Shown here piece by piece: positions 1 to 64,000 of a stretch of 64,000 nucleotides of DNA (positions are counted from its first letter, which is position 1; each line of letters starts with the position of its first letter). The notes beneath the pieces are model-generated. The model was not told where the DNA came from. It saw only the letters and a program-made list of their open reading frames with translations, and did not search any database. The stretch is taken from positions 178,892 to 242,891 of the forward strand of contig JAXLYJ010000005.1 of NCBI GenBank assembly GCA_046351515.1, given 5' to 3'. Source of the DNA: Polyangiales bacterium. Its GTDB lineage: Bacteria; Myxococcota_A; Polyangia; Polyangiales; Ga0077539. The position numbers were made by a program, and so were the translations under genes.

Positions 1-134
1 TACGACACCCCGCGCGGCGACGAACACGCCGCCACGCAACGCCCGCGCAGCGACGACGGGCGAGATGTGTAATTAAGTGAAGACTCGATAATGGTCGACG
101 CGAGCCAACCCGTCAAGACCGCGAGCGGCGATGC

Positions 135-914
135 TCACTCTTTCTTGGGCTCGATCTCGTCGATGCGGACCGCCTGCATGGTGCTGAGGCTCGGTCGCAT
201 GCGATTGGCGCGGGACATGCGCAGGTACATCGAGGCGTAGCGATCGTTGGGGTCGATCTCGAGCGCCTCTTGCCAGGCGCCCTCGGCGCCCAGGCGATCG
301 CCGCGCGAATAGCGCGTGACGCCGAGCTGAATCCGCGGCGGAAGAAAGCGCGGGTTGCTCGCGATCGCCTCGCGGTAGGTCGCCTCGGCTTCTTCGAGCT
401 GACCGCTGTCGCGCAGGACGTTGCCGAGTCGCGTGCGCAGGTCGGCGAACGACGGGCACAGCGCCAGGGCCTTTCGGTACTCGTCCACGGCGTGTCCGAG
501 CAGGCCGAGGTCCGCGTAGGCCTCGGCGACGGCGGCGTGGAGGTTGGCGAGCTTTCCTTTCGCGAACGGCTCGATGTCGTCGGGCGTGCGAGAGAGCGCG
601 CCGACGCCCTTGGCCGACAATCGCTGGTGAATCGCTCGCGCCTCGGCGAACTGGCCGAGCTCGTTGAGCGTCACCGAGAGGTTGATCAGCGCCTCGGTGT
701 AGTTCGGGTTGAGCGCCACCGCGGCCTCGAAGTGCTTGCGCGCCTCGGTGAACTCTCCGCGCGAGTGCTCGATGAACCCGAGCATGTTGCGCACGTCGGC
801 GTAGTCCAAGCCGCTCTCGATGAGCGATCGCAGCAGCGGCGCCGCCTTGTCGTACTCGCGCTGCGCGTAGTGCTCGCGCGCGAGGAGCAGCTGCTGCTTG
901 AGCGCTTCGTCCAC
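135..914 (-). CDS. TPR-repeat protein, about 260 aa; probable GTG start at 914 with a GGGGAG ribosome-binding site; the long N-terminal extension in the ORF track is rejected
   Basis: TPR-like repeats are visible in the translation (AEARKHFEAAVALNPNYTEALINLSVTLNELGQFAEARAIHQRL). Its start lies 15 bp downstream of the BamD stop on the same strand. Confidence 0.55.
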   Translation of the reverse strand: MDEALKQQLLLAREHYAQREYDKAAPLLRSLIESGLDYADVRNMLGFIEHSRGEFTEARKHFEAAVALNPNYTEALINLSVTLNELGQFAEARAIHQRLSAKGVGALSRTPDDIEPFAKGKLANLHAAVAEAYADLGLLGHAVDEYRKALALCPSFADLRTRLGNVLRDSGQLEEAEATYREAIASNPRFLPPRIQLGVTRYSRGDRLGAEGAWQEALEIDPNDRYASMYLRMSRANRMRPSLSTMQAVRIDEIEPKKE

Positions 915-928
915 GACCGCTCCCCCTC

Positions 929-1735
929 TCAAGTGCGCCCGATGTGCGCGAGATAGCGCCGCGCCGACGGGACGTACTCGCTCTCGCCGAAGTTCTCGAT
1001 CAACGACTGAAACGCCTCGCGCGCCTCCCGCGGACGGCCCTGCGAGAGGTACACCTCGCCGATCTTGAGCAGCGCTTGCGCCTCGAGCCCCGAGCCCGAG
1101 AAGCTCTCGAGCACCGTGCGCAGCCGCGCGATGGCCGCGTCGTGATGGCCGCGCGCGAGATAGAAATCCGCCACGTGGATCTCTCCCCGCGCGAGCACCG
1201 CGCGCGTCTGCTGCAGCAGCCTTCGCGCCTCGTCGCCGAACTCGCTCTGGCCGTTGTCGCGGATAAACGCCCGCAGCGAGTCCTGCGCGTCGAGCGCCGT
1301 CCCGAGGTCTCGCTCCCACGCCGACGGGACCAGCGCCCAGTCCTGCGGAATCTGCTGAAAGTGCGACTTCGCGATCATGAACCGCGCGTACGTCACCTCG
1401 GGCTGCGTCGGGTGGTAGCGGATCCAGTTGCGATACGAGCTGACCGCCTCGGGGTAGCGCTCGCTGCGAAAATCAATGTCCGCCAGGCGAAGCTCCGCCA
1501 GCCATCCCCAGCGCGAGACGCCGAACTCGCGCTTCACGCGGTTCATCGCCTCCTGCGCGTCCGTCCATTCGCCCGCGTCGAAGAGCGTCATCGCTTGCTC
1601 GTACTCGCGCCGCGCGCGATCGGAGTAGTTCAGCGTCGTGCGCCGCTGCTGCGAGGCGCACCCACTGGCTACCGTCGTAGCCATCAGCGCGAGCGAAAGA
1701 ATCGAGGGGAGGGCGAACAAACGTCGGCGTAGCAT
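929..1735 (-). CDS. bamD: Outer membrane protein assembly factor BamD (YfiO-family lipoprotein)
   Basis: Lipoprotein signal MLRRRLFALPSILSLALMATTVASGC with start ATG at 1735. The TPR-like BamD fold continues with ...LYEQAMTLFDAGEWTDAQEAMNRV...ADFYLARGHHDAAIARLRTVLESF. Confidence 0.7.
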   Translation of the reverse strand: MLRRRLFALPSILSLALMATTVASGCASQQRRTTLNYSDRARREYEQAMTLFDAGEWTDAQEAMNRVKREFGVSRWGWLAELRLADIDFRSERYPEAVSSYRNWIRYHPTQPEVTYARFMIAKSHFQQIPQDWALVPSAWERDLGTALDAQDSLRAFIRDNGQSEFGDEARRLLQQTRAVLARGEIHVADFYLARGHHDAAIARLRTVLESFSGSGLEAQALLKIGEVYLSQGRPREAREAFQSLIENFGESEYVPSARRYLAHIGRT

Positions 1736-1920
1736 CGTCGGTAGAGTGCGTTCGACCCGATGTTGAAAGTGTTCGGATCGTCGGTCGCGCGCAAGATAGA
1801 CAAGAGTCGGGCTCGAGGCCACCGCCGCTCGGATCAAATGTCGCAAACTCGCGATACCTTCTCTCCGCGCTCGTCGATCTTCGAGCTCTCCCCGCGCTCA
1901 CGAAAGGAAACACTCTCCCC

Positions 1921-2292
1921 ATGAATCGTTGGCTCGCTTCTGTTCTCTGTGCGCTCGTGTTGCCTGGCTGCTTCGTCTACACGCGGCCCGATCCGTACAC
2001 GGTCAACACGGGAGCTACCGTGAGCACCAACGTTCAGACCACCGGCGCGCAGTGCACCTGCATGCAGGGCGCCGCCGAGGTCTGCAACGGCTGCGATGAC
2101 AACTGCAACGGCTCGGTCGACGAGGGATGCTCGGGCGGCTCGGTCGTCACCACCAGCGTCGCGACCCCCACGGGCGGCGTCGTCGTCAACAACCCGCCCC
2201 CGCGCCAGTGCACCTGCGTGCAGGGCGCCCAAGAAATCTGCGGCAACGGCTGCGACGACAACTGCAACGGCTCGATCGACGAGGGCTGCTGA
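1921..2292 (+). CDS. Small cysteine-rich lipoprotein with two copies of a MopE-like putative metal-binding motif
   Basis: Lipobox LPGC follows MNRWLASVLCALV. The motif QCTC[MV]QGA.E.C.GCDDNCNGS.DEGC occurs twice as a direct repeat. AGGAAA lies upstream of the ATG. Confidence 0.6.
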   Translation: MNRWLASVLCALVLPGCFVYTRPDPYTVNTGATVSTNVQTTGAQCTCMQGAAEVCNGCDDNCNGSVDEGCSGGSVVTTSVATPTGGVVVNNPPPRQCTCVQGAQEICGNGCDDNCNGSIDEGC

Positions 2293-2337
2293 TCGCCGCG
2301 ACTTGCGCGCGCTGTCCCGCCCTGCGCGACGCCGCGC

Positions 2338-3978
2338 TCAGACCGAGATCGCGCCCTTTCTGAACTCGCTCGACGCGATCTTCACGTTGACGACCGCGGG
2401 GCGCTTCTCGGCCTCGGCCGCGCGAAACGCCGCTTCGAACGCGGGCCTCAAGTCCGAGGCCTTCTCGACCCACGCGCCGAAGCAGCCGAGCGCCTCGGCG
2501 ACCTTCTCGTAGCGCGTGTATTCGAGGGCCGTCGCGACGGCGCGGTCTTCGCCGTACATCTCGACCTGCCCGCGTCGGATCTGCGTCCATCCCGCGTCGT
2601 TGCCGATGACGCACACGACGGGAATCTTCTGGCGATACATCGCTTCGAGCTCCATCGCGTGGAGCCCGAACGAGCCGTCGCCGAACACGAGCACCACGCG
2701 CGAGTCGGGCCTGGCGAGCTTGGCGGCCATGGCGTAGCCGGGGCCGACGCCCAGCGTCCCGAGCGGTCCGGGGTCCATCCAGAAGCCCTTGGGCTTGACG
2801 TTGAGCACGTACGCCGCGGTCGCGACGAAGTCACCGCCGTCGCCGACGACGATGCTGTCCTCCTGCAAGAACTTGTCGAGCTCGGCGCACACGCGCAGCG
2901 GGTTGGGCGGATCGGAGTCGAGCTCCATCTCAGCGCGCATCTTCGCCTTGCGCTTGTCCTCGTCGCGACGAATCGCCGCGATCCAATCGCCCGCTTCGCG
3001 CTTGGGCAGCGCCGTCGTGAGCGCGCTCAGCATCAAGCCCGTGTCCGAGACGATGCCGACGTCGACGCCCTTGTTGTGGCCGATCTGCGCGGCGTCGCGG
3101 TCGACCTTGATGATCTTGGTGCCCGGGCTCCACGTGGGGGCGCGGCCGTAGTCGACGCGAAAATCAAAGGGCGTCCCGCACATGAGCACGACGTCCGCTT
3201 GCTCGAGCGCGGCGCGGCGCGAGCGCGTGAAGAGGCACGGGTGGTCGGGCGGGAGCGAGGCGCGGGCCATTCCGTTGCAGAAGGTCGGCATCGGAAAGTG
3301 CGCGAGGAGCGAGGCGAGCGAGTCGCGATCGGAGCTCCAGCGGAGCTGCGAGCCGATGATCGCGACGGGGCGCTCTGCTTCGGCGAGGAGATTCACAGCC
3401 TTCGAGAGGTAGTACGGGTCTGGCGCCGGCTGCGCTGCGGTGCGCGCCGTCGCAGGGTCGGGCCACTCTTCGACCGCGGCGAAGTTCATGAGAACGTCGA
3501 GCGGAAGCTCGAGGTACGTCGGGCCGGGGACGCCCGTGGTCGCGACGCGAAACGCCATACTCACGTACTCAGCGAGCCGGTCGGTGTGGATCACGCGCCA
3601 GCAGCCCTTCGTGATCGGCTTGATCAAATCCAGGTGATTCATGTCCTGCAGCGACCCGCGATCCGCGAGCAGTGCGGGCCCTGCGCCGCCGATGCACACC
3701 ATCGGAACGCCCGCGCGCTGCGCGTTCGCGAGCGCCGTCACCACGTCGGTCACGCCCGGCCCCGCCGTCACCGCGACCACGCCCGGGACGCCCGTCACCC
3801 GCGCCCACCCGTCCGCGCAGTGCCCCGCCGTCTGCTCGTGGCGCACGTCCACCACGCGGATCCCCGTGTCCAAACAGCCGTCGTAGATGGACTGGATGTG
3901 CCCGCCGCAGAGCGTGAACAAGTGCGTCACGCCTTCGCGCTTCAGTTGCTCCGCGACGATTCGACCGCCGTGCATCAT
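2338..3978 (-). CDS. Thiamine-pyrophosphate-dependent enzyme (acetolactate synthase / oxalyl-CoA decarboxylase superfamily)
   Basis: N-terminal TPP-enzyme Pyr domain ([19 protein letters not shown]...[19 protein letters not shown]), a central domain, and a C-terminal TPP-binding GDG...N motif region ([36 protein letters not shown]). Confidence 0.8.
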
Positions 3979-4065
3979 GGTGCGTCTTCTCTCCTGTCGT
4001 CGCGGATCGTGGGCGCGAACGACGCGCGCGAGCGTACCTCAACGGGATACAGTCACGTCCCTCTC

Positions 4066-4818
4066 ATGTGGCACCGGCATCGATCTGCTCCTGCGTCGGC
4101 GTGGTTCGCCGCTTCGCTCGGGCTCATCGCCGGGCTCGCGGTCTTCGTCACGCTCGACGCGACGGTCGTTCGGCCGGCGCTCGAACAGAGCGCGTTTACC
4201 GCAGGGATTCCGCGGGCAAAGCTCTCGAGTCCGTCCCGCGAGCGCGCGGTGTACCGCGTCGTCCTGCGCCCCCGCGAGCGCTCACAGAGCCCCTCGGGCG
4301 CCGAGGTCGTCGCGCATCGTTGGACCCTTCGCAGGCCCGCTTTGCGTGCGAGCGACGGCGCGCCTCCGCCCATCGTCGGCGAGGACACCACGTGCGTCGC
4401 CGAGGCCGATGGAGCGCGGGTCGAAGTCGCCCTCCCGCTGCGCAACAACGAGTGGGGCGAGGGCCGCGTGCGCGAGGTTCCTTCGAGGCTGCGCGCGGTG
4501 TTGCCCGAAGCGAGCGAGCCGGGCGCGGTGTACACCGAGTGGCGCGTGCTCGACGGGCAGCGCGCGGACGTCGTCGGGTGCGTGCGCGACGCGGGCGACC
4601 AAGATCCCTCGCGCGCCGATCGCCCAGCGCCGCGCGTGCTCGGAGACTGCGGCGACGGCGCTCCGTCGCGCGTGTTCTTGCTGCCCTCGCGCGCGGTCGC
4701 GCGGGCTCGATCGATGATCGCGCTCGAGCGCGTCTCCGCTGCGTCCGGCGCCTTCGCCATCGCCTGCGTGCTCGCGGGCTTCGGCGCGCTTCGCTCGTGG
4801 AAGAGCCGCGCGCCATGA
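4066..4818 (+). CDS. Bitopic membrane protein of unknown function (N-terminal and C-terminal TM helices)
   Basis: ATG at 4066. An N-terminal hydrophobic helix (AWFAASLGLIAGLAVFVTL), a roughly 190-aa soluble region, then a C-terminal helix (GAFAIACVLAGFGAL). Its stop overlaps the next start (ATGA). Confidence 0.5.
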   Translation: MWHRHRSAPASAWFAASLGLIAGLAVFVTLDATVVRPALEQSAFTAGIPRAKLSSPSRERAVYRVVLRPRERSQSPSGAEVVAHRWTLRRPALRASDGAPPPIVGEDTTCVAEADGARVEVALPLRNNEWGEGRVREVPSRLRAVLPEASEPGAVYTEWRVLDGQRADVVGCVRDAGDQDPSRADRPAPRVLGDCGDGAPSRVFLLPSRAVARARSMIALERVSAASGAFAIACVLAGFGALRSWKSRAP

Positions 4819-5510
4819 TGCTCTTCGGCCTGCTCGTCGCCCTCGCGTGCCTCTGCGTCGCGCTCTTGCTCGCGATCCGCGCGGCGCGCGCGCTGTGGTC
4901 GCGCTCGGGCTGGGTCATCGCGCGCACTCCGTGGGGCTCGCGAACGCACGCGGGGCTCGCGATCGCCTCGAGCGAAGAGACCGTCACCGCGCCCTTCAGC
5001 GGCCGGCCCGCGCTCTGGGTGCGCGCGCGCGTGATCGGCCCGCCGCCCGAAGGTGGGCCGCCGCGCGAGCTGTGGAGCCGCGTGCTCTCGGCGCCCGCAA
5101 CGGTTCGCACCCGCAACGGTCGCGCCGCGATTCAGTGGGAGAAAACCACGGTGATCGCGCGCGTCGAGTATCGCCGCGGGACCGAGAAGGTGCTCGAGCG
5201 CGAGGCTCCTGTGCTCTCGCGCGTCCTCGCGCGGGCCGGATACAAAGAGCGCCCCAAGGGATCGACGTTCTTCGAGCTCGAAGAAGAGATCCTCGCGCCC
5301 AACGCCCGCGTGATCGTGCGCGGCGAGCTCGGCGAGTCGTTCGAGCCCGTCGTCAGCGAGCCGAGCGTCGTCGTCTCGACGCTCGATCCGCTGCGGCTCG
5401 TGGCGCGGCAATCGTGGGGCGCCGTGCTGGCGTTGTGGTTCGCGCTGCTCGCGACGGGCGCCGGCGGCGGAGTGCTCGTCGCCGCCTGGTGGCTGCGGCG
5501 CGGCGGGTGA
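4815..5510 (+). CDS. Bitopic membrane protein, paralogous in architecture to the upstream gene
   Basis: MMLFGLLVALACLCVALLLAI is an N-terminal TM helix; a soluble middle domain follows; the C-terminal helix is WGAVLALWFALLATGAGGGVLVAAWWL. It is translationally coupled to 4066-4818. Confidence 0.5.
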   Translation: MMLFGLLVALACLCVALLLAIRAARALWSRSGWVIARTPWGSRTHAGLAIASSEETVTAPFSGRPALWVRARVIGPPPEGGPPRELWSRVLSAPATVRTRNGRAAIQWEKTTVIARVEYRRGTEKVLEREAPVLSRVLARAGYKERPKGSTFFELEEEILAPNARVIVRGELGESFEPVVSEPSVVVSTLDPLRLVARQSWGAVLALWFALLATGAGGGVLVAAWWLRRGG

Positions 5511-6266
5511 TCACTGCACCACGGCGATCACCCAGCTCGCGTCGTCCCAGTGATCGCTCTGCGCGACGATGCGCCGAAGGCGCGCGCTGGCCGCGGCAAG
5601 ATCGCCGCGCGCGAGCACGAGCGCCGACCGAAGCTCCTCGTGTTGTGCGCGCAGATGCAGCCCGTTGGTGCAGAGCAAGAACACCGTCGTCGGCGGCGCC
5701 CGCTCGATCGCGATGTCCGGCGCCATCGTCTCTGACAGGCCGAGCGAGCGCGTGACGATCAAGTGCATGCTGCCTTCGATCGAGGCGAGCTGCTCGCGCG
5801 TGGCGCTTCCTTCGAGCAGCAGTCGCTCTTGCGCGAGCGTGTGATCGAGCGTGCAGCTGTGCAGCTCGCCTTCGACCGTGAGCGCGTACGCGCGGCACTC
5901 TCCGGCGTGCGCGATCACCGCGTCGTCTCCCTCGAAGCCGATGGCGCAGATCGTCGCTCCGGAGCCTTGCAGCGCGACGTCTCTGCGCGCTCGCTCACAG
6001 AACAGCGCGTTCGCCCGGACGATCGACTCGCGCAAGAGCAGCTCTGCGCCCGGCGGCGCGCGCAGCTCGGCGGTGTGCGCCACCGTCGCGTGATAGGCCT
6101 CGATGAAGAGCTCTCTCGCGAGCTCTCCCGCGGCGGCGCGCATCGAGCTCATCCCGTCGAACACCGCGGCGATCTGCGCGGACTCGAGCACGAGCGTGGC
6201 GTCGTCGTTGCGCACCCCGCTGCCGGTGACCGAGTCCGCCACGAACCTCGCAGCTCGGCCGATCAC
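5511..6266 (-). CDS. PP2C-family Ser/Thr protein phosphatase
   Basis: PP2C motifs are present: GSGVRNDDATLVL...AAVFDGMSS, GATICAIGFEGDDAVIAHAGECRAY, and LLCTNGLHLRAQHEELRSA. A probable GTG start at 6266 overlaps the upstream stop (GTGA). Confidence 0.65.
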   Translation of the reverse strand: MIGRAARFVADSVTGSGVRNDDATLVLESAQIAAVFDGMSSMRAAAGELARELFIEAYHATVAHTAELRAPPGAELLLRESIVRANALFCERARRDVALQGSGATICAIGFEGDDAVIAHAGECRAYALTVEGELHSCTLDHTLAQERLLLEGSATREQLASIEGSMHLIVTRSLGLSETMAPDIAIERAPPTTVFLLCTNGLHLRAQHEELRSALVLARGDLAAASARLRRIVAQSDHWDDASWVIAVVQ

Positions 6267-7390
6267 TTGTGGTCCGAGCGCTTCTGCGTGCGCTTCTCCA
6301 AGATCTGCTTGGCGATGTTGCGCACCTGCATCGGGACCGTTCGGCTCTTTTCGAGCGCCTTCAGGTCGAACTCGGTCAGGTGGCTGAGCTGCGTGATGGC
6401 GATGTTCGCGGGCGTCTTGGGGTTGCGCGCGAGGTAGTAGCGCGTGCGCGAGCTCTTGAGCCAGTCGCCGCGACGAGAGATCTGCCGAAGCACCTCTTCG
6501 TTGGCCTCGGGCAGCATGGCGAGCTTCTGCACTTCGTCCGGTTGAATGCGCGGTGATTTGACGGCGGCCTCGGCGATCGAGCGCACGGGAGAGCACGCGA
6601 GCAGCCGTCGCTGCGCCGCCGAGCCGAGCATGGCGATGCGGATCTTCTCGCTGATGGTCATGTCCTCGATGCGCTTGGCGACCTTCTCGAAGTCGCCCTT
6701 GATCTCCTTCGCCTCGCCCTTCTCGTCGCGCACGAAGATGTCGCCGTCCTCGGTCTCGGCGATGGTCTGCGACTCGACGATGGACTCGCGAAACATCTCG
6801 TCGCTCGGGCACTCTTCGCCCGCTTCGGGGATGAGCGCGTTTTCGAGAGACTTTGCGATGTCAGCGAAGCCGGGAATATCCAGCTCGACGCCGTTGCGCG
6901 CGGCGAGCTCGCACAGTCGGTCGGCGGTGCTCATGCGCAGGTGCTCGTTGAGGTAGAGCGCTTCGATGATCGCTTTGTTCGCGAGCAGCCGCTGCTCGTT
7001 GGTGGCGATGAGCTCGCACAGGGCTTCGTCCGCGCGTCGGGCGATCGAGACGATGGTGTCGGCGAGCGCGGCGCTGTGCTTGACGATGCGCTCGTCGATG
7101 TCGCGACGATGCCCGTAGGTCTCGCTCAGCGCGTCGAGCACCGCAGGGTGAATGTCCGCGGCGGCGAGCGCGGCGTCGAGGACGGGCGGAGGCAGCTTGG
7201 CGAACGTGGCGGTCGCTGCGGCCTTCAGCTGCTCGTCGGCGTCGAACCGCGTGAGGTAGACGACGGAGACGAGGACGGGCGGGGGCAGAGGGGCCATTCC
7301 GCGCGCGGCCATCATGCGCAGCGGTCCTGGCGCGGCGATCGCCTTTTGCACGGGCGCCGCGAACGAGTCGAGAGGAGCGGGGTGGTGCAT
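6263..7390 (-). CDS. Hypothetical protein co-transcribed with the PP2C phosphatase
   Basis: A long ORF with coherent codon usage and a lysine-rich C-terminus. The start was taken at MHHPAPLDSF; alternatives lie upstream. No family was recognised by eye. Confidence 0.45.
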   Translation of the reverse strand: MHHPAPLDSFAAPVQKAIAAPGPLRMMAARGMAPLPPPVLVSVVYLTRFDADEQLKAAATATFAKLPPPVLDAALAAADIHPAVLDALSETYGHRRDIDERIVKHSAALADTIVSIARRADEALCELIATNEQRLLANKAIIEALYLNEHLRMSTADRLCELAARNGVELDIPGFADIAKSLENALIPEAGEECPSDEMFRESIVESQTIAETEDGDIFVRDEKGEAKEIKGDFEKVAKRIEDMTISEKIRIAMLGSAAQRRLLACSPVRSIAEAAVKSPRIQPDEVQKLAMLPEANEEVLRQISRRGDWLKSSRTRYYLARNPKTPANIAITQLSHLTEFDLKALEKSRTVPMQVRNIAKQILEKRTQKRSDHK

Positions 7391-7553
7391 CACGAGCGGC
7401 CGGTGAGTTGTAGCGCGAAACGACCGCGCGCTGACGGGCGTCGATCGAGTCGATCGGATTCGTGCGCGACGACCTCGCATCGACGCGTCCTCCGCGCCCG
7501 CCCACGCCGACGCGCGCGGAACGGTCGTTGCTCGTCAGCCTCTCCACGATCCA

Positions 7554-8984
7554 ATGATGAAACGCGCTTGCTCGCTTTCTGCGCTGCGCCCGTCGCAGCG
7601 ACGCTCGCGAAACGGGGGTTGCTTCGACGCTCGACGGTCGTGGGGCGATGTTCCTCTGGGTGCGGCAGTATGGCTCTCGCTGCTCGTCCCGAGCTCGGTC
7701 GCTGCGCAGGCGCGCACGCAGAGCGCGAGCGAGGCAGCGGTGGCGCCGAGCGTGGCGCCCGTTCCTCCGTTTCGAATGGCGCCCGCGGTGATCGAGCAGC
7801 CTTCGATGACGGAAGCAGAGATCGTTCGTCGCTGGCTCGCGTCCAACCGCGACGTCGCCGCGCTTCGGGCGCAGCTCGGCGCGAGCCGGTTCGACATCAT
7901 CACCGCTTCGCTCTGGCCCAACCCCACGCTCTCGATCAACTTCATGGGCACGCCCGTCGGAACACCGCCGGACGGTCGCATCAACGTCGGCGCTCAAGTC
8001 GGATTTTCACTGCCGGTCTTCGGGCAGATCTCCGCGCGCATCGCCGCTGCGAACGCCGCGCTCTCGCTCGCTGAGGTCAACGTCGCCATGCTGCTCTGGG
8101 CGCGCGCCGCGGATCTCCGAGACGCGATGGTCGAGCGCGCGTACGCCGACGCGCGCCTGGTCGTGGCCGAGCGCAACCTCCAAGAAATCACTCGCGTGCT
8201 CGACATCATCACGCGACGAACCGCCGCGGGAACCAACGCCGAATACGACAGGATCCGCGTGCAGCTCGCGCTCTCGACCCTGCGCGCCGCGCGGGACAAC
8301 GCCACGATCGAGCGCGCTCGCGCAGAGTCACGGCTCGTCGCGCTCGTGGGCGAGCAGCGCCCGTCGCCCCTGCCCATCACGCTGAGCGGCCTCGCGGCGT
8401 TTCGCGGCCCCGAAGACCTCGACGCGCTCGTCGCTGGCGCGCTCTCGCGAAGGCCCGACATCGAGCTCGCGCGTCGCGGCGTGCGCGCGGCAGAGGCGAG
8501 CGTGCGTCGCTGGCAGAGCGATGCCGTTCCTGTGCCGGGCGTGTGGCTCGGCGCCTACGCGACCGCGGGCGAGCCGAGCCTCTCGGTGATCGGCGGTCTG
8601 TCGCTCACGCTGCCGACGTTCGACCGCAATCAGGGCTTGATCGGCAGGGCGCGCGCCGAGTCGCAGAGCGGCCGCGAGCTCGAAGAGGCTACGCGTCGCC
8701 GCGTCGTCGAAGAAGTGCGAGGCGCTTGGGAGGCGCGGTCGCACGCACAGCAAGCGCTCGATCGGTTTCGAACCGACGCGCTCAGCGTGGCCGAGGACCT
8801 CGTGCGTCGAGCAGAGGCCACCTACCAGATCGGCGGTCACGGCTCGAACACGTTCTCGATCGTCGATCTGCTCGACGCGTATCGGACGCTCTGGGACGCT
8901 CGCGAACAAGAGGTCGCGCTGCAGCGAACGCGCGCCGACGCCGAAGCGGACCTCGAGCGCGCCGCGGCCCTCGTCACGCCGTGA
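7554..8984 (+). CDS. Outer membrane efflux protein (TolC / outer-membrane-factor family)
   Basis: A signal peptide (...AAVWLSLLVPSSVAAQA) followed by the two-repeat OMF architecture. Coiled-coil-rich repeats carry conserved segments (LSLAEVNVAMLLWARAADLRDAMVER..., ...TYQIGGHGSNTFSIVDLLDAYRTLWDAREQEVALQ). Confidence 0.7.
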   Translation: MMKRACSLSALRPSQRRSRNGGCFDARRSWGDVPLGAAVWLSLLVPSSVAAQARTQSASEAAVAPSVAPVPPFRMAPAVIEQPSMTEAEIVRRWLASNRDVAALRAQLGASRFDIITASLWPNPTLSINFMGTPVGTPPDGRINVGAQVGFSLPVFGQISARIAAANAALSLAEVNVAMLLWARAADLRDAMVERAYADARLVVAERNLQEITRVLDIITRRTAAGTNAEYDRIRVQLALSTLRAARDNATIERARAESRLVALVGEQRPSPLPITLSGLAAFRGPEDLDALVAGALSRRPDIELARRGVRAAEASVRRWQSDAVPVPGVWLGAYATAGEPSLSVIGGLSLTLPTFDRNQGLIGRARAESQSGRELEEATRRRVVEEVRGAWEARSHAQQALDRFRTDALSVAEDLVRRAEATYQIGGHGSNTFSIVDLLDAYRTLWDAREQEVALQRTRADAEADLERAAALVTP

Positions 8985-8988
8985 ACGC

Positions 8989-11310
8989 TCAGCGATCTTC
9001 GCCCGCGACGGTGATTACGTCCGCGAGCACAGCGTCGAGCTCCTCCATGCGAAAGGGCTTCTCGAGCACTGGCCTTCCGCACGCCCTGAGAAACTGCACG
9101 TGCTCGTCGGTGATCGCGCCGCCCGTGAGAAACACGAACTTCGTCGCCTGCGCGGGCCGCGCTTCTCGCGTGGCGTCGAAGAGCGCAGGTCCGTCCATGC
9201 CAGGGATGCGCAGGTCGCAGAGCACCGCGTCGTAGAGCGGAGCGTCTTCCCGCGTGAGCCGCTCGAACGCGCGCACGCCGTCGCTCGCGTGCTCGACGTG
9301 AAAGCGAGGAGACAGCCCGCGAGAGAGCGCGATCGCCAGCGCTTGCTCGTCTTCGACCACGAGCACGCGCCCGCCCGTCGGCGGCTCGCTCGGGCGCGAG
9401 ACCGGAGGATGCGACGATCGAACGGAGTGGCGAACGGGGAGGGTGATCGTAAACGTCGTTCCGCGGCCGATTTCGCTCTGCACTTCGATGGTGCCGCCAG
9501 CGCGGCGCACCAGGTCCATCGAGATTGTCAGGCCCAACCCCGTCCCGTCGCCGGGGCCCTTCGTCGTGAAGAACGGATCGAACACCCGCGAGAGGTTCTC
9601 TTCGGGGATGCCTACGCCCGTGTCGCTCACCCGCACGATCACGCTGCCGCTCTGCTCACGGGTCTCGACGCGCACGCAGTGCCGCTCGGGATCTCCCGTG
9701 GGGATCGCCTGCGCCGCGTTCACCAACAAGTTCACGAACACCTGCCCGAGCCGCGCGTGATCGCCGGGCAACGGCGGCAGCTGGCCGAGGTCGAGCTCGA
9801 CCTTCGCGCGGCTCTTCACGACCGCTTGCGTGAGCGTCACCGCCGAGGTCATCAGCCGATTGACGTCCACCGGCGTCGAGACCGCGCTCTCTGGGATGCG
9901 CGCGAACATCCGCAGCTCTCCGACGATTTGCGCGATGCGCTGCACTCCGTCGTGCAGGTCTCCGACGACCTCGGTCATGCGCGCGCGCGTCGCGCTCGAC
10001 GCCTCGTCCGTCGGTAGCTGCTGCAACAGCCGACCGAGCTGCTGCGTCCCGAGCAGGATGAACGCGGCGGGGTTGTTGATTTCGTGTGCGACGCCCGCGG
10101 CCAGCGCGCCGAGCGACGCGAGCCGGTCGGTGTGCACGAGCTGTTTTCGGGTCTCGAGCTCGTCGGTCACGTCTTGCCCGATTCCCTCGACGCGCTGCGC
10201 GCTCTCTCCCGCGGCGACGCGGTGGAGGCGCGTGCGAATCACCACGATTTTCGCGTCGAACCTGCGAAATCGCAGCTCGACCGGGCGCGACTCGCCGTGC
10301 TCGATCGCCTCGGTGCGCGCGTGCTCGAACAGCTCTCGGTCGCGCGCCTCGGCCAAGCGCTCGAGCAGCGCGACGCCGAGCAAGCGATCGCCGTCGTGCA
10401 CGCCGAGCCCGCGCGCCACCGCGCCGTTGACGAACTCGACCTTGAGCCCGCTGTCATCGAGGCGAAACACCCACACCGGAATCGAGTCGAGCAGCTGCGT
10501 GCGCTCGGCGTCGAGCACCCGAACATCGTCCATCGCCTTGGCCGCCCTGAGCGCGACCGAGAACGTGCGCGCCGCGAGCGCGAGCAGCGCGATGGCGTTG
10601 GACGCGAGCGCGCGATTCGCCGTGAAGAGCGCGACCCCGACGGGGCTGTCCGCGGCGATCAGCGGCCGAACCATCACGAACGAGTCCGCCGCGAGCGCCG
10701 CGGTGATGCGCGAGACCGCCTTCTCGGTCACGTCGCCGGACTCGTCGACGCGCGCTTCGAGCAGACGACTGAGGGCGGTCGGCGCGACGCCTCGCGCTCC
10801 GACGAGGGCCACGACTCGCCCGTCACGATCGGCGCGCGCGATCGCCACTCCGACGCCTGGGACATACTCGCGCACGAGCGCGATCGCTCGCTCGAAGCCG
10901 CGCTGCGCGTCGAGCTCACCCGCGAACAGCTCGGCGAGCTCTGCGACGAACGCGAGCGTGCCTGCGCGCTGCTCGTACTCGCGCTCGCTCTCGAGCCGCG
11001 GCCGCGCGTCGCCGAGCAGGGCGAAGCGAACCTCCGCCGCGCTCGCTGGCGCTGGGCCCAAGCACAGATCCACGGCGACGATCTGCCCGGTCGGCGTGTG
11101 AAAATGCACGAACAAATTGTCCGTCGCCGCCGCGTTGGCGAGCGCTTCACGGATCGATGGAGCGTCGAGCTCGAGCGCGATCGAGTCGAGTCGAACGCCG
11201 GTCGCATCGGTCCCGAGCAGCGCGCGCGCGCGGTCGTTGCTCGCGACGATGAGCCCATCGCCGTCGAGCGAGACGAGCGCGGCGGGGAGTCGAGAGAGCT
11301 GCGCGGTCAC
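8989..11310 (-). CDS. Hybrid sensor histidine kinase with PAS and GAF sensor domains and a C-terminal receiver domain
   Basis: HisKA H-box HEINNPAAFI. HATPase_c N, G1 and G2 boxes (FVNLLVNAAQA...DTGVGIP...GLGLTIS). C-terminal REC domain (VLVVEDEQALA...D...LCDLRIPGMDG...K). Confidence 0.8.
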   Translation of the reverse strand: MTAQLSRLPAALVSLDGDGLIVASNDRARALLGTDATGVRLDSIALELDAPSIREALANAAATDNLFVHFHTPTGQIVAVDLCLGPAPASAAEVRFALLGDARPRLESEREYEQRAGTLAFVAELAELFAGELDAQRGFERAIALVREYVPGVGVAIARADRDGRVVALVGARGVAPTALSRLLEARVDESGDVTEKAVSRITAALAADSFVMVRPLIAADSPVGVALFTANRALASNAIALLALAARTFSVALRAAKAMDDVRVLDAERTQLLDSIPVWVFRLDDSGLKVEFVNGAVARGLGVHDGDRLLGVALLERLAEARDRELFEHARTEAIEHGESRPVELRFRRFDAKIVVIRTRLHRVAAGESAQRVEGIGQDVTDELETRKQLVHTDRLASLGALAAGVAHEINNPAAFILLGTQQLGRLLQQLPTDEASSATRARMTEVVGDLHDGVQRIAQIVGELRMFARIPESAVSTPVDVNRLMTSAVTLTQAVVKSRAKVELDLGQLPPLPGDHARLGQVFVNLLVNAAQAIPTGDPERHCVRVETREQSGSVIVRVSDTGVGIPEENLSRVFDPFFTTKGPGDGTGLGLTISMDLVRRAGGTIEVQSEIGRGTTFTITLPVRHSVRSSHPPVSRPSEPPTGGRVLVVEDEQALAIALSRGLSPRFHVEHASDGVRAFERLTREDAPLYDAVLCDLRIPGMDGPALFDATREARPAQATKFVFLTGGAITDEHVQFLRACGRPVLEKPFRMEELDAVLADVITVAGEDR

Positions 11311-12728
11311 GGCCCGACGGTGTGCACGCGGAGCGAGTTGGTGCGGCCCTTGACGCTCACGGGCGCGCCGAAGATCACGACGATCCGGTCGCCGGGCTGC
11401 ACGAGACCCTCGCCGATCAAGCGCTTCTGCACGAGGTCGACCATCTCATCGGTGTCGCGCACGGCCACCATCACGCGCGAGGTCGTGCCCCAGTACAAGC
11501 CGAGCCGGCGACGGATGTTTTCGTTTGGCGAAAACGCGATGATCGGCACCTGCGGACGCTCCATCGCCACCAGGCGCGCGCTGTCGCCGCCCTGGGTGAA
11601 GACGGCGATGAGCTTCGCTCCCACGTCGTGCGCCGCTTGCACTGCGACGCGCGCGAGCGCCTCGGGAAACGGCGCGGGAACCGGCGGCGGCGGCGGCGGT
11701 TTTCTCGCGTAGTACGGCGAGGCCTCGGCGGTCGTCACGATCCTGGCCATCATCGAGACGGCCAACGCCGGGTGATCGCCGGACGCGCTCTCTTGCGAGA
11801 GCATCGTGGCGTCGGCGCCGTCGAAGATCGCGTGCGCGACGTCGCTCGCCTCGGCGCGCGTCGGCCGCGTGCTCTTCACCATCGACTGCAGCATCTCGGT
11901 CGCGACGATCACCGGCTTGCGCTGCTTCACGGCGCTGTCGATCACCTTGCGCTGCAGGACCGGCACGTGTTCGGGCGGAAACTCCACGCCCAAGTCGCCG
12001 CGCGCCACCATCACAGCGTCCGAGACGTGCACGATTTCGTCGAGTCGATCGATGGCCTGCGGCGTCTCGATCTTGGACACGAGCGGGACGTTTGCGCCCC
12101 ACGCGTCGCAGATCTCGCGGACGAAGCGCACGTCGTCCGGCGACCGCACGAAGGAGATCGCGATGTAGTCCACTCCCGCGGACAGGCAGAACATGAGGTC
12201 CTGCTTGTCCTTCGCGGTGAGCGCTTCCATCTGCAGCTGCCCCGACGGCAAGTGCACGCCGACGTTGTCTCGAACCTGCCCCGGCTCTTCGACCACGCAA
12301 CGAACGCGCTCTCCGTCGACGGACTCGACGCGCAGGCGAACGCGCGCGTCGTCGAGGTGGATCATGTCGCCGGGCGTGACGTCCTTGGCGATCGTGGGAT
12401 AGCGAATCGGCAGCGACTCGTCGCTGCTCTGCGTGCCCGCGAACAGCTCGACCGTCGAGCCCTGAGCGAGCACGCGCGAGGGCGTGCCCAGCTTGCCGAG
12501 GCGGATCTTTGGACCGCACAAATCGCCGAGGATGGCTACGGCTTTTCGACGGCGCTCGGACACTTCGCGGATCGCGTCGATCGCCTTGCGGTGGTCATCG
12601 TGAGTGCCGTGCGAGAAATTGAGGCGCGCGACGTCCATCCCGGCGGCCATGAGCGCGTCGAGTCCTTCGTGCGTGCTCGAGGCGGGGCCGATGGTACAGA
12701 CGATCTTCGCCCGACGTTGGTGCTGCAT
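11307..12728 (-). CDS. pyk: Pyruvate kinase
   Basis: MQHQRRAKIVCTIGPASSTHEGLDALMAAGMDVARLNFSHG matches the canonical pyruvate kinase N-terminus. The barrel and C-terminal domains follow. The stop overlaps the downstream histidine kinase start (ATGA at 11307-11310). Confidence 0.85.
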   Translation of the reverse strand: MQHQRRAKIVCTIGPASSTHEGLDALMAAGMDVARLNFSHGTHDDHRKAIDAIREVSERRRKAVAILGDLCGPKIRLGKLGTPSRVLAQGSTVELFAGTQSSDESLPIRYPTIAKDVTPGDMIHLDDARVRLRVESVDGERVRCVVEEPGQVRDNVGVHLPSGQLQMEALTAKDKQDLMFCLSAGVDYIAISFVRSPDDVRFVREICDAWGANVPLVSKIETPQAIDRLDEIVHVSDAVMVARGDLGVEFPPEHVPVLQRKVIDSAVKQRKPVIVATEMLQSMVKSTRPTRAEASDVAHAIFDGADATMLSQESASGDHPALAVSMMARIVTTAEASPYYARKPPPPPPVPAPFPEALARVAVQAAHDVGAKLIAVFTQGGDSARLVAMERPQVPIIAFSPNENIRRRLGLYWGTTSRVMVAVRDTDEMVDLVQKRLIGEGLVQPGDRIVVIFGAPVSVKGRTNSLRVHTVGP

Positions 12729-12793
12729 GATCGCGGGGCTTCTATACCGCGACTGCATTCCGTCGGGCATACTCAAACGCGTTGGAGGACCCG

Positions 12794-14989
12794 TTGAGAC
12801 CTCGTTCGATCGCACCCTTTGCTTCAGCCTTGCTCGCGTTCGCGCTCGGTACCGCTGCATGCAGCACCCCTCGAATCACCGAGGACAGCGGCGTCGATGA
12901 CGCGCAAGCGATGGACGGGACCGTGTCCGACATCGTCGTTCTCGACACGGTCGTCGGTGACGTCGGGCCCGATACGGGCTCGCTCGGCAGGTCGTGCACG
13001 CGCAACGCGCAGTGCGACGACGGGATCGAGTGCACCGACGATTTGTGCGGGACCAACGGTCGCTGCGAGAACATTCCTAACGCGATGCGCTGTGACAACG
13101 GCGTGTACTGCGACGGGCTCGAGCGCTGCGACACCCGTCGGGGCTGCATGCGCGGCGATCCCGTGACGTGCAACGACAACGAGGTCTGCACCGCCGATCG
13201 CTGCGACGAAACGACGCGCTCGTGTGTAAACCAACCGCTCGACCGCGACGGCGACGGCGATCCTGACGATCATTGCTGGGATCGCATGTGCGCCTCGGGC
13301 GACGCGGGCCTCGGCGACGCCACGCGCAACGACGCCGGCGTGTTGACCTGCTGGATCGGCCGCGACTGCAACGACTCGGACCCGCGCGTCGCGTCGACGA
13401 ACGCAGAGATTTGCAACGACATGATCGACAACAACTGCAACGGGATGGTCGATTCGGCCGAGCCCGGCGGTTGTCGATCGGCGCCCAACGATCGCTGCGA
13501 CGATCCGCTCGACGTTTCGCGAGGCGGAACGTTCACGATGGACCTCACCGCGACGCCGGGTGACTACGTCTTCAGCTGCGCCTCGCGACAGACCCGCGAC
13601 GCCGTCGCGCGCTTCACGCTCACCGAGCCGAGGGACATCGCGATCACGGCGAGCTCGGACAGCGGCGTGACGGCGATCGCGCTGCAGTCGAACTGCGGCG
13701 GGAGCGCGACGATGGACACGCTCGAGTGCGACCAGGGATTTCCCGGGACGATTCGACGTCACTCGCTGCCGGCGGGCACGTACTTCATCCTCGTCGGCTC
13801 GTCCGTGCGCGGCCCCGTCGACCTCACGGTGAACCTGTTGCCGGCGACTCCAGCGCCCACGAACGACCAGTGCGCGGACGCGATCGAGATCCCCGCTCCC
13901 GCAGGCGGAACGTTTCGCTCGGACCTCATCGGCGTCACCGATCAAGTCTCGACGAGCTGCGGCTCGAGCGCGCGCGATGTGTTCTATCGCTTCACGCTCA
14001 CCGAGCCGAAGAACGTCACGCTCTCGGCGGCCGCCGGTCGCTTGGACAACCTGTACATCTCGCTGCTCGCGAACTGCCAGCGCTCTCCGACGACGCTGCG
14101 CTGCGAGTCTGGGCAGAGCCCGACGTTTCGCGCGTTCTCGCTGCCTGCGGGGACGTACTACGTCGCGGTTGAGTCGTTCGACCCGGTGGCGTTCTCGATG
14201 ACGGCCACGTTCTCGGACCCGACGCCGCCCCCGATGGGAGACACGTGCGCGAGCGCGCTTGCGCTCACGACGGCGGCGCCCGTTCGAGTCAACACTGGAG
14301 CGCTCGAGAACGACTATCGCCCCTCGTGCTTCTCTTCGGGACGCGACGGCGTGCTCACCTTCACGTTGACCGAGCGCCAGGACGTGCTCGTGACGGCGCA
14401 GGGCAGCTCGTCGGACTACGTCGCCGTGGCGATTCACACGGCGTGTCCCATCTCGGGCGCCAACGAGCGCGCGTGCGTGGCCAACTCCACCGCAGGCCGC
14501 GCCCTCGCGCTCGGCCTCGATCCCGGAACGTACTTCGTCACCGTGAAGAGCTCGCGCCCTGCGGATCTGCAAGTGCGCCTCAACACGTACGCTCCGGTCT
14601 CGGTCACCACGCCGATGGGCGGTGACACCTGCGCCGCGGCCATCGGCCTGACCGCGGATCGCATGCTCTTTCGCGGAACGACCATGGGCCTCACCAACGA
14701 CTACCGCGGCAGCTGCGCGAGCTCGACGGGCCCCGACGTGGTCTATCAGGTCCGCGTCGATCGCACGCGTCGCTTCACAGCCCTGCTCGACTCGACCTTC
14801 TTCAACGTGATGTACATCACCCGCGACGACGCGTGCCCTGGGATGCCGGCCACCACGATGGGCAGCAACTGCACGCTCGGATCGCGTTCGACCATCGACC
14901 TGACGCTCGAGCCTGGCACGTATCGACTCTTCGTCGACGCGCTCTCGGGAACGGGCGGGATGTACACGCTCTACACGCAGCTCGAGTAG
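12794..14989 (+). CDS. Secreted cysteine-rich protein: Myxococcus cysteine-rich repeats, a MopE-like motif, and four roughly 110-aa beta-sandwich (PPC-like) repeats
   Basis: Probable TTG start at 12794 preceded by GGAGGA. Signal MRPRSIAPFASALLAFALGTAAC. CDDGIECTDDLCGTNGRCE / C..D.C repeats. CNDSDPRVASTNAEICNDMIDNNCNGMVDSAEPGGC. Four repeats beginning FTLTEP(R/K).... Confidence 0.6.
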   Translation: MRPRSIAPFASALLAFALGTAACSTPRITEDSGVDDAQAMDGTVSDIVVLDTVVGDVGPDTGSLGRSCTRNAQCDDGIECTDDLCGTNGRCENIPNAMRCDNGVYCDGLERCDTRRGCMRGDPVTCNDNEVCTADRCDETTRSCVNQPLDRDGDGDPDDHCWDRMCASGDAGLGDATRNDAGVLTCWIGRDCNDSDPRVASTNAEICNDMIDNNCNGMVDSAEPGGCRSAPNDRCDDPLDVSRGGTFTMDLTATPGDYVFSCASRQTRDAVARFTLTEPRDIAITASSDSGVTAIALQSNCGGSATMDTLECDQGFPGTIRRHSLPAGTYFILVGSSVRGPVDLTVNLLPATPAPTNDQCADAIEIPAPAGGTFRSDLIGVTDQVSTSCGSSARDVFYRFTLTEPKNVTLSAAAGRLDNLYISLLANCQRSPTTLRCESGQSPTFRAFSLPAGTYYVAVESFDPVAFSMTATFSDPTPPPMGDTCASALALTTAAPVRVNTGALENDYRPSCFSSGRDGVLTFTLTERQDVLVTAQGSSSDYVAVAIHTACPISGANERACVANSTAGRALALGLDPGTYFVTVKSSRPADLQVRLNTYAPVSVTTPMGGDTCAAAIGLTADRMLFRGTTMGLTNDYRGSCASSTGPDVVYQVRVDRTRRFTALLDSTFFNVMYITRDDACPGMPATTMGSNCTLGSRSTIDLTLEPGTYRLFVDALSGTGGMYTLYTQLE

Positions 14990-15115
14990 CGAGCGTCGCG
15001 CGAGCCGTGAGCCGTTCGTAGGGGGTGGTCGAAGGTCCGAGGCGCGACGGGGGGATCGATCGCGATGCGCTGGGATTGTTCAGCGATCCTTGCGATCAGC
15101 CTCGAGCGTGCGCGC

Positions 15116-16138
15116 TCACGGAGCGCTCGGCGCTTGGATGCCGAACCACGGCATCGGATCGATCGTGTCCGAGCCGTGGCGAACCTCGAAGTACAAGTGC
15201 GCGCCCTGTCCTTCGTCTCCCACGGTCCCGAGCACCGCGCCCGCAGGCAGCTCTTCGCCGACGCGCACCGCGACGGTCCCGAGGTTGCCCGAGACCGTGT
15301 AGTAGTGCTCGCCGTGATCGAGGATCACGAGTCGGCCGAACGCGCCGTAGCGATCGCTGAAGGCGACGCGGCCGGGATAGACGGCGCGAACCGGCGTTCC
15401 GACGGCGGCGCGCACTTCGATGCCGGGACCTTCGGCGCCCTCGCGCTGCACGCGACGCAGCTCAGCGCGGCCCGCGATCGGCAAGAGCAATCGCCCCGCG
15501 CTCTCGGAGAAGGTCGCGCTCGCGGTGTCTCCACCGCGGCCTCCGTACACGGTCACGGATCCGCCGAGCACGTTGGGCGCGACCGCCGCGACGCCGAGCG
15601 ATCCCGATCCGCCGAACAGCTCCGTCTGCTGCCTGCGCGCCGCGAGGTCCACCCGACGCTGCTGCGTCGCGGTCTTCTCTCGCTCGATGCGCTCGCGCTC
15701 GGCGCGAAGCTCCGTCGAGCGACGGCGCACCGAGTCGAGCTCATCCAGCGAAGAGACCAGCGAACGCCGCGTGTGCGCGACGCGAGACATGTGCTCGAGC
15801 AGCGATCCTGGCCCGCCTCGCAGCGCGAGAAACGCGCCCTGGCGCAGGTGATACATCCGTCGCGTCTCCCGACGCGCGCGCTCGCGCACCGCTTGCTCGC
15901 GCGCGGGCAGTCCTTCGGCCTCTTGTGAGAGCCGTCGCGCCTGCGCGTCGAGCCGCTCGACCTCGGAGTCGGCGTCCGAGATCGCTCGGTCGAGCGTCGC
16001 GAGGCGCTCTGCGGGAGACTGCGCTGCCGTTGTATCTGCCTGCGAATTCGCTGGAAGACTCTGCGCCGACGCCCCGGCTGCGATGGCGATCGCGCACAGG
16101 GCAGCCAGCGTTCGACGTTCGTTGATTCGAGCTGCCAT
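15116..16138 (-). CDS. Peptidase M23 family murein hydrolase activator (EnvC-like; coiled-coil plus LytM domain)
   Basis: Signal peptide, a long coiled-coil region, and a C-terminal M23 domain (ILDHGEHYYTVSGNLGTVAVRVGEELPAGAVLGTVGDEG...HLYFEVRHG). It is encoded directly downstream of ftsX. Confidence 0.75.
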   Translation of the reverse strand: MAARINERRTLAALCAIAIAAGASAQSLPANSQADTTAAQSPAERLATLDRAISDADSEVERLDAQARRLSQEAEGLPAREQAVRERARRETRRMYHLRQGAFLALRGGPGSLLEHMSRVAHTRRSLVSSLDELDSVRRRSTELRAERERIEREKTATQQRRVDLAARRQQTELFGGSGSLGVAAVAPNVLGGSVTVYGGRGGDTASATFSESAGRLLLPIAGRAELRRVQREGAEGPGIEVRAAVGTPVRAVYPGRVAFSDRYGAFGRLVILDHGEHYYTVSGNLGTVAVRVGEELPAGAVLGTVGDEGQGAHLYFEVRHGSDTIDPMPWFGIQAPSAP

Positions 16139-16144
16139 CGTGGA

Positions 16145-17008
16145 TCACACCTTCAGCCAGCGACGAACGGCCAGCGCGCTTCCCGTGGCGCCGAGCCCAG
16201 CGCCGCCGAGGATGAACAGGACCACCACGGGGATCGAGAGAAACACCGGGCGCATTCCGATCGAGCCGGACATGAGATCGAGCCGGCCGCGGAGCGTGAA
16301 GAAGACCATCGCGAGCAGCGTGAGCGCGAGCACCGCGCCGCCGCCGCCGAGCAGCGCGCCCTCTGCGAGAAAGGGCGAGCGGACGTAGCGCGGCGAGGCT
16401 CCGACCAGGCGCAGCACCTCGACCTCGCGCATCCGAGCGTGGAGCGAGAGGCGGACCGTGTTGCTCACGACCGCGATCGCACAGAGAAGGACAATCAGGC
16501 CGAAGATCACCGTCGCGTTGCGTCCGCCCGAGAGGACCGACTGCAGCTGTCCGGTGATTCCCTGGTAGGTCTCGACGTCGCTCACGGTGGGGAGGCGACG
16601 GACGCGCGAGGCGAGCGACTCGATGCGCGAGCTGTCCGCGACGCCTGGCGTGAGCGAGAGCTCCACGGTGGCAGGAAACAGCTCGGTGCTCGCCGACGCC
16701 ATCACGCGGTCGTCGCCCGCGACCAGCGCGCGAGACTCCGAGGGAGAGACGTAGCGGGCGCTCGAGACCTCGGGCAGCGATCCGAGCGCGGCGCGAAGGG
16801 CGTCGACCTGCTCCGCATTGGCTCCGTCCGCGAGGTAGACGGTCATACGAACGGGCCCGCCCCAGCGGCGCGAGAGATCGTTGATGTTCTGCGCGACCAG
16901 CGCTGATGCAGCGAGGCAGAACAGCGCGAGCGCGACGGTAGCGACGCTGACAACCTGAGTGCGCACGTGCTCACGCACGCCGCGCAACGCGCGCGAAACG
17001 ACCTTCAT
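16145..17008 (-). CDS. ftsX: Cell division ABC transporter permease FtsX
   Basis: Four-TM FtsX topology with a large periplasmic loop between TM1 and TM2. It follows ftsE with a 57-bp gap. Confidence 0.8.
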   Translation of the reverse strand: MKVVSRALRGVREHVRTQVVSVATVALALFCLAASALVAQNINDLSRRWGGPVRMTVYLADGANAEQVDALRAALGSLPEVSSARYVSPSESRALVAGDDRVMASASTELFPATVELSLTPGVADSSRIESLASRVRRLPTVSDVETYQGITGQLQSVLSGGRNATVIFGLIVLLCAIAVVSNTVRLSLHARMREVEVLRLVGASPRYVRSPFLAEGALLGGGGAVLALTLLAMVFFTLRGRLDLMSGSIGMRPVFLSIPVVVLFILGGAGLGATGSALAVRRWLKV

Positions 17009-17064
17009 ACCTTTGGCTCCTCACAGTCGAAAACGAGCTCCGCGCGCGGCAGTGGCGGCGGTGA

Positions 17065-17916
17065 TTACAGCGGCAGACGCGCGGTCGCCGTCGCGTCATC
17101 GGCGTCGGCGTGACCGCGCTGCGCAGCGATGGCTCCGCCGACCGCGCGCAGCCCCTGGCGCGCCTCGATCGTGCGTCCGTCGTCGATGACGATGAGTCGG
17201 TGCTGCGGCGATTGCTCGAGCAAGCTGCGGTCGTGCGTCGCGAAGAGCACCGTGGTTCCCGCCTCGTGGATCTCTTCGAAGAGGCCGAGGATGTCGAGCG
17301 CGAGGACGGGGTCGAGGTTTCCTGTGGGCTCGTCGGCAAGGACGATCGCGGGCTCGTTGACGATGGCGCGCGCGACGGCGACGCGCTGCTGCTCGCCGCC
17401 CGAGAGCACGGACGCGAGGTCTTCTCCGCGGCCCGCGAGCCCCACGCGCTCGAGCGCCATCGCGACGCGCGAGCGAATCACGCGCGCGGGCATCCCCGCG
17501 ACCTCGAGCGCCACCGCCACGTTCTCGAACACCGTCCAGTACGGAACGAGCTTGAAGTCCTGAAACACCACGCCGATGTTGCGGCGCAGAAACGGGACGC
17601 TCTCGTCGGTGAGCCGCGCGATGTCGCGTCCGCAGAACAAGATGCGCCCTTCATCCACGGTCTCGGCGCGGTACACGAGCTTGAGCAGCGTGGACTTTCC
17701 TGCGCCCGAGGGGCCCGTGACGAAGACGAACTCGCCGCGCTCGATCGTCAGGTCCACCCGACGAAGCACCGGCGCGTCCGCGCGAAACACCTTCACGACG
17801 CCGTCGAGCACGAGGATGGGCTTGTGCGCCGCCGATCGGTCGAAGTGACCGTCAGGGCGAAATTGCCGTCCGAATTGAGCTCCGATGCGCGGGCGTCCCA
17901 TGACCATACCGCCCAT
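17065..17916 (-). CDS. ftsE: Cell division ATP-binding protein FtsE (with a C-terminal extension)
   Basis: Walker A GPSGAGKST, ABC signature LSGGEQQRVAVARA, Walker B IVLADEPTGNLD. The start was chosen at MGGMVMGRP; alternatives run up to 17988. Confidence 0.8.
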   Translation of the reverse strand: MGGMVMGRPRIGAQFGRQFRPDGHFDRSAAHKPILVLDGVVKVFRADAPVLRRVDLTIERGEFVFVTGPSGAGKSTLLKLVYRAETVDEGRILFCGRDIARLTDESVPFLRRNIGVVFQDFKLVPYWTVFENVAVALEVAGMPARVIRSRVAMALERVGLAGRGEDLASVLSGGEQQRVAVARAIVNEPAIVLADEPTGNLDPVLALDILGLFEEIHEAGTTVLFATHDRSLLEQSPQHRLIVIDDGRTIEARQGLRAVGGAIAAQRGHADADDATATARLPL

Positions 17917-18046
17917 AGCCCGCCCGAGGTTCGCGACGCAAAAAAACGGAAGACAATGCCGACCCCATCGGTCGGATCGATCGACCACGAGAGCTCTCGA
18001 TCCGCTGCGACTTCATCGCTGAAGTCACCAGCGCTCGAGTCCCCGT

Positions 18047-19003
18047 TCAGCTCATGATCCCTTCTTCTTCCATCCGCTGCCCGAGCGACGAAAACACCGC
18101 GGGGTCGAGGTACGGCAGCGTCTCGGCGGCGATCGCGTTGGCCTTGGCCATCTCGGGCGTGCGCGCGCCGACCACCGCGCAGTGCACTGCGTTGTTCGCG
18201 AGCACATAGCGAATCGCCGCCTCGCGCAGGTCTCTCACCGAGTCCTTCACGAACGGGCGGAGCACTTCGCGCTGGCGCACGCGACGACCCAGCTCTTCCG
18301 CCGACCAACGAAGCGAGCGGTGATCGTCGGCGGCGAACTGGCGATCCGCGCTCCAGCTGTCAGCGAGCGCCCCGTACGCGAGCGGCGAGCGCGCGATCAC
18401 GCCGACGTGCAGTCGTTGCAGATCCGGGACGATCGAGTGCAACAGCCTCGGGGCGAGCACGTTGTACGGCAGCTCGATGACGTCGATCGATTGCTTCAGC
18501 GCGGACTTCGCAGCGTCGTAGCCGCCGACGCTCGCGCCCATCGCCGTCGCGAGTCCGCGCTCACGAAAGGACGCCAGCGCGTCGAGCGCGTCGAACGAGC
18601 GCTCGAGCGTGCTCGAGAGCGGGTTGTGCAACAGCACGACGTCGACGTACTGCGTCCGCAGCCGCTGCAGCGAGGACTCGAGCATGCGGAGCATCGATCC
18701 CCGATCGAAGCGCTTGCGCGGCGGATCGCTCTCGCGATCGACGCCGATGCGCAGGACGATGCGGAGCTTCGATCGGTCGCGCCCCTCGATCACCTCGCCG
18801 ACGAGCGAGTCGATCTCTTCCCCCTTTTTTCCGTAGCAGCTCGCGAGCTCGATCACGGTGCAGCCCGCGTCGAGGGCCGCTTCGATCGTCGCGCGCGCCA
18901 CGGATCGCTCGACCGGGCCGTATGCTTCGCCCGCGAGGGACCAGCAGCCGAGGCCAATTTCGCTCACTTCGATGGCCGTTCGGCCCAGCGTTCGCGTTCG
19001 CAC
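18047..19003 (-). CDS. Aldo/keto reductase family oxidoreductase
   Basis: RTLGRTAIEVSEIGLGCW is a typical AKR N-terminus. Probable GTG start at 19003. Confidence 0.7.
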   Translation of the reverse strand: MRTRTLGRTAIEVSEIGLGCWSLAGEAYGPVERSVARATIEAALDAGCTVIELASCYGKKGEEIDSLVGEVIEGRDRSKLRIVLRIGVDRESDPPRKRFDRGSMLRMLESSLQRLRTQYVDVVLLHNPLSSTLERSFDALDALASFRERGLATAMGASVGGYDAAKSALKQSIDVIELPYNVLAPRLLHSIVPDLQRLHVGVIARSPLAYGALADSWSADRQFAADDHRSLRWSAEELGRRVRQREVLRPFVKDSVRDLREAAIRYVLANNAVHCAVVGARTPEMAKANAIAAETLPYLDPAVFSSLGQRMEEEGIMS

Positions 19004-19025
19004 GGATGACGTGCGCGATGAGATA

Positions 19026-19946
19026 TCACAGCCCCGCGCGCGCGAGCGCCCAGGTCCACATCGGGACCGTCGCAAGCGAGGCGAAGACCCCCGAGGCGAC
19101 CAGGGCCGAGGCGAGCTCGGGGTTCAGCTCGTGCTCGGTGGCGACCATTCCTGCGGTCACCATCGGAGCCATGGCGCACTGCGCGACGGTCACGGCGAGC
19201 TCGACGCCGTGCAGCCCGAGCGCGCGCGCGAAGCCGAGCGCGACGAGCGGCGAGAGCACGAGCTTGACGAGCAGCCCCGCGAGCACCGCGCCCGCGTCGC
19301 GGCGGAGGGACGGTGGGTCGAGTCGCAAGCGCATTCCGACGGACAAGAGCGCGAGCGGAACGACCAGCCCCGCGATGCGCTCGACGAGCTGATCGAGCGC
19401 CGTCGGCAGCGCCCAGCGGCTCGTCGCGAGCCCGACGAGCGAGCCGACCACGGGGGGAAACGTCACGAGCTTCTTGGCGATCGCGGCGGGGCTCGATTTC
19501 TTTCCGGCGAACGAGGCGGCGAGCAGGACGGTCGCCGTCGAGACGATCACGAACGAGCCGCCCTGATCGACGAGCGTGGCGCTCGGGATCGCCTCGCGAC
19601 CGAAGAGCCCCTCGATGAGCGGAAGCCCCACGAACGCGGTGTTTCCCACGGTCGCGGTGACGAGCAGCGCGCCCGTCGTCTCGCGGCTCCATCGTCGCGC
19701 CCTCGCGATGATCGCGAGCATCGCGAGGGCCGCGAGAAACGCCACCCACGCGGACGCCACCGGGATCCACAGGCCCGCGCGCGGCCTCGCCGCGAGCGCG
19801 CGCACCCCACGAAACGTCAGGCACGGCAGCGCGAAATCAATCACCACCCGCGTGAGCACGGTCGAGCTCGAGTCCGGCAGCTTCGCGCGCGTTCGCAGCA
19901 GCCAACCCGCGATCAAGCACACCGCGACGAGCAGCGCGCCGCTCAC
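19026..19946 (-). CDS. AEC-family (auxin efflux carrier / malonate transporter-like) membrane transporter
   Basis: About 10 TM helices are predicted from hydrophobicity, and the AEC-like two-half architecture is present. The stop overlaps the upstream gene's start region. Confidence 0.65.
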   Translation of the reverse strand: MSGALLVAVCLIAGWLLRTRAKLPDSSSTVLTRVVIDFALPCLTFRGVRALAARPRAGLWIPVASAWVAFLAALAMLAIIARARRWSRETTGALLVTATVGNTAFVGLPLIEGLFGREAIPSATLVDQGGSFVIVSTATVLLAASFAGKKSSPAAIAKKLVTFPPVVGSLVGLATSRWALPTALDQLVERIAGLVVPLALLSVGMRLRLDPPSLRRDAGAVLAGLLVKLVLSPLVALGFARALGLHGVELAVTVAQCAMAPMVTAGMVATEHELNPELASALVASGVFASLATVPMWTWALARAGL

Positions 19947-21127
19947 GAGCCGCCTCCCGTGGGCGCTCTTCGAAGGGTGATCCGAGCGATCACCGGCGCG
20001 ACGCCGAAGCGAATGGGAGGGCCCGACGTTCCGTTGCCCGGATGGACGAAGATCGCGCTTCTGCCGTCGCGCGAGCGCGACAGCCCCACGCTTCGACGAA
20101 ACTTCACCCGCCCCAAGTTGAATCTGTGTGTCACAAATGGAACGCCGATCTGCCCCGCGTGCGTGTGACCCGAGAGCACCAGGTCGATCTCTGCTCGCGA
20201 GACGAGCGCATCGAAGAGCGAAGGGTCGTGCGCGAGCAGGACGGTGGTCACGCGTTCGGGCTTTTCGCTCATCGCGCGCGCCAAATCGTCGCGGCCCGTC
20301 CAGTTGTCGTCGATCCCCGCGAGGTAGATCGCCGCGCCCTCGTCGCGCTTTCGAACGAGCGCGCCCGCGTTGCGCAGGACCGTCGCGCCGCCGCGCTCGA
20401 GCGCGAGGCGAGCGCCGTCGATCGTCCCGAAGTAATCATGGTTGCCGAGGCACGCGAAGACGCCGCGCGGGGCGCGGAGGTGCGCGACGAGCTCAGCGAC
20501 GTCGTCGACGTAGCCTTCTCCCTCGGTGATGCAATCGCCGGTCACGACGCACACGTCTGCGCCGAGCGACGAGGCTCTCTTCGCGAGCCGTCGCAAGAAC
20601 CACCGCGGAACATACGGCCCGCAGTGCACGTCGCTCAGCTGCGCGAAGGTGAATCCATCGAGTGACGGGTCGAGGTTGACGATGGGAACGTCCACCTGCG
20701 CGACGGGCGTCCACAAGCGGCGAACGAACACCGAGTACACGCCGACGATCGCGCTGAGCGCGGCCCACGCGCTGAGGGCGTCGATGAGGGCGAGACCCGA
20801 GAGCGACGCGACGAGCGCCGCGGGCGCGAACGTGAGCGCGAAGAACACCGCGGCAGCGAACCACGCGAAGTACGGCAGCTCGATGAGCCACACGCGGGCG
20901 ATCGAGCGTCGCTCGTGGTCGCGCCACTCACGAAGCCGCGCGACGAGCGGAACGTTTGCCACGACGAGCAACAGCGCCGCGGCGAGCAGCGTCGCGAGGA
21001 CGGGAGCTCCGCGATGGATCACCCGCGCGCAGAGCGTCGCTGTGACGGGCAGCTGCGAGACGCACGCGAACGTCAAGACGCGCGCGGTGAAGCGTCGTCG
21101 CCACGCGTCCATACTGGGGGCGGGCAT
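19943..21127 (-). CDS. Membrane-anchored calcineurin-like metallophosphoesterase
   Basis: N-terminal TM helices precede phosphoesterase motifs GDCITEGEG, GNHDY and GHTHAGQ. Confidence 0.7.
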   Translation of the reverse strand: MPAPSMDAWRRRFTARVLTFACVSQLPVTATLCARVIHRGAPVLATLLAAALLLVVANVPLVARLREWRDHERRSIARVWLIELPYFAWFAAAVFFALTFAPAALVASLSGLALIDALSAWAALSAIVGVYSVFVRRLWTPVAQVDVPIVNLDPSLDGFTFAQLSDVHCGPYVPRWFLRRLAKRASSLGADVCVVTGDCITEGEGYVDDVAELVAHLRAPRGVFACLGNHDYFGTIDGARLALERGGATVLRNAGALVRKRDEGAAIYLAGIDDNWTGRDDLARAMSEKPERVTTVLLAHDPSLFDALVSRAEIDLVLSGHTHAGQIGVPFVTHRFNLGRVKFRRSVGLSRSRDGRSAIFVHPGNGTSGPPIRFGVAPVIARITLRRAPTGGGS

Positions 21128-21211
21128 CGCAGCGCGTCTCGTTGCGGTGGCCGATCACAAGAGCGTTCGCTCAGCGCGATCGAGCCAAGAAGGGGGGAGA
21201 GAGCGGGGCTC

Positions 21212-21583
21212 TCAGAAGAGCTGCTTGAGCTCGACGGCCGCGAGCTTCTTCGTCGCGCGAACGGCGTTGAAGGCGCGCAGCAGGCGGGTCTTGGCGGGGC
21301 CGGAGACGGGCTTGCCCGCGAGGACGTCGGCGACGAGGCGCTCGGTGACGGGGCGACCGCTGCGGGGCTTCTTGGCGCGCGCGGCCTTGGCGGCCTCGTC
21401 GTCCTTGCCAGCGGCGGCCTTCTTCTCGCGCTTGATCTGCTTGTCTTCGTGGCGCAGCGACTCGATCGGGTGCGAGGCGGCGACGAGGCGGATCGGATCG
21501 ATCTTCGACTCGTTGAGGAGGGTGGCAAACTTGCTGTTCGACGACGAGAGAAGCTTGGCGAGGTGGCTCATTTCAACGCTCAC
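21212..21583 (-). CDS. Small basic Lys/Ala-rich protein with an AT-hook-like KKPRSGRP motif (possible nucleoid-associated protein)
   Basis: Clean 123-aa ORF (or 119 aa from MSHLAKLL). Composition differs from its neighbours. KKAAAGKDDEAAKAARAKKPRSGRPV resembles HMGA/CarD-type AT-hooks. Confidence 0.5.
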   Translation of the reverse strand: MSVEMSHLAKLLSSSNSKFATLLNESKIDPIRLVAASHPIESLRHEDKQIKREKKAAAGKDDEAAKAARAKKPRSGRPVTERLVADVLAGKPVSGPAKTRLLRAFNAVRATKKLAAVELKQLF

Positions 21584-21597
21584 TTACAGGGAACTCA

Positions 21598-21619
21598 CGG
21601 TTGCCGAGCACCGGCAACG
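21598..21619. promoter_or_regulatory. Perfect 8-bp inverted repeat (CGGTTGCCG-agcac-CGGCAACG) between a TetR gene and the small basic protein gene
   Basis: Read directly from the sequence. It could be a transcription terminator for the TetR gene or an operator site. Confidence 0.3.
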
Positions 21620-21693
21620 AGGGGGCGGAGAGGTACCGCAATCACCGGCGCAGGACAAGCCCCGCCCCGGAAATCACGCAACGACCACGCGGA

Positions 21694-22317
21694 TCAGCGG
21701 CTGATGGCGCGCACGATCGCGGCGCTCAAGCCCGCGCTGAGCGCGTCGAATCCGCTCTGCTCGCTCACGGCCGCGCTGCCGGTGACGAGCAATCCGCGCA
21801 GGCGATCGAGCGCCGAGAGCACGAGCTGCGTGGCGATCTCGGGGCTGGTCGCGAGCTTGTTCGCCGCGCCAGCGCGCTCGATGATGGCGTGCGCGTGCCC
21901 GTCGCTCAGCGCGCGAAAGCGCTCGACGTGGCTGCTCGCGTCGGGGATGTGGGCGGATTCGAAGGTGAGCTCGTGGCCGAGCCGCAAGAGCTTGGGCCAC
22001 CGCGCGTGCAGCGCGAACAAGCGCGCCATGAGCGTGCGCAGATCGCCGTCGATCGAGCCGCTCGACGGCGCGGCGACGAGCTCGGGGCTCTCGGCCTGCA
22101 CCTGGTCGAACAACGACGAGACGACGCCAGCGAAGAGCATCTCTTTGGTCGGGAAGTAGCTGAACAACGCCCCCTTCGAAATCTTCGCGGAGGCGGCGAT
22201 GCGATTGGTGCTCGCTGCGAGATACCCAAACGACGCGAATTCTTCCGCTGCTGCGTCGAGCACAACGGAACGCTTCTTCACATCGAGGGACCGAAACCGA
22301 TCTGTGCCGTGCGACAT
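21694..22317 (-). CDS. TetR-family transcriptional regulator
   Basis: N-terminal TetR HTH: VLDAAAEEFASFGYLAASTNRIAASAKISKGALFSYFPTKEMLF. Confidence 0.75.
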   Translation of the reverse strand: MSHGTDRFRSLDVKKRSVVLDAAAEEFASFGYLAASTNRIAASAKISKGALFSYFPTKEMLFAGVVSSLFDQVQAESPELVAAPSSGSIDGDLRTLMARLFALHARWPKLLRLGHELTFESAHIPDASSHVERFRALSDGHAHAIIERAGAANKLATSPEIATQLVLSALDRLRGLLVTGSAAVSEQSGFDALSAGLSAAIVRAISR

Positions 22318-22332
22318 TCTGTTTTTGTAACG

Positions 22333-22364
22333 AAAAATAGTCCCGGCCGGAAGGACTAGTTTTT
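22333..22364 (-). terminator. Rho-independent terminator-like palindrome (AAAAATAGTCC-CGGCCGGAA-GGACTAGTTTTT), T-tracts on both strands
   Basis: A GC-rich stem with flanking T/A runs sits in an AT-rich gap directly downstream of the pilD stop (22433) and upstream of the TetR start. It also overlaps the likely TetR promoter. Confidence 0.5.
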
Positions 22365-22432
22365 CAGCTTACAAATTTTTACCGCTGGCTTTGCTTTTCC
22401 GTGAAATCGCAAGGATTGCCGCAGCGGTGCGG

Positions 22433-23485
22433 TTACGGGTCGAGCCAGCGGGCGAGGGCCACGTCTGCCCCGAGCAGATATTCGAGGGCGCCGAGCGCAA
22501 GAAACGGCACGAATGGTAACTTCATCGGTTTGCGCCCGGTCGTCGCGTCGGGCGCGGCCGGCTCGGGCGCCGCGGCGGCTGCGTGCGTTGTCGCGGTGGG
22601 CTCGTCGCTCGTCGCTGCATTCGCGGACTGCTCGCGCTCGGCTGCCTCGGATTCGTGCTGCGGCGCCGCTCGGTCGTGCTGTTCGTTGTCTTCGTCTTCG
22701 TCTTCGTCTTCGTCTTCGTCTTCTTCGTCCTCGACTTCATCCACGTCGTCTGCGCCGATCCTGCGTCCCGTCGCCGCCGCGATCGCCGCTGCGATCACGC
22801 CCTGCACCGCGCCTGCGCCGAGCGCGAAGAGCACTCCGGACGGGCCGAGCAACGCGCCGACCACGACGAGGACATGCGCGTCGCCGAGGCCCATTCCTGG
22901 GCGCCCGATGAGCAGCTTCACTCCGTCGATGAACACCAGTCGCAGTCCGAAGTAGCCCAAGCCCGCGCCCGCGAGCCCCGTGAGCCAATCGACCGAGGGC
23001 GCGAGGGGAGGAAGCACGAATCCCGCGATCAGCGGCGCCGCGGCGAACAGCAGCACGAAGTTCGGCACCTCCGTGCGCTCGAGGTCGATCAACGCGACCA
23101 CGCCGAGCGCGAAGACCACGGAGAAGCGAACCAACGCGTGAACGAACGAGGCCCACGCCGCCATGTGCGCGCCCTCGCCACGAAACGCGCGCCACGCCAC
23201 GGCGACCGCGAGCAGTCCGAACAACAGTTCGATCAGCGGGTACCGGGGCGAGATCTTCGCCCCGCAGTCGCGGCACTTTCCGCGGAGCCAGAGCCAACCG
23301 AAGACCGGGACGTTGTCGTATGCGCGAATCGGGTGCTTGCAAAACGGGCAGTGCGACGGCGGGTGCGCGACGCTCAACTCCAGCGGCCATCGATACACGA
23401 CGACGTTGGCAAACGATCCCCACGCGGCGCCGAACGCGAACGCGAACACCACGATGAACCAGACCGGAAGCTCGATCGAGACCAC
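22433..23485 (-). CDS. pilD: Prepilin peptidase (A24 family, PilD-like) with a long acidic cytoplasmic insertion
   Basis: N-terminal Zn-binding CPFCKHPI...CRDCG. The catalytic aspartate region is GMGLGDAHVL with the second aspartate region near the C-terminus. About 8 TM helices. The insert is DEVEDEEDEDEDEDEDEDNEQ. Confidence 0.8.
   Translation of the reverse strand: MVSIELPVWFIVVFAFAFGAAWGSFANVVVYRWPLELSVAHPPSHCPFCKHPIRAYDNVPVFGWLWLRGKCRDCGAKISPRYPLIELLFGLLAVAVAWRAFRGEGAHMAAWASFVHALVRFSVVFALGVVALIDLERTEVPNFVLLFAAAPLIAGFVLPPLAPSVDWLTGLAGAGLGYFGLRLVFIDGVKLLIGRPGMGLGDAHVLVVVGALLGPSGVLFALGAGAVQGVIAAAIAAATGRRIGADDVDEVEDEEDEDEDEDEDEDNEQHDRAAPQHESEAAEREQSANAATSDEPTATTHAAAAAPEPAAPDATTGRKPMKLPFVPFLALGALEYLLGADVALARWLDP
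22688..22723. repeat. (GTCTTC)x6 hexanucleotide microsatellite inside pilD, encoding (ED)n
   Basis: Six perfect tandem units were counted in the sequence. The unit length of 6 nt preserves the reading frame. Confidence 0.9.
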
Positions 23486-23494
23486 GCGTGCTCC

Positions 23495-24271
23495 TCAGCG
23501 CGCCGCGCGACGGGCCTGCGCGAGCACGGCGCGGGCCTTCGCGATCTCTCCGGCCAACGTCGCCGCGCGCATCGCGTCGTTGCTGTTTCGTGTGACGAAC
23601 TCCGCGAGCAGCGGCCGCGCCTTCGCGCTCTCGCCGCGCAGGTGCGCGATCATTCCGAGCACGAAGCGGCCGTAGCCCTCGGCCGCGCGCGATGCGTCGA
23701 GGTCCGCGACCGCGGCCACGAGATCAGGCGTGGGTCGGCCTCGAGACAGCTCGACCATCGCGTGCTGCGCGCGGTGAAGCGGACGGGTGTTGGTCGACCA
23801 TCGCGAGGCGCGCTCGAGGGCGGCGAGGGCTTCGTCGTGTTGCCCCGCGTTCCACAACGCCATCGCCGTGGCGGACCAGTGCGTCGCGCGGCGATTGGCC
23901 GGAGCGAACCGCGCCGCGAGCCGATAGCTTCGCGCGGCGTGCTCGAAGCGACCGAGCGCCGCGCACGCGCGACCATAGTCCGCGTGAGCAACCTCCGAGA
24001 GCGCGCCCAGGCGAGTCATCTTTCGCGCGATGGCCTGCGCCGAGCGCGGACGACCCGAGCGCAAGTGCGCTTTGAACACCTCGCGCAACAACAAGAGCCG
24101 CGACTCTGCGTCGTCAGCCTCTCCGCGCGCGACCGCCTCGTCGGCCTGCGCGAGCCCTTCGACCGCGAAGCGAAGCGCCTCCCGCGGGTCTTCTGAAGCC
24201 ATCGCGAGCCGCAAGTAGTCCGCCGAGTGAACAGCAGGCGCTTCGTCGAGCTCGCGGATCTTCGTCGTCAC
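23495..24271 (-). CDS. TPR-like repeat protein
   Basis: Repeated A/L/R-rich helical hairpins (YGRACAALGRFEHAARSYRLAARFAP...; WNAGQHDEALAALERASRW). It lies upstream of pilD on the same strand. Confidence 0.5.
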   Translation of the reverse strand: MTTKIRELDEAPAVHSADYLRLAMASEDPREALRFAVEGLAQADEAVARGEADDAESRLLLLREVFKAHLRSGRPRSAQAIARKMTRLGALSEVAHADYGRACAALGRFEHAARSYRLAARFAPANRRATHWSATAMALWNAGQHDEALAALERASRWSTNTRPLHRAQHAMVELSRGRPTPDLVAAVADLDASRAAEGYGRFVLGMIAHLRGESAKARPLLAEFVTRNSNDAMRAATLAGEIAKARAVLAQARRAAR

Positions 24272-24314
24272 GGCGGTGGACCAAGTATGACACTACCAGA
24301 GCGAGCGTTCTTCT

Positions 24315-26009
24315 GTGAGCGGAATTGCTCGCGACGCGACGCGGCGGGCCGCACTCTCTAGCGTCGAACCCGGGATTTCGCGCTACATTCCCCGGATCGT
24401 GACTGATCTCATCGACGATCCGCTCTTGGGGCAGCTCATCGACGGCAAGTACCGCCTCGTGTCCCGCATCGGTGCCGGCGGAATGGGAAAGGTCTATCGC
24501 GCCGAACAAGTCGCCCTCGGTCGTTCGGTCGCAGTGAAGGTGCTCGACGCGTCGCCGGGCCACCGCGACGCGGACCCCGCCGTCGAGCGTCGGTTCTTCT
24601 TGGAAGCCTCGCTCAGCGCGAAGCTCGCGCACCCCAACGTCATCACCGTCCACGACTATGGCCGCGTCGAGAGCGAAGACGGCGCGCGCTTCTACCTCGT
24701 GATGGAGCTGCTCGAGGGCGAGACGCTGCACCGGCGTCTGCAGCGCGGCCCGACGCCAGTGCCTGCTGCGGACGCCGTCGCGATCGCCATCGAGATCGCG
24801 CGCGGGCTGCGCGCCGCGCACAAAGCGGGGCTCGTTCACCGTGACTTGAAGCCCGCGAACGTGATGCTCGTGCCGAGCGACGAGGGCGGCTCAGCGGTGA
24901 AGATCCTCGACTTCGGTTTGGTCAAGCAGCTCGAGGGCGAGCTTCGCGAAGACATCACGCAAGAGGGCACGTTTCTCGGCTCGCCGAGGTACATGGCGCC
25001 CGAGCAGGTCTCGGCTGGCCCCGTCGATCATCGCTGCGATCTCTACGCGCTCGGCGTGATCTTGTACCAGTGCCTCACGGGCCTGACGCCGTTCGACGGA
25101 AAGACCGCGATGGACGTGCTGGTGAAGCACATCAACGCGCCGGTTCCGTGGATGCAGGAGCGCGCGCCCGGCGTCGACGTGAGCCCCGCGCTCGAGGCGA
25201 TCGTGCGACGGCTGCTCGAGAAGAACCCTGCGGCGAGATTTCCGGACGCAGAGTCCGTGGTGAACGCGCTGCGCGACGTAGCTGCGACGTTTCGCGGAGA
25301 CGTCACGGTCGCGAGCCGGTCGCAGTCTGGCGCGATGAAAGACCCCGCGCTGCAGCAGCTCGCGATCCCGATGCCCACCGCCGCGACGACCATCGTCGCC
25401 ACTGAGCCGAGCGGAACGATCGCGGGCACCTCCGTTTCTTCCGCGCAAACGCGGCCCAAGAAGAGCTCGACCGTGCTCGTCGCCGCTGTTGGCGGCCTCA
25501 CGGTCGTCGCCGCGGTCGCGCTGGTCGCGATGAACTCCGCTCGAAATGGCCGTGACAATGCGGGCTCGAGCAGCGCGGCGTCTCGTCCTCCCTCCACGAC
25601 GACCGCTCAGCAGCCGACCACGAACGGCGCCGCGCCCGCGCAGCGCGGAGTGCTCCGCATCGAGTCCACTCCGTCTGGCGCGGCCGTGCGAGAGAACAGC
25701 CTCGTGCTCGGGACGACGCCGCTCGAAGTGGCGATCGACCCGAGCGGGAGTCCGCGTCGCTTCGAGGTCGTTCAACAGGGATTTGCGCCGTATTCGTTCG
25801 AGCAGCGGCCGATCGCCGAGCGCGTGACCGTCGTCGCGGCGCTCTCTGCCGAGAGCGCGACGCAGACCGCGACCAACGCTGCCACGACCGCGCCCGTGCG
25901 CCGAACGCAGCACAGCGCGAACAATGTACGGCGAACGAACGCGACCACCACCGTGACGACGCGGACGAGCACCAACGCCGGCGGCGACGAGATCCGTCTG
26001 CAACGCTGA
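24315..26009 (+). CDS. Hanks-type Ser/Thr protein kinase with a C-terminal PEGA-like domain
   Basis: GAGGMGKVY (P-loop), VAVK, HRDLKPANVML, DFG, SPRYMAPE. C-terminal VLRIESTPSGAAVRENSLVLGTTPLEV (PEGA). The GTG start at 24315 is uncertain; an alternative GTG lies near 24399. Confidence 0.8.
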   Translation: MSGIARDATRRAALSSVEPGISRYIPRIVTDLIDDPLLGQLIDGKYRLVSRIGAGGMGKVYRAEQVALGRSVAVKVLDASPGHRDADPAVERRFFLEASLSAKLAHPNVITVHDYGRVESEDGARFYLVMELLEGETLHRRLQRGPTPVPAADAVAIAIEIARGLRAAHKAGLVHRDLKPANVMLVPSDEGGSAVKILDFGLVKQLEGELREDITQEGTFLGSPRYMAPEQVSAGPVDHRCDLYALGVILYQCLTGLTPFDGKTAMDVLVKHINAPVPWMQERAPGVDVSPALEAIVRRLLEKNPAARFPDAESVVNALRDVAATFRGDVTVASRSQSGAMKDPALQQLAIPMPTAATTIVATEPSGTIAGTSVSSAQTRPKKSSTVLVAAVGGLTVVAAVALVAMNSARNGRDNAGSSSAASRPPSTTTAQQPTTNGAAPAQRGVLRIESTPSGAAVRENSLVLGTTPLEVAIDPSGSPRRFEVVQQGFAPYSFEQRPIAERVTVVAALSAESATQTATNAATTAPVRRTQHSANNVRRTNATTTVTTRTSTNAGGDEIRLQR

Positions 26010-26055
26010 AAATTACGGTGGGCGCGGCGGCAGGCGTTGTACGATCGCCGAGCTC

Positions 26056-26952
26056 ATGCGCATCGCATTGCACGGATTCGCCGCCGCTGTCGCACTCACC
26101 TCCGTACTCGCTGGAGCGCCCGCGCTCGCGCAGTCGGGCCAGCGCAACCTGATCCAACTCGGTCAGCGTCAGTACGACGATCTGCACTATGAAGAGGCGG
26201 TGCAGACGCTCTCGGCGGCGATTATTCGCCCGGGAAACTCCCCGCAAGACGAGCTGCGCATCTACGAGCTGCTCGCGTACTCGTATCAGGCGCTGCAGCG
26301 CAACGACGAGGCTGAAGGAGCGTGGCGCCTCGTGCTCGCGCGCGAGCCGACGCGGCAGCCGTCGCAGGACATCTCGCCGCGCGTGCAGCAGTTCTTCACG
26401 CGCGTCCGCGAGCGTTGGGAGGCCGAAGGACGCCCCGGCGTCGCGCGCGCCAACACCCAGAACACCAACAACGGAACGCAGCAGTCGTCCAACGCGCCGC
26501 CGCCCGAGGTGCGCATCGAGCACCGATCGCCGCCGCAGCAACAGCGCGGACGTCCCGTGCCGTTGACGGCCACCGTGGTCGACCCGGGCAATCGCGTCTC
26601 GCGGTTGGTCCTCGCGTATCGGCACAACAACAGCGGGATCTTTCGTCGCGTCGACGCGCAAGCGCAGTCCGGCGGAGCGTTCGCTGTGACGCTGCCGGGT
26701 GAGACCGTTCGCCCTCCGCTCGTCGAGTACTACTTCGAAGCGGTCGACGCGACGGGCGTGCCCGTGCAAGCGCGCGGCGATGCGTTTGCGCCGCTTCGTA
26801 TCGCGGTGCCCGAGCCTGGAGGCATTCCATGGTGGGTGTGGGTCGGCGGCGGAGTGCTCGTTGCCGGCGCGGTCACCGGCATCGTGATCGGCGTCGTGAG
26901 CGCGTCGGGAAGCCAGCCCGCGACGCTCAACATCAACGTCGTCGGAAACTGA
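26056..26952 (+). CDS. Secreted TPR-like protein with a C-terminal TM anchor, probably in an operon with the kinase
   Basis: Signal peptide MRIALHGFAAAVALTSVLAGAPALA. TPR-like N-terminus. C-terminal helix WWVWVGGGVLVAGAVTGIVIGVV. Confidence 0.55.
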   Translation: MRIALHGFAAAVALTSVLAGAPALAQSGQRNLIQLGQRQYDDLHYEEAVQTLSAAIIRPGNSPQDELRIYELLAYSYQALQRNDEAEGAWRLVLAREPTRQPSQDISPRVQQFFTRVRERWEAEGRPGVARANTQNTNNGTQQSSNAPPPEVRIEHRSPPQQQRGRPVPLTATVVDPGNRVSRLVLAYRHNNSGIFRRVDAQAQSGGAFAVTLPGETVRPPLVEYYFEAVDATGVPVQARGDAFAPLRIAVPEPGGIPWWVWVGGGVLVAGAVTGIVIGVVSASGSQPATLNINVVGN

Positions 26953-26983
26953 CCGCGCTCCTACTCGCAGCAAGACCAGCGAA

Positions 26984-27844
26984 ATGACTGAATCGCGCTT
27001 CGCACAAGTGCACGTCGAGTGCACGCCCGACGACGCCGACGGCGTCAGCGGCCGCCTCATGCTCCTCGGCGCAGACGGCATCGAGCAACGCGACGCCTCG
27101 ACGCTCGTGAAGGGCGGACCGAAGGGCGTCACCCTCGTGGCGAGCTTCACAGACGAGTCGCTCGCGCGCGAGGCGCTCGACGAGTTTGCCTCGGACGCGC
27201 GGCTCGAGTGGATCGTCGGCGACGACTGGGCCGACGCGTGGAAGGCGCATTGGAAGCCCACTCGACTGGGCGAGCGGATCCTGGTCGTTCCCTCGTGGAT
27301 CGAGCCCGAACCGCAGCCGGGCGACGTCGTGCTTCGGCTCGATCCAGGCCGCGCGTTCGGCACGGGGCAACACGCCTCGACCGCGCTCGCTGTCGCCGCG
27401 CTCGAGCGCCGGCTCGCTGTGCGCAAAGAGCCGCTCGTGATCGACGTCGGCTGCGGCTCGGGCATCCTCTCGTTCGCCGCGCTCTTTTTGGGCGCTGACC
27501 GCGCGGTGCTCTGCGATGTCGACGCCGACAGCATCGAAGTGACCCGCGAAAACGCCGCGCTCATCGGCCTCGCAGACCGCGTCGACGCGCGCGTCGGCTC
27601 GACCGATGTCCTGACCGAGCGCGCTTCGATGGTGCTCGCCAACATCGAGCCCTCGGTGCTCATCCCGCTCGCTGAGCCCATCGCGGCGCTCGTCGCCGAC
27701 GGCGGTTCGTTGATCTTGTCGGGCATCCTCGAGACGCAGCGCGACAACGTCGTGAACGCGTATCTGCCGCTCGGATTTCGCCTCGATCGCTGCGAACAGA
27801 TGGGCGAGTGGGTCTCGCCCGAGCTCGTTCGCGTCGCGCGCTGA
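26984..27844 (+). CDS. prmA: Ribosomal protein L11 methyltransferase
   Basis: SAM-binding motif VIDVGCGSGILSFAA within the PrmA architecture; WKAHWKP..ILVVPSW is the conserved PrmA segment. Confidence 0.8.
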   Translation: MTESRFAQVHVECTPDDADGVSGRLMLLGADGIEQRDASTLVKGGPKGVTLVASFTDESLAREALDEFASDARLEWIVGDDWADAWKAHWKPTRLGERILVVPSWIEPEPQPGDVVLRLDPGRAFGTGQHASTALAVAALERRLAVRKEPLVIDVGCGSGILSFAALFLGADRAVLCDVDADSIEVTRENAALIGLADRVDARVGSTDVLTERASMVLANIEPSVLIPLAEPIAALVADGGSLILSGILETQRDNVVNAYLPLGFRLDRCEQMGEWVSPELVRVAR

Positions 27845-27864
27845 TCGTCGGGCGCTCGCTCACC

Positions 27865-28626
27865 ATGGCCCCGCGCGTTCGCGTGTACGTCGATCGAATC
27901 GAGCTGGGCGAGGGCGCTCGCGCGCTCGATGAAGGCGCGTCGCACCATCTCGCGCGCGTGCTTCGCTTGGACATTGGCGGGCGAATCGTCGTCTTCGACG
28001 GGCTCGGTCACGAGCAAGACGCCACGATTCAGAGCGTCGAGCAGAGCAAGCGCTCGCTGCGCGCGACGATCGCGCTCGAGGGCGAGCCGCGCCGAGGCGT
28101 CGTCGCCGACCGCGCCTCGGTGACCGTGATCCAAGGGCTCGCGAAGGGCGACAAGCTCGAGCGCGTGGTCCGCTCGTGCGCCGAGCTCGGCGCGACCTCG
28201 GTCGTCGCGGTGAGCTGCGAGCGAAGCGTGCAAAAGCTGGATGCGGCGCGGGCCGCTGCGCAGCAAGCGCACCTGCGGGCGGTGAGCGCGAGCGCGAGCG
28301 AGCAGTGTGGGCGCGCGGACGTGATGGACGTTCACGTGGGCGCCTCGTTGCTCGACGCGTTGCGCGCCGCGGCGAGCGCGGGGCGCGGGTGCATCGCCGA
28401 CGAGGCGGGTGGACGAAGCGCGCGCGCGTGGATCGAGGCGAGCGAGAGCAGGCCCCTCGCGGTGCTCGTGGGGCCCGAGGGCGGGCTGACCGACGCCGAG
28501 CGAGCGATGGCGCGCGCGTGCGGGTTCGAGTCGATTTCGCTCGGCCCGCGGATCCTCAGGACCGAGCACGCAGCGGCGGCGTTCGTCGCGATGGCCGTCG
28601 CGCTCGTCGGCGACGGCGCTGGGTGA
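27865..28626 (+). CDS. rsmE: 16S rRNA (uracil1498-N3)-methyltransferase RsmE
   Basis: RsmE-like N-terminus (VRVYVDRIELGEGARALDEGASHHLARVLRL) and C-terminal SPOUT fold (LVGPEGGLTDAERAMARACGFESISLGPRILRTE). Confidence 0.75.
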   Translation: MAPRVRVYVDRIELGEGARALDEGASHHLARVLRLDIGGRIVVFDGLGHEQDATIQSVEQSKRSLRATIALEGEPRRGVVADRASVTVIQGLAKGDKLERVVRSCAELGATSVVAVSCERSVQKLDAARAAAQQAHLRAVSASASEQCGRADVMDVHVGASLLDALRAAASAGRGCIADEAGGRSARAWIEASESRPLAVLVGPEGGLTDAERAMARACGFESISLGPRILRTEHAAAAFVAMAVALVGDGAG

Positions 28627-28713
28627 GGGCCTTTCGCGCCCTTTCTCTCGGCGCAGGACGGCGCGGATTGCTTCCCCTCGCGAGCGAGATCGCGGTAAGA
28701 AACCCATGCCCAA

Positions 28714-31341
28714 ATGACCACGCTGTCCGCCCTGCTCGCGCGTGAGCACGCGGTGCCTCCGCACAAGCTCGATGAGGCGATTCAGCGTCAGGTGCTCAAC
28801 GGCGGTGACCTCGAGAGCAACCTGCTCGAAGTGCAGGCCATCTCTGAAGAGACGCTGACGCGGCTGCGCGCCAAGCTCGTCGAGCTCGCGCCGGCATCGC
28901 GCTTGGAGCTGTCCAACGCCGAGAGCAACGCGCTCGCGAGGCTCGATCGACTGCAGTGCGAGTCGTTTCGCGTCCTGCCGCTGCGCATCGAAGACGGAGT
29001 GCTCGTCGTCGCGGTCGTCGATCCGCCGACCGAAGGCGCGCGCGCCACGCTCGAGAGCGCCGCGAAGATGCCGCTCTCGCTGCGAGCGACGCTGGGATTT
29101 CGCCTCGCGTGGGCGCTCGCCAAGCACTACGGGAGCGAGCTCTCTCCGAGGCTCCGCCGGCTGGCCGATCGCCTCGCGAGCGGGACGTTCGCGGCGCCCG
29201 TCGCTCCTGAAAAAGCCCCCGAGACCGCGCCTGCGCGCTCGGCGGGCGGCGTGAAGGTCAAGACCGCGGTGCTCTCGGCGCTCTCGGCGCTCTCGGCGGC
29301 GATCGAAGATGACGACGACGAGGACGAAGACAGCGAGCGCCGCGACGATCCAAGCGCAGCGCCGCCGTCCGTCGACGGCTCGAGCGACGAGCGCTCTGGT
29401 GACGGAGCGACCGAGCCTGTCGCCGTCGAGCGCACCTCGCACGAAGACATCTTGCGGCAGATCGATCAGGCGCAAGACCGCGATTCGATCCTCGCGCGCG
29501 TGCTCGATTTCGCCGCCGAACGCCTGCGCTACGTCGCGCTGTTCGTGGTGCAAGGCGACGTCGCCGAGGGGCTCGACGCGCGGGGCGACGGGTTGCCGGC
29601 CACCATGGTGCGCAGGATCGCGGTTCCGCTCGACAGCCCGAGCTCGTTTCGCGCCGTGCGCGAGCGCGGCGCGCCCGTCGTCGGAGCGCTCTCGAACAGC
29701 GGGACCGACGCCGTCGTTCGCAGCGACCTCGGTCGAGACTCGGCCCGCGCCGTCGCGCTCGTGCCCATCCACATCGGCGGTCGCGTGGTCTTGATTGTGT
29801 GGGCCGATCACGGACCGCACGTCCTCGACCTCGCCGCGCTCGATGAGGTCGTCGCGATCTGCGGGCACGCCGCGAACGCGTTCGAGCGCATCATCCGTGA
29901 GCGCAAAGCCCGAAAAGGCGCGCCTGCCGTCGACGCGACCAAGGTCACCGTCGGAGCGATCGCGCGCCGCGTCGCGGAGCAGCGCGGCGTCCAGTCGCTG
30001 CGCGCGCTCGCGGGGCGAGAGCCCGAGGACGGCGAGGGCGAGGCGCCCGCCGTTGAAAACACGACCACACAATCAAGTGCGCCGGTGGGCGAGGCTCCGC
30101 GCGCAGATGAGCCGACGAGCTCGGTCACGAGCGCTGCCCCGACCGCGCTCGCGGCGGAGGTCGCAGCCTCGCCAACACCAACACCAACGCCGGCGCCCGC
30201 GCTCACCGAGGTCGATTCGGTTGCGTCGAGCGGTGCGCGAGAAGAGATTCCGCCGCTCGATCCGCTGCCGGTCTCTGGGTCCGCAACGGACTCGTCCGAG
30301 CCTCAAGAGGTCGCCTTCAACAGCGATCCCGAGGTGACTCGTCGCGGTCTGCGCGCGCCTGAAGGCAGCGGAAAGTTCGTCCACGGAGGCCGCGTCCCCG
30401 TGGCCGTCGACGTGATCGGCCCGCTCCCGGCGCGCGGCGCTTCGATCCCGCCACCGCGCCCTGTGGACGCCGCGGACGAGGTCAACGCGCTCAAGCTCGT
30501 CGCCGAGGTCGTGCGCACTTCATCCCTCTCCGATGCGACGGCCGAGCAGCTCGTCGCGCTCGGCGAAGGGTCGCTCGACGCGGTGTTTCGGTACTTTCCT
30601 GGGCCGACGCACCACGACCGCTCCGAGCCTCGCTCGCGCGTGCCGCGCGCGGCAGAGGTGGGACCGCTGCTTCGCCTGGTGGTGATGTTTCGCCACGCCG
30701 CGGCCAGCAAGCTCAGCGACCTGCTCGCGTCCGTCGATCCAGAGCAGCGCTACTACGCCACGTTGTGCCTCGGCGAAGTCGTGTTTCCCGCGGCGCTCAC
30801 GCGGCTCGGCACGCGCCTGTTCGACTCGGACGCGCCCACCCGTCGCATCGCGCTCGAATCGCTGCGCGCCTACCGACGCTTGCCCGAGTTCGAGCGCGTC
30901 CTTCGGTCGCTGCGCAGCACGCTCGCCGACGCGAGCATCCCCGTCGAGCGCCGTCGCCTCGCCGCCCAAGCGCTCGCGGACTTGCGCGACAGCGAGGCGA
31001 TTCCGTCGCTGCTCTCGGGGCTGGCGGACGGCGATCCATCGGTCCGATCGCTGGCGCATCGCGCGCTGGTCGTTCTCGCTCGGCAGGACTTCGGCGAGGA
31101 TGCGCGCGGTTGGCGCGAGTGGTGGGAGCGCGCCGCTGGACGACACCGCATCGAGTGGCTGATCGAAGCGCTCGTCCACGACGACTCGAACATTCGTCAC
31201 GAGGCCGGCGAAGAGCTGAAGAAGCTCTCGGGCATCTTCGTGGGCTACTACTTCAACCTCCCGCGTCGCGAGCGCGACCGCGCTCAGCAGCAGTACCGCG
31301 AGTGGTGGGAGCGCGAAGGACGTTCGCGCTTCGTGCGCTGA
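28714..31341 (+). CDS. Multidomain regulatory protein: GspE-N (T2SSE_N/MshEN-like) domain + GAF-like domain + C-terminal HEAT repeats
   Basis: N-terminal LSALLAREHAVPPHKLDEAIQRQ...LLEVQAISEETLTRL...VLPLRIEDGVLVVAVVDP follows the T2SSE_N pattern. The mid region has a GAF-like fold (RYVALFVVQGDVAEGLDARGDG...). The C-terminus carries HEAT/PBS-lyase-like repeats (AIPSLLSGLADGDPSVRSLAHRAL). Confidence 0.65.
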   Translation: MTTLSALLAREHAVPPHKLDEAIQRQVLNGGDLESNLLEVQAISEETLTRLRAKLVELAPASRLELSNAESNALARLDRLQCESFRVLPLRIEDGVLVVAVVDPPTEGARATLESAAKMPLSLRATLGFRLAWALAKHYGSELSPRLRRLADRLASGTFAAPVAPEKAPETAPARSAGGVKVKTAVLSALSALSAAIEDDDDEDEDSERRDDPSAAPPSVDGSSDERSGDGATEPVAVERTSHEDILRQIDQAQDRDSILARVLDFAAERLRYVALFVVQGDVAEGLDARGDGLPATMVRRIAVPLDSPSSFRAVRERGAPVVGALSNSGTDAVVRSDLGRDSARAVALVPIHIGGRVVLIVWADHGPHVLDLAALDEVVAICGHAANAFERIIRERKARKGAPAVDATKVTVGAIARRVAEQRGVQSLRALAGREPEDGEGEAPAVENTTTQSSAPVGEAPRADEPTSSVTSAAPTALAAEVAASPTPTPTPAPALTEVDSVASSGAREEIPPLDPLPVSGSATDSSEPQEVAFNSDPEVTRRGLRAPEGSGKFVHGGRVPVAVDVIGPLPARGASIPPPRPVDAADEVNALKLVAEVVRTSSLSDATAEQLVALGEGSLDAVFRYFPGPTHHDRSEPRSRVPRAAEVGPLLRLVVMFRHAAASKLSDLLASVDPEQRYYATLCLGEVVFPAALTRLGTRLFDSDAPTRRIALESLRAYRRLPEFERVLRSLRSTLADASIPVERRRLAAQALADLRDSEAIPSLLSGLADGDPSVRSLAHRALVVLARQDFGEDARGWREWWERAAGRHRIEWLIEALVHDDSNIRHEAGEELKKLSGIFVGYYFNLPRRERDRAQQQYREWWEREGRSRFVR
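29271..29297. repeat. (GCTCTCGGC)x3 in-frame 9-nt tandem repeat (ALS)3, followed by an acidic run, inside the 28714-31341 gene
   Basis: Counted directly from the sequence. GATGACGACGACGAGGACGAAGAC follows at 29307-29330. Confidence 0.85.
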
Positions 31342-31345
31342 GCGT

Positions 31346-32485
31346 TCACGCTTCGTCGGGGCGGATCGTGTCGCGCGTGTCCGAGGTCACTCGGATCACG
31401 TTGCGCACGCGCGCGAGCGACTGTTCGTCCTGCTCGATCGTGCACCAGGTCTCGATTCGCTCGCCGAGGTCGGCGGCCCAGCGCACCAGCGCGAGCACGC
31501 GCGTCGCCGTCATTGGACCGGCGTCGACGGCGCGCGCTTGCGTGAGCGAGCACTCGAGGGCGCTGGCGGCGGCCGCGCGGTTCCACCGGCGTGTCGACGC
31601 GGGAAGCGCGCGAAGGCCCTCGTCTTGCGCGACGCGATCGAGCGCCGCGCGCGCGTCGTCGATGGCCTCGGAGAGCCCCTCGCGAAGCACGCTCGAGAGC
31701 GCGTCACACATCGCGCCGATCTCTGCGGTGAGCGAGCGCGCGGCCAGGTCCGAGCAGCGCACGAGCAGCAAATCGCGCGGCGAATCCATCTGCGGCAGAA
31801 GCTCTTCGACCCCGAGGTCCGGCGCCTCGACCACGCCCGCGACCGCGAGCACGTCCGTCCAACGTCGCAGCGGCAGCGGGTCGTGGTCATCAGGGTCGAT
31901 CGAGCCGCGCACGAGGCTGAACTGCTTGCGCGTGGTCTCGGCCATGAGCCGCGCGTGACGGCGACGAAGCTCGAGGTCCGAGGGCTTCGCGGCCCACTCT
32001 CCGACGATGCTCTCGAGCGCGCCGCGCAGGGCGTTGCTCTGCTCGGTCGCGAGCGGGGTGATCTCGGCGGGCGCGAAGAAGACTCCCTGCAGCGCTTCGC
32101 CGATCTGCAACGCCAGAAACACGTGCTCTTGCGCGCGCGCGACGCGTCGCGGATCGAAGGGCTCGAACGCGTCAGCGTGCTCGCCGAGCGCGGCGAGCGC
32201 AGAGAACGCGGACGAGCGGCGCCACAGCACGTTGGCCTTGTCGACGGGGTCGGCCGAGGTCGGCTCGGCGAGCGCGATGCGGGACAGCTCCGAGGCGAGC
32301 GCGTGCGCGTAGAGCAGCGGCACTCCGCGGTCGGCGGCGCGCGCGAGCGCGACCCACGCGACGAGCTCGGGCAAGTCGTAGAGCCAGAACGCGTCGCCTG
32401 CGGTCGAACAGCGCTCGACTACCGAGCGGACGCCCCCGTGCAACAGCGGAACCTTTTCGAGTGCGACGCGCAGCCAGTCGTGCAT
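31346..32485 (-). CDS. Hypothetical protein (start at MHDWLRV; the long Arg-rich N-terminal extension in the ORF track is rejected)
   Basis: Coherent coding from 32485 down to 31346. The region upstream of 32533 is occupied by bioA in another frame. No family was recognised. Confidence 0.45.
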   Translation of the reverse strand: MHDWLRVALEKVPLLHGGVRSVVERCSTAGDAFWLYDLPELVAWVALARAADRGVPLLYAHALASELSRIALAEPTSADPVDKANVLWRRSSAFSALAALGEHADAFEPFDPRRVARAQEHVFLALQIGEALQGVFFAPAEITPLATEQSNALRGALESIVGEWAAKPSDLELRRRHARLMAETTRKQFSLVRGSIDPDDHDPLPLRRWTDVLAVAGVVEAPDLGVEELLPQMDSPRDLLLVRCSDLAARSLTAEIGAMCDALSSVLREGLSEAIDDARAALDRVAQDEGLRALPASTRRWNRAAAASALECSLTQARAVDAGPMTATRVLALVRWAADLGERIETWCTIEQDEQSLARVRNVIRVTSDTRDTIRPDEA

Positions 32486-32532
32486 GAGCTTCGAAGGACG
32501 CAATAACACCACGATCGTAGGATCTTGTGGAA

Positions 32533-33870
32533 TTAACCGATCACGGCCGCGATGCTCTCCTCGACGATTCGAAGCAGCTCGTCGAGCGTTTCGCGGTCGA
32601 TCGTGAGCGGAGGGGCCACATACACGGTGTCTCCGAGCGGCCTCACGTACGCGCCCCGCGCGCGGGCTTCGGCGTAGACGCGCCAGCCGGCGTCCGCGAG
32701 ATAGCCGGTGTCTCCGAGGTCGATCGCGCCGATCGCGCCGAGCGCGCGCGCCCGGCGAAGCGACGGAAACCGCTGTTGCATCGCGGTGAACGCTCGCTCG
32801 ATCACCGGTCCGTTTCTCTGTACGTTCTCGAGGACGCGCTCGTCCCGATACACGGCGAGGACCTCGCGGGCGACCGCGCAGCCGAGGGGATTTCCGCAGT
32901 ACGAGTGCCCGTAGAGAAAGGCTCGCTCGCGGCCGCCCCGAAAGCCGTCGTACACGCGGTCGTTGGCGACGGTGGCCGCGAACGGAAACAGCGCTCCTGA
33001 CAGTCCCTTGGCCGAGCACAGCACGTCCGGGACGATCCCCGCTCGCTCACACGCCCAGAACGTCCCAGTGCGGCCGAGGCCCGTGAAGACCTCGTCGGCG
33101 ATCAAGAACACGTCGGCGCGGTCGCACGAAGCGCGCAGCGCCTGCAAAAACTCAGGCGGATAGATCCTCATCCCGTCCGCGCCTTGCACGAGCGGCTCGA
33201 CCACGACCGCGACGATGTCGCTCTCTCTCGACAGCGCCTCGTCGATCGCCGCGAAGGATCGCTGCCAACCGTCCGGCTCGCTCGGCGACGGCGCGCGCAG
33301 CACGTCGAACAGCAGCGGCCCGTACACCGATCGAAACGCTTCGATCCCGCCGACCGACGTTGCTCCGACGGTCTCTCCGTGAAATCCCCCGCTGAGCGCG
33401 ATGAACCGCCGTCGGTGCGCGCGGCCGTTTTGCGCGCAGTGCTGGGCGCACAGCTTGATCGCGACCTCGACGGAGGTGCTCCCGTCGTCCGAGTAGAACA
33501 CGCGCTGAAGGCGCCGATCGCTCGCGAGCGAAGGATCGTCGTGGCCGGGCATCGTCGCGACGAGCTCTTTTGCGAGCAGCGCGGCGGGCTCGTGCGTGAG
33601 CCCCCCGAGCGCGATGTGCGTGAGCGACCGCGCTTGCTCTTCGAGCGCGCGCAGCAAGCGCGGGTGTCGATGGCCCAGCGTCGCGACCCACCACGAGCTG
33701 TTTCCGTCGATGTAGCGCGTGCCGTCGAGGTCCCAAAAGTGCGGTCCCTCCGCGCGTGAGACGACGAGCGGCGGGCTCGAGTCGTCGTGCGCCGGAGTGT
33801 ACGGGTGCCACACGAACGCGCGGTCGAGCGCGAGGATCTCGTCGCGGCTCGTCACGACTCGTCCCTCCAT
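32533..33870 (-). CDS. bioA: Adenosylmethionine-8-amino-7-oxononanoate aminotransferase (class III aminotransferase)
   Basis: BioA-like N-terminus (LALDRAFVWHPYT) and PLP-lysine region DEVFTGLGRTGTFWACERAGIVPDVLCSAKGLSG. Confidence 0.8.
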   Translation of the reverse strand: MEGRVVTSRDEILALDRAFVWHPYTPAHDDSSPPLVVSRAEGPHFWDLDGTRYIDGNSSWWVATLGHRHPRLLRALEEQARSLTHIALGGLTHEPAALLAKELVATMPGHDDPSLASDRRLQRVFYSDDGSTSVEVAIKLCAQHCAQNGRAHRRRFIALSGGFHGETVGATSVGGIEAFRSVYGPLLFDVLRAPSPSEPDGWQRSFAAIDEALSRESDIVAVVVEPLVQGADGMRIYPPEFLQALRASCDRADVFLIADEVFTGLGRTGTFWACERAGIVPDVLCSAKGLSGALFPFAATVANDRVYDGFRGGRERAFLYGHSYCGNPLGCAVAREVLAVYRDERVLENVQRNGPVIERAFTAMQQRFPSLRRARALGAIGAIDLGDTGYLADAGWRVYAEARARGAYVRPLGDTVYVAPPLTIDRETLDELLRIVEESIAAVIG

Positions 33871-35429
33871 CGAACGTTGTGGCGCCGGAGCAGGTCGTAG
33901 AAGTCCGTTCGATTTCGACCTGCGATCCGAGCGGCCGCGGTGATGTTGCCGCTCGCTCGTCGAAGCACCTCGACGAGGTAGGCGCGCTCGAACGCGTCGC
34001 GCGCGTCCTTGAGCGTCGGCAGCGGTCGATCAGGATCGGTGAGGATTTTCAGAGGGTCCTGCGCGCTCTCGCGGTGCTCGTCGCTCGCGGAGGGCTCTGC
34101 GTCCTCGATCCCTGCGCTGCTCGTCGCGCGGGGCGGAGCCGCGGTCGCTCCGGCGAGTCGCGAGAGGTCTTCGGCGCTGAGATCGTTGCCCGACGCGAGG
34201 ACGGACGCGGCCTCCATCATGTTGGCGAGCTCGCGGACGTTGCCGGGCCAGGGCCACTGCAGCATCCAGTCGATCGCCGAGCGCGTGAGCGCGGGCACCT
34301 TGAGGTTGTGCCGCGCGGAGGCGCGTTCGAGAAACACCTCGGCGAGCAGGACGATGTCCTCTCGTCGCTCGCGAAGCGGCGGCATCTCGAGCGGGACGAC
34401 GTGGAGCCGAAAGAACAAGTCCTCGCGAAACCGCCCCTTGCTCACGTCCGCGCGCAGGTCTCGATGCGTCGCGGCGACGACGCGCACGTCCGCCTCTCGC
34501 TCGTGCGTCGATCCGACCGGTGTGTACCGACGCTCTTGCAGCACGCGCAAGAGCTTCACTTGCACGTTGAGCGGAGCGTCGCCGATTTCGTCGAGAAAGA
34601 GCGTCCCGCCGTGGGCTGCGGCGAACAGGCCGTCGCGGTCGCGCGCCGCGCCGGTGAACGCGCCGCGGACGTGCCCGAACAGCTCGCTCTCGAGCAGCTC
34701 CATCGGGATCGCCCCGCAGTTGACCGCGACGAACGGGTGCTTCGAGCGCGACGAGAGCTGATGAATCGATCGCGCGGCGAGCTCTTTGCCCGTGCCGCTC
34801 TCGCCGGTCACCAGCACCGTCACGTCCGCGGTCGCGATGCGCGCGATGAGCTCTCGCGCTGCGTTGATCGCGCGAGAGGTTCCGAGGATCGAGCCGCTGA
34901 CCTCCTCGCCGACGATGCGACGAAAGTCCGCGACCTCGCGGCGCAGCGCGGCGTTTTCGATCGCGTGGCGAACGCGCTGCAGAAGCTCGTGGTGATTGAA
35001 CGGCTTCGTGAGAAACCCGAACGCTCCGCGGCGCATCGCCTCGACGGCGGTGTCGATGGTCCCGTGCGCGGTGAGCATGATCACAGGGACGTCCGGGCAC
35101 CGCGCCCTCAGCTCCGTGAGCAGCGTCAGCCCGTCGCCGTCAGGCAGGCGAAGGTCGAGGACGATCGCGTCGAGCGCGCCTTTGACGACGCGCGCGCGCG
35201 CTTGGGCGACGGTCTCTGCTCGCTCGGTGCGATAGCCGTTCGCCTCGAGGCGCATCGCGAGAAGGGTGAGCATCTCGGACTCGTCGTCGACGAGCAGGAT
35301 GGTCGGCGGAGGAGGAGCGACAGACCGTCGGGGAGGAATCGATGTCACGGTGCGCCTGCGGTCGTGCCGCGTTCGACGCTCGGACGCAACCCTTACTGCG
35401 CCCTCTCGTGCACTTCGAGCGGCAGCCAC
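33852..35429 (-). CDS. Sigma-54-dependent response regulator (NtrC family: REC + AAA+ + Fis HTH)
   Basis: REC ILLVDDE...DLRLPDGDG. Sigma-54 interaction domain GESGTGKE...GAFTGA...[11 protein letters not shown]; ESELFGH matches the GAFTGA-family motif. C-terminal HTH. The start is uncertain (GTG 35429, or an internal GTG near 35347). Confidence 0.8.
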
Positions 35430-36922
35430 AGCTCGAACCTCGCGCCGCGCTCGCCCTCGGGAGTCTCTGCGATCCGCGCGTCGCCGCCGTGCGCGCGGGC
35501 CACTTCGCGCGCGAGGGCGAGGCCCAATCCGATTCCCACGCGGCGGCTCGCGCCGGTCTGCGCGGTCACAAACGGCTCGAAGAGCGTCTCTCGCGCCTCG
35601 GGCGCGACGCCCGGACCCTCGTCCTCGACGCGCACGCGCGCCCAGCGCTTCGCGGCGCTCACCGGCGAGTCCCGCAGCACCTCTCGCGCAGGAGCGTCGC
35701 TGCTTCGCACGCGCACGCGCACCGTGCTCTGCGCGGGAGACACCTGCACCGCGTTGCGAACGAGGTTCGCCACCGCGCGCTCGACGAGCGGGGCGTCCAT
35801 CGTCCGCACGAAGTTCGCCGCGTCGTGTTCGAGCTCGATCGCGATCGATTTGCTCTGCGCGTCCTCGCGCTCGGCGGCGACCGCCTCGCGCACCACGTCG
35901 AGCAGCGAGCCCTCGGTGTGCATTTGCACAACGCTCGCAGCCCGCAGCCGAGAGAGGTCGAGCAGGTTGCTAACGAGGGTGATCTGGCTCTCGCACGCGC
36001 GTCGAGCGATGGCGACGAGCGAGGCTTGCGTCGGGGCGAGCTCGCCGGCGGTTCCGTCTTCGAGCAGCGCGAGCGCCTCGCGGATCTTCGCGAGCGGCGT
36101 GCGCAGCTCGTGCGAGACCGACGCCACGAAGCTCTCTTTGAGCGCGTCGACCGCCGCGAGCGCGTGGCGCATCCGCTCGAGCTCGTCGGCGAGCTCGGTG
36201 ACCTCGAGCGGGCCGTCGACAGGCTCGATCGGCGCGAAGTCTCCGCGGCCGAGCCGCGATGCGTCCTTCGCGATGCGCGCGAGGGGCCCGGCGACCGAGC
36301 GCGTCAGCCACCGCGCCAGAAGCGCCACGATCAGCACCGCGACGACGGTGAGCACTGAGCCGATCGCGAGCGATCGTTGGCCGGTGCTCCTCGCGCGCGT
36401 CTCGCGCAGCCCGATCTCTCGATGCAGCGCGAACGACTGCGCGATCCACAGGTCGGTCAGCTGCGTGTCGAGCGCGTTGCGCGCAGAGCGGGCCTCGCTC
36501 GTCCGCAGCACCACGCACGCGCTGCTCGAGAGCGACTGCGCCGCGAGCGCCTCGTAGCGAAGCCCGAGCTGCCGCATCTCCGCGCCCACGTGCGGGCCCA
36601 CGTGCCGATCCTTCTCTCGCAGCACGCGCAGCGCCTCGGCGAGAGGAGGGCGCACCGACTCGTCCGGAGCGCCTCGATCACAGGCGTCGCTCGCGTGACG
36701 CATGGCCACTTCGACCGCCCACATCGCGCGATGCAGCGCCTCTTGCTCGTCGATCGCGCCCAGCTCGTCTTCGCGCAGCTCACGCAGATAGTGGTCGATC
36801 CGACGCAGCGAAAACCCACCGAGCGCCACGGTCGTCGCGAGCGCGAGCGCGAGCAGCCCGTGCGAGACCGCGAGCGCAAACCCGAGCGTCCATCGTCTCG
36901 ACCGACGCGAAGCAGCCATCAC
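35393..36922 (-). CDS. Two-component sensor histidine kinase (TM-HAMP-HisKA-HATPase)
   Basis: Two TM helices. H-box HELRTPLAKI. N/G boxes (VRNAVQVSP..., GIGLGLALAREVARAHGG). It sits immediately upstream of the NtrC-type regulator. Confidence 0.75.
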   Translation of the reverse strand: MMAASRRSRRWTLGFALAVSHGLLALALATTVALGGFSLRRIDHYLRELREDELGAIDEQEALHRAMWAVEVAMRHASDACDRGAPDESVRPPLAEALRVLREKDRHVGPHVGAEMRQLGLRYEALAAQSLSSSACVVLRTSEARSARNALDTQLTDLWIAQSFALHREIGLRETRARSTGQRSLAIGSVLTVVAVLIVALLARWLTRSVAGPLARIAKDASRLGRGDFAPIEPVDGPLEVTELADELERMRHALAAVDALKESFVASVSHELRTPLAKIREALALLEDGTAGELAPTQASLVAIARRACESQITLVSNLLDLSRLRAASVVQMHTEGSLLDVVREAVAAEREDAQSKSIAIELEHDAANFVRTMDAPLVERAVANLVRNAVQVSPAQSTVRVRVRSSDAPAREVLRDSPVSAAKRWARVRVEDEGPGVAPEARETLFEPFVTAQTGASRRVGIGLGLALAREVARAHGGDARIAETPEGERGARFELWLPLEVHERAQ

Positions 36923-37158
36923 TCACCTCTTCTCGATCATCGACGCGTGGCGCGTGATCGAGGGACGTGCTCTTACCGCGCGCTTCGAGCTCGCGGCGAA
37001 CGAAAGCGAAATCGCTGCGCTGCGCGCTTGTCGGCGCGGCCCGACACTGTCTGCATCGGCCGACGTGACCGTTGTCGGCGCGCGCCGACGGGAGCTTTCG
37101 CCAACGGCAAACCGCGGCAAAGCCGAGCTGGCACGTGCCGTGAAGCGGTCCGATCGCT

Positions 37159-37836
37159 ATGAGCGCTCGCATCGGACTGAACCTGGTTCAGGGCAATCTT
37201 CGGTTTCAACGCGAGGTGTTCGCGCCCAAGCGCGCCGCGTTCGAGCAGCTCGTCGACGGCCAGTCGCCGCGCGCGCTGTACATCGGGTGCGCAGACTCTC
37301 GGGTGGTCGCCGAGCTGATCCTCGACGTCGCGCCGGGTGAGCTGTTCGTCGTGCGAAACATCGGGGCGATCGTCCCGCACCCCGAGGACGAGGCGTCGAC
37401 GAGCCTGGGGGCGGCGCTCGACTACGCGATCCACGTCCTGGAGGTTCCGGACATCGTCGTGTGCGGCCACGATCTGTGCGGCGCCTTGCGCGCGATCGTG
37501 ATGGGCAACAGCCCGAAGGGCTCGCACTTGGACCGATGGCTTCGCAAGGGCTCGTCCGACGTGAAGGGCTTCGACCTGCTCGATCACTGCGACGAGATGA
37601 GCATCGAGCAGCTCGTCGAGCGGTTCGTCGCAGTGCAGACCGAGACGCTGCTCCAGTACTCGGTCGTGCGCAGCGCCGTCGAAGCGGGCCGGCTTCGGGT
37701 CAACGGCGCTGTGTACGATCCGCGCACGGGGCGGCTGCGCGTGCGCGAAGCAGGGATCGACGCGTTCGTCGAGTTTCGTCCGATCGAGACCCGCACGAGC
37801 ATCCTGCCGATCGCGGCTGCCACGGACGCTGCGTAG
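37159..37836 (+). CDS. Beta-class carbonic anhydrase
   Basis: Zinc-ligand motifs CADSR and HxxCG (VVCGHDLCGA); overall beta-carbonic-anhydrase length of 225 aa. Confidence 0.8.
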   Translation: MSARIGLNLVQGNLRFQREVFAPKRAAFEQLVDGQSPRALYIGCADSRVVAELILDVAPGELFVVRNIGAIVPHPEDEASTSLGAALDYAIHVLEVPDIVVCGHDLCGALRAIVMGNSPKGSHLDRWLRKGSSDVKGFDLLDHCDEMSIEQLVERFVAVQTETLLQYSVVRSAVEAGRLRVNGAVYDPRTGRLRVREAGIDAFVEFRPIETRTSILPIAAATDAA

Positions 37837-37877
37837 TCGGGCGCGTTGCTCGTTCGAGCGCGTGGCGCGGTGTACGC

Positions 37878-39458
37878 TCAGTGCGCGGAGAGTCCGATCG
37901 GGTCGGGGATGGCCTTGAGGACGACGGTGACGCCTCGCTGCTCAGCGCGCACGGCGAGGTCGTGAATCACTTCGATCACGTCCGGGTCGATGTGGGTGGC
38001 GCTCGATCCGTCGACGGTGATCTCGCGCGCCGAGCCGACCTCTTCGAAGCGTCGCATCGCCAGTGATTTGTGCAGAAAGCTCACGTGCCCGTCGAGCGAG
38101 AGCGTCGCCCTCTCTCCGTCTCGGCGCACCTCGATCGCGCGCTGGACGTTGCGTTGAAGCACGATGAAGACGGCGACCAGCATCCCGATCGCGACGCCCT
38201 TGAGCAGGTCGGTCACGACGATCCCCGCGAACGTCGCGAAGAACGGCGCTGAGTACGCCCAGCCCTTGCGCCACAGCTGCGGAAACAGCCCCACGGGCGT
38301 CAGGCGATAGCCGATCAGAAGCAGCACCGCGGCCAACGCCGAGAGAGGAACTCGGTTGAGCGCCGGCCAAAGCGCCGCTGTCGCGATGAGCAAGAGCGCG
38401 CCGTGAAAGACCGCCGACCACCGTGTTCTTCCGCCGGCTTGCACGTTCGCGCTGCCGCGGACGACGACGGCGGTCATCGGGATTCCGCCGAGCAGTCCCG
38501 CGATGAGGTTGCCGAGACCTTGCGCTTGCAGCTCTCGATTGGGCGGAGTCGTGCGACGAAGCGGGTCGAGCTTGTCCACGGCTTCGATGCAGAGCAGCGT
38601 TTCGATGGAAGCCACGATGGCGATGGTCGCGGCGTTGCTCCACGTCTGTGCCCGCAACAGCGCAGACGGGTCGGGAAACACCAGCTGAGCGCGCAGCGCC
38701 ATCGCCGAGTCGAGCGCCGGAAGCGCGACGCGAAGCCGCGCCGGAACCGCGAGCGCCGGAACGAAGCGAACGAACAGCTCGTTGAGCGCGAGCCCGACGA
38801 GCACCGCGAGCAGGGGCCCCGGCATCCACCGCGGTCGGCGCTCTTTGGGCAGCCGCTCGAGCGCGAGCATCGCACCGAGCGCGCACAGCGCGATGATCGT
38901 CGCGCCCGCGTGCAAATGGCCGAGCGCGAACGGGATCTCGGAGAACGTGTTGCGCCCGTCGGCTTGAGCGAACTCCATGTCACCGTCGAAATCACCGACG
39001 AAACCCACGGCGTGCGGGATCTGTTTGAGCACGAGGATCGCGCCGATCGCCGCGAGCAGCCCTCGGATCACCGTCGAAGGGATGAACGAGCCGAACACCC
39101 CTGCGCGCGCGACGCCGAGCGCGAACTGCATCACTCCGGCGACGCACAGCGCCGTGAGAAACGCCCGAAAGGACCCGGCTTGCGCGATCGCGTGCGCCAC
39201 GAGCACGGTGAGGCCCGCCGCGGGCCCGCTCACGCTCGTGGACGAGCCGCTCGCGAAGGCGACCACCGTTCCTCCGACGATTCCTGTGATCAAGCCGGCG
39301 AACAGCGGCGCGTGCGACGCGAGCGCGATGCCGAGGCACAGCGGCAACGCGACGAGAAAGACCACCAACCCCGCGGGAAGTTCACGACCCAACTCGAACG
39401 TCGCTCGCGACGATGGGGGCGCGGGGGACTCGAGGACGTCGGACGCGGAGTGGCTCAT
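37878..39458 (-). CDS. SulP-family anion transporter with C-terminal STAS domain (sulfate/bicarbonate permease)
   Basis: Start at MSHSASDV (39458). SulP TM core (GLVVFLVALPLCLGIALAS...). C-terminal STAS (LSLDGHVSFLHKSLAMRRFEEV...). The ORF-track N-terminal 110-aa extension is rejected. Confidence 0.8.
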   Translation of the reverse strand: MSHSASDVLESPAPPSSRATFELGRELPAGLVVFLVALPLCLGIALASHAPLFAGLITGIVGGTVVAFASGSSTSVSGPAAGLTVLVAHAIAQAGSFRAFLTALCVAGVMQFALGVARAGVFGSFIPSTVIRGLLAAIGAILVLKQIPHAVGFVGDFDGDMEFAQADGRNTFSEIPFALGHLHAGATIIALCALGAMLALERLPKERRPRWMPGPLLAVLVGLALNELFVRFVPALAVPARLRVALPALDSAMALRAQLVFPDPSALLRAQTWSNAATIAIVASIETLLCIEAVDKLDPLRRTTPPNRELQAQGLGNLIAGLLGGIPMTAVVVRGSANVQAGGRTRWSAVFHGALLLIATAALWPALNRVPLSALAAVLLLIGYRLTPVGLFPQLWRKGWAYSAPFFATFAGIVVTDLLKGVAIGMLVAVFIVLQRNVQRAIEVRRDGERATLSLDGHVSFLHKSLAMRRFEEVGSAREITVDGSSATHIDPDVIEVIHDLAVRAEQRGVTVVLKAIPDPIGLSAH

Positions 39459-39508
39459 GCGCGGGCGCGTGAACGCAATCGCTGTTCCACCGGCGGTGCG
39501 GCGTTCGC

Positions 39509-41158
39509 TCAGCGCTTCATCGTCGCGAGCATCGCGAGCAACGACGGAATCGGGTCGGGGAGCGCCGCCGCAGCGACGTTCGGCCCGATGGTCTTCAGCT
39601 CGAATTTCGGGTCGAAGATCGTCCCGCCGAGCACCTTCACCTTCGGGTAGCGCGACTCGAGCGCGTCGAGCAGCACCAGCGAGTGCTTCTCTGCCGCCGC
39701 TGAATCCACCGCGTACAGCACCGCGCACCACACGTCCGCGTTGAGCGCGTACGCCTTGCCCGCGTTGCGCACGAGCTCGAACAGCCACCGTCGCTCTTCG
39801 ACCAGGCTGAGCTTTCCGTCCGGCAGCTGCGCGAGCACGACGAACTGCGGTCGCTCGCTGCGGCTCTGCATCGCTTGACCCGACGACGAAGGACTCTCGA
39901 TGCGAGGCGCGCTCGGATGAACGACGGGCGGCGGCGTCGAGAGCACTGGCGGCGGTCGCGGCGCCTCGACGACCACACCCTTCAACACCTTCTTCGCGGC
40001 CATCGGCGGCGGCGTCGGCTTTCGCTCGCGCGCGGTCGGCGGCATCGCGCTCGGCACCGCGGGCTTGGTGGTCTCGCTCGCCGGGGCGATCGCGAGGATC
40101 GCCGGCGCCGCGGGCGCGACGGGCGCGATCGGCACGGGAGCGACCGCTGCAGCAGCCGGCGCGGGCGCGAGGGGCGGCGGTTTGGGGCTCGCGGGCGCGC
40201 CCTCGATGTGCGGCGACGACGAGCGCTCCGCCGGTCGACGCGCGCGAACGAGCTGCTCGCGAAGCAAGTGCGCGAACTCATCGGCGCTCGCGGGGCGATC
40301 GACGCGGTCGCGCGCGATCGCGTTCATCGAGAGCTCCGCGATCCCCGGGGGGATGGGATCGAGGTGCGACGGTGCGACCGGCAACGGCGGGTCCGTGCTC
40401 AACCGTCGAAACGCCGCGGCCATCGCGTCGTCGCGAAACGGAAAGCCCCCGCTGAGCATTTCGTAGAGCATCATCCCCGCGGCGTACACGTCCGTGCGCA
40501 CGTCGATCGGGTCGTTCACCAGCGCCTCGGGAGACATGTAATCGAGGCTGCCGACGATGTTGCCCGTGCGCGTGACGCGACGATCGCCTTCGCTGGGCAT
40601 GAGCGAGCGCGCGATGCCAAAGTCCAAGAGCTTCACGACCTCGGGCGGGCCCTTGGCGATCGCGACGTTCGAGGGCTTGAGGTCTCGATGGAGGATCTGC
40701 GCCTCGTGCACGGCCTCGAGTCCGTCGAGCACGCCGAGGATGATCTTCACCGCGTCGAACCACGGCAGCGCCCGCGATCGCTCGATGCGCGCCGAGAGGC
40801 TCTCGCCCTCGACGAGCTCCATGACGATGCACGGCTTTTTTCCGTGGACGAAGCCGAAGTCGACGATCTCGACGACGTTGGGGTGGCGAACGCGCGTCAT
40901 CAGCGCCGCCTCGCGCTCGAAGCGCAGCGCGTGCTCTTCGCTTCCGTTCGACGGCAGCACTTTCACCGCGACGTCGCGATCGAGCCGCAGGTGTCGCGCG
41001 CGAAAGACCTGGCCCATTCCGCCAACGCCCAGCGCGCTCTTGATCTCGTACTTGCCCAGCACCACTTCGCCGATGGCGACGCTGGCGGACGTCACTCGCA
41101 CTGCCCCTGGTGCGGGAAGCGTCTCTTGCCCGGAAACATCGCCCTCTCGATTCGTCAT
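39509..41158 (-). CDS. Hanks-type Ser/Thr protein kinase with a Pro/Ala-rich linker and an uncharacterised C-terminal domain
   Basis: GVGGMGQVF, VAVK, HRDLKPSNV, DFG, SLDYMSPE. About 120 aa of P/A-rich low complexity follows, then a roughly 130-aa C-terminal domain. Confidence 0.8.
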   Translation of the reverse strand: MTNREGDVSGQETLPAPGAVRVTSASVAIGEVVLGKYEIKSALGVGGMGQVFRARHLRLDRDVAVKVLPSNGSEEHALRFEREAALMTRVRHPNVVEIVDFGFVHGKKPCIVMELVEGESLSARIERSRALPWFDAVKIILGVLDGLEAVHEAQILHRDLKPSNVAIAKGPPEVVKLLDFGIARSLMPSEGDRRVTRTGNIVGSLDYMSPEALVNDPIDVRTDVYAAGMMLYEMLSGGFPFRDDAMAAAFRRLSTDPPLPVAPSHLDPIPPGIAELSMNAIARDRVDRPASADEFAHLLREQLVRARRPAERSSSPHIEGAPASPKPPPLAPAPAAAAVAPVPIAPVAPAAPAILAIAPASETTKPAVPSAMPPTARERKPTPPPMAAKKVLKGVVVEAPRPPPVLSTPPPVVHPSAPRIESPSSSGQAMQSRSERPQFVVLAQLPDGKLSLVEERRWLFELVRNAGKAYALNADVWCAVLYAVDSAAAEKHSLVLLDALESRYPKVKVLGGTIFDPKFELKTIGPNVAAAALPDPIPSLLAMLATMKR

Positions 41159-41227
41159 GCAGCGCGAACCGTTGAATAACGTACCACGCAATCGCGCCGC
41201 GCTAACAGCGTCGAGGCTCGTCGTTTC

Positions 41228-41614
41228 TCAGTCGCTCGAAGAAGCGTCCTGCGCGCTCGCGTCGGCGCTCGACCCCGCTTCTGTTGCGACGCCCGAGTCG
41301 CTCACGACGCCCGAATCCGTGGGCACGCCCGAGTCCGCGATCACTTGTCCGCCGCGGCAGAACGGGTGGTCGGTGCTCGCGTTGCGCATCGAGAGCACTG
41401 GGCAGCACACGCACGATTGGCCTGCGCCCGAGCAAGGCTGGTTGGGATCCGACTTCGAGTAGCAGCCGCGCGAGGTGCCCGAACCGGTGCGATCGCAATC
41501 ATTCACGCTCTCGCAGCGAGCGCCGATGGGGGCCTCTTCGCAGCCGAAGGCGAGGGCGCTGAGGGCAAGAGAAACAATCGCGGCGAGCGCGGTGCGACGT
41601 GCGGATGAAGCCAT
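41228..41614 (-). CDS. Small secreted cysteine-rich lipoprotein
   Basis: Signal plus lipobox LAFGC. Ten cysteines. C-terminal DSGV(x) repeats. Confidence 0.55.
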   Translation of the reverse strand: MASSARRTALAAIVSLALSALAFGCEEAPIGARCESVNDCDRTGSGTSRGCYSKSDPNQPCSGAGQSCVCCPVLSMRNASTDHPFCRGGQVIADSGVPTDSGVVSDSGVATEAGSSADASAQDASSSD

Positions 41615-41653
41615 GTTGGAGCCGCGCGGTGGTAGCCGAAAGGCGCCGGTCGT

Positions 41654-42741
41654 TCAACCGCCGTCGTACGCGCAGCGAAAGCCGAGCCAGTCGCGGCGTT
41701 CGGTGGCGCCGAGCCGCTGGCGAAACGCCGCGCGCGCGAAGGCGGGACCTTGGACAAACGACCCTCCTCGGTAGGCGTGGAGGTTTTGCGTGGCTTGTTG
41801 CAGGTGCGGCGAGACGCGGACGCCGTCTTGGGGATAGCGCGAGCGGGACTGCTGCCAGTCGGGCTCGGCGTTGGGGCGGTCGGGGCCGTCGTCGAACGTG
41901 TCGCTCACCCACTCGGCGACGTTGCCGGCCATGTCCAGCGCTCCGTCTGGAGAGGCGCCGTCGGCGAAGCTGCCCACGGGCGCGGTGAACTCGAACCCAT
42001 CGGCGCTCGATCGGCACGTGGGGCTCGCCTGGCCGACGTTGGCGAGCCGGGGATTGAAGAGGTTTCCCCAGGGAAACATGCGGCCATCGCGCCCACGCGC
42101 GACGCGCTCCCACTCGGCTTCGGTGGGCAGTCGACCGCGAGCCCACCGGCAGTACGCGCGCGCCTCGTGCCAGGTGACGGCGATCATGGGCTGCGAGTCC
42201 CCTGCGAACGAAGGGCTCGATCGCGCGTAGGCGTTGCGAGCGCACGCGCCGTCGATCACGCAGCGCTCGTACGCGGCGACGGTGACCTCGGTGCGATCGA
42301 TGGCGAACGCGCCCAGCACGACGCGATGACGGCCGAGCTCGGCGAACATCACCCGCCAAAACGCGGGGCGCTCGCAGGGCGAGCCCACGATGCGCGCCGC
42401 TTCGACCGGCGGAAACGCGCGCGCGCACGCCCACGCCAACACCGGGCCGACGGCGTTGTCTCGCTCGCACACGGACTGGGCGCGCTCGAGGTCGTCGTCG
42501 TTCGAGCCCATGATGAACTCGCCCGCGGGGATGTGGATGATGTCCGGCGCTGCGAGCCGCATCGAGCGCGAGCGCCCCGTGGTGGCAGGCCCCGGTTCGA
42601 CCGAGCGAAGCTGCGGCAGGAGCTCTGGCAACGGCGCGGTCGCGCGGGAGCGCAGCAGCGAACTTGAATTCGTGGGCGGCAGGTCGGCGCGCGCGATCGC
42701 CGCTGCGCTCGCGGCGGTCACGAAGAGCACCGCGCGCCGCG
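41654..42741 (-). CDS. Formylglycine-generating enzyme (FGE/SUMF1) family protein, secreted
   Basis: Probable GTG start at 42741 with signal VSLARRAVLFVTAASAAAIARA. FGE motifs HIPAGEFIMGS, RGGSF, and WLGFRCA at the C-terminus. Confidence 0.7.
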
Positions 42742-42747
42742 CGAGGC

Positions 42748-44301
42748 TCACGGATCGATCACCGTCGCGGGAGTTCCGAGCTCGGCGCGCACGGACTGTT
42801 CGACCACCCGCAGCAGCGCGAGGCACAGCTCGTCCTTCCATGCGCGCGTGGCGATCTGCACTCCAACCGGGAGCCCGAGGCTCTGGCGGTCCACCTCGCG
42901 CGCTCTGCGAACGACGGTGTCCATCGTCGCCTCGCGGTCGCACTCGTCTTCGCGCACGGTGGTGACGGGCACGACCCCAGCGGGCCAGTGCAAGAGGTTG
43001 AAGAGCATCGTGTACGACGCCGCTTGCGCGAACTGCGCGCCCATCGTGTGCGGGACCGCGGCGGTGGCGAACGGCGGGAGCACCAGCCCGTCGAGCTTCG
43101 CGTCGTCGAGCGCGGCCTCGATCGCGAAGCGCCGCGAGCGCACGGCGGCGATGAGCTTCCAGTAGTCCTGCACCGAGCGCTCTCCGAACGAGCGCAGGAT
43201 CATCGCGGTCAAGCCTTGTCCCGTGAGCTCGAGCGCGCGCGCTGCGGTCGATCGAACGCGGGCCGGGAGCTTGGCGGCGATGAGCATCGACTCGAGCGTG
43301 ACGTCCACCGGACCGTCGCCGACCTGCTCGCGCGCCGTGAGCGCTCCGTCCGCAGAGAGGCACGAAAAATACTCGCGAATCGCATCCGCGTTGCCCGGAA
43401 CGACGAACGGCACCACCTCGACGCCCGCGCGCTCGAGCGCTTGCGCTGCGCGGCGCACGGCGCGGATGTTGGCCTTCGACGGCGCGAGGATCCCGTCGTG
43501 CTCGACGATGCCGATCCGCACTTTGTCGAGGGACTGCACAGCTCGCCAGGGCATCGGCGGCGTGCGTCCGTCCTTTTGCGAGAGCGCTTGCGAATCGAGC
43601 GAGCGCATCGCGAGGTCGATGTCGTCGACCGTGCGGGCCATCGGGCCGCACTGCGAGCGGATCGCTTCTTGTCCGGGCAGGCCCGCGACCAGGCCCTTGT
43701 TGGGCCAGCGGTCCTGCGTGGGCTTGAACCCGACGCACCCAGAAAAATGCGCGGGCAGGCGGATCGATCCGCCGATGTCCGTTCCGATCCCGAGGAGCGA
43801 GCCGCCGTAGACGAGCGCCGCGGCCTCGCCGCCCGACGATCCGCCAGGCGAGTGCGTGAGCTTTCGCGGGTTCGAGCACTGCCCGTACACCGGGTTTCTG
43901 CACTCGAACGAGAGGAGCAGCTGCGGGACGTTCGTTCGCGCGATCACGATCGCGCCCTGCTTGCGCGCCTCGGCGACGACGGGCGCGTCGGCGTTGGCGC
44001 GGATCGACGTTCGCCTGGGCAAACCCAGGGTCGAGACGCATCCCTCCATCTCGATCGACTCTTTGACGGTGATCGGCAGCCCGTGCAGCGCGCCGAGGGG
44101 CTCTCCCTTCGCCCGCGCTTCGTCCGCGCGCCGCGCTTCTTGCCGCGCGCGCTGGTCCAATCGCTCGACCACGGCGTTGACCGCCCCGTCGTGCTTCTCG
44201 ATTCGTCCCAACAGGGCGTCGACAAGCTCGATCGAGCTGATCTTTTTCGCGTCCAGTAGGGCCTTGGCCTCGCTCGCGCTGAGCTCGTGCAACTCGGTCA
44301 T
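42748..44301 (-). CDS. Amidase (amidase-signature family, GatA-like)
   Basis: Start at MTELHELS (44301). AS signature GGSSGGEAAALV and the catalytic Ser-cisSer-Lys region (ITVKE...GGS). Confidence 0.8.
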   Translation of the reverse strand: MTELHELSASEAKALLDAKKISSIELVDALLGRIEKHDGAVNAVVERLDQRARQEARRADEARAKGEPLGALHGLPITVKESIEMEGCVSTLGLPRRTSIRANADAPVVAEARKQGAIVIARTNVPQLLLSFECRNPVYGQCSNPRKLTHSPGGSSGGEAAALVYGGSLLGIGTDIGGSIRLPAHFSGCVGFKPTQDRWPNKGLVAGLPGQEAIRSQCGPMARTVDDIDLAMRSLDSQALSQKDGRTPPMPWRAVQSLDKVRIGIVEHDGILAPSKANIRAVRRAAQALERAGVEVVPFVVPGNADAIREYFSCLSADGALTAREQVGDGPVDVTLESMLIAAKLPARVRSTAARALELTGQGLTAMILRSFGERSVQDYWKLIAAVRSRRFAIEAALDDAKLDGLVLPPFATAAVPHTMGAQFAQAASYTMLFNLLHWPAGVVPVTTVREDECDREATMDTVVRRAREVDRQSLGLPVGVQIATRAWKDELCLALLRVVEQSVRAELGTPATVIDP

Positions 44302-44388
44302 GCTTCGCGCCGTGGTGTAGCACCGTAACGCCGCGCGGTGTTGCTTGCGCGGACGTACTGTCGTAAAGCCCGCGGTCTCGTCGTTGCC

Positions 44389-45297
44389 ATGCGCTGTGGA
44401 TTCGTCGCACTCGTAGGCCGCCCCAACGTGGGCAAGTCGACGCTCCTCAACGCGCTTGTCGGTGAGGACGTCTCCATCGTCGCGTCTCGTCCGCAGACGA
44501 CTCGTGACCGTATTCTCGCGGTGATCACCCGCGATGACGCTCAGTTGATCGTGCTCGATACGCCCGGGATCCACCGTCCGCACGGACGGCTCGGCGAACG
44601 GATGAACCGCGAGGCGACCGCCGCGCTCGCCGACGCCGACGCGGTCGTGATGGTCGCCGACGCGACCGACGGCGCCGCCGGACTCGAGCGCGACGCGCCC
44701 GTGTTCGCTGAGATCGCCTCCCTCAAGAAGCCAGTCTTGCTCGCGCTGAACAAGGTCGACCTCGTGCGTCCGAAGACCGCGATGCTGCCCACGCTCGAGG
44801 CGTACACCAAGGCGCGCGAGTGGACCTCGATCATCCCGATCGCGGCCAAGTCGCGCGACGGCGTCGATCGGCTCGTGAGCGAGTGCCTGGGCCTGCTGCC
44901 CGAGGGGCCGATGCTCTTCCCCGCGGACGCGATCACCGACCGGCCCGAGCGCTTTCTCGTCGCCGAGCGCGTGCGCGAAGCGGTGATCCACGAGACGGCG
45001 GACGAGCTTCCGTACGTCACGGCGGTGGAGGTCGAGCGCTTCGAAGAGGGCGCCAAGCTCGTGCACATCGGCGCGACGATCCACGTCGAGCGCGAGGGGC
45101 AGAAGAAGATCGTGATCGGCGCGGGCGGGGCGCAGATCAAGGCCATCGGTACGCGCGCGCGCCGCGCGATCGAAGCGATGCTCGGTCGAAAAGTGATGCT
45201 GGAGCTCTGGGTCAAAGTCTCTCCGGGATGGACGAAGAACCAGAGCGCGATGGACCGGCTCGGCTACGGCGCGAGCGGTCCGGCGCGACGACGATGA
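44389..45297 (+). CDS. era: GTPase Era
   Basis: G1 GRPNVGKST, G3 DTPG, G4 NKVD, and a C-terminal KH domain (VIGAGGAQIKAIGTRAR). Confidence 0.85.
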   Translation: MRCGFVALVGRPNVGKSTLLNALVGEDVSIVASRPQTTRDRILAVITRDDAQLIVLDTPGIHRPHGRLGERMNREATAALADADAVVMVADATDGAAGLERDAPVFAEIASLKKPVLLALNKVDLVRPKTAMLPTLEAYTKAREWTSIIPIAAKSRDGVDRLVSECLGLLPEGPMLFPADAITDRPERFLVAERVREAVIHETADELPYVTAVEVERFEEGAKLVHIGATIHVEREGQKKIVIGAGGAQIKAIGTRARRAIEAMLGRKVMLELWVKVSPGWTKNQSAMDRLGYGASGPARRR

Positions 45298-45336
45298 CCG
45301 TGGCTTGTTCGATATGTTTGTGAACGGATGGAGTGA

Positions 45337-46920
45337 GTGATGATCAGGTCGAAACCTGGGAAGGCCGCGCGCACCAAGGGCGCCGCGCGTGCGAAGGGCC
45401 CTGTGCGTTCGAAGGGCGCGCGCGTGATGGGCGCCTCGCGAACGAAGAAGAAGGGCGACGCGCCTGCGAAAGACGGCCCGCGCGCGAAGGGGGACGCGAG
45501 CGCGAAGGACGACGCCCGCGAAGAAGAGCGCTTTCGGCGCAAAGAAGTCCCCGCGGACGTGCGCGTGGCGCGAGGCTCGCGCGCGCTCGTCGCGATCGTG
45601 GGAAGGCCCAACGTGGGCAAGAGCACGCTCTTCAACCGCATGGTCGGAAAGCACCTCGCGATCGTCGAAGACACCCCCGGCGTGACGCGCGATCGGCACT
45701 ACGCCGACGCGGAGCTCCGCGGGCGACAGTTCGTCGTCGTGGACACCGGCGGGTTCGACCCCGAGGGCAAAGACCCGGTCGTCGCGGGCATTCGCAATCA
45801 AGTGCGGCTCGCGATCGCAGAGGCCGACGTCGCGGTGTTCGTCACCGACGCCACGGTGCCGCTGACCGACGCGGACCTCGTGGCGCTCGACCTCTTGCGA
45901 CGCAGCGAACGCCCTGTGATTTATGTGGCGAACAAGGCCGACTCGCCCAAGCGAGACGCCGACGCGTTCGAGCTGTACAGCGCGGGGGTGTCCGACGTGA
46001 TCCCGGTCTCGGCCCTGCACGGTCGCGGATTCGAGAAGCTCGAGGACGCGATCCTCTCGAAGCTTCCGCCGCCCGAGGCCGAGGACGTGATCCTCGCGGA
46101 CGACATTCCGCGCGTCGCGGTGGTGGGCCGTCCCAACGCCGGAAAGAGCTCGCTGATCAACCGCCTCGTCGGCCAAGACCGGCTCATCGTGGATTCGCGC
46201 CCAGGCACGACCACGGACGCCATCGACACGATGGTCGAGAAGAACGGCAAGAAGTACGTCTTCGTCGACACCGCGGGGATGCGCCGCAAGCGCAGCGTGA
46301 GCGCGCCGGTCGAGCTCACCTCGGTGATGCAAGCGATCCGAACGATCGAGCGTGCCGACGTCGTCGTGCTCTTGTTCGACGCGACCGAAGAGATCCTCAG
46401 CGACCAGGACCTGCGCATCATCGCCCTCGCAGAAGAGCGCGGGCGCGCGATCATGATCGGGCTCAACAAGGTCGACAAGCTCTCGGCGCAGGCCGAGAAG
46501 AAGGTCGTGCAGACGGCGCGCGAGAGGATCTCGTTCGCCGCGTGGATTCCGATCCTGCGCCTGTCGGCGAAGGAGGGCCGCGGCACGAGCGCGCTGCTCG
46601 ATCAAGTGGACAAGGTGTACGAGTCGTTCTCGAAGCGCGTCGGCACTGGCGAGGTCAACCGCTTCTTCGAAGAGGTGATCGAGAAGCACCCGCCGCCCGT
46701 GCAAAACAACCGCTCGGTGCGGCTCTACTACGTCTCGCAAGTGGGCGTGCGGCCCCCGCGCTTCGCGGCGGTCTCGAACTTCCCCGAGAGCATCGCGGTC
46801 TCGTACGACCGCTACCTGAAGAACCAGATGCGCGAGCGCTTCGGGTTCGAGGGCGTTCCGATCCGGATCAGCTACAAGGCCAAGCGAAAGAAGCAGTACA
46901 CGGGCGAACGCGAGGAGTGA
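45337..46920 (+). CDS. der: GTPase Der (EngA; tandem GTP-binding domains plus KH-like) with a basic low-complexity N-terminal extension
   Basis: Two G domains (GRPNVGKSTLFN...DTGG...NKAD, and GRPNAGKSSLIN...DTAG...NKVD) plus a C-terminal KH-like domain. The first roughly 85 aa are K/R/A/G-rich repeats. Confidence 0.85.
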   Translation: MMIRSKPGKAARTKGAARAKGPVRSKGARVMGASRTKKKGDAPAKDGPRAKGDASAKDDAREEERFRRKEVPADVRVARGSRALVAIVGRPNVGKSTLFNRMVGKHLAIVEDTPGVTRDRHYADAELRGRQFVVVDTGGFDPEGKDPVVAGIRNQVRLAIAEADVAVFVTDATVPLTDADLVALDLLRRSERPVIYVANKADSPKRDADAFELYSAGVSDVIPVSALHGRGFEKLEDAILSKLPPPEAEDVILADDIPRVAVVGRPNAGKSSLINRLVGQDRLIVDSRPGTTTDAIDTMVEKNGKKYVFVDTAGMRRKRSVSAPVELTSVMQAIRTIERADVVVLLFDATEEILSDQDLRIIALAEERGRAIMIGLNKVDKLSAQAEKKVVQTARERISFAAWIPILRLSAKEGRGTSALLDQVDKVYESFSKRVGTGEVNRFFEEVIEKHPPPVQNNRSVRLYYVSQVGVRPPRFAAVSNFPESIAVSYDRYLKNQMRERFGFEGVPIRISYKAKRKKQYTGEREE

Positions 46921-46953
46921 CCGCGCTGCGCTATACTCCGTGGCCGTCAGACC

Positions 46954-48318
46954 ATGGATGATCGCGCGCTCGACCCTTCGCTCACGCTGCTGCTCGACGC
47001 TCTCGAACGCACGCCGGACAACCACGCGCTCCGCGTTCACGTCGCCAACATGCTCGTCGCAGCAGGCCGTCACGATGACGCGCTCAAGCACTTTCGCCAG
47101 TGCGAAGGCGACGCGAAGGTCGGCGCAGACGCGCTGCTCGGCGTCGCGAAATGCACGCTCTCGCTCGGCGATCCCGACGCCTCGCTCGCCGCGTGCGAGC
47201 GCTTGCTCGCGTCGGTACCCAACCACGGAAAGGGCCTGATCGCGAGCGCGCGCGCGCGGCACCAGCGCGGGCAGCACAAAGAGGCGCTCGCCGACTACGA
47301 CCGCGCGATTTCGCTCGATCCGCAGCTCGCTGAGCCTGCGCTCAAGGACGCGTTGATCCGCGACGCGAGCGACCCGCGCGCGCGGTTTCGCGTGGTCTCG
47401 GGCGGAGGCCCCAACCCCGAGCCCTCGCAGAGCGCGGCGATCCCTGACACCAGCGTGGCGGATCGCGTGACCTTCGCCGACGTGGGCGGGCTCGACGAGG
47501 TCAAAGAGAAGATCCGCATGCGGATCGTCTACCCCTTCTCGAACCCCGAGATGTTCAAGGCGTTCGGCAAGAAAATCGGCGGCGGCATCCTCTTCTACGG
47601 CCCTCCCGGCTGCGGAAAGACCTTTCTCGCCAAGGCCACCGCTGGCGAGTGCCGCGCGCACTTCATCAACGTCGGGCTGCACGAAGTGCTCGACATGTGG
47701 ATCGGCAACTCCGAGAAGCAGCTGCACCAGCTCTTCGAAGACGCCCGTCGCCGCGCGCCCGCCGTGCTCTTCTTCGACGAGGTCGACGCGCTCGGAATGC
47801 AGCGCGCCAAGCTCCATTCGGGCTCGATGCGCGGGGTCATCACGCAGTTTCTCGCCGAGCTCGACGGCTTCGCCTCGCGCAACGAGCGCGTGCTCGTCAT
47901 CGGCGCGACCAACACCCCGTGGGACCTCGACTCGGCCTTTCGCCGCCCGGGACGCTTCGATCAAGTGCTCTTCGTCCCGCCGCCCGATCGCCCCGCGCGA
48001 GCGCAGATCCTTCGGCTCAAGACCACAGGAAAGCCCGTCGCCGACCTCGACTTCGACGCCATCGCCGCGCACACCGAAGGCTGGAGCGGCGCCGACCTCG
48101 AGCACCTCATCGACGCCTCGGCCGAGCTCGCGCTCACGCAGTCCATCGCGCGCGGGACGATCGAGCCCATCACCGCGGCGCACGTCGAGAAGGCGCGCGC
48201 CAAGATCCGGCCCACCACCCGCGAGTGGTTCTCGACCGCGCGCAACTACGCGCAGTACGCGAACGAAGCGGGCCAGTACGACGACATCGCGGATTACATC
48301 CGCCGCAACAACTACTGA
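46954..48318 (+). CDS. TPR-domain AAA+ ATPase (classic-clade AAA, Vps4/spastin/katanin-like module)
   Basis: N-terminal TPRs. Walker A GPPGCGKT, Walker B LFFDEVD, second region of homology with arginines (GATNTPWDLDSAFRRPGRFD). Confidence 0.8.
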   Translation: MDDRALDPSLTLLLDALERTPDNHALRVHVANMLVAAGRHDDALKHFRQCEGDAKVGADALLGVAKCTLSLGDPDASLAACERLLASVPNHGKGLIASARARHQRGQHKEALADYDRAISLDPQLAEPALKDALIRDASDPRARFRVVSGGGPNPEPSQSAAIPDTSVADRVTFADVGGLDEVKEKIRMRIVYPFSNPEMFKAFGKKIGGGILFYGPPGCGKTFLAKATAGECRAHFINVGLHEVLDMWIGNSEKQLHQLFEDARRRAPAVLFFDEVDALGMQRAKLHSGSMRGVITQFLAELDGFASRNERVLVIGATNTPWDLDSAFRRPGRFDQVLFVPPPDRPARAQILRLKTTGKPVADLDFDAIAAHTEGWSGADLEHLIDASAELALTQSIARGTIEPITAAHVEKARAKIRPTTREWFSTARNYAQYANEAGQYDDIADYIRRNNY

Positions 48319-48326
48319 GCGCGCTC

Positions 48327-49448
48327 GTGACCTCGCAGGACGCACAAGCCACCGCGCGAAGGCACAAGGCTCGGGCTGAGGCCGCGCTCGAGATCGGCCG
48401 CTATCCGCTCGCGGAGAAAGACGCCCGCGCCGCGCTCGCCGCGGTCCCGAAGGACGTCGACGCGCTGCTCTTTCTCACGCGCGCCCTGCTCGGACAGGGC
48501 CGACACGAAGAGGCCGAGAGCGCCGCGCGCTCGGCGGTCGAAGCGGCGCCGTCCGACGGCTACACGCACTATCTCTTGGGATTTGTCCTGCAAGTCGCCG
48601 GTCGGCACTCGGACGCCGTCGCTCCGTTGCGCGAGGCCGTGCGCTTGCAGCCCCGCGCGCCTCGCTATCACGCGCGGCTCGCCATCGCCCTGTGCGAGTC
48701 CGGCGCGAAGGACGAAGCGCGGCTCGTCATCGAGGGCGTCGCCTCGCTCAGCGCCGAGGACGCCCTGCTCGTCGACGAGTGCGCGCGGGTGTACTCGGCG
48801 CTCGCGCAGCACGATCGCGCAGAGCAGTTCGCGCGCCGCGCGGTCGCGCTTCGACCGACGGACCCGACGACGCACTGGCGCCTCGCGTGGGTGCTCGCCA
48901 ACCAGCGCGCGTTCGCCGCGTCCGCAGACTCGGCGATGGCCGCGCTCGAGATCGATCCGAACTACTGGGCCGCGTGGGAGGAGCTCGGCTACTCGCTCTT
49001 CGAGCAGCGCGCGGACGGCGACGCCGAGGCCGCGCTCGCCGAGGCTCTGCGGTTGAAGCCAGGGCTTCGCTCGGCGGCGTTCAACCTCGCGGCGCTCTAT
49101 CGAAGGCAAGGCCGCCTCGCGCGCGCCGAGCGCGTGTGCGACGCGGCGCTCAGCGTCGACCCGCGGCACGAGCAGCTCTCGCGTGTTCGCGAGCGGGTGA
49201 GGGCGGACCTCGCGCAGCTCGACCGCCAGCGCAACGAGCGCGTGGCGGTGCTGCTCAGCATGGCGATCCTGTCTGTGATTTCCGCGGCAAACGCGCGCTC
49301 GATGTTCACGCTCGCGCTCTCGGCGATCTTCGCCTTGTGCGCCGTGGTCGTCGCGATCGTCGCGGCGATGCCGCCGCCCGCAGACGACGCTCCCGCTCCG
49401 CTTCCTTCGCTGCTGGCCAAGAGAGCTCGCCCCGAGGAGCTGGCGTGA
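48327..49448 (+). CDS. TPR-repeat protein with a C-terminal TM helix
   Basis: GTG start 8 bp after the AAA gene stop. Multiple TPRs. C-terminal hydrophobic segment LALSAIFALCAVVVAIVAAM. Confidence 0.55.
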   Translation: MTSQDAQATARRHKARAEAALEIGRYPLAEKDARAALAAVPKDVDALLFLTRALLGQGRHEEAESAARSAVEAAPSDGYTHYLLGFVLQVAGRHSDAVAPLREAVRLQPRAPRYHARLAIALCESGAKDEARLVIEGVASLSAEDALLVDECARVYSALAQHDRAEQFARRAVALRPTDPTTHWRLAWVLANQRAFAASADSAMAALEIDPNYWAAWEELGYSLFEQRADGDAEAALAEALRLKPGLRSAAFNLAALYRRQGRLARAERVCDAALSVDPRHEQLSRVRERVRADLAQLDRQRNERVAVLLSMAILSVISAANARSMFTLALSAIFALCAVVVAIVAAMPPPADDAPAPLPSLLAKRARPEELA

Positions 49449-50203
49449 GCGAGGCCTTCGAGCGACGGCTCGCGCTCGCGACAGCGCTCGGTCGAACGCG
49501 GCGCCTTCGCGAGTGCGCCATCGCGTGCGAGTCGCTGTGCTCCGAGGCCCCCGAGGACGTGCGCCCCTGGCGTCTGCTCGCGTGGACGCACTTCGAGTCG
49601 GGCTCGCTCGAGCCAGCGATCGAGGCCGCTCGACGCGCGCTCGCGATCGACGCGAACGACGCGGACTCGTTGCGCGTGCTCGGCCGATCGCTCGCTCGCT
49701 CGGGCTCGCTCGACGAAGCGATCGAGTCCCTCGCGCGCGTCGCGACGCTCGCGCGCACCCGGCCGACAGACGATGGCGAAGACGAGGCGCGGCTCGCGCG
49801 CGTGTGCGCCTCGAGCGAACGGCACCGGGACGAAGCCGCCGCACGCGTGCGCGCCGCGGTGTTCCAAGCAAACACCAGCGCGCGTGCGCTGCACCAATGG
49901 CTGCGCGCGGCGGGCACGTTGGCGCTCGACGAGCACGCAGAGCGCATCGCCCGCGCGCTGCTCGAACGGGCGCCGGACGACCCGCACTTTCGCGCGTCGG
50001 TGGCCTCGACGATGGCGCGGCTCGGTCGCTACGAAGAGGCGCGGGCGCACGCGATGGCGGCGATCGCGGTGGCGCCGAACAACGTGCTCGCGTGGACCGT
50101 TCGGTCGATGGCGTGCGCGAAGCTGGGGCTCGACGAAGAGCGACGCGAGTGCGAGCAGGCGCTGCGCTCGGCGCGGCGCGCGAAACAAGAGCCGCGTGCG
50201 TAG
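49445..50203 (+). CDS. TPR-repeat protein
   Basis: GTG start overlapping the upstream stop (GTGA). TPR-like helical repeats run throughout. Confidence 0.5.
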   Translation: MSEAFERRLALATALGRTRRLRECAIACESLCSEAPEDVRPWRLLAWTHFESGSLEPAIEAARRALAIDANDADSLRVLGRSLARSGSLDEAIESLARVATLARTRPTDDGEDEARLARVCASSERHRDEAAARVRAAVFQANTSARALHQWLRAAGTLALDEHAERIARALLERAPDDPHFRASVASTMARLGRYEEARAHAMAAIAVAPNNVLAWTVRSMACAKLGLDEERRECEQALRSARRAKQEPRA

Positions 50204-50221
50204 AACTTCCTGTGAATTTGC

Positions 50222-51184
50222 TTACAGGTTGATTTGTGGTGCGTAGAGCACGATCGTCTCGTCGTCCACGTGCTCGACCGCGTAGCCGAGCGCCCACACC
50301 TCGCACAGGGGCGTGAACGGGTTGGGCTTCTTCTCGCGCGCCGAGAGCGCCCAGCTCCAGTGGTTGACCGCGTCGCGCTCGCACGCGCGCAGCCAGTTGC
50401 CGAAGTGGATCTCGAACAGCGGCGCCGCTTGCCAGCGCGAGTATTCGCCGTAGCGCGGGCCGAACTTCGGGACGTACAGCCCGTCTTTCCACAGCACGTA
50501 GCCGTCGGGAACAGGCAGCTCGGCTCTCAATCCGAGCGCGTCGCGAAAGCGGCGAAACTCTTCCCACGTCCCGGGCTTGGCCGACTTCGCCCGCGCGTAT
50601 CCGGGGCGCTTGTCGCCGCGCGGGCCCCAGTTGTCGAGGGGGCTCACGCGCCAGATGAGCGGAGCCTCTCGCGCCGCGGTGTCGCCGTACAGTCGCTCGA
50701 AGCACGTGCGCGCGAGCGCTTCAGCCGCGGTGACTCCCTTCGGGTCGCACGCGAGCGTCGCGGCCGCCTCGATCGTCGCGGGGACGCTGGCTCGCTCGCA
50801 CTCGACGGCGTGTCCAGTGAACACTGAGCTCTCGCACAACTCACAGCGAAAGCCGTTGCTCACGATTTGTCGCGCGCCGCTTGTGGTCCACTCGACGGGG
50901 ATCAGCTCTCGCGCCGCGAGCGTCTCCCACGCTTCGTCCGCTTGCTCGAGGCCCACGAGCGCCGCGCGCACGGCGTCGAGCTGAGGCCGCTCTGGATTGA
51001 GCAGTCGTTGCGCGAACGACTCGGGGCTCAGCCCCGCGATGCGATCGGTGCGTCGAGGGTCGTCGCTCTCTCCGGACTCTCGCGCCTCGCGCTCCATCGC
51101 CACGAACGAAGGGACCAGCTCGGCGGGCTTCTTCGACCCGATGCGGCCCACTCTGGGAGCCGCTCTCTTCTTCGACGTTGCCAT
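50222..51184 (-). CDS. Hypothetical protein
   Basis: A 320-aa ORF with coherent codon usage, including a possible Cys/His cluster (CELCESS...H..C). No family was recognised. Confidence 0.45.
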   Translation of the reverse strand: MATSKKRAAPRVGRIGSKKPAELVPSFVAMEREARESGESDDPRRTDRIAGLSPESFAQRLLNPERPQLDAVRAALVGLEQADEAWETLAARELIPVEWTTSGARQIVSNGFRCELCESSVFTGHAVECERASVPATIEAAATLACDPKGVTAAEALARTCFERLYGDTAAREAPLIWRVSPLDNWGPRGDKRPGYARAKSAKPGTWEEFRRFRDALGLRAELPVPDGYVLWKDGLYVPKFGPRYGEYSRWQAAPLFEIHFGNWLRACERDAVNHWSWALSAREKKPNPFTPLCEVWALGYAVEHVDDETIVLYAPQINL

Positions 51185-51224
51185 CGCGCGCGATGCTATC
51201 GCTCGTGCGCGCGCGTCGGCACCG

Positions 51225-51860
51225 TCACGCCATCGACGCGGTCGAGAACTCGTCGATCCGCCGACCGCTGCGCACGAGGTCCGTGAGCCACCCGCCGTTG
51301 ACCAGCTCGATCACCGTGCGAACGACGGCCTCGCGGTCGAAGCCGTGCTCGCGCAGCGAGAGCTGATAGAGAAACTCCTTCACGATGCCCAACACGCACA
51401 GCGCGCGCGCCTTGGAGTCGCCGGGCCGCACCATCCCCACGCGCTCTCCCTCGACGAGGGCGCGCACGATCATCGAGGTCACGCCGTCGTAGAACGCGAG
51501 GAGCTTTCGATCGAACTCGGGGTCGAGCCCCACGGCTTCGTTGAACAAGATCCGCGCGAGCGCCGGCTCGTTCACGAACACGCGAACGACGCGATCGACG
51601 TTGTCCGTGAGCTGCTCGAGCGGCGAGAGGTCTCGACGCGCGAGGTCGATCGCATAAATCGCAGCGTTGACCGCGTCGACGCAGTTGTCGACCAGCTCGC
51701 TGAAGATCGCGCGCTTGTCGCCGAAGTACAGGTAGAACGTGCCTCGCGCGACGCGGGCGCGCGCGACGATGTCGTCGATCTTGGCGTGGTGGTAGCCCTT
51801 CTCCGCGAAGATCGCCTTGGCGACCTCGAGGATTTGGGCCCGTCGTTGCTCACGTTCCAT
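51225..51860 (-). CDS. TetR-family transcriptional regulator
   Basis: N-terminal HTH ILEVAKAIFAEKGYHHAKIDDIVARARVARGTFYLYF. Confidence 0.75.
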   Translation of the reverse strand: MEREQRRAQILEVAKAIFAEKGYHHAKIDDIVARARVARGTFYLYFGDKRAIFSELVDNCVDAVNAAIYAIDLARRDLSPLEQLTDNVDRVVRVFVNEPALARILFNEAVGLDPEFDRKLLAFYDGVTSMIVRALVEGERVGMVRPGDSKARALCVLGIVKEFLYQLSLREHGFDREAVVRTVIELVNGGWLTDLVRSGRRIDEFSTASMA

Positions 51861-51906
51861 CGGTCGGACGCTGCGCTCTCGGCGACAACGGGTAGCACAC
51901 CGCAGG

Positions 51907-52533
51907 TCAGACCGAGAAGAGCGAGCCTGCCACCTGCGCGAGCAGCGCGCTGTCCGCGCGCGCGTCGTCGGCGGGGGCGAGGTCGAGTCGAGCCCTCTCC
52001 GAGAGCGCTGAAATCACCGCGAGGATCACCCTGCCGGCCTGCGCGGGAGGCAGCTTCAACGCGAGCCCCGCCGCTTCACCGAGCGACTGCGCCTGCGCTC
52101 CGAGCGCCGCTTCGACCCGCGTCAACGCAGGCGAGAGCCGCTCGCGCATCGCGTGGTCCCTCGCCGCGCGACGAACGAGCTCGGGCCAGCACGCCTGCTC
52201 GACGCCGTCGCTCGCCCGCGCCGCCAGCAGCGCGTTGAGCGCGGCGCGAACGCGGTTCATCCCGACGCCAGCGCTCTGCTCGAACGCCACCGCGACGTCC
52301 TTCTCGAGCGCGCGGCACGCACGGTCCACCACCACCGGCCACAGCTCTTCTTTCGCGGGAAAATGCACGGCCACCGCGCCGCGCGACATCCCGCTCTCTC
52401 TCGCGATCACGTCGATCGTCGCCCCTTCGAACCCGCGCGTCGCCACGGCGCTCATCGCCGCCCGCTCGACCTTGTCCCGCGTCGTCTCTCGTCGCTCTGC
52501 CTGCGTCCTGCGGGCCCGTCGCTCGATCGTCAT
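51907..52533 (-). CDS. TetR-family transcriptional regulator
   Basis: Start at MTIERRARRTQ. HTH VERAAMSAVATRGFEGATIDVIARESGMSRGAVAVHF. It is divergent from the GH1 gene. Confidence 0.65.
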   Translation of the reverse strand: MTIERRARRTQAERRETTRDKVERAAMSAVATRGFEGATIDVIARESGMSRGAVAVHFPAKEELWPVVVDRACRALEKDVAVAFEQSAGVGMNRVRAALNALLAARASDGVEQACWPELVRRAARDHAMRERLSPALTRVEAALGAQAQSLGEAAGLALKLPPAQAGRVILAVISALSERARLDLAPADDARADSALLAQVAGSLFSV

Positions 52534-52621
52534 TCGAAGTGCGACCGTGATGATACTCGCTCTGCGCTCGGTTCCGCGGTGAACTCCGAGGGCGCTGCGA
52601 GTACAACGAACGCCGCCGACG

Positions 52622-54256
52622 ATGAGCGAGGACCACACTTCGAGCCCCCCGCGCGCGCACCGCCCGATCGAGCTCGACGACGCGGCGCTCGCTGAGCTCG
52701 CGCAGAGCGATCTCTCTCTGCTCTCGTCGGTGCAGGTCGGCGTGGCGACCTCGTCGTTTCAGACCGAGGGATCGCTGGATTTGCCTGGTTTTGCGCAGAC
52801 GAACTGGGCGGAGTGGCAGCGGTCCGGCAAGGTCGAGCGCATCGGCGCTGCGTGCGCGCTCTGGGCTCGGTTCGATCGCGTCGTCGAGCGGCTTCAATCC
52901 CTGCGCGCTTCGGTGTTTCGCCTCTCGTTCGAGTGGGCGCGGCTGTGCCCCGACGGTCCCTCGATCGACGCGCGCGCGGCGCGAGGCTACGCGCAGCGGC
53001 TCGCCTCGCTGCGTCGCGCGCAGATCGAGCCCATCGTCACGCTGCAGCACTTCACGCACCCCGCGTGGCTCGGGCCCGACCTGTGGCTCGATCGACGCTC
53101 GCCCGAGCTGTTCGCCGCGTACGCGCGCGAGGCCATCGACGCCGTGCAGTCCGCGTTGATCTCGCTCGGCGAGCGTCCGATCACGCGCTGGATCACCGTC
53201 AACGAGTGCAACATGCTCGCGCTCGCGACCTATGGAGCAGGGGTGTTTCCGCATCGCGCGCTCTCGCTCGCCGAGGGCAGCCCCGCCGGCGCCGCCCGCG
53301 CGCTGCTCGCGCTCGATCACCTCGCGACGGCCCACATCCTGGCGTACGACGCGATCCACGCCCTGCACGATCGTCGCGGCTGGCCTGCGCCCGACGTGTC
53401 GCACAACCCCAACCTCGTCGACCTGTACACGCTCAGCGCGCAGTGGCTCGACGCGATGCGCACCAACGCTCGCGCGGGGCGCGCGCGCCAGGCCTTCATC
53501 GATCGGCGCCGCGCGCTCTTCGAAGGCGCCATGCTCGAGTCGCGCGAGGTCCACTCGGCCCGCGCCGACGTCGCTCGCGCGATGGACCGCGCGATCGCCG
53601 CGCCGCTCTCGCTCGAGGCGTTCGAGCGGCTCTCGACGCAGCTCTCGGCGCGCGGGGCGCGGCCCGCGATCGACTCGCGCGCGTTCGACCTGTACGACCC
53701 GTGGACACGAAATCAAGCGCGCGGCGCAGAGCAGGCGCTCGACGCCGTCGCGAGAGGCGACCTCGCCCCCGCGCTCTCGCTGCTCGGATCGACGAGCTTG
53801 GCCCTGGCCGAGCCGTGGGAGTGGCAGTGCGATCCGTGGATGCTCCAGCGCGCGCTGCGAGCGATGCACGACCCAGACGACCCCGTCCCGCTCGACGTGA
53901 TGGAGAACGGAATGGCCGTCGAACGTCAGCCCTCCCGCGAGGTGTGCCCGCGCATCGACGGCGTGCGCAGGCCGGACTTCGTGCGGGGATATGCGCTCGC
54001 CTTCGCCCACGCCCGCTGTGTCCTCGCGCTCCCCGCGCGGACCTACGCGCACTGGACGCTGGTCGACAACTACGAGCTCGGGCGATGGGCTCCGCGCTTC
54101 GGGCTCTTCGCGCTCGAAGACGCGCGCGACGGACGCGCCGGAGAATGGTCGCCCACCGACGCGCAGGGCGACTCGCCTGGGGACGAGCTGCGCGCGTTTT
54201 CGCTGGCCTGCCGCAGCGCGAACGAAGCGCGCGCGTGGGTCGATCGCCCGCGCTGA
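52622..54256 (+). CDS. Divergent glycoside hydrolase family 1 (beta-glucosidase-like) protein
   Basis: GH1 N-terminal signature-like VGVATSSFQTEG. Candidate acid/base motif ITVNECN. Nucleophile motif VMENGMA. Confidence 0.6.
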   Translation: MSEDHTSSPPRAHRPIELDDAALAELAQSDLSLLSSVQVGVATSSFQTEGSLDLPGFAQTNWAEWQRSGKVERIGAACALWARFDRVVERLQSLRASVFRLSFEWARLCPDGPSIDARAARGYAQRLASLRRAQIEPIVTLQHFTHPAWLGPDLWLDRRSPELFAAYAREAIDAVQSALISLGERPITRWITVNECNMLALATYGAGVFPHRALSLAEGSPAGAARALLALDHLATAHILAYDAIHALHDRRGWPAPDVSHNPNLVDLYTLSAQWLDAMRTNARAGRARQAFIDRRRALFEGAMLESREVHSARADVARAMDRAIAAPLSLEAFERLSTQLSARGARPAIDSRAFDLYDPWTRNQARGAEQALDAVARGDLAPALSLLGSTSLALAEPWEWQCDPWMLQRALRAMHDPDDPVPLDVMENGMAVERQPSREVCPRIDGVRRPDFVRGYALAFAHARCVLALPARTYAHWTLVDNYELGRWAPRFGLFALEDARDGRAGEWSPTDAQGDSPGDELRAFSLACRSANEARAWVDRPR

Positions 54257-54268
54257 GCGAGCGGCCGA

Positions 54269-54559
54269 TCAGTGCGCGGCCTCGGCGCTGCCCGTGGCGC
54301 CGTCTTCTTTGCCGTTGCGCTTGACGATCTTGTTCTGAAAGCCCGGCTCTTCGTAGACGAAGGCGAACTCTTTCTCGTCGAAGACCGAGAACCAGTCGTC
54401 CCACGCGATCGCTTCCCAGCTCTTCTCGTCGTCGCCGAACTTGAGCTTGAGCGCGTCGGACGTTCCGCGCACCCGCGCGGGCTGCGCGTTGCGGGCTTGC
54501 GCCCAGGCTCGGATGACTTCGTGCTTCGCGGTGCGATTCCAGACGGGACCTGATGCCAT
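54269..54559 (-). CDS. Small conserved-looking hypothetical protein (96 aa)
   Basis: Clean ORF with an aromatic/acidic core (WEAIAWDDWFSVFDEKEFAFVYEEPGF). Confidence 0.45.
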   Translation of the reverse strand: MASGPVWNRTAKHEVIRAWAQARNAQPARVRGTSDALKLKFGDDEKSWEAIAWDDWFSVFDEKEFAFVYEEPGFQNKIVKRNGKEDGATGSAEAAH

Positions 54560-54603
54560 GACGCCGCGAGCCTGCCCCGAACGCGCGCGGCGCGCAACGA
54601 CGG

Positions 54604-55164
54604 TCAACGGCCTGCGTCGCTGCCCGCTGCCTGACGGGGCATGCACAGCACGCCCGCCGCGTCGAACAGCTCGCGCGCGCCGTAGAAGATCGGCGACCAG
54701 CGAATCCCTGTTCCGGGCATCGCGTTGCCGAGGCCCGCGACAACGCCCGCTTGCTCGAGCGTGCCTGCGCCTGGCTGATTGTCGAGCGCGAGCGTCCAGT
54801 GCTCGCCGGGCGCGATCGCGCGTACGACGCGGAGGTGCTCGGGTCGAAGGGGGCTCGGCAGCGAGGGAGCGATTCGCTGCGCGGTGCTCATCGCGTCCGA
54901 GTACGTCGTGCGCAGCGATGCGATCGCGACGAACTCCTGACACACCCCAGAGTTGTCCGCGAGCGGCAGCGCCTCGAACGAGTTGCTTCGCGCCGACGCC
55001 GGCGGCGTGGGTGCGCGGTTCAAGCGAGAGATCACCAGCGTTCCGCCGACGCCGACGGTGACGCCGAGCACGAACCACACGCCGCGCGCGAGCCACCCCG
55101 CCGCCGCGAGCATCTCTCTCGGCGGAGGAGGAACGTTCGACTCCGACGGCGCCTCTCGACTCAT
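54604..55164 (-). CDS. Membrane-anchored protein encoded immediately after feoB with a 4-bp overlap
   Basis: ATG at 55164 overlaps the feoB stop (ATGA). TM helix WLARGVWFVLGVTVGVGGTLVI. C-terminal periplasmic or cytoplasmic domain of unknown function. Confidence 0.5.
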   Translation of the reverse strand: MSREAPSESNVPPPPREMLAAAGWLARGVWFVLGVTVGVGGTLVISRLNRAPTPPASARSNSFEALPLADNSGVCQEFVAIASLRTTYSDAMSTAQRIAPSLPSPLRPEHLRVVRAIAPGEHWTLALDNQPGAGTLEQAGVVAGLGNAMPGTGIRWSPIFYGARELFDAAGVLCMPRQAAGSDAGR

Positions 55165-57050
55165 CGCGCAAACCAGCCGCTGACGTTGTACACGATCGCG
55201 GCCGCGACGAACGCGAGCGCGTACGTATACCCGAGCACGAACAGCGGCCACCGCCACGAGCGCGTCTCTCGCTTGAGCGCCGCGACGGTGCTCATGCACT
55301 GGCACGCGAAGATGAAGAACGTCATCAGGGCCAGGGCGGTGCGAGTGGTGTAGCGCGGCGTTCCGTCCGGGTTGCGCGCGGCGCGGAGCTGCGCGCGAAG
55401 CGGCGTGGGATCATCGTCGATGTCCTCGAGACCGTGGATCACGCCGAGCGTCCCCACCATGAGCTCGCGCGCGCCGAACGACCCGATGAGCCCGACGTTG
55501 ATGCGCCAATCGAAGCCCGCGAATTTCGTCACGGGCTCGAGCGCGCGCCCGACGCTCGCAGCGACGCTGTTGTTCACGCGCACCACCGCCGCCGGGGCGT
55601 TGGCCGACGACGGGTCGCGCTGCGCGCCAGGCATCGGGATGTTCAACAACAACCACAGCGCCGCGCTCGCCACGACGATCGTGGTCCCCACGTCGCTGAG
55701 AAAGCTGCGCACGCCGCGCGCCGTGGCCTTGCGCACAAACGCCGGTTCGGGCGCGCGATACGCAGGCATCTCGAGCACGAGCGGCAGCGGCCTTCCGCGA
55801 ACGGCGGTCCTGCGAATCACCGCGGACGCGATCGCGCCCGAGACCACGCCCAACGCAAACAGCGAGACGAAGACCAACGATTGAAAGAGCGCTCCGCGGT
55901 GCGCGAAGAACGTCGAGATCAAGAGCGAGTAGGTGGGGAGCCGCGCCGAGCAGGTCATCAACGGCAAGACCAGCAGCGTCGTCAGTCGCTCTTTGGGGTC
56001 GCGAAGGATGCGCGTCGCGCGGATCGCGGGGACCGCGCAGGCGTGCGCGGTGAGCAACGGGACGAGCGCCTTTCCGCCGAGGCCGAACACGCGCAACAGC
56101 CGGTCGATCAAGAACACCCCGCGCGCCAGATACCCGCTCGCGTCGAGCAGCTCGAGCGCGATCGTGAGCACCACGATCTGCGGTAGAAACGCGAGGACCG
56201 TGCCCGCGCCGCCGATGATTCCATCGGTGACGAAGCTCGCGAGATACCCGCCGCCGAGCTTGGGAGAGAGCTTGGCGCCGAGCCATTTCGTCGTCGCGTC
56301 CATCGCGCCCGACGCGGGTTCGGCCACGAGAAACACCGCCCCGAACAAGAGCACCATCGTCGCGATGAACAGCGCCGGACCGACCACCGGATGCAGCAGC
56401 CATCGATCGACGCGCTCGGTCAGCGCTCGGTGCGCGCGCTCTGCGTCGGCGACGGAGGGCTTGTCGCGAATGACCTTCGCTGCGAGCTCATCGGGGTCGA
56501 ACGTCGGCGCCTTGGCGAGCTCGTGCCCTGGCTCGCTCAACGTGCGTTTGGCCAGCGCGATCACAGCGTCTCTCGTCGCGGCGTCCCGCGCGCTCACGGC
56601 GATCACCGGGACGCCCACGGCCTTCGAGAGCGCTTCGACGTCGCAGGTGCGACCGTCGGCGTCGAGCACGTCGGACTGCGTGACGACGAGCGCGCAGCGC
56701 GAGGCGTGCGAGAGCAGCTCGCGCGTCAGTCGAAGCGAGAGGGCGAGCTGCGTGGCGTCGAGCACTTGCAGCACGGCGAACGGTCGTCCCGAGCGCTCTT
56801 CGCCGTCGATGAAGCTCCGCGCGACGCCCTCGTCGGTGTCCGCGTCGAGCGCCGCGTCGAACGAGTACAGCCCCGGAAGATCCACGAGCCTGAGCGAGTC
56901 GCCGCCGTCGAGCTCGACGATCGCCTCGAGGACATCCACCGTGATCCCAGGAAAATTGCCGACGCGCGCGCTTCCGCCGGTCACCCGATTGTAGAGCGAG
57001 CTCTTGCCGGCGTTGGGCCGACCCACGAGCGCGACGGTGGCCTTGCTCAC
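55161..57050 (-). CDS. feoB: Ferrous iron transport protein B
   Basis: N-terminal G domain (GRPNAGKSSLYN...DLPG), a GDI-like region, and the large polytopic permease (gate motifs). The GTG start at 57050 overlaps the feoA stop. Confidence 0.8.
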   Translation of the reverse strand: MSKATVALVGRPNAGKSSLYNRVTGGSARVGNFPGITVDVLEAIVELDGGDSLRLVDLPGLYSFDAALDADTDEGVARSFIDGEERSGRPFAVLQVLDATQLALSLRLTRELLSHASRCALVVTQSDVLDADGRTCDVEALSKAVGVPVIAVSARDAATRDAVIALAKRTLSEPGHELAKAPTFDPDELAAKVIRDKPSVADAERAHRALTERVDRWLLHPVVGPALFIATMVLLFGAVFLVAEPASGAMDATTKWLGAKLSPKLGGGYLASFVTDGIIGGAGTVLAFLPQIVVLTIALELLDASGYLARGVFLIDRLLRVFGLGGKALVPLLTAHACAVPAIRATRILRDPKERLTTLLVLPLMTCSARLPTYSLLISTFFAHRGALFQSLVFVSLFALGVVSGAIASAVIRRTAVRGRPLPLVLEMPAYRAPEPAFVRKATARGVRSFLSDVGTTIVVASAALWLLLNIPMPGAQRDPSSANAPAAVVRVNNSVAASVGRALEPVTKFAGFDWRINVGLIGSFGARELMVGTLGVIHGLEDIDDDPTPLRAQLRAARNPDGTPRYTTRTALALMTFFIFACQCMSTVAALKRETRSWRWPLFVLGYTYALAFVAAAIVYNVSGWFAR

Positions 57051-57292
57051 GCAGCCACCATCGAGACTTCGATGTGCTCGGCGAGCGACGGATCGACGGC
57101 GAACTCTCCGCCCGAGCCCACGCGAATGTGCATCGGCCCGCCGAACGGAGCGCGACGAAGCACCCGCACCGTCTGTCCTTCGAAGAAGCCCACCGCGCGC
57201 AGCCACTGAAGTTCGTGGCCGTCTCCGTGCAGCGCGCTCACGCGCACGTCCTTCATCAGCCCGGCGTGTGCGAGCGTGAGCTTCTGCGTCAT
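57047..57292 (-). CDS. feoA: Ferrous iron transport protein A (SH3-like)
   Basis: An 81-aa FeoA-like sequence (LAHAGLMKDVRVSALHGDGHELQWLRAVGFFEGQTVRVLRRAPFGGPMHIRVGSGGEFAV). Confidence 0.7.
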   Translation of the reverse strand: MTQKLTLAHAGLMKDVRVSALHGDGHELQWLRAVGFFEGQTVRVLRRAPFGGPMHIRVGSGGEFAVDPSLAEHIEVSMVAA

Positions 57293-57423
57293 CGCAACGA
57301 CTCTACAACTTTGAGAATCATTTTCAAGAACGAACGACCGCTGTGATACTGCTCCCAAATGGCACGGCGGTCACTCGCAACGTTGCGAGCCGCGAGCGCC
57401 CCCGCGCGCGGTTGGCGACGAGC

Positions 57424-58620
57424 TCAGCCCGGGATGATCGTCGGGCAGCCGTAAATGATCTGCACCGAGGCGCCGGCAGCGCCAGCGCGCACTTCGTCGC
57501 AGAGCATTCCGTAGAACACGATCGAGCGTCCGCCCGGCGCGTAGTCCCAGCCGTTGGTGTGCGACGTGTCTCGCGGAATGTACCGCCCCGCGCCGCCCGA
57601 CATCGGCGTGTAGTACACGTTGATGAGGTTGGGGTCGGCGGTCATCGGGTCCACTTGCAGGATGAACTCGCAGGTGGCGGCGCGATCGCGCACCGAGTCG
57701 AGCGCCAGGTTCAGGTCGCGCTCGAACGTCGCGGTCCCGAGCGTGTAGTGGCAGTCGTTGGGCCCGCAGCCCGCAGAGCGCGCGGTCTGTCCGTTGACGG
57801 CGACCGAGGACATGAACGAGGGGACAGCGTCCGGCGTTCCGAGGGCGAAGGTGCGGACGATGGGCATGTTGCGCGCGCCCCGAACGACGGACGCGAGGAT
57901 CACGCCCTGCGCTGCGGACGAGGCAGCCATGATGCAGTTGATGAAGTTGGGATCGAAGGGATTGCACGCGGCCATGCCCGAGCACTCGTCGGTCGGCGCT
58001 CCGTCGGTGATGAGCATGATGTTGCGCGATCCCATGTCCATCAGCCCGCGCATGTAGTCGACCGCTTGCGGCATCGCGCACGCCATGGGCGTGTTGCCGT
58101 TGGGCCTCGCCGCTTGAATCGCCGCGAGCAACGAAGCGCGCGTCTCGCTGAGCGGACGATCGACGCCGATCACGGGCGTGCGATATCCGTCGGCCGTCCC
58201 GGCGTTGGACGAGGCAGGGAAGAACATCAGCCCCACGCGCGCCTGATCTTCGAGCGACATGAGCAGCCGCTGCAGACCTTGCTGCGTCACGCTCCACTTG
58301 CTCTCGCAGCCCGAGCGGCTCGATCCGTCGGCGCACTCGCTCATCGAGCCCGAGCGGTCGACGACCATGAGCAGGTTCATCGGGACGCGCGTCGTCGGAG
58401 TGTTCTGCGTCGCGCAGCCCGCGTCGGGTCCGATCATCGAGGGATCGCGATCGGGCCGTGAGCCTGCGTCGGTATTGCTCACGGAGCCGTCGTTATTTCC
58501 GCCGCCGCCGCCGTCGACGTTGGCGTTGCCTCCGTCCGCGGGGATCAATCGCGGAGGATCACTGCACGCGACGGCAGCGAGAGACGCGACGAGCACAAGA
58601 GAGCGAAGCGCAACGTTCAT
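57424..58620 (-). CDS. von Willebrand factor type A domain lipoprotein
   Basis: Signal plus lipobox LAAVACS. A Gly/Asn/Asp-rich linker. VWA MIDAS motif LLMVVDRSGSM, then ...NIMLITDGAPT. Confidence 0.7.
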   Translation of the reverse strand: MNVALRSLVLVASLAAVACSDPPRLIPADGGNANVDGGGGGNNDGSVSNTDAGSRPDRDPSMIGPDAGCATQNTPTTRVPMNLLMVVDRSGSMSECADGSSRSGCESKWSVTQQGLQRLLMSLEDQARVGLMFFPASSNAGTADGYRTPVIGVDRPLSETRASLLAAIQAARPNGNTPMACAMPQAVDYMRGLMDMGSRNIMLITDGAPTDECSGMAACNPFDPNFINCIMAASSAAQGVILASVVRGARNMPIVRTFALGTPDAVPSFMSSVAVNGQTARSAGCGPNDCHYTLGTATFERDLNLALDSVRDRAATCEFILQVDPMTADPNLINVYYTPMSGGAGRYIPRDTSHTNGWDYAPGGRSIVFYGMLCDEVRAGAAGASVQIIYGCPTIIPG

Positions 58621-58715
58621 GGTGGTGGGCGCGAATTGTACCTGGAGCGCGATCGCTGGCTACAGCGCACAACCGCGTGCTGCCCACGCGAATCGCGGTA
58701 TTATGTACTCCACCC

Positions 58716-59255
58716 ATGAGACCCCTACGCTTCGCGCTGCTGCCGCTGTTCGCGCTCGCTTCGGGCTGCGCTCCGATCGGCTTCGACATTCCGAAGACGC
58801 TCGATGAACAACGAGTGACGGGAGACCCCGTCGCCAACGCCGCCGGTCAGGCTTTGCCCGCGGGGACGCTCGCGCCGATCACGTTCTCTGTGGACCTGAC
58901 CGCAGAGAGCAACAGTCGTCGCGTTCCCATCGGGCGAGTGCTGCTCAAATCGATGTCGTTCAGCATCACACCGACCGCTGAACCCGCAGGAGACACCGAC
59001 GACTTCTCGTTTATCCGAACGATGAACGTCTACTTCGAGTGCACCGGCGCCGGCTGCACGTTGCCGCGCGTCCTGGTCGCGAGCGTGACCAACCCGAGCA
59101 CCATCCGCACGCTGCCGTTCACCATCACGCCGAACGTGAACGTGAAGCCGTACATCGACGCGGGCGTTCGCGTGGTGATCGAAGCGGACGCGATCCCGCC
59201 GCCCGACGACACGACCTTCAACGGCGTGGTCGTCCTGCGCGTCGAGCCGATCTGA
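58716..59255 (+). CDS. Lipoprotein of unknown function
   Basis: MRPLRFALLPLFALASGC lipoprotein signal. A 179-aa product, divergent from the VWA lipoprotein. Confidence 0.55.
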   Translation: MRPLRFALLPLFALASGCAPIGFDIPKTLDEQRVTGDPVANAAGQALPAGTLAPITFSVDLTAESNSRRVPIGRVLLKSMSFSITPTAEPAGDTDDFSFIRTMNVYFECTGAGCTLPRVLVASVTNPSTIRTLPFTITPNVNVKPYIDAGVRVVIEADAIPPPDDTTFNGVVVLRVEPI

Positions 59256-60981
59256 CCGTCGCGCCCGCGACGAACACCGCCAGCGCCCAGCGCCACCCGC
59301 TCGTCCGCGCGCTGTCTGCGCCGACGCTCACGCGGCACCCGCAACCTCCCATCACCGGCGGAACGTCCCCTCCGCCCGCGCCCGCCTCGCGCCTCGCGCT
59401 CGCGTCGCGCGTCGCGATCGCGCCATCGTCCACGGCGGCGTCTTGAATTGTGGTGCCGCCATCGCCGCCGGCGCTCAACCGCAGCACGATCGTCTCGTCC
59501 GTGGGGCCGCCGTTGGCCATATCCGAGAACCACCCGCCCACGTCGTCGACGAGGTTGAGGTTCTCCGTGAAATCGCCGCCCGAAAGCGGGGCGTGCACGT
59601 CGAACGCGAACGTGTAGCTCTCGCCTCGCGCGACGGTGCGCGAGACCGACGCGACGCGCGCGGGGCTCGTCCACGTGAGGTCTGCGATGGGGCTCTCGTG
59701 CTCGCGCGCGTTGGCCGTCGCGAGAAACGTGCGGCCCGCGGTCCACGACTGCGTTCCGGTGTTGCGCAGCTCGAGCTCACACGCGCGCGTCGCGCCAGGG
59801 GCGATCGCCGCCGCGGTCGAGCAGGTGTTGCGAAGCACCTGCGCGGCGAACGGAGCGCCGCCGACGCGCACGCGAATCTGCAGTTGGTTGTCCGGCGGTC
59901 CGCCCTGGCCCGGGTCGCTGAACCAGCCGATCCCCGTGTGAATCAGCCCGAAGTACTGCGAGTAATCGCCGGGCGTCATCGGCGCGCGGAGGGTGAACGC
60001 GAAGCGCGCCGAAGCTCCCATCGCGGTGCTCGCGCTCACCGTCGCGGGTCGGTTGTTCGCGATCCACGTCGGGTGCGCCAGCGGGCTCGCTCCGTCGCGG
60101 GGCTGCGTCGTCGCGAGCATCGTCGTGCCTGCGATCCATGTCTGTGTCCCCGTGTTGCGCAGCTCGATGAATCCCGCGAGCTCTTGGCCCGGCGTCATTT
60201 CGATCGCGGTCGCCGCGGTGGCGAAGCTCTGCGAGACGAACTGCGCGCGCAGCTGCGGGTCGGTCGTCATGGGCATGCCGCACACTCGACCGATGCGAAA
60301 TCCCTCGGCGGGAGAGCGCTCGAGCCGCGCTTGCGTCATCGGTCCCCAAGCGCCGTCCTCGGCGATGCGGTCTGCGGGGTTGTTCGCGTTCCACAAGCGT
60401 TGAAACGCGCGGACGGACATCGCGCGAAAGTCTGCTCCTGGGCCGTCGAAGTGCACCGGATCGTTGCTCGGGTACGATTGCGCAAACCCGTTTGCCACGA
60501 GCGCCGCCCGCGCCGTCGCGTAGTTGTCGACGTCCACCGCGCGCCCCGTCTCGTGATTCGAGCTTCCCGGAACGGCCACCAGCCCGCACCCCGCCGCCGT
60601 GTACAAGAGCCACTGCTCGACCAGCGTGCGAAAGCCCGAGTTGATCCTCAGCGGCGTCGTCGCTGCCGCGCGAACGAGCCCGTCCCGCGCGGCCGGCGAG
60701 AGCACGGGGTGTACGCGCGGATTGGTCAGCGTAATCCCAGGGGATCCTGCGTAGGACACGAGCCCGCCGCCCGCGAGGCACAGCAGCTCATCGAGCAGCT
60801 GCGCGCTCAACCCTTCGGCGCCCGCCGTCGAGCACCCAGGCTGTCCTCGCAGCGTCCCCACCGCGACCTCGCTCACCGCTTGTCCGCTTCCGTCGTCCAC
60901 GTTCGGCGCGCACGAGAGCAGCGCAGCGGTCGCGACGACCCACGAAGAACCCGCTCGAACGACGCCGACCGCTCGCTTCAT
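59218..60981 (-). CDS. Peptidase M15 (VanY/D-Ala-D-Ala carboxypeptidase-like) + two beta-sandwich repeats + MYXO-CTERM sorting tail
   Basis: Signal peptide. M15 motifs RINSGFRT...SSNHETGRAVDVD. Two roughly 100-aa repeats (ELRNTGTQ[TS]W.AG.T.LAT...). C-terminal GGCGCRVSVG...WRWALAVFVAGATVRSARRAGRPRR. Confidence 0.7.
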   Translation of the reverse strand: MKRAVGVVRAGSSWVVATAALLSCAPNVDDGSGQAVSEVAVGTLRGQPGCSTAGAEGLSAQLLDELLCLAGGGLVSYAGSPGITLTNPRVHPVLSPAARDGLVRAAATTPLRINSGFRTLVEQWLLYTAAGCGLVAVPGSSNHETGRAVDVDNYATARAALVANGFAQSYPSNDPVHFDGPGADFRAMSVRAFQRLWNANNPADRIAEDGAWGPMTQARLERSPAEGFRIGRVCGMPMTTDPQLRAQFVSQSFATAATAIEMTPGQELAGFIELRNTGTQTWIAGTTMLATTQPRDGASPLAHPTWIANNRPATVSASTAMGASARFAFTLRAPMTPGDYSQYFGLIHTGIGWFSDPGQGGPPDNQLQIRVRVGGAPFAAQVLRNTCSTAAAIAPGATRACELELRNTGTQSWTAGRTFLATANAREHESPIADLTWTSPARVASVSRTVARGESYTFAFDVHAPLSGGDFTENLNLVDDVGGWFSDMANGGPTDETIVLRLSAGGDGGTTIQDAAVDDGAIATRDASARREAGAGGGDVPPVMGGCGCRVSVGADSARTSGWRWALAVFVAGATVRSARRAGRPRR

Positions 60982-61023
60982 TCGCGAGCGACGATACCGT
61001 TTTGCGCTGCAAATTCACAGCGA

Positions 61024-62094
61024 CTACAGCAGCCGTTCGCGATCGCCCGCCCGCTCGAGCAGCACCGTCGCGAGCGCCACCATCACCAGTCGAATCGGGT
61101 CCATCGGACCCGCGAGGCGCAACACCCCGAAGCCAGCGAACAGCACCAAGAGCCAGCCCAGCGAGCGCCGCGCGCCCGCTCCGTTGTCGAAGCCGATCGA
61201 CGCCGTCGAGAGCGCCGCCGTCCCGAGCAAGAGCGTCGGCGCGATCGAATATCCCAGCAGCGCGAGGCGACCGACGACGGACTCAGCGTCGTTGCTCACC
61301 AGGTCGAAGCGCGCTCCAAACGTCGTGCGCGCGAGCACCGCGGAGGCCGCCGCGGGCACCATCACGATCATCGCCACGATGATCGCCAGCAGCGCCGCTG
61401 GAAACGGCAGAAACAACTTCGTCCGCTCGGCGCCCACCGCTCGCGTCCCCGCGCGATACGCCCACAGCGTGGCGGCGACCGAGCCGAGCAGCGTGCACAG
61501 CTCCGCGCCGCGACCGAGCCACGCCATCGTCACCGCGCCGCTTCCCGCAGGAGGCAACATCGCTTGCGCGGGCGCGTACGACAGCTCGATCAGCTCGCCG
61601 ATGAGCAGAAGCGCGAACGCGATTCGCGCCGATGCGAACGCGCCCGGACGCGCCGCGCCGAGCACCAACGAGAACGCCGCGGTCGTGCCTGCGCCGATCA
61701 ACCCTGCCCACTGGATGCTCGAGCGAGGCTCGCCGAAGAGCGCAGCGAACACGAGCAGCGCCACCGGCAGCGCGACGAGCGCGCGCACGGCGTGGATGAT
61801 CCGCGTCGAGCCCGAGGAGGAGCGCGCGGCGCGCACGAGCGTTCCGACGAGGGCAAGCGCCGCGAGGACCGCGCCGAACACGCCTGCGAAGGTGGCGGTC
61901 TGCAGCATCCACGGTCGCGTCGCGGTGATGTTGGCCAACGGCCGCGCGAGGATGAACCAGACGAACAGCGCCGCGAGCGCGGTACCAGCAGGAAACGTAG
62001 ACCCCTCGTCTTGCTCAGCCGGCTCGCTCGTGGCGTCCGCCGGCGATCGGTACACAGCGTCGTCGGTCACAGTTGCAGCTACCGTAGCACGCAA
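61024..62094 (-). CDS. Polytopic integral membrane protein of unknown function
   Basis: About 9 hydrophobic helices are predicted by eye. No catalytic motifs were recognised. Confidence 0.5.
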   Translation of the reverse strand: MRATVAATVTDDAVYRSPADATSEPAEQDEGSTFPAGTALAALFVWFILARPLANITATRPWMLQTATFAGVFGAVLAALALVGTLVRAARSSSGSTRIIHAVRALVALPVALLVFAALFGEPRSSIQWAGLIGAGTTAAFSLVLGAARPGAFASARIAFALLLIGELIELSYAPAQAMLPPAGSGAVTMAWLGRGAELCTLLGSVAATLWAYRAGTRAVGAERTKLFLPFPAALLAIIVAMIVMVPAAASAVLARTTFGARFDLVSNDAESVVGRLALLGYSIAPTLLLGTAALSTASIGFDNGAGARRSLGWLLVLFAGFGVLRLAGPMDPIRLVMVALATVLLERAGDRERLL

Positions 62095-62127
62095 CGGCGA
62101 TCACCATCGCCCTCACGAGCCCGAGGG

Positions 62128-63615
62128 CTATCCGCTCGTTCGCTCGCGGGCGCGCCGCAGGTACGTCCGGGCCACTTGCTCGGGATCGACCCGCAACTGC
62201 CTCGCGAGCTCGAGCACAAAGCCCCGCAAATACACCGCGGGAGGAAGGCTCTCGTACGCTTCTTCTTCGATCGCGTTCAGGCTCGAGAGAGGGATCTTGG
62301 TGCGCGCAGAGAGCTCGCGCAGCTCGACGCCTCGCGCCTCGCGCACCGCGCGAAGCAGCGCTCCGCTGAACTCGGTGTCCGGCGCGATCTCGGGCATCGG
62401 CGGCAGCTCGATGGGCTCGGGCGAGGGCGAAGGCTCGGGCGTCGTCCCGCCGAACACGCGATCCGGCAGCGTGATGCTCAGGTCGTACGGCCTTCGTCGC
62501 ACTGGGTCGAGCAGGACGTCGCGCGCCTCCTCGACGCGCGAGAGCGCAGACTCGCGGAGCTCTTCTGAGCACAGTCCCGCCGCGGCGAGCGACTCGGTCG
62601 CGTACAAATCCCGCATCCTTCGCACGGCGCGGCGGACTTCTTCATCGGTCGCGCCGCGGTCGAGCAAGAGCGTCTCGTAGTGCGACGGCGCCGCGGGCTC
62701 GACCGGCGCTCGCTCGACGCGCTGATCGGGCGACGGCTCGACGGCCGAGTGCGCGGCCGCGAGCCTGCGCGCGAGCCGCTCGATGTTGCGCGAGGCCTTC
62801 GCGCCGGGCGAGTCGACGAGCAACGGACGACGCTTGCGCGCCGCGAGGCTGACGGCTTCGTCGTACTCGATGTGCCCGAGAAAATTCAGCTCGATCCCCA
62901 GTCGTTGCCGGGACAGGACGCTCATCGACTCGCCGAGCTCGAGGTCCACGCGCGAGCGCGAGGCGTTGACGATGAACCACGGTCGCAGGTCGTGCAGCGC
63001 GGCCCACACGCTCGTGGCGACCGCGGGCTCTGCGGCGGCGATCGCCCGCGCCAGGTCGATCGGAGCAGGCGGCGCTCCCTCGCGCTCGATCGTCGAGCGA
63101 AGGACGTCGAGCGCAGGCGGAGACGTCTTGAGCGCGTGCGACAGCGATCGCGCGTACGCGTGGCGAATCCAGCGGTAGATCGCTTCGACCGACGACGGCT
63201 CGGGAAGCGCCACGAGCAGCGCAGCGTCGACGTCGAGCATCGCGTCGATGAGCGCTGAGCTCGTCCCGGGCCCGAGGTCCAGCACGACGTGATCGGCGCC
63301 CGATTGCGCGGCGATCTCGCGCGGGCGCTTGAGGGTGACGCCTGGCACCGTTCCGGTCTCGCTGAACGCGCTGAGCAAGCGCACGTTGGGGACGACGGTC
63401 TCTCTTCCGCGAGCGTCTTGCGCGGCCATCGCCCACGGCTGTTGGTGCATCGGCGGCGCGGCGCAGCCGAAGCTCGTGCCGAGCTGTGGGGCGTTGGGAT
63501 GACCGTCGACGACGAGGACGCGCTTTCCGAGCTGCGCGAGATAGACGGCGATTCCTGCGGCGGCGAGCGAGCGACCAGCGCCGCCTTTGCCACCTCCGAC
63601 TGCGATGACGGTCAT
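62128..63615 (-). CDS. ParA/MinD-family P-loop ATPase fused to a RodZ-type helix-turn-helix domain
   Basis: Deviant Walker A MTVIAVGGGKGGAGRS at the N-terminus (start 63615). ParA fold through about residue 300. Degenerate J-like helix YETLLLDRGATDEEVRRAVRRM. C-terminal HTH LRELSARTKIPLSSLNAIEEEAYESLPPAVYLRGF. Confidence 0.7.
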   Translation of the reverse strand: MTVIAVGGGKGGAGRSLAAAGIAVYLAQLGKRVLVVDGHPNAPQLGTSFGCAAPPMHQQPWAMAAQDARGRETVVPNVRLLSAFSETGTVPGVTLKRPREIAAQSGADHVVLDLGPGTSSALIDAMLDVDAALLVALPEPSSVEAIYRWIRHAYARSLSHALKTSPPALDVLRSTIEREGAPPAPIDLARAIAAAEPAVATSVWAALHDLRPWFIVNASRSRVDLELGESMSVLSRQRLGIELNFLGHIEYDEAVSLAARKRRPLLVDSPGAKASRNIERLARRLAAAHSAVEPSPDQRVERAPVEPAAPSHYETLLLDRGATDEEVRRAVRRMRDLYATESLAAAGLCSEELRESALSRVEEARDVLLDPVRRRPYDLSITLPDRVFGGTTPEPSPSPEPIELPPMPEIAPDTEFSGALLRAVREARGVELRELSARTKIPLSSLNAIEEEAYESLPPAVYLRGFVLELARQLRVDPEQVARTYLRRARERTSG

Positions 63616-63653
63616 GCGTTGCGGCGGGAGGTATACCGCATCGCGCCGCGCGT

Positions 63654-64000
63654 TCAGTCCTCGTCGTGATCGAGCGCGAGCGCCTCGTGCGCGTAGCTCG
63701 CGTGCTCCCAGAGCTGCGCGAGCTCTTTTGCGCCCGGGAGCGTCGCGAGAAACGGCTCCCACTCGCGCGGCCGCGACGGAGTAAACGCCAGCGCGAGCAC
63801 CGGCGACCAGCGAGGGCGCGAGGGCTTGCGGAGCAGCTTCATCCCCGATTCGGCGGGCGTTCGTCCGCCCTTCTCGAGGTTGCACACGCGGCACGAGCAC
63901 ACGATGTTCTCCCAGCTCGTGGGGCCGCCGCGTGATCGCGGCATGACGTGATCGAGGTTCAAGTCCCTCGCGCTCGAACGCTTGCCGCAGTACTGACAGG
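63654..64000 (-). CDS. HNH endonuclease (partial; N-terminus lies beyond the window end)
   Basis: The frame continues to the window edge as CQYCGKRSSARDLNLDHVMPRSRGGPTSWENIVCSCRVCNLEKG, the HNH beta-beta-alpha-metal motif with Cys pairs. Confidence 0.65.
   Translation of the reverse strand, partial: CQYCGKRSSARDLNLDHVMPRSRGGPTSWENIVCSCRVCNLEKGGRTPAESGMKLLRKPSRPRWSPVLALAFTPSRPREWEPFLATLPGAKELAQLWEHASYAHEALALDHDED

Follow-up and report, generated by a model that had tools for sequence, protein, structure and literature searches.

The window analysed here is a stretch of 64,000 nucleotides from the genome of a Polyangiales bacterium (assembly GCA_046351515.1, contig JAXLYJ010000005.1). An FrgA-family gene occupies positions 28714..31341 (+) of it and encodes, from an ATG start, a protein of 875 aa in which three conserved domains, MshEN-like, GAF and HEAT in that order, are separated by disordered linkers. 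The protein was 100% identical to 'hypothetical protein U0269_09485 [Polyangiales bacterium]'. The called ATG was retained as the right start because the N-termini of the window protein and of its homologues were in register, M1 being nearly invariant. Gene coordinates and Pfam agreed with the flanking genes described in the initial annotation: rsmE, a 16S rRNA methyltransferase gene (PUA_4 and Methyltrans_RNA; 27865..28626, +), lies directly upstream, preceded by prmA (26984-27844), and a 379-aa gene without family match (31346-32485) follows on the strand opposite to the FrgA-family gene. No transmembrane segment was detected in the window protein, the top hydropathy window being located inside a beta-hairpin of the GAF domain, and a soluble, cytoplasmic protein is the best reading of its sequence.

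Farther downstream, 2.5 kb from the gene, on the opposite strand (convergent) and with two genes between, Pfam identified a two-component pair. It comprises a REC-sigma54 AAA+-HTH_8 response regulator of the NtrC type (33855..35429, -) and a HAMP-HisKA-HATPase_c sensor histidine kinase (35396..36922, -), which are, by position, FrgC-like and FrgB-like and represent probable partners. A 933-aa ORF on the other strand (33756-36557, +) also emerged as a recurrent neighbour. It was rejected as the antisense of the kinase and regulator genes, its product being Arg/Ser-rich and without family match, and all counts of NtrC-type neighbours given below were made with the real kinase and regulator proteins.

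The N-terminal MshEN/GSPII (T2SSE_N) domain (28714..29193, +; residues 1-160) displayed both the four-helix N subdomain and the T2SSE_N1 C subdomain. Pfam MshEN PF05157 was matched by residues 64-144 with E=2.5e-12 (47.1 bits, cut-off 23.1). A family profile built on residues 1-165 retrieved from the PDB the N-termini of PilF (1e-32), M. xanthus PilB 3jc8 (E=2.5e-18), MshE 5htl (E=7.7e-9) and XpsE (1.7e-4). Alignments with PilF, PilB and MshE began at residue 3-4 of the profile, and positions 3-148, covering both subdomains, aligned with PilF, M. xanthus PilB, Geobacter PilB and MshE. The window protein therefore has the fold, the two-subdomain layout and the 24+5+24 spacing in common with MshE, PilB and PilF (5htl, 3jc8, 8pdk), but lacks the ATPase domain that follows in these proteins: PF00437 (T2SSE ATPase) found no match in it even at E<=10, the remainder being GAF and HEAT.

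The middle domain (29425..29919, +; residues 238-402) corresponds to the stretch designated 'UNK' in FrgA. A Pfam search with the whole window protein yielded no GAF match, while the isolated block 238-402 aligned to the full GAF_2 profile (1-136) with E=8.7e-6 and 26.4 bits, below the cut-off of 28.6; GAF_2 was matched by the middle block in 15 of the 23 members tested. The profile of this block also matched a solved GAF domain, 3oov (E=4.6e-4). Its AF2 model (pLDDT 95.5, pTM 0.90) gave 362 Foldseek matches in the PDB at E<=1e-3; among the best 50 of these, almost every one was annotated as GAF or phytochrome, with TM about 0.7. The middle domain is accordingly assigned a GAF fold, an antiparallel sheet backed by helices. 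It resembled the GAF domains of Lcd1 (5w10), PtsP (3ci6/3trc) and a Geobacter MCP (3oov) in fold (TM about 0.65-0.72 over about 165 residues), but only 12-19% of residues were identical and no known ligand motif was identified in it. Residues G291, G293, R341, P351 and D365 were conserved specifically in the family. Assignment of a GAF fold to the formerly unknown middle domain of FrgA is a modest addition to what was known of this protein.

The C-terminal part (30469..31338, +; residues 586-875) is a HEAT-repeat solenoid. HEAT_2 was detected in the window protein with E=6.5e-11, and the C-terminal profile matched alphaRep/PBS-type HEAT designs with 3e-52. AF2 returned an all-helical model (pLDDT 93.3) of about six to seven helical hairpins plus a long terminal helix, for which Foldseek retrieved alphaRep and armadillo designs. 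PBS-lyase-type HEAT and alphaRep scaffolds have the repeat pattern and the helical-hairpin solenoid in common with the window protein, whose solenoid differs in curvature (TM about 0.4) and carries an N-terminal cap with an invariant FPGP motif. A Trp-rich C-terminal extension is unique to the FrgA family; the family signature of this region, RQDFG..W..WW...RHRIEWLI.AL.H....R..A.EELK...G...GYY..L...ER..A...Y..WW, contains invariant Trp and Arg columns. On the whole, the domain content proposed in the initial annotation, namely an MshEN-like N-terminus detached from any secretion ATPase, a GAF-like domain and HEAT/PBS-lyase-like repeats, was borne out, by HMM searches and, for GAF and HEAT, by structure prediction, with GAF_2 under its cut-off; the soluble scaffold that it envisaged was likewise supported.

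The same annotation considered this architecture not to be a described family, which did not hold: 'MshEN - UNK - HEAT' is the architecture listed for M. xanthus FrgA (MXAN_1130) in Supplementary Table 4 of Wang et al. 2016. NCBIfam contains no model for FrgA, and the 70-residue FrgA N-terminus given in the supplement of Wang et al. 2016 retrieved only two short fragments from a large protein database. Metagenome contigs were scanned with these two fragments for full-length FrgA-type genes, which were tied to the named M. xanthus FrgA by protein search. HHalign of 100 Polyangia representatives against seven FrgA-type proteins gave a probability of 100% and E=3.8e-71 over 739 columns, including all three domains. 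BLASTP against 'FrgA protein [Myxococcus xanthus]' (P0183) produced three collinear segments: HEAT (33% identity, E=2e-27), GAF (33% identity, E=3e-19) and the N-terminus (25% identity, E=0.02), which was weak in pairwise comparison and convincing at the profile level only. Given this full-length homology, the window protein belongs to a family already described and does not represent a novel type of c-di-GMP receptor; its gene is, as judged from these alignments, probably an orthologue of frgA.

Among the matches listed for representatives at 50% identity, 150 out of 150 had E<1e-177, nearly all of them end to end. A search of species genomes yielded 463 relatives, and each fetched locus contained one copy of the family gene. 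A second modest addition concerns distribution: the FrgA family is a large one, conserved in Polyangia and Myxococcia alike (the two major classes of Myxococcota) and recurrently linked to a pair formed by a histidine kinase and an NtrC-type regulator. For the Polyangia members, the labels 'hypothetical protein' and 'GspE/PulE/PilB domain-containing protein' can be replaced by 'FrgA-family protein'.

The favoured reading, to which we assign a probability of roughly 0.6, is that the window protein is a Polyangia member of the FrgA family and acts as a cytoplasmic sensor-scaffold in the regulation of motility and polarity. [quoted passage not shown] FrgA was also recovered by proximity labelling with MglA-miniTurbo (PMC10630675), and frgA insertions resemble those in frzF/E/B (preprint 10.64898/2026.08.28.747804). 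Since no published biochemistry on FrgA-family proteins was found in the literature, every step of the mechanism is one that we infer. The protein would be a soluble cytoplasmic adaptor in which three folded modules, identified as above and with putative roles, are carried on long flexible linkers. Its PilB/MshE-type N-terminal domain has kept the fold, and its most likely role is protein docking, because the residues that hold c-di-GMP are lost (see below). The GAF domain may provide an input, either a small molecule or dimerisation, and the HEAT solenoid may bind partner proteins. By way of these modules, the protein would contribute to regulating cell polarity and the reversals of motility (in M. 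xanthus, the MglA/Frz circuitry), with a genetic coupling to a two-component pair of the FrgB/FrgC type, a histidine kinase and an NtrC-type regulator. The domain boundaries defined here can be used for ligand and partner screens in myxobacterial motility research.

A role as a pilus or secretion accessory would rely on the same N-terminal domain, which could dock on the platform proteins used by the assembly ATPase (PilM/PilC or GspL); the protein would then act directly on type IV pilus assembly, as a competitor or recruiter, and not by way of the polarity or reversal circuit. Among natural proteins, the N-terminal profile matched the N-termini of pilus-assembly ATPases best, including that of M. 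xanthus PilB; swarming is reduced in the frgA mutant, and MglA proximity labelling recovered PilM together with FrgA (PMC10630675). However, pilus and secretion genes were absent from the surroundings of the gene in the window and from the recurrent neighbour clusters annotated in other loci, the protein has no ATPase domain and the insertion profile of frgA was frz-like rather than pil-like (10.64898/2026.08.28.747804). Such a role was consequently considered unlikely.

The FrgA family could also be a ligand-gated polarity and motility scaffold, in which the GAF domain or a remodelled MshEN site binds a small molecule and which is coupled to MglA/Frz-type reversal control and to the FrgBC two-component system. 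This is a tentative proposal that we regard as improbable. The remodelled MshEN site would be the near-invariant R25-Q26-x3-G-G-D/E junction recognised in the family alignment, and the ligand might be a different nucleotide messenger, or else c-di-GMP held in a novel, non-canonical mode.

It is rather doubtful that the Polyangia proteins form a paralogous family of their own, with the ancestry and architecture of FrgA but a different cellular role. The window protein displayed the module order and the long Pro/Ala-rich linkers of FrgA (MXAN_1130, ABF88426), together with full-length homology and a degenerate c-di-GMP motif, but identity was only 25-33%, a level that would suit paralogy. The N-terminal signatures differed as well, being GGD-h-x-T-N-LLE in the window type and GG-x-h-D-S/T-x-LLE in FrgA. 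Position 1 of motif I has kept its Arg in FrgA (Arg4) and is Thr in the window protein, and the acidic residue of motif II, which the window protein has at position 1, occupies position 3 in FrgA. The middle domain, 'UNK' for FrgA in 2016, was found to be GAF in the present analysis. Against paralogy, the three domains are collinear, the C-terminal signatures are common to both subfamilies and the gene is single in each fetched locus.

Gene neighbourhood bears on this question in both directions. It was variable across Polyangia: unbiased clustering uncovered no universally conserved partner, and outside the prmA-rsmE and NtrC-type links most Polyangia loci displayed unrelated housekeeping neighbours that depended on the clade (HemD/CobA, SDR, NamZ, LigA, MgtE). 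An upstream rsmE and a downstream NtrC-type regulator were nevertheless common to both subfamilies. The former was present in 27 out of 79 Polyangia loci and in five out of ten FrgA-type loci; the latter was located 1-3 kb downstream in 3+13 Polyangia loci and five out of ten FrgA-type loci (about 21/89 in all), recurring in three diverged clades. In M. xanthus, frgA (MXAN_1130) is accompanied by frgB (histidine kinase, MXAN_1129) and frgC (NtrC-like, MXAN_1128), and an FrgA-type locus (L084) displayed the corresponding order, with a histidine kinase directly downstream of the frgA-like gene followed by a REC-sigma54-HTH regulator. In the window, by contrast, the pair is convergent to the FrgA-family gene, with two genes in between. 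NtrC-type regulators are abundant in myxobacteria, and orthology of the pair to FrgBC (42-49% identity) is therefore putative.

The initial annotation had proposed a candidate c-di-GMP-responsive regulator, a proposal that was contradicted, under the refuting condition which it had itself named, by the absence of the conserved Arg positions of the motif. Motif positions were set by gap-free alignment to M. xanthus PilB with the 5htl offset, and residues were counted over 100 family members. The counterpart of the 53-residue c-di-GMP motif (28720..28878, +) consists of two tandem 24-residue units, motif I (residues 3-26) and motif II (residues 32-55), separated by the five-residue spacer (27-31; Q26 is followed after five residues by D32), with hydrophobic positions kept. 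At position 1, where Arg (R/K/P/N in relaxed form) is expected, the window protein has T3 in motif I (28 T, 28 absent, 23 A, six S and four K among the 100 members) and D32 in motif II (87 D and nine E). Gly at position 3 is replaced by S5 in motif I (71 S, 21 T and only two G) and by E34 in motif II (34 V, 21 E, 20 A and eight D). Gln at position 24 is retained as Q26 in motif I, as in 98 of the 100 members, and is gone from motif II, in which L55 takes its place (37 S, 19 L and 14 A). The c-di-GMP motif of Wang et al. 2016, in strict or in relaxed form, was matched by 0 of the 100 Polyangia family members, NCBIfam model NF053729 scored 19.2 bits against a cut-off of 38 with the window protein, and the motif was degenerate in nine out of nine FrgA-type members. 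The MshEN domain of the family is thus systematically stripped of its c-di-GMP contact residues, a further addition to the description of FrgA. Because of this loss, genome surveys should not list the FrgA family among c-di-GMP receptors.

A stand-alone c-di-GMP receptor, whose MshEN domain binds the messenger while GAF and HEAT control the output, is hence very unlikely. It would be consistent with the true MshEN fold and its canonical spacing of two helix-turn-helix units, with the retained Leu skeleton and motif I Gln and with the almost invariant junction R25-Q26-x3-G30-G31-D32, which suggests a functional site; moreover, PilF GSPII-B binds tightly despite Lys or Leu at position 1. However, the backbone amide of Gly at position 3 contacts guanine (Wang et al. 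2016), binding is abolished in MshE G11I, and the failure of XpsE to bind was blamed on changes including G11V and G40L; neither motif of the window protein retains this Gly. The acidic residue present in 96 of the 100 members at position 1 of motif II would lie beside the ligand seat. In PilF, GSPII-A combines a good motif with a degenerate one and fails to bind c-di-GMP, and FrgA itself was placed among the predicted non-binders (Wang et al. 2016). No GGDEF, EAL or PilZ gene was encountered among recurrent neighbours. MshE, PilB and PilF differ from the window protein in the Arg and Gly contact positions of both motifs and in the Gln of the second. The XpsE N-terminus (2d28) and PilF GSPII-A likewise display an MshEN fold with substituted key positions and were experimentally found not to bind c-di-GMP; these domains sit in secretion or pilus ATPases, whereas that of the window heads a GAF-HEAT protein. 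A mere fragment of a secretion or pilus ATPase was rejected, the ATPase domain being absent and the ORF complete and conserved.

Linker 2 (29920..30468, +; residues 403-585) is Pro/Ala/Ser/Thr-rich and of variable length, with low conservation and occupancy; it contains two short clade-specific motifs that are absent from the broad family. Linker 1 (29194..29424, +; residues 161-237) is of low complexity and acidic (25% D+E), and holds the peptide KVKTAVLSALSALSAA, which is clade-specific and conserved in the close clade only. The threefold repeat noted earlier in this linker is exact: (GCTCTCGGC)x3 at 29271..29297 (+), with 0 occurrences expected by chance, encodes LSALSALSA directly before the acidic run EDDDDEDEDSE. 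The peptide was conserved in the close clade and is thus a conserved helix-like motif. At the DNA level, the exact (GCTCTCGGC)3 repeat was also present in a homologue of 76% identity (L002), and two copies were found in another (L003). An unstable, variable microsatellite was rejected for this 9-bp repeat since homologues conserve not only the peptide but also the DNA repeat itself.

The family gene was found at 28714..31341 on the forward strand, exactly where the initial annotation had placed it, with an ATG start and a product of 875 aa that was 100% identical to the database entry 'hypothetical protein U0269_09485 [Polyangiales bacterium]'. In an alignment of 24 homologues, conservation fell into three blocks (residues 1-160, 238-402 and 586-875), joined by low-complexity linkers whose length varied. 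No transmembrane segment was detected in the protein, and no ATPase domain was found by Pfam search.

This three-block architecture had been regarded as undescribed, which proved incorrect: 'MshEN - UNK - HEAT' is listed for Myxococcus xanthus FrgA (MXAN_1130), with the distribution 'Myxococcales' (Wang et al. Supplementary Table 4, PMC5013675). Starting from the FrgA N-terminal fragment printed by Wang et al., full-length FrgA-type genes were retrieved from metagenome contigs, one of which (L083) was 84% identical to NCBI entries named 'FrgA protein [Myxococcus xanthus]'. Alignment of the window protein with M. xanthus FrgA was collinear across all three domains, with 33% identity in HEAT (E=2e-27), 33% in GAF (E=3e-19) and 25% in the N-terminus (E=0.02). 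Profile-profile comparison of 100 Polyangia representatives with seven FrgA-type proteins extended over the whole length (739 columns, probability 100%, E=3.8e-71). Membership in the FrgA family, as well as the domain identities described below, can be considered established. The family itself was already known, and what is added here is modest: FrgA's 'UNK' domain is identified as GAF, the family occurs widely among Polyangia and is recurrently linked to rsmE and NtrC-type genes, and its MshEN site is systematically degenerate.

In the protein search, the name 'FrgA protein' was used for entries from Myxococcus, Corallococcus, Stigmatella, Archangium and Cystobacter. 'Comamonas sp. JC664' is the label of a full-length 'FrgA protein' (P0184), and 'Longimicrobium sp.' MAG that of a partial entry (P0294); since the other organism-labelled matches of the same list were myxobacterial, both probably derive from mislabelled or contaminated assemblies. 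FrgA was given as locus 3225, 'polysaccharide export', by Goldman et al. 2007 (PMC2129111), while two other sources equate frgA with MXAN_1130 (PMC5013675; 10.64898/2026.08.28.747804), a locus number consistent with frgB as MXAN_1129 and frgC as MXAN_1128.

All three domains proposed from the sequence were recovered. Residues 64-144 matched Pfam MshEN (E=2.5e-12), and a profile of residues 1-165 matched the solved N-terminal domains of PilF (1e-32), M. xanthus PilB (2.5e-18), Geobacter PilB, V. cholerae MshE (7.7e-9) and XpsE. These alignments began at position 3-4, indicating that both MshEN subdomains are present. GAF was not detected when the whole protein was searched; the isolated middle block covered the entire GAF_2 model with a score just below the Pfam threshold (26.4 vs 28.6 bits), and GAF_2 was matched by this block in 15 out of 23 members. 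Its profile also matched the solved GAF domain 3oov. The AlphaFold model of the block (pLDDT 95.5, pTM 0.90) gave 362 Foldseek matches in the PDB at E<=1e-3; among the top 50 listed, nearly all carried a GAF or phytochrome annotation (TM about 0.7). The C-terminus is a HEAT solenoid, as indicated by HEAT_2 (E=6.5e-11), a profile match to alphaRep designs (3e-52) and an all-helical model (pLDDT 93.3).

The MshEN module had led the initial annotation to propose a candidate c-di-GMP-responsive regulator, with a lack of the conserved Arg/Leu/Gln positions of the binding motif named as grounds for refuting it. The c-di-GMP site consists of two copies of RLGxx(L/V/I)(L/V/I)xxG(L/V/I)(L/V/I)xxxxLxxxLxxQ with a five-residue spacer, for which a relaxed search pattern was also given; G11I abolishes binding, and non-binding by XpsE was attributed to changes including G11V, R38G, G40L and Q61V (Wang et al. 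2016, PMC5013675). With the register set by the offset of MshE and by an alignment with M. xanthus PilB that contained no gaps, motif I falls at residues 3-26 and motif II at residues 32-55 of the window protein. The canonical Arg of position 1 was replaced by T3 in motif I (T/A/S or absent in the family) and by D32 in motif II (Asp/Glu in 96 out of 100 diverse family representatives). At position 3, Gly was replaced by S5 (Ser/Thr in 92/100) and E34 (Val/Glu/Ala/Asp), while the Gln of position 24 was kept as Q26 in motif I (98/100) and lost in motif II (L55). Neither the strict nor the relaxed pattern matched any of the 100 representatives, and the motif likewise failed in all nine FrgA-type proteins. 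On the NCBIfam motif model NF053729, the window protein scored 19.2 bits (cut-off 38) and M. xanthus FrgA 16.1 bits. FrgA was already placed in the predicted-or-proven non-binder column by Wang et al. (Table 3, PMC5013675). In PilF, GSPII-A combines a good motif with a degenerate one and fails to bind c-di-GMP, and GSPII-B accepts either Lys or Leu in position 1 (PMC11731258). Judged by sequence, the MshEN site of the family is systematically degenerate. The c-di-GMP reading thus fails on the grounds that the initial annotation had itself set, and a c-di-GMP receptor, if not strictly impossible, is improbable. The hydrophobic skeleton forming the helical bundle was retained in the 100 representatives, and the junction R25-Q26-x3-G30-G31-D32 was almost invariant, which suggests that some functional site remains there.

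An exhaustive profile search yielded at least 150 cluster representatives at 50% identity, those listed all with E<1e-177 and nearly all matching end to end, and 3826 proteins at E<=1e-30. When one genome per species was scanned, 463 relatives emerged; the 79 loci kept, including Minicystis rosea, Byssovorax and Sandaracinus, were all labelled myxobacterial or deltaproteobacterial. Members in Polyangia and the FrgA group of Myxococcia together place the family in both of the phylum's major classes.

The gene is preceded on the same strand by prmA (26984-27844) and rsmE (27865-28626) and followed by a convergent hypothetical gene of 379 aa (32485 to 31346, reverse strand), a neighbourhood already read correctly from the sequence. 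The 379-aa gene had no family match. Beyond it, also on the reverse strand, lie a class-III aminotransferase (33870 to 32536), a REC-sigma54 AAA+-HTH_8 regulator (35429 to 33855) and a HAMP-HisKA-HATPase kinase (36922 to 35396), the last two assigned by Pfam. These four genes (31346-36922), with overlapping or near-abutting ends, form an apparent operon converging on the family gene, with stop codons 4 nt apart, and their arrangement recurred in the loci L001, L002 and L004. In M. xanthus, frgA adjoins frgB (histidine kinase, MXAN_1129) and frgC (NtrC-like regulator, MXAN_1128), a cognate pair verified biochemically (PMC3892784). The FrgA-type locus L084 displayed, on one strand, a frgA-like gene followed by a HisKA/HATPase kinase and a REC-sigma54-HTH regulator. 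An NtrC-type regulator was found 1-3 kb downstream of the family gene in three groups of loci, with 79-85% identity in the close clade of the window, 46-49% in 13 more distant Polyangia loci and 42-49% in five of the ten FrgA-type loci. Upstream, rsmE was present in 27/79 Polyangia and 5/10 FrgA-type loci; the other neighbours were unrelated housekeeping genes differing by clade. The common position supports orthology and falls short of proof, since NtrC-type regulators are numerous in myxobacteria.

No biochemical work on FrgA-family proteins was found in the literature. In M. xanthus, a frgA mutant swarms less, and normal aggregation into fruiting bodies depends on FrgA; rippling is altered in a frgC mutant. 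FrgA was recovered by proximity labelling with the polarity GTPase MglA (PMC10630675). According to a transposon-sequencing study posted as a preprint in 2026, insertions in frgA behaved like those in frzF/E/B, and its authors group frgA with genes contributing to motility reversal regulation (10.64898/2026.08.28.747804). Given this genetic and proteomic evidence on FrgA and FrgC, the best-supported mechanism is that of a cytoplasmic adaptor. Its N-terminus would be a docking domain derived from that of PilB/MshE, GAF an input or dimerisation module and the HEAT solenoid a partner-binding module; such an adaptor would operate in the control of polarity and reversals and have a functional link with a two-component system of the FrgBC type.

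The linkers contain three short conserved peptides, KVKTAVLSALSALSAA (29236-29301, residues 175-196), VDATKVTVGAIARRVAEQRGVQSLRALA (29926-30015, residues 405-434) and GGRVPVAVDVIGPLP (30379-30438, residues 556-575), which were kept only in the close clade, were missing from the broad family and may be clade-specific interaction motifs. The (GCTCTCGGC)3 repeat, noticed earlier, was matched exactly at 29271-29297 and encodes LSALSALSA, directly followed by an acidic run. A slippery microsatellite was rejected: the peptide was kept within the close clade and the DNA repeat was shared with a 76%-identical homologue, which argues for a conserved peptide motif.

An open reading frame of 933 aa with high GC3 (33756-36557, forward strand) was rejected as a gene, being an antisense frame of the kinase and regulator genes; it was Arg/Ser-rich (R 16%, S 12.5%), had no family or PDB match and gave misleading 'conserved homologues' by tblastn. 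Ahead of the prmA cluster, the window encodes a Ser/Thr protein kinase that carries a PEGA domain at its C-terminus (24315-26009, forward strand), and kinase homologues also lay close to the family gene in many further loci, in varied positions and on either strand. Directly 5' of prmA, a conserved hypothetical gene of 298 aa (26056-26952, forward strand) displayed only weak TPR-like matches below cut-offs (TssQ family, PilW), and its position was kept in 14 loci. Between rsmE and the frgA-like gene, FrgA-type loci carried a gene such as that at 4317-5948 (forward strand) of L084, encoding a Pro-rich protein of 543 aa with an N-terminal Cys-rich stretch, a hydrophobic C-terminus and no Pfam or NCBIfam match. 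In the distant Polyangia locus L029, a 7TM-receptor HD-hydrolase (7TMR-HD) gene (14746-16668, reverse strand) was located downstream of the family gene, two genes past the NtrC-type regulator.

Follow-up and report, generated by a model that had tools for sequence, protein, structure and literature searches.

A TPR-AAA ATPase gene and the gene for a membrane-anchored TPR partner form a widespread, uncharacterised pair in bacteria

Results

Organization of the locus

The window studied here is a stretch of 64,000 nucleotides from a Polyangiales bacterium (GCA_046351515.1 JAXLYJ010000005.1:178892-242891), and positions are counted from its first letter. The genes and signals around the TPR-AAA ATPase gene are the following:

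44389..45297, + strand: era, GTPase Era (NF000908, 361.6 bits, cut-off 237); context, outside the module
45337..46920, + strand: der/engA, ribosome biogenesis GTPase Der (TIGR03594, 517.7 bits, cut-off 306.7); context, outside the module
46932..46937, + strand: -10-like hexamer TATACT, 16 nt 5' of the AAA start codon; candidate promoter element
46954..48318, + strand: TPR-AAA ATPase gene, 454 aa
48327..49448, + strand: gene 2, the partner, GTG start, 373 aa; cytoplasmic TPR domain (~300 aa) and C-terminal membrane anchor
49445..50203, + strand: gene 3, soluble TPR protein, 252 aa (TPR_2, 2.8e-12)
50209..50238, + strand: terminator-like hairpin with a 7-bp stem, then UUGAUUUGUG (RNA fold -14 kcal/mol, z = -2.79)

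Searches against Pfam and NCBIfam identified Era, Der and, for the ATPase, TPR, AAA and AAA_lid_3 domains, and returned only TPR matches for genes 2 and 3; Rfam gave no match between 43000 and 52000. The likely start of era is the ATG at 44389, within an open reading frame of 44338..45297. GC3 amounts to 0.87-0.89 in all five + strand frames, and the long antisense open reading frames are therefore regarded as high-GC shadows.

The genes are tightly packed. A gap of 39 nt separates era from der, and the der stop codon (TGA, 46918-46920) is followed after a spacer of 33 nt by the ATG of the AAA gene at 46954. The initial annotation had given 39 and 34 bp for these two gaps; the former figure holds, and the latter gap is indeed short but counts one nucleotide less. 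Its description of three consecutive + strand genes, first 8 bp apart and then overlapping, agrees with our coordinates and junctions: the AAA stop codon (48316-48318) lies 8 nt before the GTG of gene 2 at 48327, the TGA of gene 2 (49446-49448) overlaps the GTG of gene 3 at 49445 (GTGA), and gene 3 ends with TAG at 50201-50203. All three genes belong to one coupled block.

Domain organization of the TPR-AAA ATPase

The ATPase can be divided as follows:

46975..47367, + strand: N-terminal TPR domain, residues 8-138, eight helices, about four repeats (Pfam TPR_2, TPR_19, TPR_20; AF2 pLDDT 94-98)
47380..47463, + strand: disordered linker, residues 143-170 (AF2 pLDDT <50)
47464..48213, + strand: classic-clade AAA module with lid (PF00004, 1.1e-40; AAA_lid_3, PF17862, 3.4e-09)
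47599-47622, + strand: Walker A, GPPGCGKT, residue 216
47695-47706, + strand: pore loop, MWIG, residue 248
47764-47781, + strand: Walker B, VLFFDE, residue 271
47941-47955, + strand: RRPGR with the arginine fingers, residue 330
48214..48315, + strand: family-specific C-terminal tail of two helices, PTTREWFSTARNYAQYANEAGQYDDIADYI

With a DGF motif at residue 304 and the sensor-1 asparagine N320, the full set of catalytic and translocation motifs is intact, and the protein possesses what defines the classic AAA clade, namely Walker A and B, the sensor-1 Asn, the SRH arginine fingers, the pore loop and AAA_lid_3. Pfam and NCBIfam matches as well as the motifs confirm the earlier description of an N-terminal half made of TPR repeats and a C-terminal half made of a classic-clade AAA module with intact Walker A/B and arginine fingers. 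Similarly, the AF2 monomer model consists of the TPR domain, the disordered linker, the AAA domain and two C-terminal helices. Members of the family are recognized by an N-terminal TPR region, a linker, a single AAA domain and the C-terminal tail, and all four are found in the ATPase of the window. The linker differs in length among aligned family members. When distant members were scanned, an N-terminal TPR_19/TPR_20 region was detected in all five actinobacterial and Polyangia proteins; a Neobacillus member (locus L063) gave weak TPR-type matches only and a Hyphomicrobiales member (L032) none at E 0.001.

The tail is a hallmark of the family. Residues E424, W425, F426, N437, G440 and D443 are invariant in family alignments, and the pattern P[ST]T.EW[FL]..A[RK]N.A.[YF]AN..G.Y[DN][DE] is kept in almost all members of every phylum sampled (80 or more loci). 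A query with the tail alone retrieved 418 representative clusters, nearly always with the match at the extreme C-terminus of full-length proteins of 400-480 aa. Among PDB entries, the part past RPTT is essentially without a match, one p97 construct aligning weakly into it.

Relationship to known AAA families

The AAA module scores below every curated NCBIfam family cut-off. For the CDC48/p97 family (TIGR01243) 215.4 bits were obtained against a cut-off of 802.65, and the window protein has a single AAA domain, preceded by a TPR domain. FtsH (TIGR01241; 206.5 bits, cut-off 600) was rejected as well, the ATPase having neither a Peptidase_M41 match nor a TM segment, and so were PAN and the proteasomal ATPases (212 bits, cut-off 500; the N-domain is TPR and the C-terminus is not kept as Hb-Y-X), Mpa (pup_AAA; 138.5 bits, cut-off 504.75) and Vps4/CdvC (NF041006; 180.5 bits, cut-off 650; no MIT or Vps4_C match in Pfam). 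EccA (TIGR03922), as representative of the SpoVK/CbbX clade, reached 21 bits against 466.65, and the sensor-1 sequence ATNTPW lacks the GY signature that marks the SpoVK/CbbX/EccA clade (PMC11513918). The view that this is not an ordinary FtsH, CbbX or SpoVK homologue is thereby upheld, all family scores lying under their cut-offs.

The closest resemblance is to p97/VCP/Cdc48. Its D2 domain is the best PDB sequence match (207-212 bits), and Foldseek comparison with isolated p97 D2 gave 38-40% identity and a TMt of 0.68-0.76. Common features are the aromatic pore loop (MWIG here, MWFG in p97 D2), the DGF motif and the double arginine fingers; in addition, a helical element behind the lid aligns with the C-terminal helix region of p97. 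In contrast, p97 has two rings, D1 and D2, whereas the window ATPase has one, and a TPR domain takes the place of the double-psi barrel N-domain. As in p97/Cdc48, function would depend on adaptor proteins; here there is no ubiquitin system, and the adaptor would be a co-transcribed integral membrane TPR protein. Judged by its sequence, the AAA module is a complete classic-clade module of translocase type, closest to p97/Cdc48 D2, and is predicted to thread its substrates.

Other single-ring proteins share partial features. Vps4/CdvC and the meiotic clade also have a single AAA ring preceded by a domain of helical repeats and, behind the lid, a C-terminal helical element; the alignment with the CdvC model begins at residue 100 and takes in the last TPR helices. 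However, the window ATPase has no MIT domain and no beta-domain insert. Neither the window's open reading frames nor the clustering of conserved neighbours contained an ESCRT-III/PspA-like gene near the ATPase gene, and a paper on ESCRT evolution makes no mention of a bacterial TPR-AAA protein. EccA of type VII secretion likewise joins an N-terminal TPR domain to a single AAA domain and works together with a membrane machine, but ESX genes are absent near the window ATPase gene. YjoB of Bacillus subtilis has a single classic AAA domain too; it is a proposed substrate-specific chaperone with a unique N-domain of ~200 residues, which is non-TPR, and is confined to Bacilli (PMC9565160). Its structure has been solved, yet neither the window ATPase nor the Bacillota member L063 has YjoB among its 60 best PDB matches, and a relationship was rejected.

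Pex1/Pex6 and Msp1/ATAD1 are classic-clade AAA unfoldases that extract proteins at the cytoplasmic membrane face; Pex15/Pex26 is a C-terminally anchored receptor that brings Pex1/Pex6 to the membrane, and Msp1 has its own anchor. The likeness to these systems is a functional analogy only, as the sequence relation is limited to the AAA fold, there is one ring here, and TPRs occur in both proteins. Bacterial TPR-AAA fusions other than EccA, and papers on the present family, were not found in the literature searched; most subscription journals lie outside it, which leaves their absence unproven. To that extent, the earlier statement that a TPR-AAA protein with a TPR partner is uncharacterised in bacteria still stands.

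The membrane-anchored partner and gene 3

Gene 2 gave TPR matches only in Pfam and NCBIfam and has no signal peptide. Its anchor is located as follows:

49239..49370, + strand: hydrophobic anchor of gene 2, residues 305-323 (weak) and 326-348 (strong); Kyte-Doolittle 19-residue windows up to 2.86

One weak and one strong segment suggest one or two TM helices. The protein had been described as a TPR protein ending in a TM helix; the TPR domain and a TM-like segment are present, but a tail of 25 residues follows the segment at ~326-348. Gene 2 is thus the adjacent same-strand gene for a TPR protein with C-terminal TM segments that belongs to the definition of the module, and it has orthologues in 18 clusters at 47-97% identity, several of which agree with AAA matches in the length of their longest contig. 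An HMM of the partner N-domain, built from other phyla only, gave 117.7 bits for gene 2 and 57.5, 51.0 and 33.7 bits for the other TPR open reading frames in the window. The JGI name 'Flp pilus assembly protein TadD', carried by two gene-2 orthologues, was rejected as a generic TPR mislabel, tad genes being absent nearby.

Nearly all partners examined have C-terminal hydrophobic segments (also those of the closer relatives L081, L086, L087, L088 and L092), their first 200 or more residues being free of them; the exception is the 227-aa partner of L017, which has no hydrophobic segment. The partners of Planctomycetota, Verrucomicrobiota, Bacteroidota, Cyanobacteriota and Acidobacteriota possess a well-conserved 5-helix membrane domain with the invariant motifs PLFNLLLR and FGR, modelled with an AF2 pLDDT of 95 and belonging to no Pfam family. 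There are 3-4 helices in Actinomycetota and 1-2 in the window, and an HMM of the 5-TM domain did not match gene 2 or the other Myxococcota and actinobacterial partners, which indicates that the conserved 5-helix domain is absent there. Since the membrane part differs between clades, it may do more than anchor the protein in other phyla. Orthology of the partners across clades is proposed on the basis of TPR-repeat similarity and position.

Gene 3 agrees with its earlier description as a soluble TPR protein, with a TPR_2 match and no hydrophobic segment. It is kept in near relatives only (L081, 44%; L086, 29%). A recent duplication of gene 2 was rejected as its origin, the similarity (E 0.013) being generic to the repeats. 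By comparison of sequences, gene 3 is an addition specific to the lineage, and its translation is coupled to that of the partner gene. The two TPR partners initially described therefore fare differently: gene 2 is a conserved, membrane-anchored partner found in many phyla, and gene 3 is a local addition.

Conservation of the gene pair

The wide sample comprised 80 loci from eight phyla among the matches listed, with AAA identities of 36-54%, the closest Myxococcota lying outside it; closer relatives (49-87% AAA identity) were found separately by a search for contigs encoding ATPase homologues. A TPR protein recognized by the partner HMM was encoded directly downstream on the same strand at 58 of the 80 loci, in eight phyla among the matches listed. 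In 31 of these cases the partner overlaps the AAA stop codon by 1 or 4 nt, and in 54 it starts at most 79 nt after it. The partner is also downstream in the closer relatives L081, L086, L087, L088 and L092, lies upstream in L093 (8 nt overlap) and L089 (~50 nt upstream), and occurs as a tandem duplicate in L094. Two Myxococcota loci, L083 (69%) and L084 (62%), have no adjacent partner and retain the tail.

Two genomes annotated independently by RefSeq, those of Streptomyces sp. KN37 and Actinomyces oris, contain such an overlapping pair as well. The RefSeq names are generic only, and neither Pfam, NCBIfam nor RefSeq offers a functional name for the pair. Some copies reside on large Streptomyces linear replicons. 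All-against-all clustering of flanking open reading frames at 87 loci revealed no third conserved neighbour beyond the AAA gene, its shadow open reading frames and the TPR partner, the next-largest cluster covering only 7 loci. The conserved unit is the pair of TPR-AAA ATPase and membrane-anchored TPR partner, which is widespread and uncharacterised.

Transcription and the era-der neighbourhood

The sequence TAYACT occurs only twice on both strands of the 64-kb window. In L081, L083, L084, L086, L087 and L088, a hexamer (TATACT, TACACT, TATGCT, TATTAT or cATACT) lies 12-25 nt 5' of the AAA start, whichever gene precedes. A scan of 43500-51500 for consensus sigma-70 promoters gave 0 sites, and no -35 element for the TATACT hexamer was convincing by eye. 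Concerning the terminator or promoter that, according to the initial annotation, might separate der from 46954, no terminator was found, and the -10-like hexamer is a candidate for the latter. In the absence of both a terminator after der and a consensus promoter, co-transcription of the AAA gene with der is possible. Nevertheless, a putative promoter of its own, a short distance before 46954, probably drives transcription of the AAA block, which would end at the 50209 hairpin. This hairpin probably marks the 3' end of the operon and is shared with the convergent gene 50222..51184 (- strand).

The initial annotation had proposed that era, der and the three genes form one transcription unit, in which an unfoldase with TPR adaptors would remodel ribosome-assembly intermediates together with Era and Der. 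The short spacers (39 and 33 nt), the common strand and the lack of any terminator-like structure in the der-AAA spacer fit this proposal, as do Rix7 and Afg2/Drg1, eukaryotic p97-like AAA proteins acting in ribosome biogenesis, which are among the PDB matches of the window ATPase. Also, in each of the five genomes whose AAA identity is 69% or more, era and der precede the AAA gene within 4 kb. However, the arrangement is interrupted in three of them, by an opposite-strand gene for 616 aa between der and the AAA gene in L087 (79%), by two genes at the same place in L083 (69%), and by two opposite-strand genes between era and der in L086 (78%). Conservation of the neighbourhood in other Myxococcota is limited to these close relatives: at 64% identity and below, era and der are no longer near the AAA gene, nor are they at the 80 loci of other phyla among the matches listed. 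The -10-like hexamer is kept irrespective of the preceding gene, and the conserved partner is a membrane protein, a poor fit to ribosome assembly. We consider a role with Era and Der highly improbable; their adjacency looks like local gene order and not like a functional link, and it should not be taken as a sign of ribosome-assembly function.

Discussion

We propose, with a confidence slightly better than even (about 0.55), that the two-gene module provides a membrane-recruited, substrate-threading unfoldase together with its TPR membrane partner. The ATPase would be a soluble protein made of a TPR domain, a flexible linker, a p97-D2-like AAA ring subunit and the family-specific tail, and by analogy with its family it would form a hexamer. 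The partner, predicted to be anchored in the cytoplasmic membrane by its C-terminal TM segments with the TPR domain facing the cytoplasm, may hold or position the ATPase at the inner membrane face by TPR-mediated contacts, in which the invariant tail or the TPR domain of the ATPase itself may take part. Using ATP hydrolysis and the pore loop MWIG, the ring would then thread, and thereby unfold, extract or disassemble, a particular client at the membrane. Gene 3 could serve as an extra soluble, lineage-specific TPR adaptor.

The membrane protein might instead be the client, with the ATPase controlling the oligomeric state or activity of a partner membrane domain that works as a channel, transporter or enzyme. 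The strong conservation of the 5-helix domain in five phyla and its confident model argue for a role beyond anchoring, and the tandem duplication in L094 would agree. We nonetheless think this unlikely: unrelated segments of 3-4 or 1-2 helices replace the domain in Actinomycetota and Myxococcota, gene 2 of the window having a simple anchor only, while the ATPase, its tail and the partner TPR domain persist. A role of the PAN, Mpa or ClpX type, in which the ATPase would cap and regulate a compartmentalised protease whose gene lies elsewhere, with the TPR proteins as substrate adaptors and an incidental anchor, is very unlikely. With 212 bits, PAN models do reach the score level of CDC48 models, the conserved tail could be a docking element, and classic-clade AAA proteins are often paired with peptidases (PMC11513918). 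However, the C-terminal end differs between members (NNY, HNF, HNL, KL, and basic tails in other phyla) and is not of the HbYX type, the ATPase has no coiled-coil/OB N-domain, no peptidase gene is conserved nearby, and the membrane segments of the partner are kept across phyla.

Scarcely any weight is given to an anti-phage or other conflict system in which an AAA ATPase resembling IetA/IteA would act with a membrane effector. PADLOC IetA models match the AAA domain (1.7e-30), NCBIfam IteA gives 98.9 bits, the membrane partner could serve as effector, and the copies on Streptomyces linear replicons could be seen in the same light. The IteA score is, however, far under its cut-off of 510 and under the scores of the CDC48, PAN and FtsH models, which points to generic AAA similarity. 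Moreover, the PADLOC matches cover the AAA domain only, no IetS-type protease is encoded next to the ATPase gene, no third gene is conserved, the partner has no PADLOC match better than 0.0046, and the neighbourhoods are housekeeping-like and syntenic between relatives. The assignment to IetA/IteA defence was therefore rejected.

Within the proposed membrane-recruited unfoldase, the pair might be a widespread bacterial counterpart of eukaryotic p97- or Msp1-type membrane protein extraction, in which the ring docks on a dedicated integral TPR receptor in the inner membrane and pulls clients out of or off the membrane. The 5-helix domain could then be the dislocation site in other phyla, and the window would hold a streamlined Myxococcota version with a soluble TPR adaptor. 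We regard this extension as speculative and, on balance, rather doubtful.

Membrane-protein quality control in bacteria is generally attributed to FtsH, and, to our knowledge, segregases that resemble p97, lack a protease and have dedicated receptors in the membrane are considered typical of eukaryotes and archaea. The present module, in which an ATPase with one p97-D2-like ring is combined with a fixed TPR partner in the membrane, occurs in at least eight phyla; among its carriers are tractable Streptomyces, Flavobacterium, Chitinophaga and Calothrix as well as the oral commensal Actinomyces oris. With the module defined, genetics and substrate trapping have two concrete genes to work on.

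Organization of the era-der region

Five consecutive genes lie on the forward strand of this genome region (G+C content of the genome about 70%), and their coordinates as well as their start and stop positions confirm the gene order and the junctions proposed in the initial annotation, except that the spacer between der and the AAA gene, although short as described, amounts to 33 nt and not to 34 nt.

44389 (likely ATG start) to 45297, + strand: era, above the curated NCBIfam cut-off
45337 to 46920, + strand: der, above the curated NCBIfam cut-off
46954 to 48318, + strand: TPR-AAA gene (ATPase, 454 amino acids), 33 nt after der
48327 to 49448, + strand: gene 2, TPR protein (373 amino acids), GTG start 8 nt past the AAA stop
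49445 to 50203, + strand: gene 3, TPR protein (252 amino acids), GTG start overlapping the gene 2 stop (GTGA)

All five frames from era to gene 3 show GC3 values of 0.87-0.89, and the very long antisense ORFs are therefore the usual shadows of high-GC genes. Within 44389-46920, era and der are adjacent with a 39-nt spacer, and all five related genomes keep them close together; the era-der order differs from the textbook order rnc-era-recO. If translation starts at 45337, Der carries a Lys/Ala/Arg-rich N-terminal extension of about 80 residues. The next gene after gene 3 is convergent (50222-51184, - strand, 320 amino acids), shares the hairpin region at the gene 3 end, has syntenic counterparts in the relatives L081, L082 and L086, and had no match in Pfam, NCBIfam or PADLOC. 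Further downstream (51225-52638, - strand, and 52622-54256, + strand) are a TetR-family regulator confirmed by Pfam, a second ORF that by synteny with L081 is a putative TetR regulator, and another ORF that appears syntenic with a family-1 glycoside hydrolase of L081, where the same downstream arrangement is present. A search of 43000-52000 against Rfam gave no match.

Transcription signals

No terminator-like structure was seen between der and the AAA gene and read-through is therefore possible, as co-transcription of der-AAA-TPR-TPR would require; however, a conserved -10-like hexamer in front of the AAA start speaks against a single unit. Besides this TATACT (46932-46937), the two strands of the whole window contain a single further TAYACT site. 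Six other Myxococcota genomes have an equivalent hexamer (TATACT, TACACT, TATGCT, TATTAT or cATACT) 12-25 nt before the AAA start, among them loci with a divergent (L087, L088) or an unrelated (L083, L084) upstream gene. We infer that the AAA gene probably has a dedicated promoter and a short leader. A consensus scan detected no full sigma-70 site, and by eye no convincing -35 element accompanies TATACT. Six nt past the gene 3 stop, a hairpin (50209-50238) with a 7-bp stem is followed by a U-rich run (fold energy -14 kcal/mol, z = -2.8).

The ATPase and its C-terminal tail

Pfam analysis of the ATPase revealed TPR repeats at about residues 6-127, one AAA domain (212-342; E 1.1e-40) and AAA_lid_3. 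The intact Walker A (GPPGCGKT), Walker B (VLFFDE) and arginine fingers (RRPGR) noted in the initial annotation are indeed present, together with sensor-1 N320, the inter-subunit DGF motif and an aromatic pore loop MWIG. A monomer model (AlphaFold2, mean pLDDT 84) comprises eight TPR helices (8-138), a disordered linker (143-170), the AAA fold and two extra C-terminal helices (422-435 and 443-452). By sequence, the best solved relatives are D2 domains of p97/Cdc48 (207-212 bits), and in Foldseek comparisons with isolated p97 D2 chains the AAA part showed 38-40% identity and TM-scores of 0.68-0.76. The ATPase falls into no curated family, FtsH and EccA included, as it scored below every curated cut-off (score/cut-off: CDC48 215/803, PAN 212/500, FtsH 206/600, CdvC 180/650, IteA 99/510, EccA 21/467). 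It is thus a classic-clade and apparently competent translocase with a branch to itself.

Homologs are abundant, with 8000 candidates scored, and all those aligned have in common the invariant tail P-[ST]-T-x-E-W-[FL]-x-x-A-[RK]-N-x-A-x-[YF]-A-N-x-x-G-x-Y-[DN]-[DE]. PDB sequence matches to the ATPase essentially end at RPTT before the tail, with one p97 construct aligning weakly beyond it, and in one alignment the tail pairs with the p97 helix after the D2 lid. The tail may be this family's own form of the C-terminal helix known from D2 and meiotic-clade AAA proteins. The tail alone (59-residue query) retrieved 418 representative clusters, and in full-length matches of 400-480 residues it is nearly always located at the extreme C-terminus. 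Most distant members scanned also have an N-terminal TPR_19/TPR_20 region, namely four from actinobacteria, one from Polyangia and one from Acidobacteriota; TPR-type matches are only weak in a Neobacillus member, and no TPR match was obtained for a Hyphomicrobiales member.

Adjacency to era-der is confined to close relatives

Contexts of closer relatives, mostly Myxococcota, with 49-87% AAA identity are compiled in the following table.

Table. Loci around AAA homologs of closer relatives (AAA identity; era/der context; partner, i.e., the TPR protein with C-terminal TM segments encoded beside the AAA gene)
L081; 87%; era-der-AAA-TPR-TPR block with flanks as in the window; partner downstream, plus gene 3
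L086; 78%; era and der split by two opposite-strand genes; partner downstream, plus gene 3
L087; 79%; 616-aa opposite-strand gene between der and AAA; partner downstream, without gene 3
L083; 69%; two genes between der and AAA; no adjacent partner
L088; 64%; without era/der; partner downstream
L084; 62%; without era/der; no adjacent partner
L092; 60%; without era/der; partner downstream
L089; 54%; without era/der; partner upstream, about 50 nt away
L093; 53%; without era/der; partner upstream, 8-nt overlap with AAA start
L094; 49%; without era/der; two tandem partners, each with 4-nt overlap

A wider sample, obtained from one pattern scan of genomes, consisted of 80 loci listed with 36-54% AAA identity and, according to the phylum labels in the database records, included Actinomycetota, Verrucomicrobiota, Planctomycetota, Bacteroidota, Pseudomonadota, Acidobacteriota, Bacillota, Cyanobacteriota and one Sorangium. 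Conservation of the era-der-AAA neighbourhood did not extend beyond close relatives: it was lost at 64% identity and below, and era or der was near the AAA gene in none of the 80 loci listed.

In several Myxococcota relatives, including both that lack an adjacent partner, Ser/Thr kinase genes flank the AAA gene (L083:5648-7966 and 9398-13339; L084:9515-12964; L086:13248-14600), which may be due to chance, kinases being numerous in Myxococcota. In the Polyangia subclade with an upstream partner, the same-strand genes after the AAA gene encode in both genomes a sensor kinase (HisKA/HATPase) and a response regulator of the OmpR type (L089:9278-11788, L093:6758-8982).

A conserved pair of ATPase and membrane TPR partner

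With simple custom scripts for ORF calling, hydropathy and partner HMMs, the next same-strand gene was found to match the N-terminal TPR HMM of the partner (at least 60 bits, similarity scores here and below being inflated by TPR repeats) in 58 of the 80 loci listed; in 31 of these 58 the AAA stop and the start of this gene share 1 or 4 nt, and in 54 it lies at most 79 nt from the AAA gene. In almost every partner examined, hydrophobic segments are present at the C-terminus and absent from the first 200 or more residues, the exception being the L017 partner (227 amino acids), which has no hydrophobic segment. The same overlapping pair appears in the independent RefSeq annotation of Streptomyces sp. 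KN37 and Actinomyces oris, where the ATPase is called no more than 'ATP-binding protein' or 'AAA family ATPase' and the partner no more than 'tetratricopeptide repeat protein'. When flanking ORFs were clustered all against all, no third conserved gene emerged around the pair. In L094:6380-8994 (GCA_028282805.1), two TPR-5TM partner paralogs stand in tandem behind the AAA gene, an AAA-TPR-TPR order that is independent of, though similar to, that of the window.

Gene 2 reached 117.7 bits on a partner HMM built solely from other phyla, and other Myxococcota partners reached 96-139 bits, while the control, a further TPR-repeat ORF of the window (135-1319, - strand), gave 57.5, gene 3 gave 51.0 and the ATPase's own TPR region 33.7 bits. 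The 18 ortholog clusters of gene 2 (47-97% identity) are followed by a sharp score drop, and for several of them the longest contig equals in size that of AAA matches, which suggests that both are on the same contigs. In five phyla, the membrane part of the partner is a strongly conserved five-helix domain (AlphaFold2, pLDDT 95) for which there is no Pfam family and which the sources call only 'hypothetical' or 'TPR repeat protein'. Partners of Actinomycetota have 3-4 helices and those of Myxococcota, including the window, a 1-2 helix anchor. For gene 2, the initial annotation had predicted a terminal TM helix; the hydrophobic region exists, but consists of a strong segment preceded by a weaker one (residues 305-348), and 25 residues follow. 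The partner HMM gives gene 2 a high score, and the five-helix HMM misses it; by its position and its TPR domain, gene 2 is therefore the ortholog of the partner, but its anchor is reduced. Gene 3 does not extend beyond near relatives (L081 with 44% and L086 with 29% identity; absent from L087); a recent copy of gene 2 was considered as its origin and rejected on sequence comparison.

Possible function and relation to known systems

In the ATPase, a flexible linker joins a TPR head to an apparently competent AAA subunit of the classic clade, and the conserved, translationally coupled partner combines a cytoplasmic TPR domain with a membrane anchor. The ATPase would form a hexamer, which the partner would position at the inner face of the membrane, where it could thread a specific client, leading to unfolding, extraction or disassembly; in the lineage of the window, gene 3 might contribute a soluble adaptor. 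Alternatively, though with less probability, the partner's membrane domain might itself be the regulated client, or the ATPase might be a protease cap; no peptidase was found associated with the pair. The pair might also belong to a defence system, or, as the initial annotation proposed, tie ribosome-assembly GTPases to an unfoldase, a model built on an era-der adjacency that is local, whereas the membrane TPR partner is general.

The pair finds its nearest functional analogies, which are not memberships, in p97 and its adaptors, in Pex1/6 together with tail-anchored Pex15/26, and in Msp1. Among described bacterial TPR-AAA fusions we found only EccA, from type VII secretion; it belongs to the SpoVK/CbbX clade and its relation to the window ATPase is limited to the fold, and YjoB is a different single-AAA chaperone. 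In the literature searched, itself incomplete, there was no paper on a TPR-AAA plus TPR-TM family, in line with the earlier view that TPR-AAA proteins with TPR partners are uncharacterised in bacteria. We rate the pair as a widespread, unnamed AAA unfoldase with a TPR adaptor, of which the window harbours a derived form, its anchor being reduced and one more TPR gene being present.

Follow-up and report, generated by a model that had tools for sequence, protein, structure and literature searches.

At one end of the window (the whole 64,000-nucleotide stretch of Polyangiales DNA that we analyzed), a gene for a 495-residue fusion protein lies between the gene for a polytopic membrane protein and an HNH endonuclease gene that runs over the window's edge, all on the same strand (Table 1). 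The sequence-only reading of this DNA had correctly placed the HNH gene upstream with its start beyond position 64,000, although the spacer is 38 rather than 39 bp. A scan of positions 60700-64000 found no terminator-like site between the genes and no promoter-like site, and Rfam and tRNA scans of the window returned nothing. The membrane protein has about nine hydrophobic segments and no Pfam or NCBIfam match; its gene lies directly downstream of the fusion gene in 21 genomes, all of them in the clade with degenerate ATPase motifs. Elsewhere in the window, an amidase gene fills the apparently gene-free interval 42751-44338.

Table 1. Genes, domains and motifs of the fusion-gene locus (window coordinates)
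Feature	Position	Strand	Basis and remarks
Polytopic membrane protein gene, ~348-356 aa, no known family	61024..62094	-	Downstream neighbor of the fusion gene; functional link not implied
Gene for 495-aa fusion protein (MinD/FlhG-like + J-like + RodZ-type HTH)	62128..63615	-	ORF list, Pfam; identical protein called on contig L001
RodZ-type HTH (HTH_25), aa 418-494	62134..62364	-	Pfam, PDB matches
Disordered Pro-rich linker, aa 381-417	62365..62475	-	AF2 pLDDT below 50 for aa 381-400; dN/dS 0.55-0.97
J-like domain, aa 312-380, four-helix J fold without HPD	62476..62682	-	Pfam DnaJ, PDB profile search, AF2
MinD/FlhG-like P-loop domain, aa 1-292	62740..63615	-	PDB profile search, Foldseek, Pfam
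Switch I, aa 37-40 DGHP (within VVVDGHP)	63496..63507	-	Asp37 kept; catalytic-Asp equivalent is His39
Degenerate deviant Walker A, aa 7-16 GGGKGGAGRS	63568..63597	-	Signature Lys10 kept, P-loop Lys replaced by Arg15; read from sequence
3' part (114 codons) of 217-aa HNH endonuclease gene	63654..64000	-	Translation, Pfam HNH_5; 38 bp upstream of the fusion gene

The start codon chosen for the fusion gene, which gives the N-terminus MTVIAVGGGKGGAGRS, is supported by the beginning M-[TSA]-[VIL]-[IV]-AVGG shared by all five of the nearest homologues. The protein had been read as a ParA/MinD-like ATPase followed by a J-like segment without HPD and a RodZ-type HTH, and Pfam and the AF2 model bear this layout out: the Walker A region is found at residues 7-16, YETLLLDRGATDEEVRRAVRRM at residues 313-334, and LRELSARTKIPL...VYLRGF at residues 432-466. 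The Pfam search matched CbiA/ParA, AAA_31 and HTH_25, as anticipated, but not DUF4115. The C-terminal region is not of low complexity: the AF2 model has a mean pLDDT of 86.6, and purifying selection acts on all three domains, with dN/dS values of 0.18-0.26 for the whole gene, 0.10-0.25 per domain and 0.46-0.97 for the linkers. The protein contains no transmembrane segment (its highest hydropathy window falls inside the ATPase core), and thus cannot span the membrane as RodZ does.

The overall fold of the first domain fits the ParA/MinD (SIMIBI, deviant Walker A) superfamily. Pfam CbiA/ParA covers residues 4-264 (E 3.5e-9); FleN (5j1j) heads the PDB profile search (E 6.6e-27, in two blocks, with profile positions 163-237 unmatched); and FlhG (4rz2) heads the Foldseek list (E 2.4e-10, TM 0.70 on the target), with a Foldseek probability of 1.00 against FlhG, FleN, MinD, Soj and NifH. 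A helical insertion of about 50 residues (approximately residues 160-212, with helices at 166-179, 185-195 and 197-209 in the AF2 model) is missing from FleN and MinD and is common to the stand-alone ATPases described below. No C-terminal amphipathic membrane-targeting helix was found: residue 292 is followed by a linker and the J-like domain, and the HTH occupies the C-terminus. At their cut-offs, NCBIfam models matched neither the fused protein nor ten stand-alone or long relatives. For the fusion protein, minD_bact scored 37.1 against a required 212.9 and minD_arch 40 against 201.75, and its match list contained no FlhG- or FleN-specific model. The automatic name "FlhG" is therefore not supported, and the possibility that the sequence-only reading had raised against itself, that the ATPase would prove to belong to a well-characterized family such as FlhG or MinD, was not borne out at curated thresholds. 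We also rejected assignment as a "KGGVGR-motif variant AAA ATPase", for which the domain model scored 36.7 where 90 is needed.

While the fold is that of a full ParA-type ATPase, as had been claimed, the Walker A motif is not the standard one: the deviant consensus xKGGxxGK[ST] contains both lysines, whereas KGGAGRS retains only the first. Among 121 sequences of the fused family, position 15 is K in 60, R in 28, T in 11, H in 7 and S in 4, and the P-loop lysine is absent in 20 of 20 scored genomes of the query's clade. In switch I, His39 aligns with the catalytic aspartate of MinD (D40) and Soj (D44). Column 39 of the fused family (D 69, H 43, A 5) varies in correlation with loss of the P-loop lysine, and is His throughout the query's clade. 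Just 22 of 119 proteins, and 19 of 76 genomes, combine both lysines with the catalytic aspartate; in the query's clade 20 of 20 are degenerate. The P-loop glycines, D37 and the Walker B residue D113 are invariant across the fused family.

The second domain had been taken for helices I-II of a J domain, but Pfam, the PDB profile search and AF2 all point to a whole four-helix J fold. Pfam DnaJ (PF00226) aligns to residues 312-378 and spans model positions 2-63 of 63, with a score of 21.3 bits that falls short of the 27.8 cut-off; a PDB search with the family profile finds the J-domains of DnaJ proteins at about 1e-9; and helices at residues 324-337, 351-369 and 371-379 are modeled with pLDDT above 90. 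The absence of HPD had been recognized correctly: Y338-A-T-E-S-L occupies its site, the motif occurs in 0 of 121 homologues, 0 of 76 genome copies and 0 of 6 split partners, and fused and split members share a different conserved loop there, [DE]S[LV]A..[GS]L. This domain is the best-conserved part of the fusion protein, and keeps the basic face of helix II (RRAxRR) and a helix III-IV motif, EA.DVLLDP.RRR.YD.

The RodZ-type HTH proposed for the C-terminus is recognized by Pfam: HTH_25 matches residues 420-481 at 65.2 bits (cut-off 24.6; E 4.7e-18), and its PDB matches are RodZ N-domains, namely 4gqm (CT009, a chlamydial RodZ homologue), 3fym and 2wus_R (T. maritima RodZ in its MreB complex). 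The rodZ models are also the sole NCBIfam matches outside the ATPase and DnaJ types. In a gapless alignment with the T. maritima RodZ of the MreB co-crystal, Y462 and F466 correspond to RodZ Y53 and Y57, and the variable position S445 corresponds to K36; these three RodZ residues reportedly contact MreB, as van den Ent et al. are said to have described in 2010. Y462 and F466 are invariant in the fused family, but such an aromatic pair marks the entire HTH_25 family and could have a structural role.

Although the sequence-only reading had called this combination uncommon, the fusion belongs to the core genes of Polyangia: 685 homologues share its architecture, and it is found in at least 468 species genomes, with all of the 80 that were kept belonging to Myxococcota/Polyangia. 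In Bdellovibrionota, Nitrospiraceae and other lineages, the ATPase and the J-HTH protein each have a gene of their own; the two genes adjoin and often overlap (by 1 nt, TGATG, in locus L082 and by 4 nt, ATGA, in L086). Starting from a stand-alone ATPase, we found a gene for a J-like plus HTH_25 protein directly downstream in 7 of 7 cases, with rluB and pgeF usually next after it. Identity to the fused protein is 30-32% for the split ATPases, measured across the entire domain with its insertion, and 35-42% for the split J-HTH parts. The Polyangia protein is thus a fusion of a conserved two-gene module that is widespread in other phyla. Our literature searches found no characterized member of this module, and the paper on Bdellovibrio ParA1/2/3 contained nothing tying those orphan ParAs to it.

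The genes around the two forms differ. Beside the split form we find scpAB, rluB and pgeF/ylmD; neighbors of the fused form in relatives include maf, yggS/ylmE, proC and RecD2-like genes. No flhF, fleQ, minC or minE occurs among the neighbors examined at the window locus and in relatives. The gene directly downstream of the fusion changes with the Polyangia clade, being that for the membrane protein, Maf or a PMT_2 glycosyltransferase. Because the neighborhood varies between clades in this way, we treat gene context as suggestive only. Clusters of yggS, proC and divIVA have been linked to division (PMC7186360).

Compared with known systems, the fusion protein shares with FlhG and FleN the SIMIBI fold, the glycine-rich backbone of the deviant Walker A motif and the Walker B aspartate, but it lacks their amphipathic membrane helix, carries the insertion, the J-like domain and the HTH, has replaced both the P-loop lysine and the catalytic aspartate, and comes from a non-flagellate phylum with no flagellar genes nearby. 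The split form resembles ParA-ParB and MinD-MinE pairs in that an ATPase gene is followed by the gene for a small HTH partner, often with overlapping stop and start codons. However, that partner has no ParB/Srx CTPase domain and is not MinE, being instead J-like plus RodZ-type HTH; no parS-like repeat or cargo is known here; and the Polyangia form is covalently fused, with decayed ATPase motifs. The HTH has the HTH_25 hallmarks of RodZ (TKI...L.AIEE...LP..VY.RGF), but it is C-terminal rather than N-terminal and is accompanied by neither a transmembrane segment nor the periplasmic DUF4115. The J-like domain shares with DnaJ the four-helix fold, the basic face of helix II and the helix III-IV motif; unlike DnaJ, all members lack HPD, and there is no Gly/Phe region, zinc finger or client-binding domain. 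PomZ/AgmE, an orphan ParA/MinD-class ATPase of the Myxococcota that acts at the division site in Myxococcus, consists of a single ParA domain with canonical motifs and works with the separate partners PomX and PomY; judged by that description, our protein differs in being nearer FlhG/MinD than Soj/ParA and in adding the J-like domain and HTH. J-like domains can serve as interaction modules in division systems, as ARC6 and ZipN show (PMC12232670, PMC6391411); we compare these with the fusion protein as a functional analogy only.

From these comparisons we propose, with moderate confidence, that the protein encoded in the window is a MinD-type dimerizing scaffold tied through its RodZ-like HTH to MreB or another conserved partner, with little or no ATP turnover in this lineage. 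The fusion gene represents the single-chain form of a conserved two-protein module. One component is a P-loop protein of the MinD/FlhG class, distinguished by its family-specific helical insertion and without a membrane-targeting helix; the other is a dedicated partner made of an HPD-less J-like domain, a flexible linker and the RodZ-type HTH, whose gene in other phyla sits directly behind that of the ATPase, in the place that ParB, MinE and similar partners take, and which in Polyangia is fused to it. The P-loop domain would probably dimerize as MinD and ParA do, and the J-like domain might form the interface towards it. The HTH would attach the complex to a conserved cellular partner, most likely MreB, since the two aromatics that RodZ reportedly uses for its MreB contact are invariant here. 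The conserved neighbors listed above for the split form, together with maf, yggS/ylmE and proC beside the fused form, suggest that the module may help to coordinate cell-envelope growth, division or the chromosome cycle. The window protein itself would act as a fixed scaffold, not as a switch that cycles: given arginine in place of the P-loop lysine and histidine in place of the catalytic aspartate in its lineage, it most likely binds nucleotide and hydrolyzes it very slowly or not at all. In some other lineages the P-loop lysine is replaced by Thr, Ser, Val, Asn or Ala, changes that may abolish nucleotide binding altogether, so that binding without hydrolysis is perhaps not a property of the whole family.

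Several other explanations deserve consideration. The HNH gene had been suspected of belonging to a mobile or defense element, which would then take in the fusion gene as well and run past position 64,000. We completed the gene from contig L001, whose 1873-base overlap with the window contains 5 differences; on that contig the gene occupies positions 2402-3055, after selA, and encodes 217 residues with an HNH_5 match (54.9-56.7 bits; cut-off 27.5), CxxC pairs at residues 104 and 139, and D118-H119, which supply the two cysteine pairs and the catalytic His of an HNH motif. Its full-length relatives, at 30-41% identity, include proteins on 51 viral contigs and phrog_16726, and PADLOC reports weak matches to PtuB and restriction-enzyme HNH motifs, all of which might speak for such an element. 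Those PADLOC matches are confined to about 50 residues of the HNH motif, however, and no relatives of the fusion protein were found on viral contigs. Past position 64,000 we find the remainder of the HNH gene together with selA and a small ORF; neither an integrase nor a transposase is encoded in the 2.4 kb obtained. The HNH gene adjoins the fusion gene upstream in 12 genomes from two distant clades (with HNH-selA adjacency in others), its divergence tracks that of its neighbor (Spearman 0.79), and its GC3 of 0.85 matches the 0.82-0.86 of the genes around it. Given the selA context, conserved synteny, co-divergence, GC3 and motif-only PADLOC matches, it is a housekeeping-like ORF standing on its own, the very outcome that the sequence-only reading had named as counting against its suggestion, and an ordinary conserved chromosomal gene rather than part of a mobile or defense element, and an element that includes the fusion gene is hardly credible. 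It is also very improbable that the fusion protein is an Hsp70 co-chaperone whose J-like domain brings DnaK to a site set by the ATPase and HTH. The complete J fold with its intact helix II face would suit that role, but HPD is indispensable for stimulating the Hsp70 ATPase, and its replacement by a different conserved loop in every homologue, genome copy and split partner counted above implies that the domain cannot be an Hsp70 activator.

The alternative that the HTH binds DNA is unlikely in our judgment, but merits more attention. The J-HTH protein would then be a ParB-like partner in a ParA/ParB-like nucleoid system or a nucleoid-associated regulator, and the fused protein a ParA with a built-in DNA anchor that serves chromosome organization. 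HTH_25 is an XRE-type five-helix HTH, and HTH_19, HTH_31 and HTH_3 match as well; the partner gene occupies the place of parB; one Nitrospiraceae locus has scpA and scpB immediately before the split module; and a RecD2-like helicase and an HNH nuclease are frequent upstream neighbors of the fusion gene in Polyangia. Set against this, among solved structures the HTH comes nearest to RodZ N-domains, for which the ligand that van den Ent et al. reportedly documented in 2010 is MreB, not DNA; residues 442-445, the base-reading positions of an XRE recognition helix, are variable whereas the helix-4 face LP..VY.RGF is invariant; the ATPase is nearer FlhG/MinD than Soj/ParA; and a ParB-type domain is absent. 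(We dropped the acidic AIEEE stretch of helix 3 as an argument against DNA binding, as XRE-type DNA binders share a conserved Glu there.) A FleN-like regulator, in which the MinD-like domain would bind and restrain a sigma-54 AAA+ activator in the way that FleN restrains FleQ, with the HTH providing promoter targeting, seems improbable. FleN and FlhG are indeed the top sequence and structure matches, a histidine kinase gene, in some cases accompanied by one for a sigma-54 response regulator, lies divergently upstream of the split module in three loci (L086, L089 and L142) and beside a lone J-HTH gene in a fourth (L084), and a HisKA kinase is found near about a dozen Polyangia fusion loci. Yet the curated FlhG/MinD models all score under their cut-offs, the window and most loci have no kinase or EBP neighbor, and Myxococcota are not known to have flagella; moreover, these genomes contain so many histidine kinases and EBPs that finding one next door carries little weight.

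The scaffold with an MreB-directed HTH is our preferred reading. A broader version of it, which we regard as speculative and rather doubtful, is that the ATPase and its J-like/RodZ-HTH partner form an unrecognized cytoskeletal positioning system found in multiple phyla, in which the J-like domain, repurposed from Hsp70, would regulate a MinD-type ATPase or adapt it to its partner, the HTH would couple the complex to MreB filaments from the cytoplasm without spanning the membrane, and fusion in Polyangia would have made the nucleotide cycle dispensable. The repeated and independent loss of the Walker A lysine and catalytic aspartate, with the fold still under selection, would then follow from that dispensability.

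ParA/MinD ATPases organize chromosomes, division sites, flagella, carboxysomes and chemoreceptor arrays, and each ATPase-adaptor pair newly understood so far has uncovered a cargo or a principle not seen before. In the present pair the adaptor joins, in a way that has not been described, a J domain (Hsp70-activating elsewhere) to a RodZ HTH (MreB-binding elsewhere), and genes for the two proteins are frequent in Bdellovibrionota, Nitrospirota and Myxococcota, where they sit beside genes for chromosome condensation and the cell envelope. The Polyangia fusion provides Rosetta-stone evidence that the two proteins work together, and may also be viewed as a natural experiment on an ATPase switch degenerating into a pseudo-enzyme scaffold. 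Should the HTH prove to bind MreB, the module would provide soluble, RodZ-independent regulation of the actin-like cytoskeleton, which would be relevant to the rod growth and gliding motility of these bacteria.

The 495-residue fusion protein near the end of the window belongs to a large uncharacterised module that pairs a MinD-like ATPase with a J-like/RodZ-HTH partner; it is a fused and catalytically degenerate version of that pair. All three sequence segments quoted in the sequence-only reading are present in it, and the expected profile matches were found in Pfam: a CbiA/ParA-type P-loop domain (residues 4–264, E 3.5e-9) and, strongly, HTH_25 (residues 420–481, 65.2 bits). A DnaJ match covers the full 63-position model at residues 312–378 but scores 21.3 bits, below the cut-off of 27.8. 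AlphaFold2, given 29 diverse homologues as input, returned a confident model (mean pLDDT 86.6, pTM 0.71). The J fold appears complete, so the proposed resemblance to a J domain stands but its restriction to helices I–II does not. Similarly, the deviant Walker A segment lies where it had been placed but is not intact: its P-loop Lys is replaced by Arg (KGGAGRS). Where MinD and Soj have their catalytic Asp, this protein has His (VVVDGHP). Overall, the original observation is confirmed and its interpretation partly so.

Coordinates of the fused gene, its modelled domains, and other genes and loci discussed in the text
Feature	Position	Strand	Remarks
Fused gene	62128–63615	-	495 codons; protein start MTVIAVGGGKGGAGRS
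α/β ATPase domain	aa 1–292		AlphaFold2 model
Helical J-like domain	aa 312–380		AlphaFold2 model
Disordered linker	aa 381–417		AlphaFold2 model
Five-helix HTH	aa 418–494		AlphaFold2 model
Polytopic membrane protein gene	61024–62094	-	33–57 bp downstream of fused gene; ~9 hydrophobic segments
VanY-like protein gene	59218–60981	-	587 aa, predicted secreted
VWA-domain lipoprotein gene	57424–58620		adjoins VanY-like protein gene
Amidase-family gene	42748–44270	-	ordinary; protein start MTELHELSASEAKALL...
Example split locus	L088 5001–8588		ATPase + J-like/HTH_25 pair with recurring neighbourhood
J-like/HTH_25 gene	L084 6001–6945		314 aa

FleN and FlhG are the nearest relatives of the ATPase domain, followed by MinD and then Soj. 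Because it reaches no curated family cut-off and has no membrane-targeting helix, and because no flagellar or min genes are found among the neighbours, we do not file the protein as FlhG, MinD or ParA proper; nor is its C-terminal region low complexity, as the deflationary account weighed in the sequence-only reading had it, but a five-helix HTH. The protein shares that RodZ-type HTH with RodZ but is not RodZ, since it has neither a transmembrane segment nor a DUF4115 domain (Pfam). The closest solved relatives of the HTH are RodZ N-terminal domains: CT009 (a chlamydial RodZ homologue; 4gqm), 3fym, and T. maritima RodZ in 2wus, a co-crystal with MreB. RodZ Y53 and Y57, which reportedly contact MreB, align without gaps to Y462 and F466, neither of which varies in the fusion family; K36, said to be a third contact, aligns to the variable S445. 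Judged by this alignment, the most economical guess is that the HTH would bind MreB, with DNA as the main rival ligand.

Conservation is highest in the J-like domain, with invariant residues that include R320, D324, R328, R329, A330, E363, D366, L368–D370, R373, R374 and Y377. HPD itself occurs in none of 121 aligned homologues, 76 genome copies or 6 split partners; the loop at its position reads [DE]S[LV]A..[GS]L in the family. Since HPD is needed for Hsp70 stimulation, its absence from all these members makes an Hsp70 co-chaperone very unlikely, and we read the J-like domain as an interaction domain.

No variation is seen in the ATPase domain at the P-loop glycines, at D37 or at the Walker B D113. 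When the signature Lys, P-loop Lys and catalytic Asp were scored in 76 genomes, the canonical K/K/D was found in only 19 (and in 22 of 119 proteins). K/T/D was found in 25, R/K/D in 8 and K/R/H in 7; the other 17 had further states (P-loop Lys replaced by S, N, H, A or V; Asp replaced by H, A, Q or E). These states are clade-specific: in the window's clade, neither the P-loop Lys nor the catalytic Asp survives in any of the 20 members scored. The degenerate domain is still under purifying selection, with dN/dS of 0.15–0.25 (J-like domain, 0.10–0.18; HTH, 0.12–0.17; linkers, 0.46–0.97). As P-loop proteins with Lys-to-Arg replacement that also lack the water-activating Asp can usually still bind nucleotide but no longer hydrolyse it, the motif residues predict a non-cycling scaffold in this lineage. 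The membrane protein, which matches no Pfam or NCBIfam family, is encoded directly downstream of the fused gene in 21 genomes. These are exactly the clade with both residues lost, and no other clade has the gene there; given this confinement, it may be a lineage-specific partner.

On the other side, an HNH gene lies 38 bp upstream of the fused gene (39 bp had been given), with its last 114 codons visible in the window. A 5.5-kb public Logan assembly contig from run SRR26348422 (L001) encodes an identical 495-aa protein; window positions 62128–64000 and L001 2709–4581 differ at 5 of 1873 overlapping bases, which suggests that the sample held a near-identical strain. Beyond the window's end it supplies the rest of the HNH gene, which encodes a 217-aa HNH_5 protein, with selA and a 96-codon ORF farther upstream in the same orientation; this stretch holds no integrase, transposase or defence genes. 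The suggestion of a mobile or defence element is not borne out. The HNH gene (48–88% identical) lies directly upstream of the fused gene in 12 of 80 related genomes, from two deeply separated clades, and adjoins selA in others. Its pairwise identities follow those of the fusion protein (Spearman 0.79, 14 genomes), its GC3 equals that of adjacent genes, and PADLOC matches are confined to the HNH motif (~50 residues). Relatives matching over the full length are present on 51 viral contigs (IMG/VR, 30–41% identity), so the architecture, an N-terminal ~100-aa domain plus HNH_5 (phrog_16726, 5e-33), is shared with phages. The Polyangia gene sits on the chromosome in conserved gene order, and the evidence points to vertical inheritance: it is an ordinary conserved neighbour.

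Elsewhere in the window, the predicted secreted protein has a VanY-like D-Ala-D-Ala carboxypeptidase motif and, in addition, two Ig-like domains of the NBR1 type (N_BRCA1_IG, E 4e-13). A 1.6-kb gene-free gap in GC3-based calls is not real; the amidase gene lies there, masked by a spurious ORF of 1865 codons.

Among 5.8 billion proteins searched, 685 match the fusion protein at E ≤ 1e-5. Almost all of the best 120 have 480–600 residues and the same three domains, and they are annotated only as 'helix-turn-helix domain-containing protein' or, automatically, 'FlhG'. Scanning one genome per species found relatives in at least 468 species, the best 80 all Polyangia-type Myxococcota (Polyangiales, Sandaracinaceae, Labilithrix luteola, a Nannocystis MAG); cultured carriers include Sandaracinus amylolyticus and L. 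luteola. Two longer fused variants, P0366 (679 aa) and P0334 (640 aa), retain the canonical Walker A (GKGGVGKS) and contain a 150–200-residue low-complexity linker between the J-like domain and the HTH; given their existence, the fusion may have arisen more than once.

Querying with the J-like and HTH half alone recovered short proteins of that architecture on long contigs. In two of three loci the gene immediately upstream is ParA-like, and its stop codon overlaps the next start codon (TGATG in L082, ATGA in L086); its product is 30–32% identical to the fusion's N-terminal domain over the whole of that domain. Both split ATPases share with the fusion protein a helical insertion of ~50 residues that is absent from FleN and MinD. 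At L084 there is no adjoining ParA-like gene, and the J-like/HTH_25 gene lies beside a HisKA kinase gene and an RluB-type gene; its protein, J-like at the N-terminus (no HPD) and HTH_25 at the C-terminus with a long linker between them, may represent a third architecture of the module.

When 1.8 billion cluster representatives were searched with a profile, 1853 relatives were found at E ≤ 1e-30, many of them stand-alone ATPases of 310–350 aa with the insertion. A search with an alignment of these gave at least 7984 matches at E ≤ 1e-20, with no name beyond 'P-loop NTPase'; they come from Bdellovibrionota, Nitrospiraceae and 'Deltaproteobacteria' MAGs. In all seven loci entered from a stand-alone ATPase (L087–L090, L142–L144), the next gene encodes a J-like/HTH_25 protein (205–296 aa). 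An RluB-type pseudouridine synthase gene follows the pair in six and then a Cu-oxidase_4 (PgeF/YlmD) gene in five; scpA and scpB directly precede it in one Nitrospiraceae locus. Several loci have a divergent histidine kinase upstream, with or without a sigma-54 response regulator (HisKA kinase plus regulator in L089 and L142). Downstream of the fused gene, the largest Polyangia clade has maf, then a yggS (ylmE)-type gene and, in many cases, proC.

Protein names and literature searches yielded no characterised member of the module. The comparison indicates that the Polyangia fusion derives from the two-gene form, and such Rosetta-stone evidence, fused in Polyangia and separate but adjacent elsewhere, argues for joint action of the ATPase and the J-like/HTH protein. 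We infer that the fusion protein would work much as an ATPase–adaptor positioning module does.
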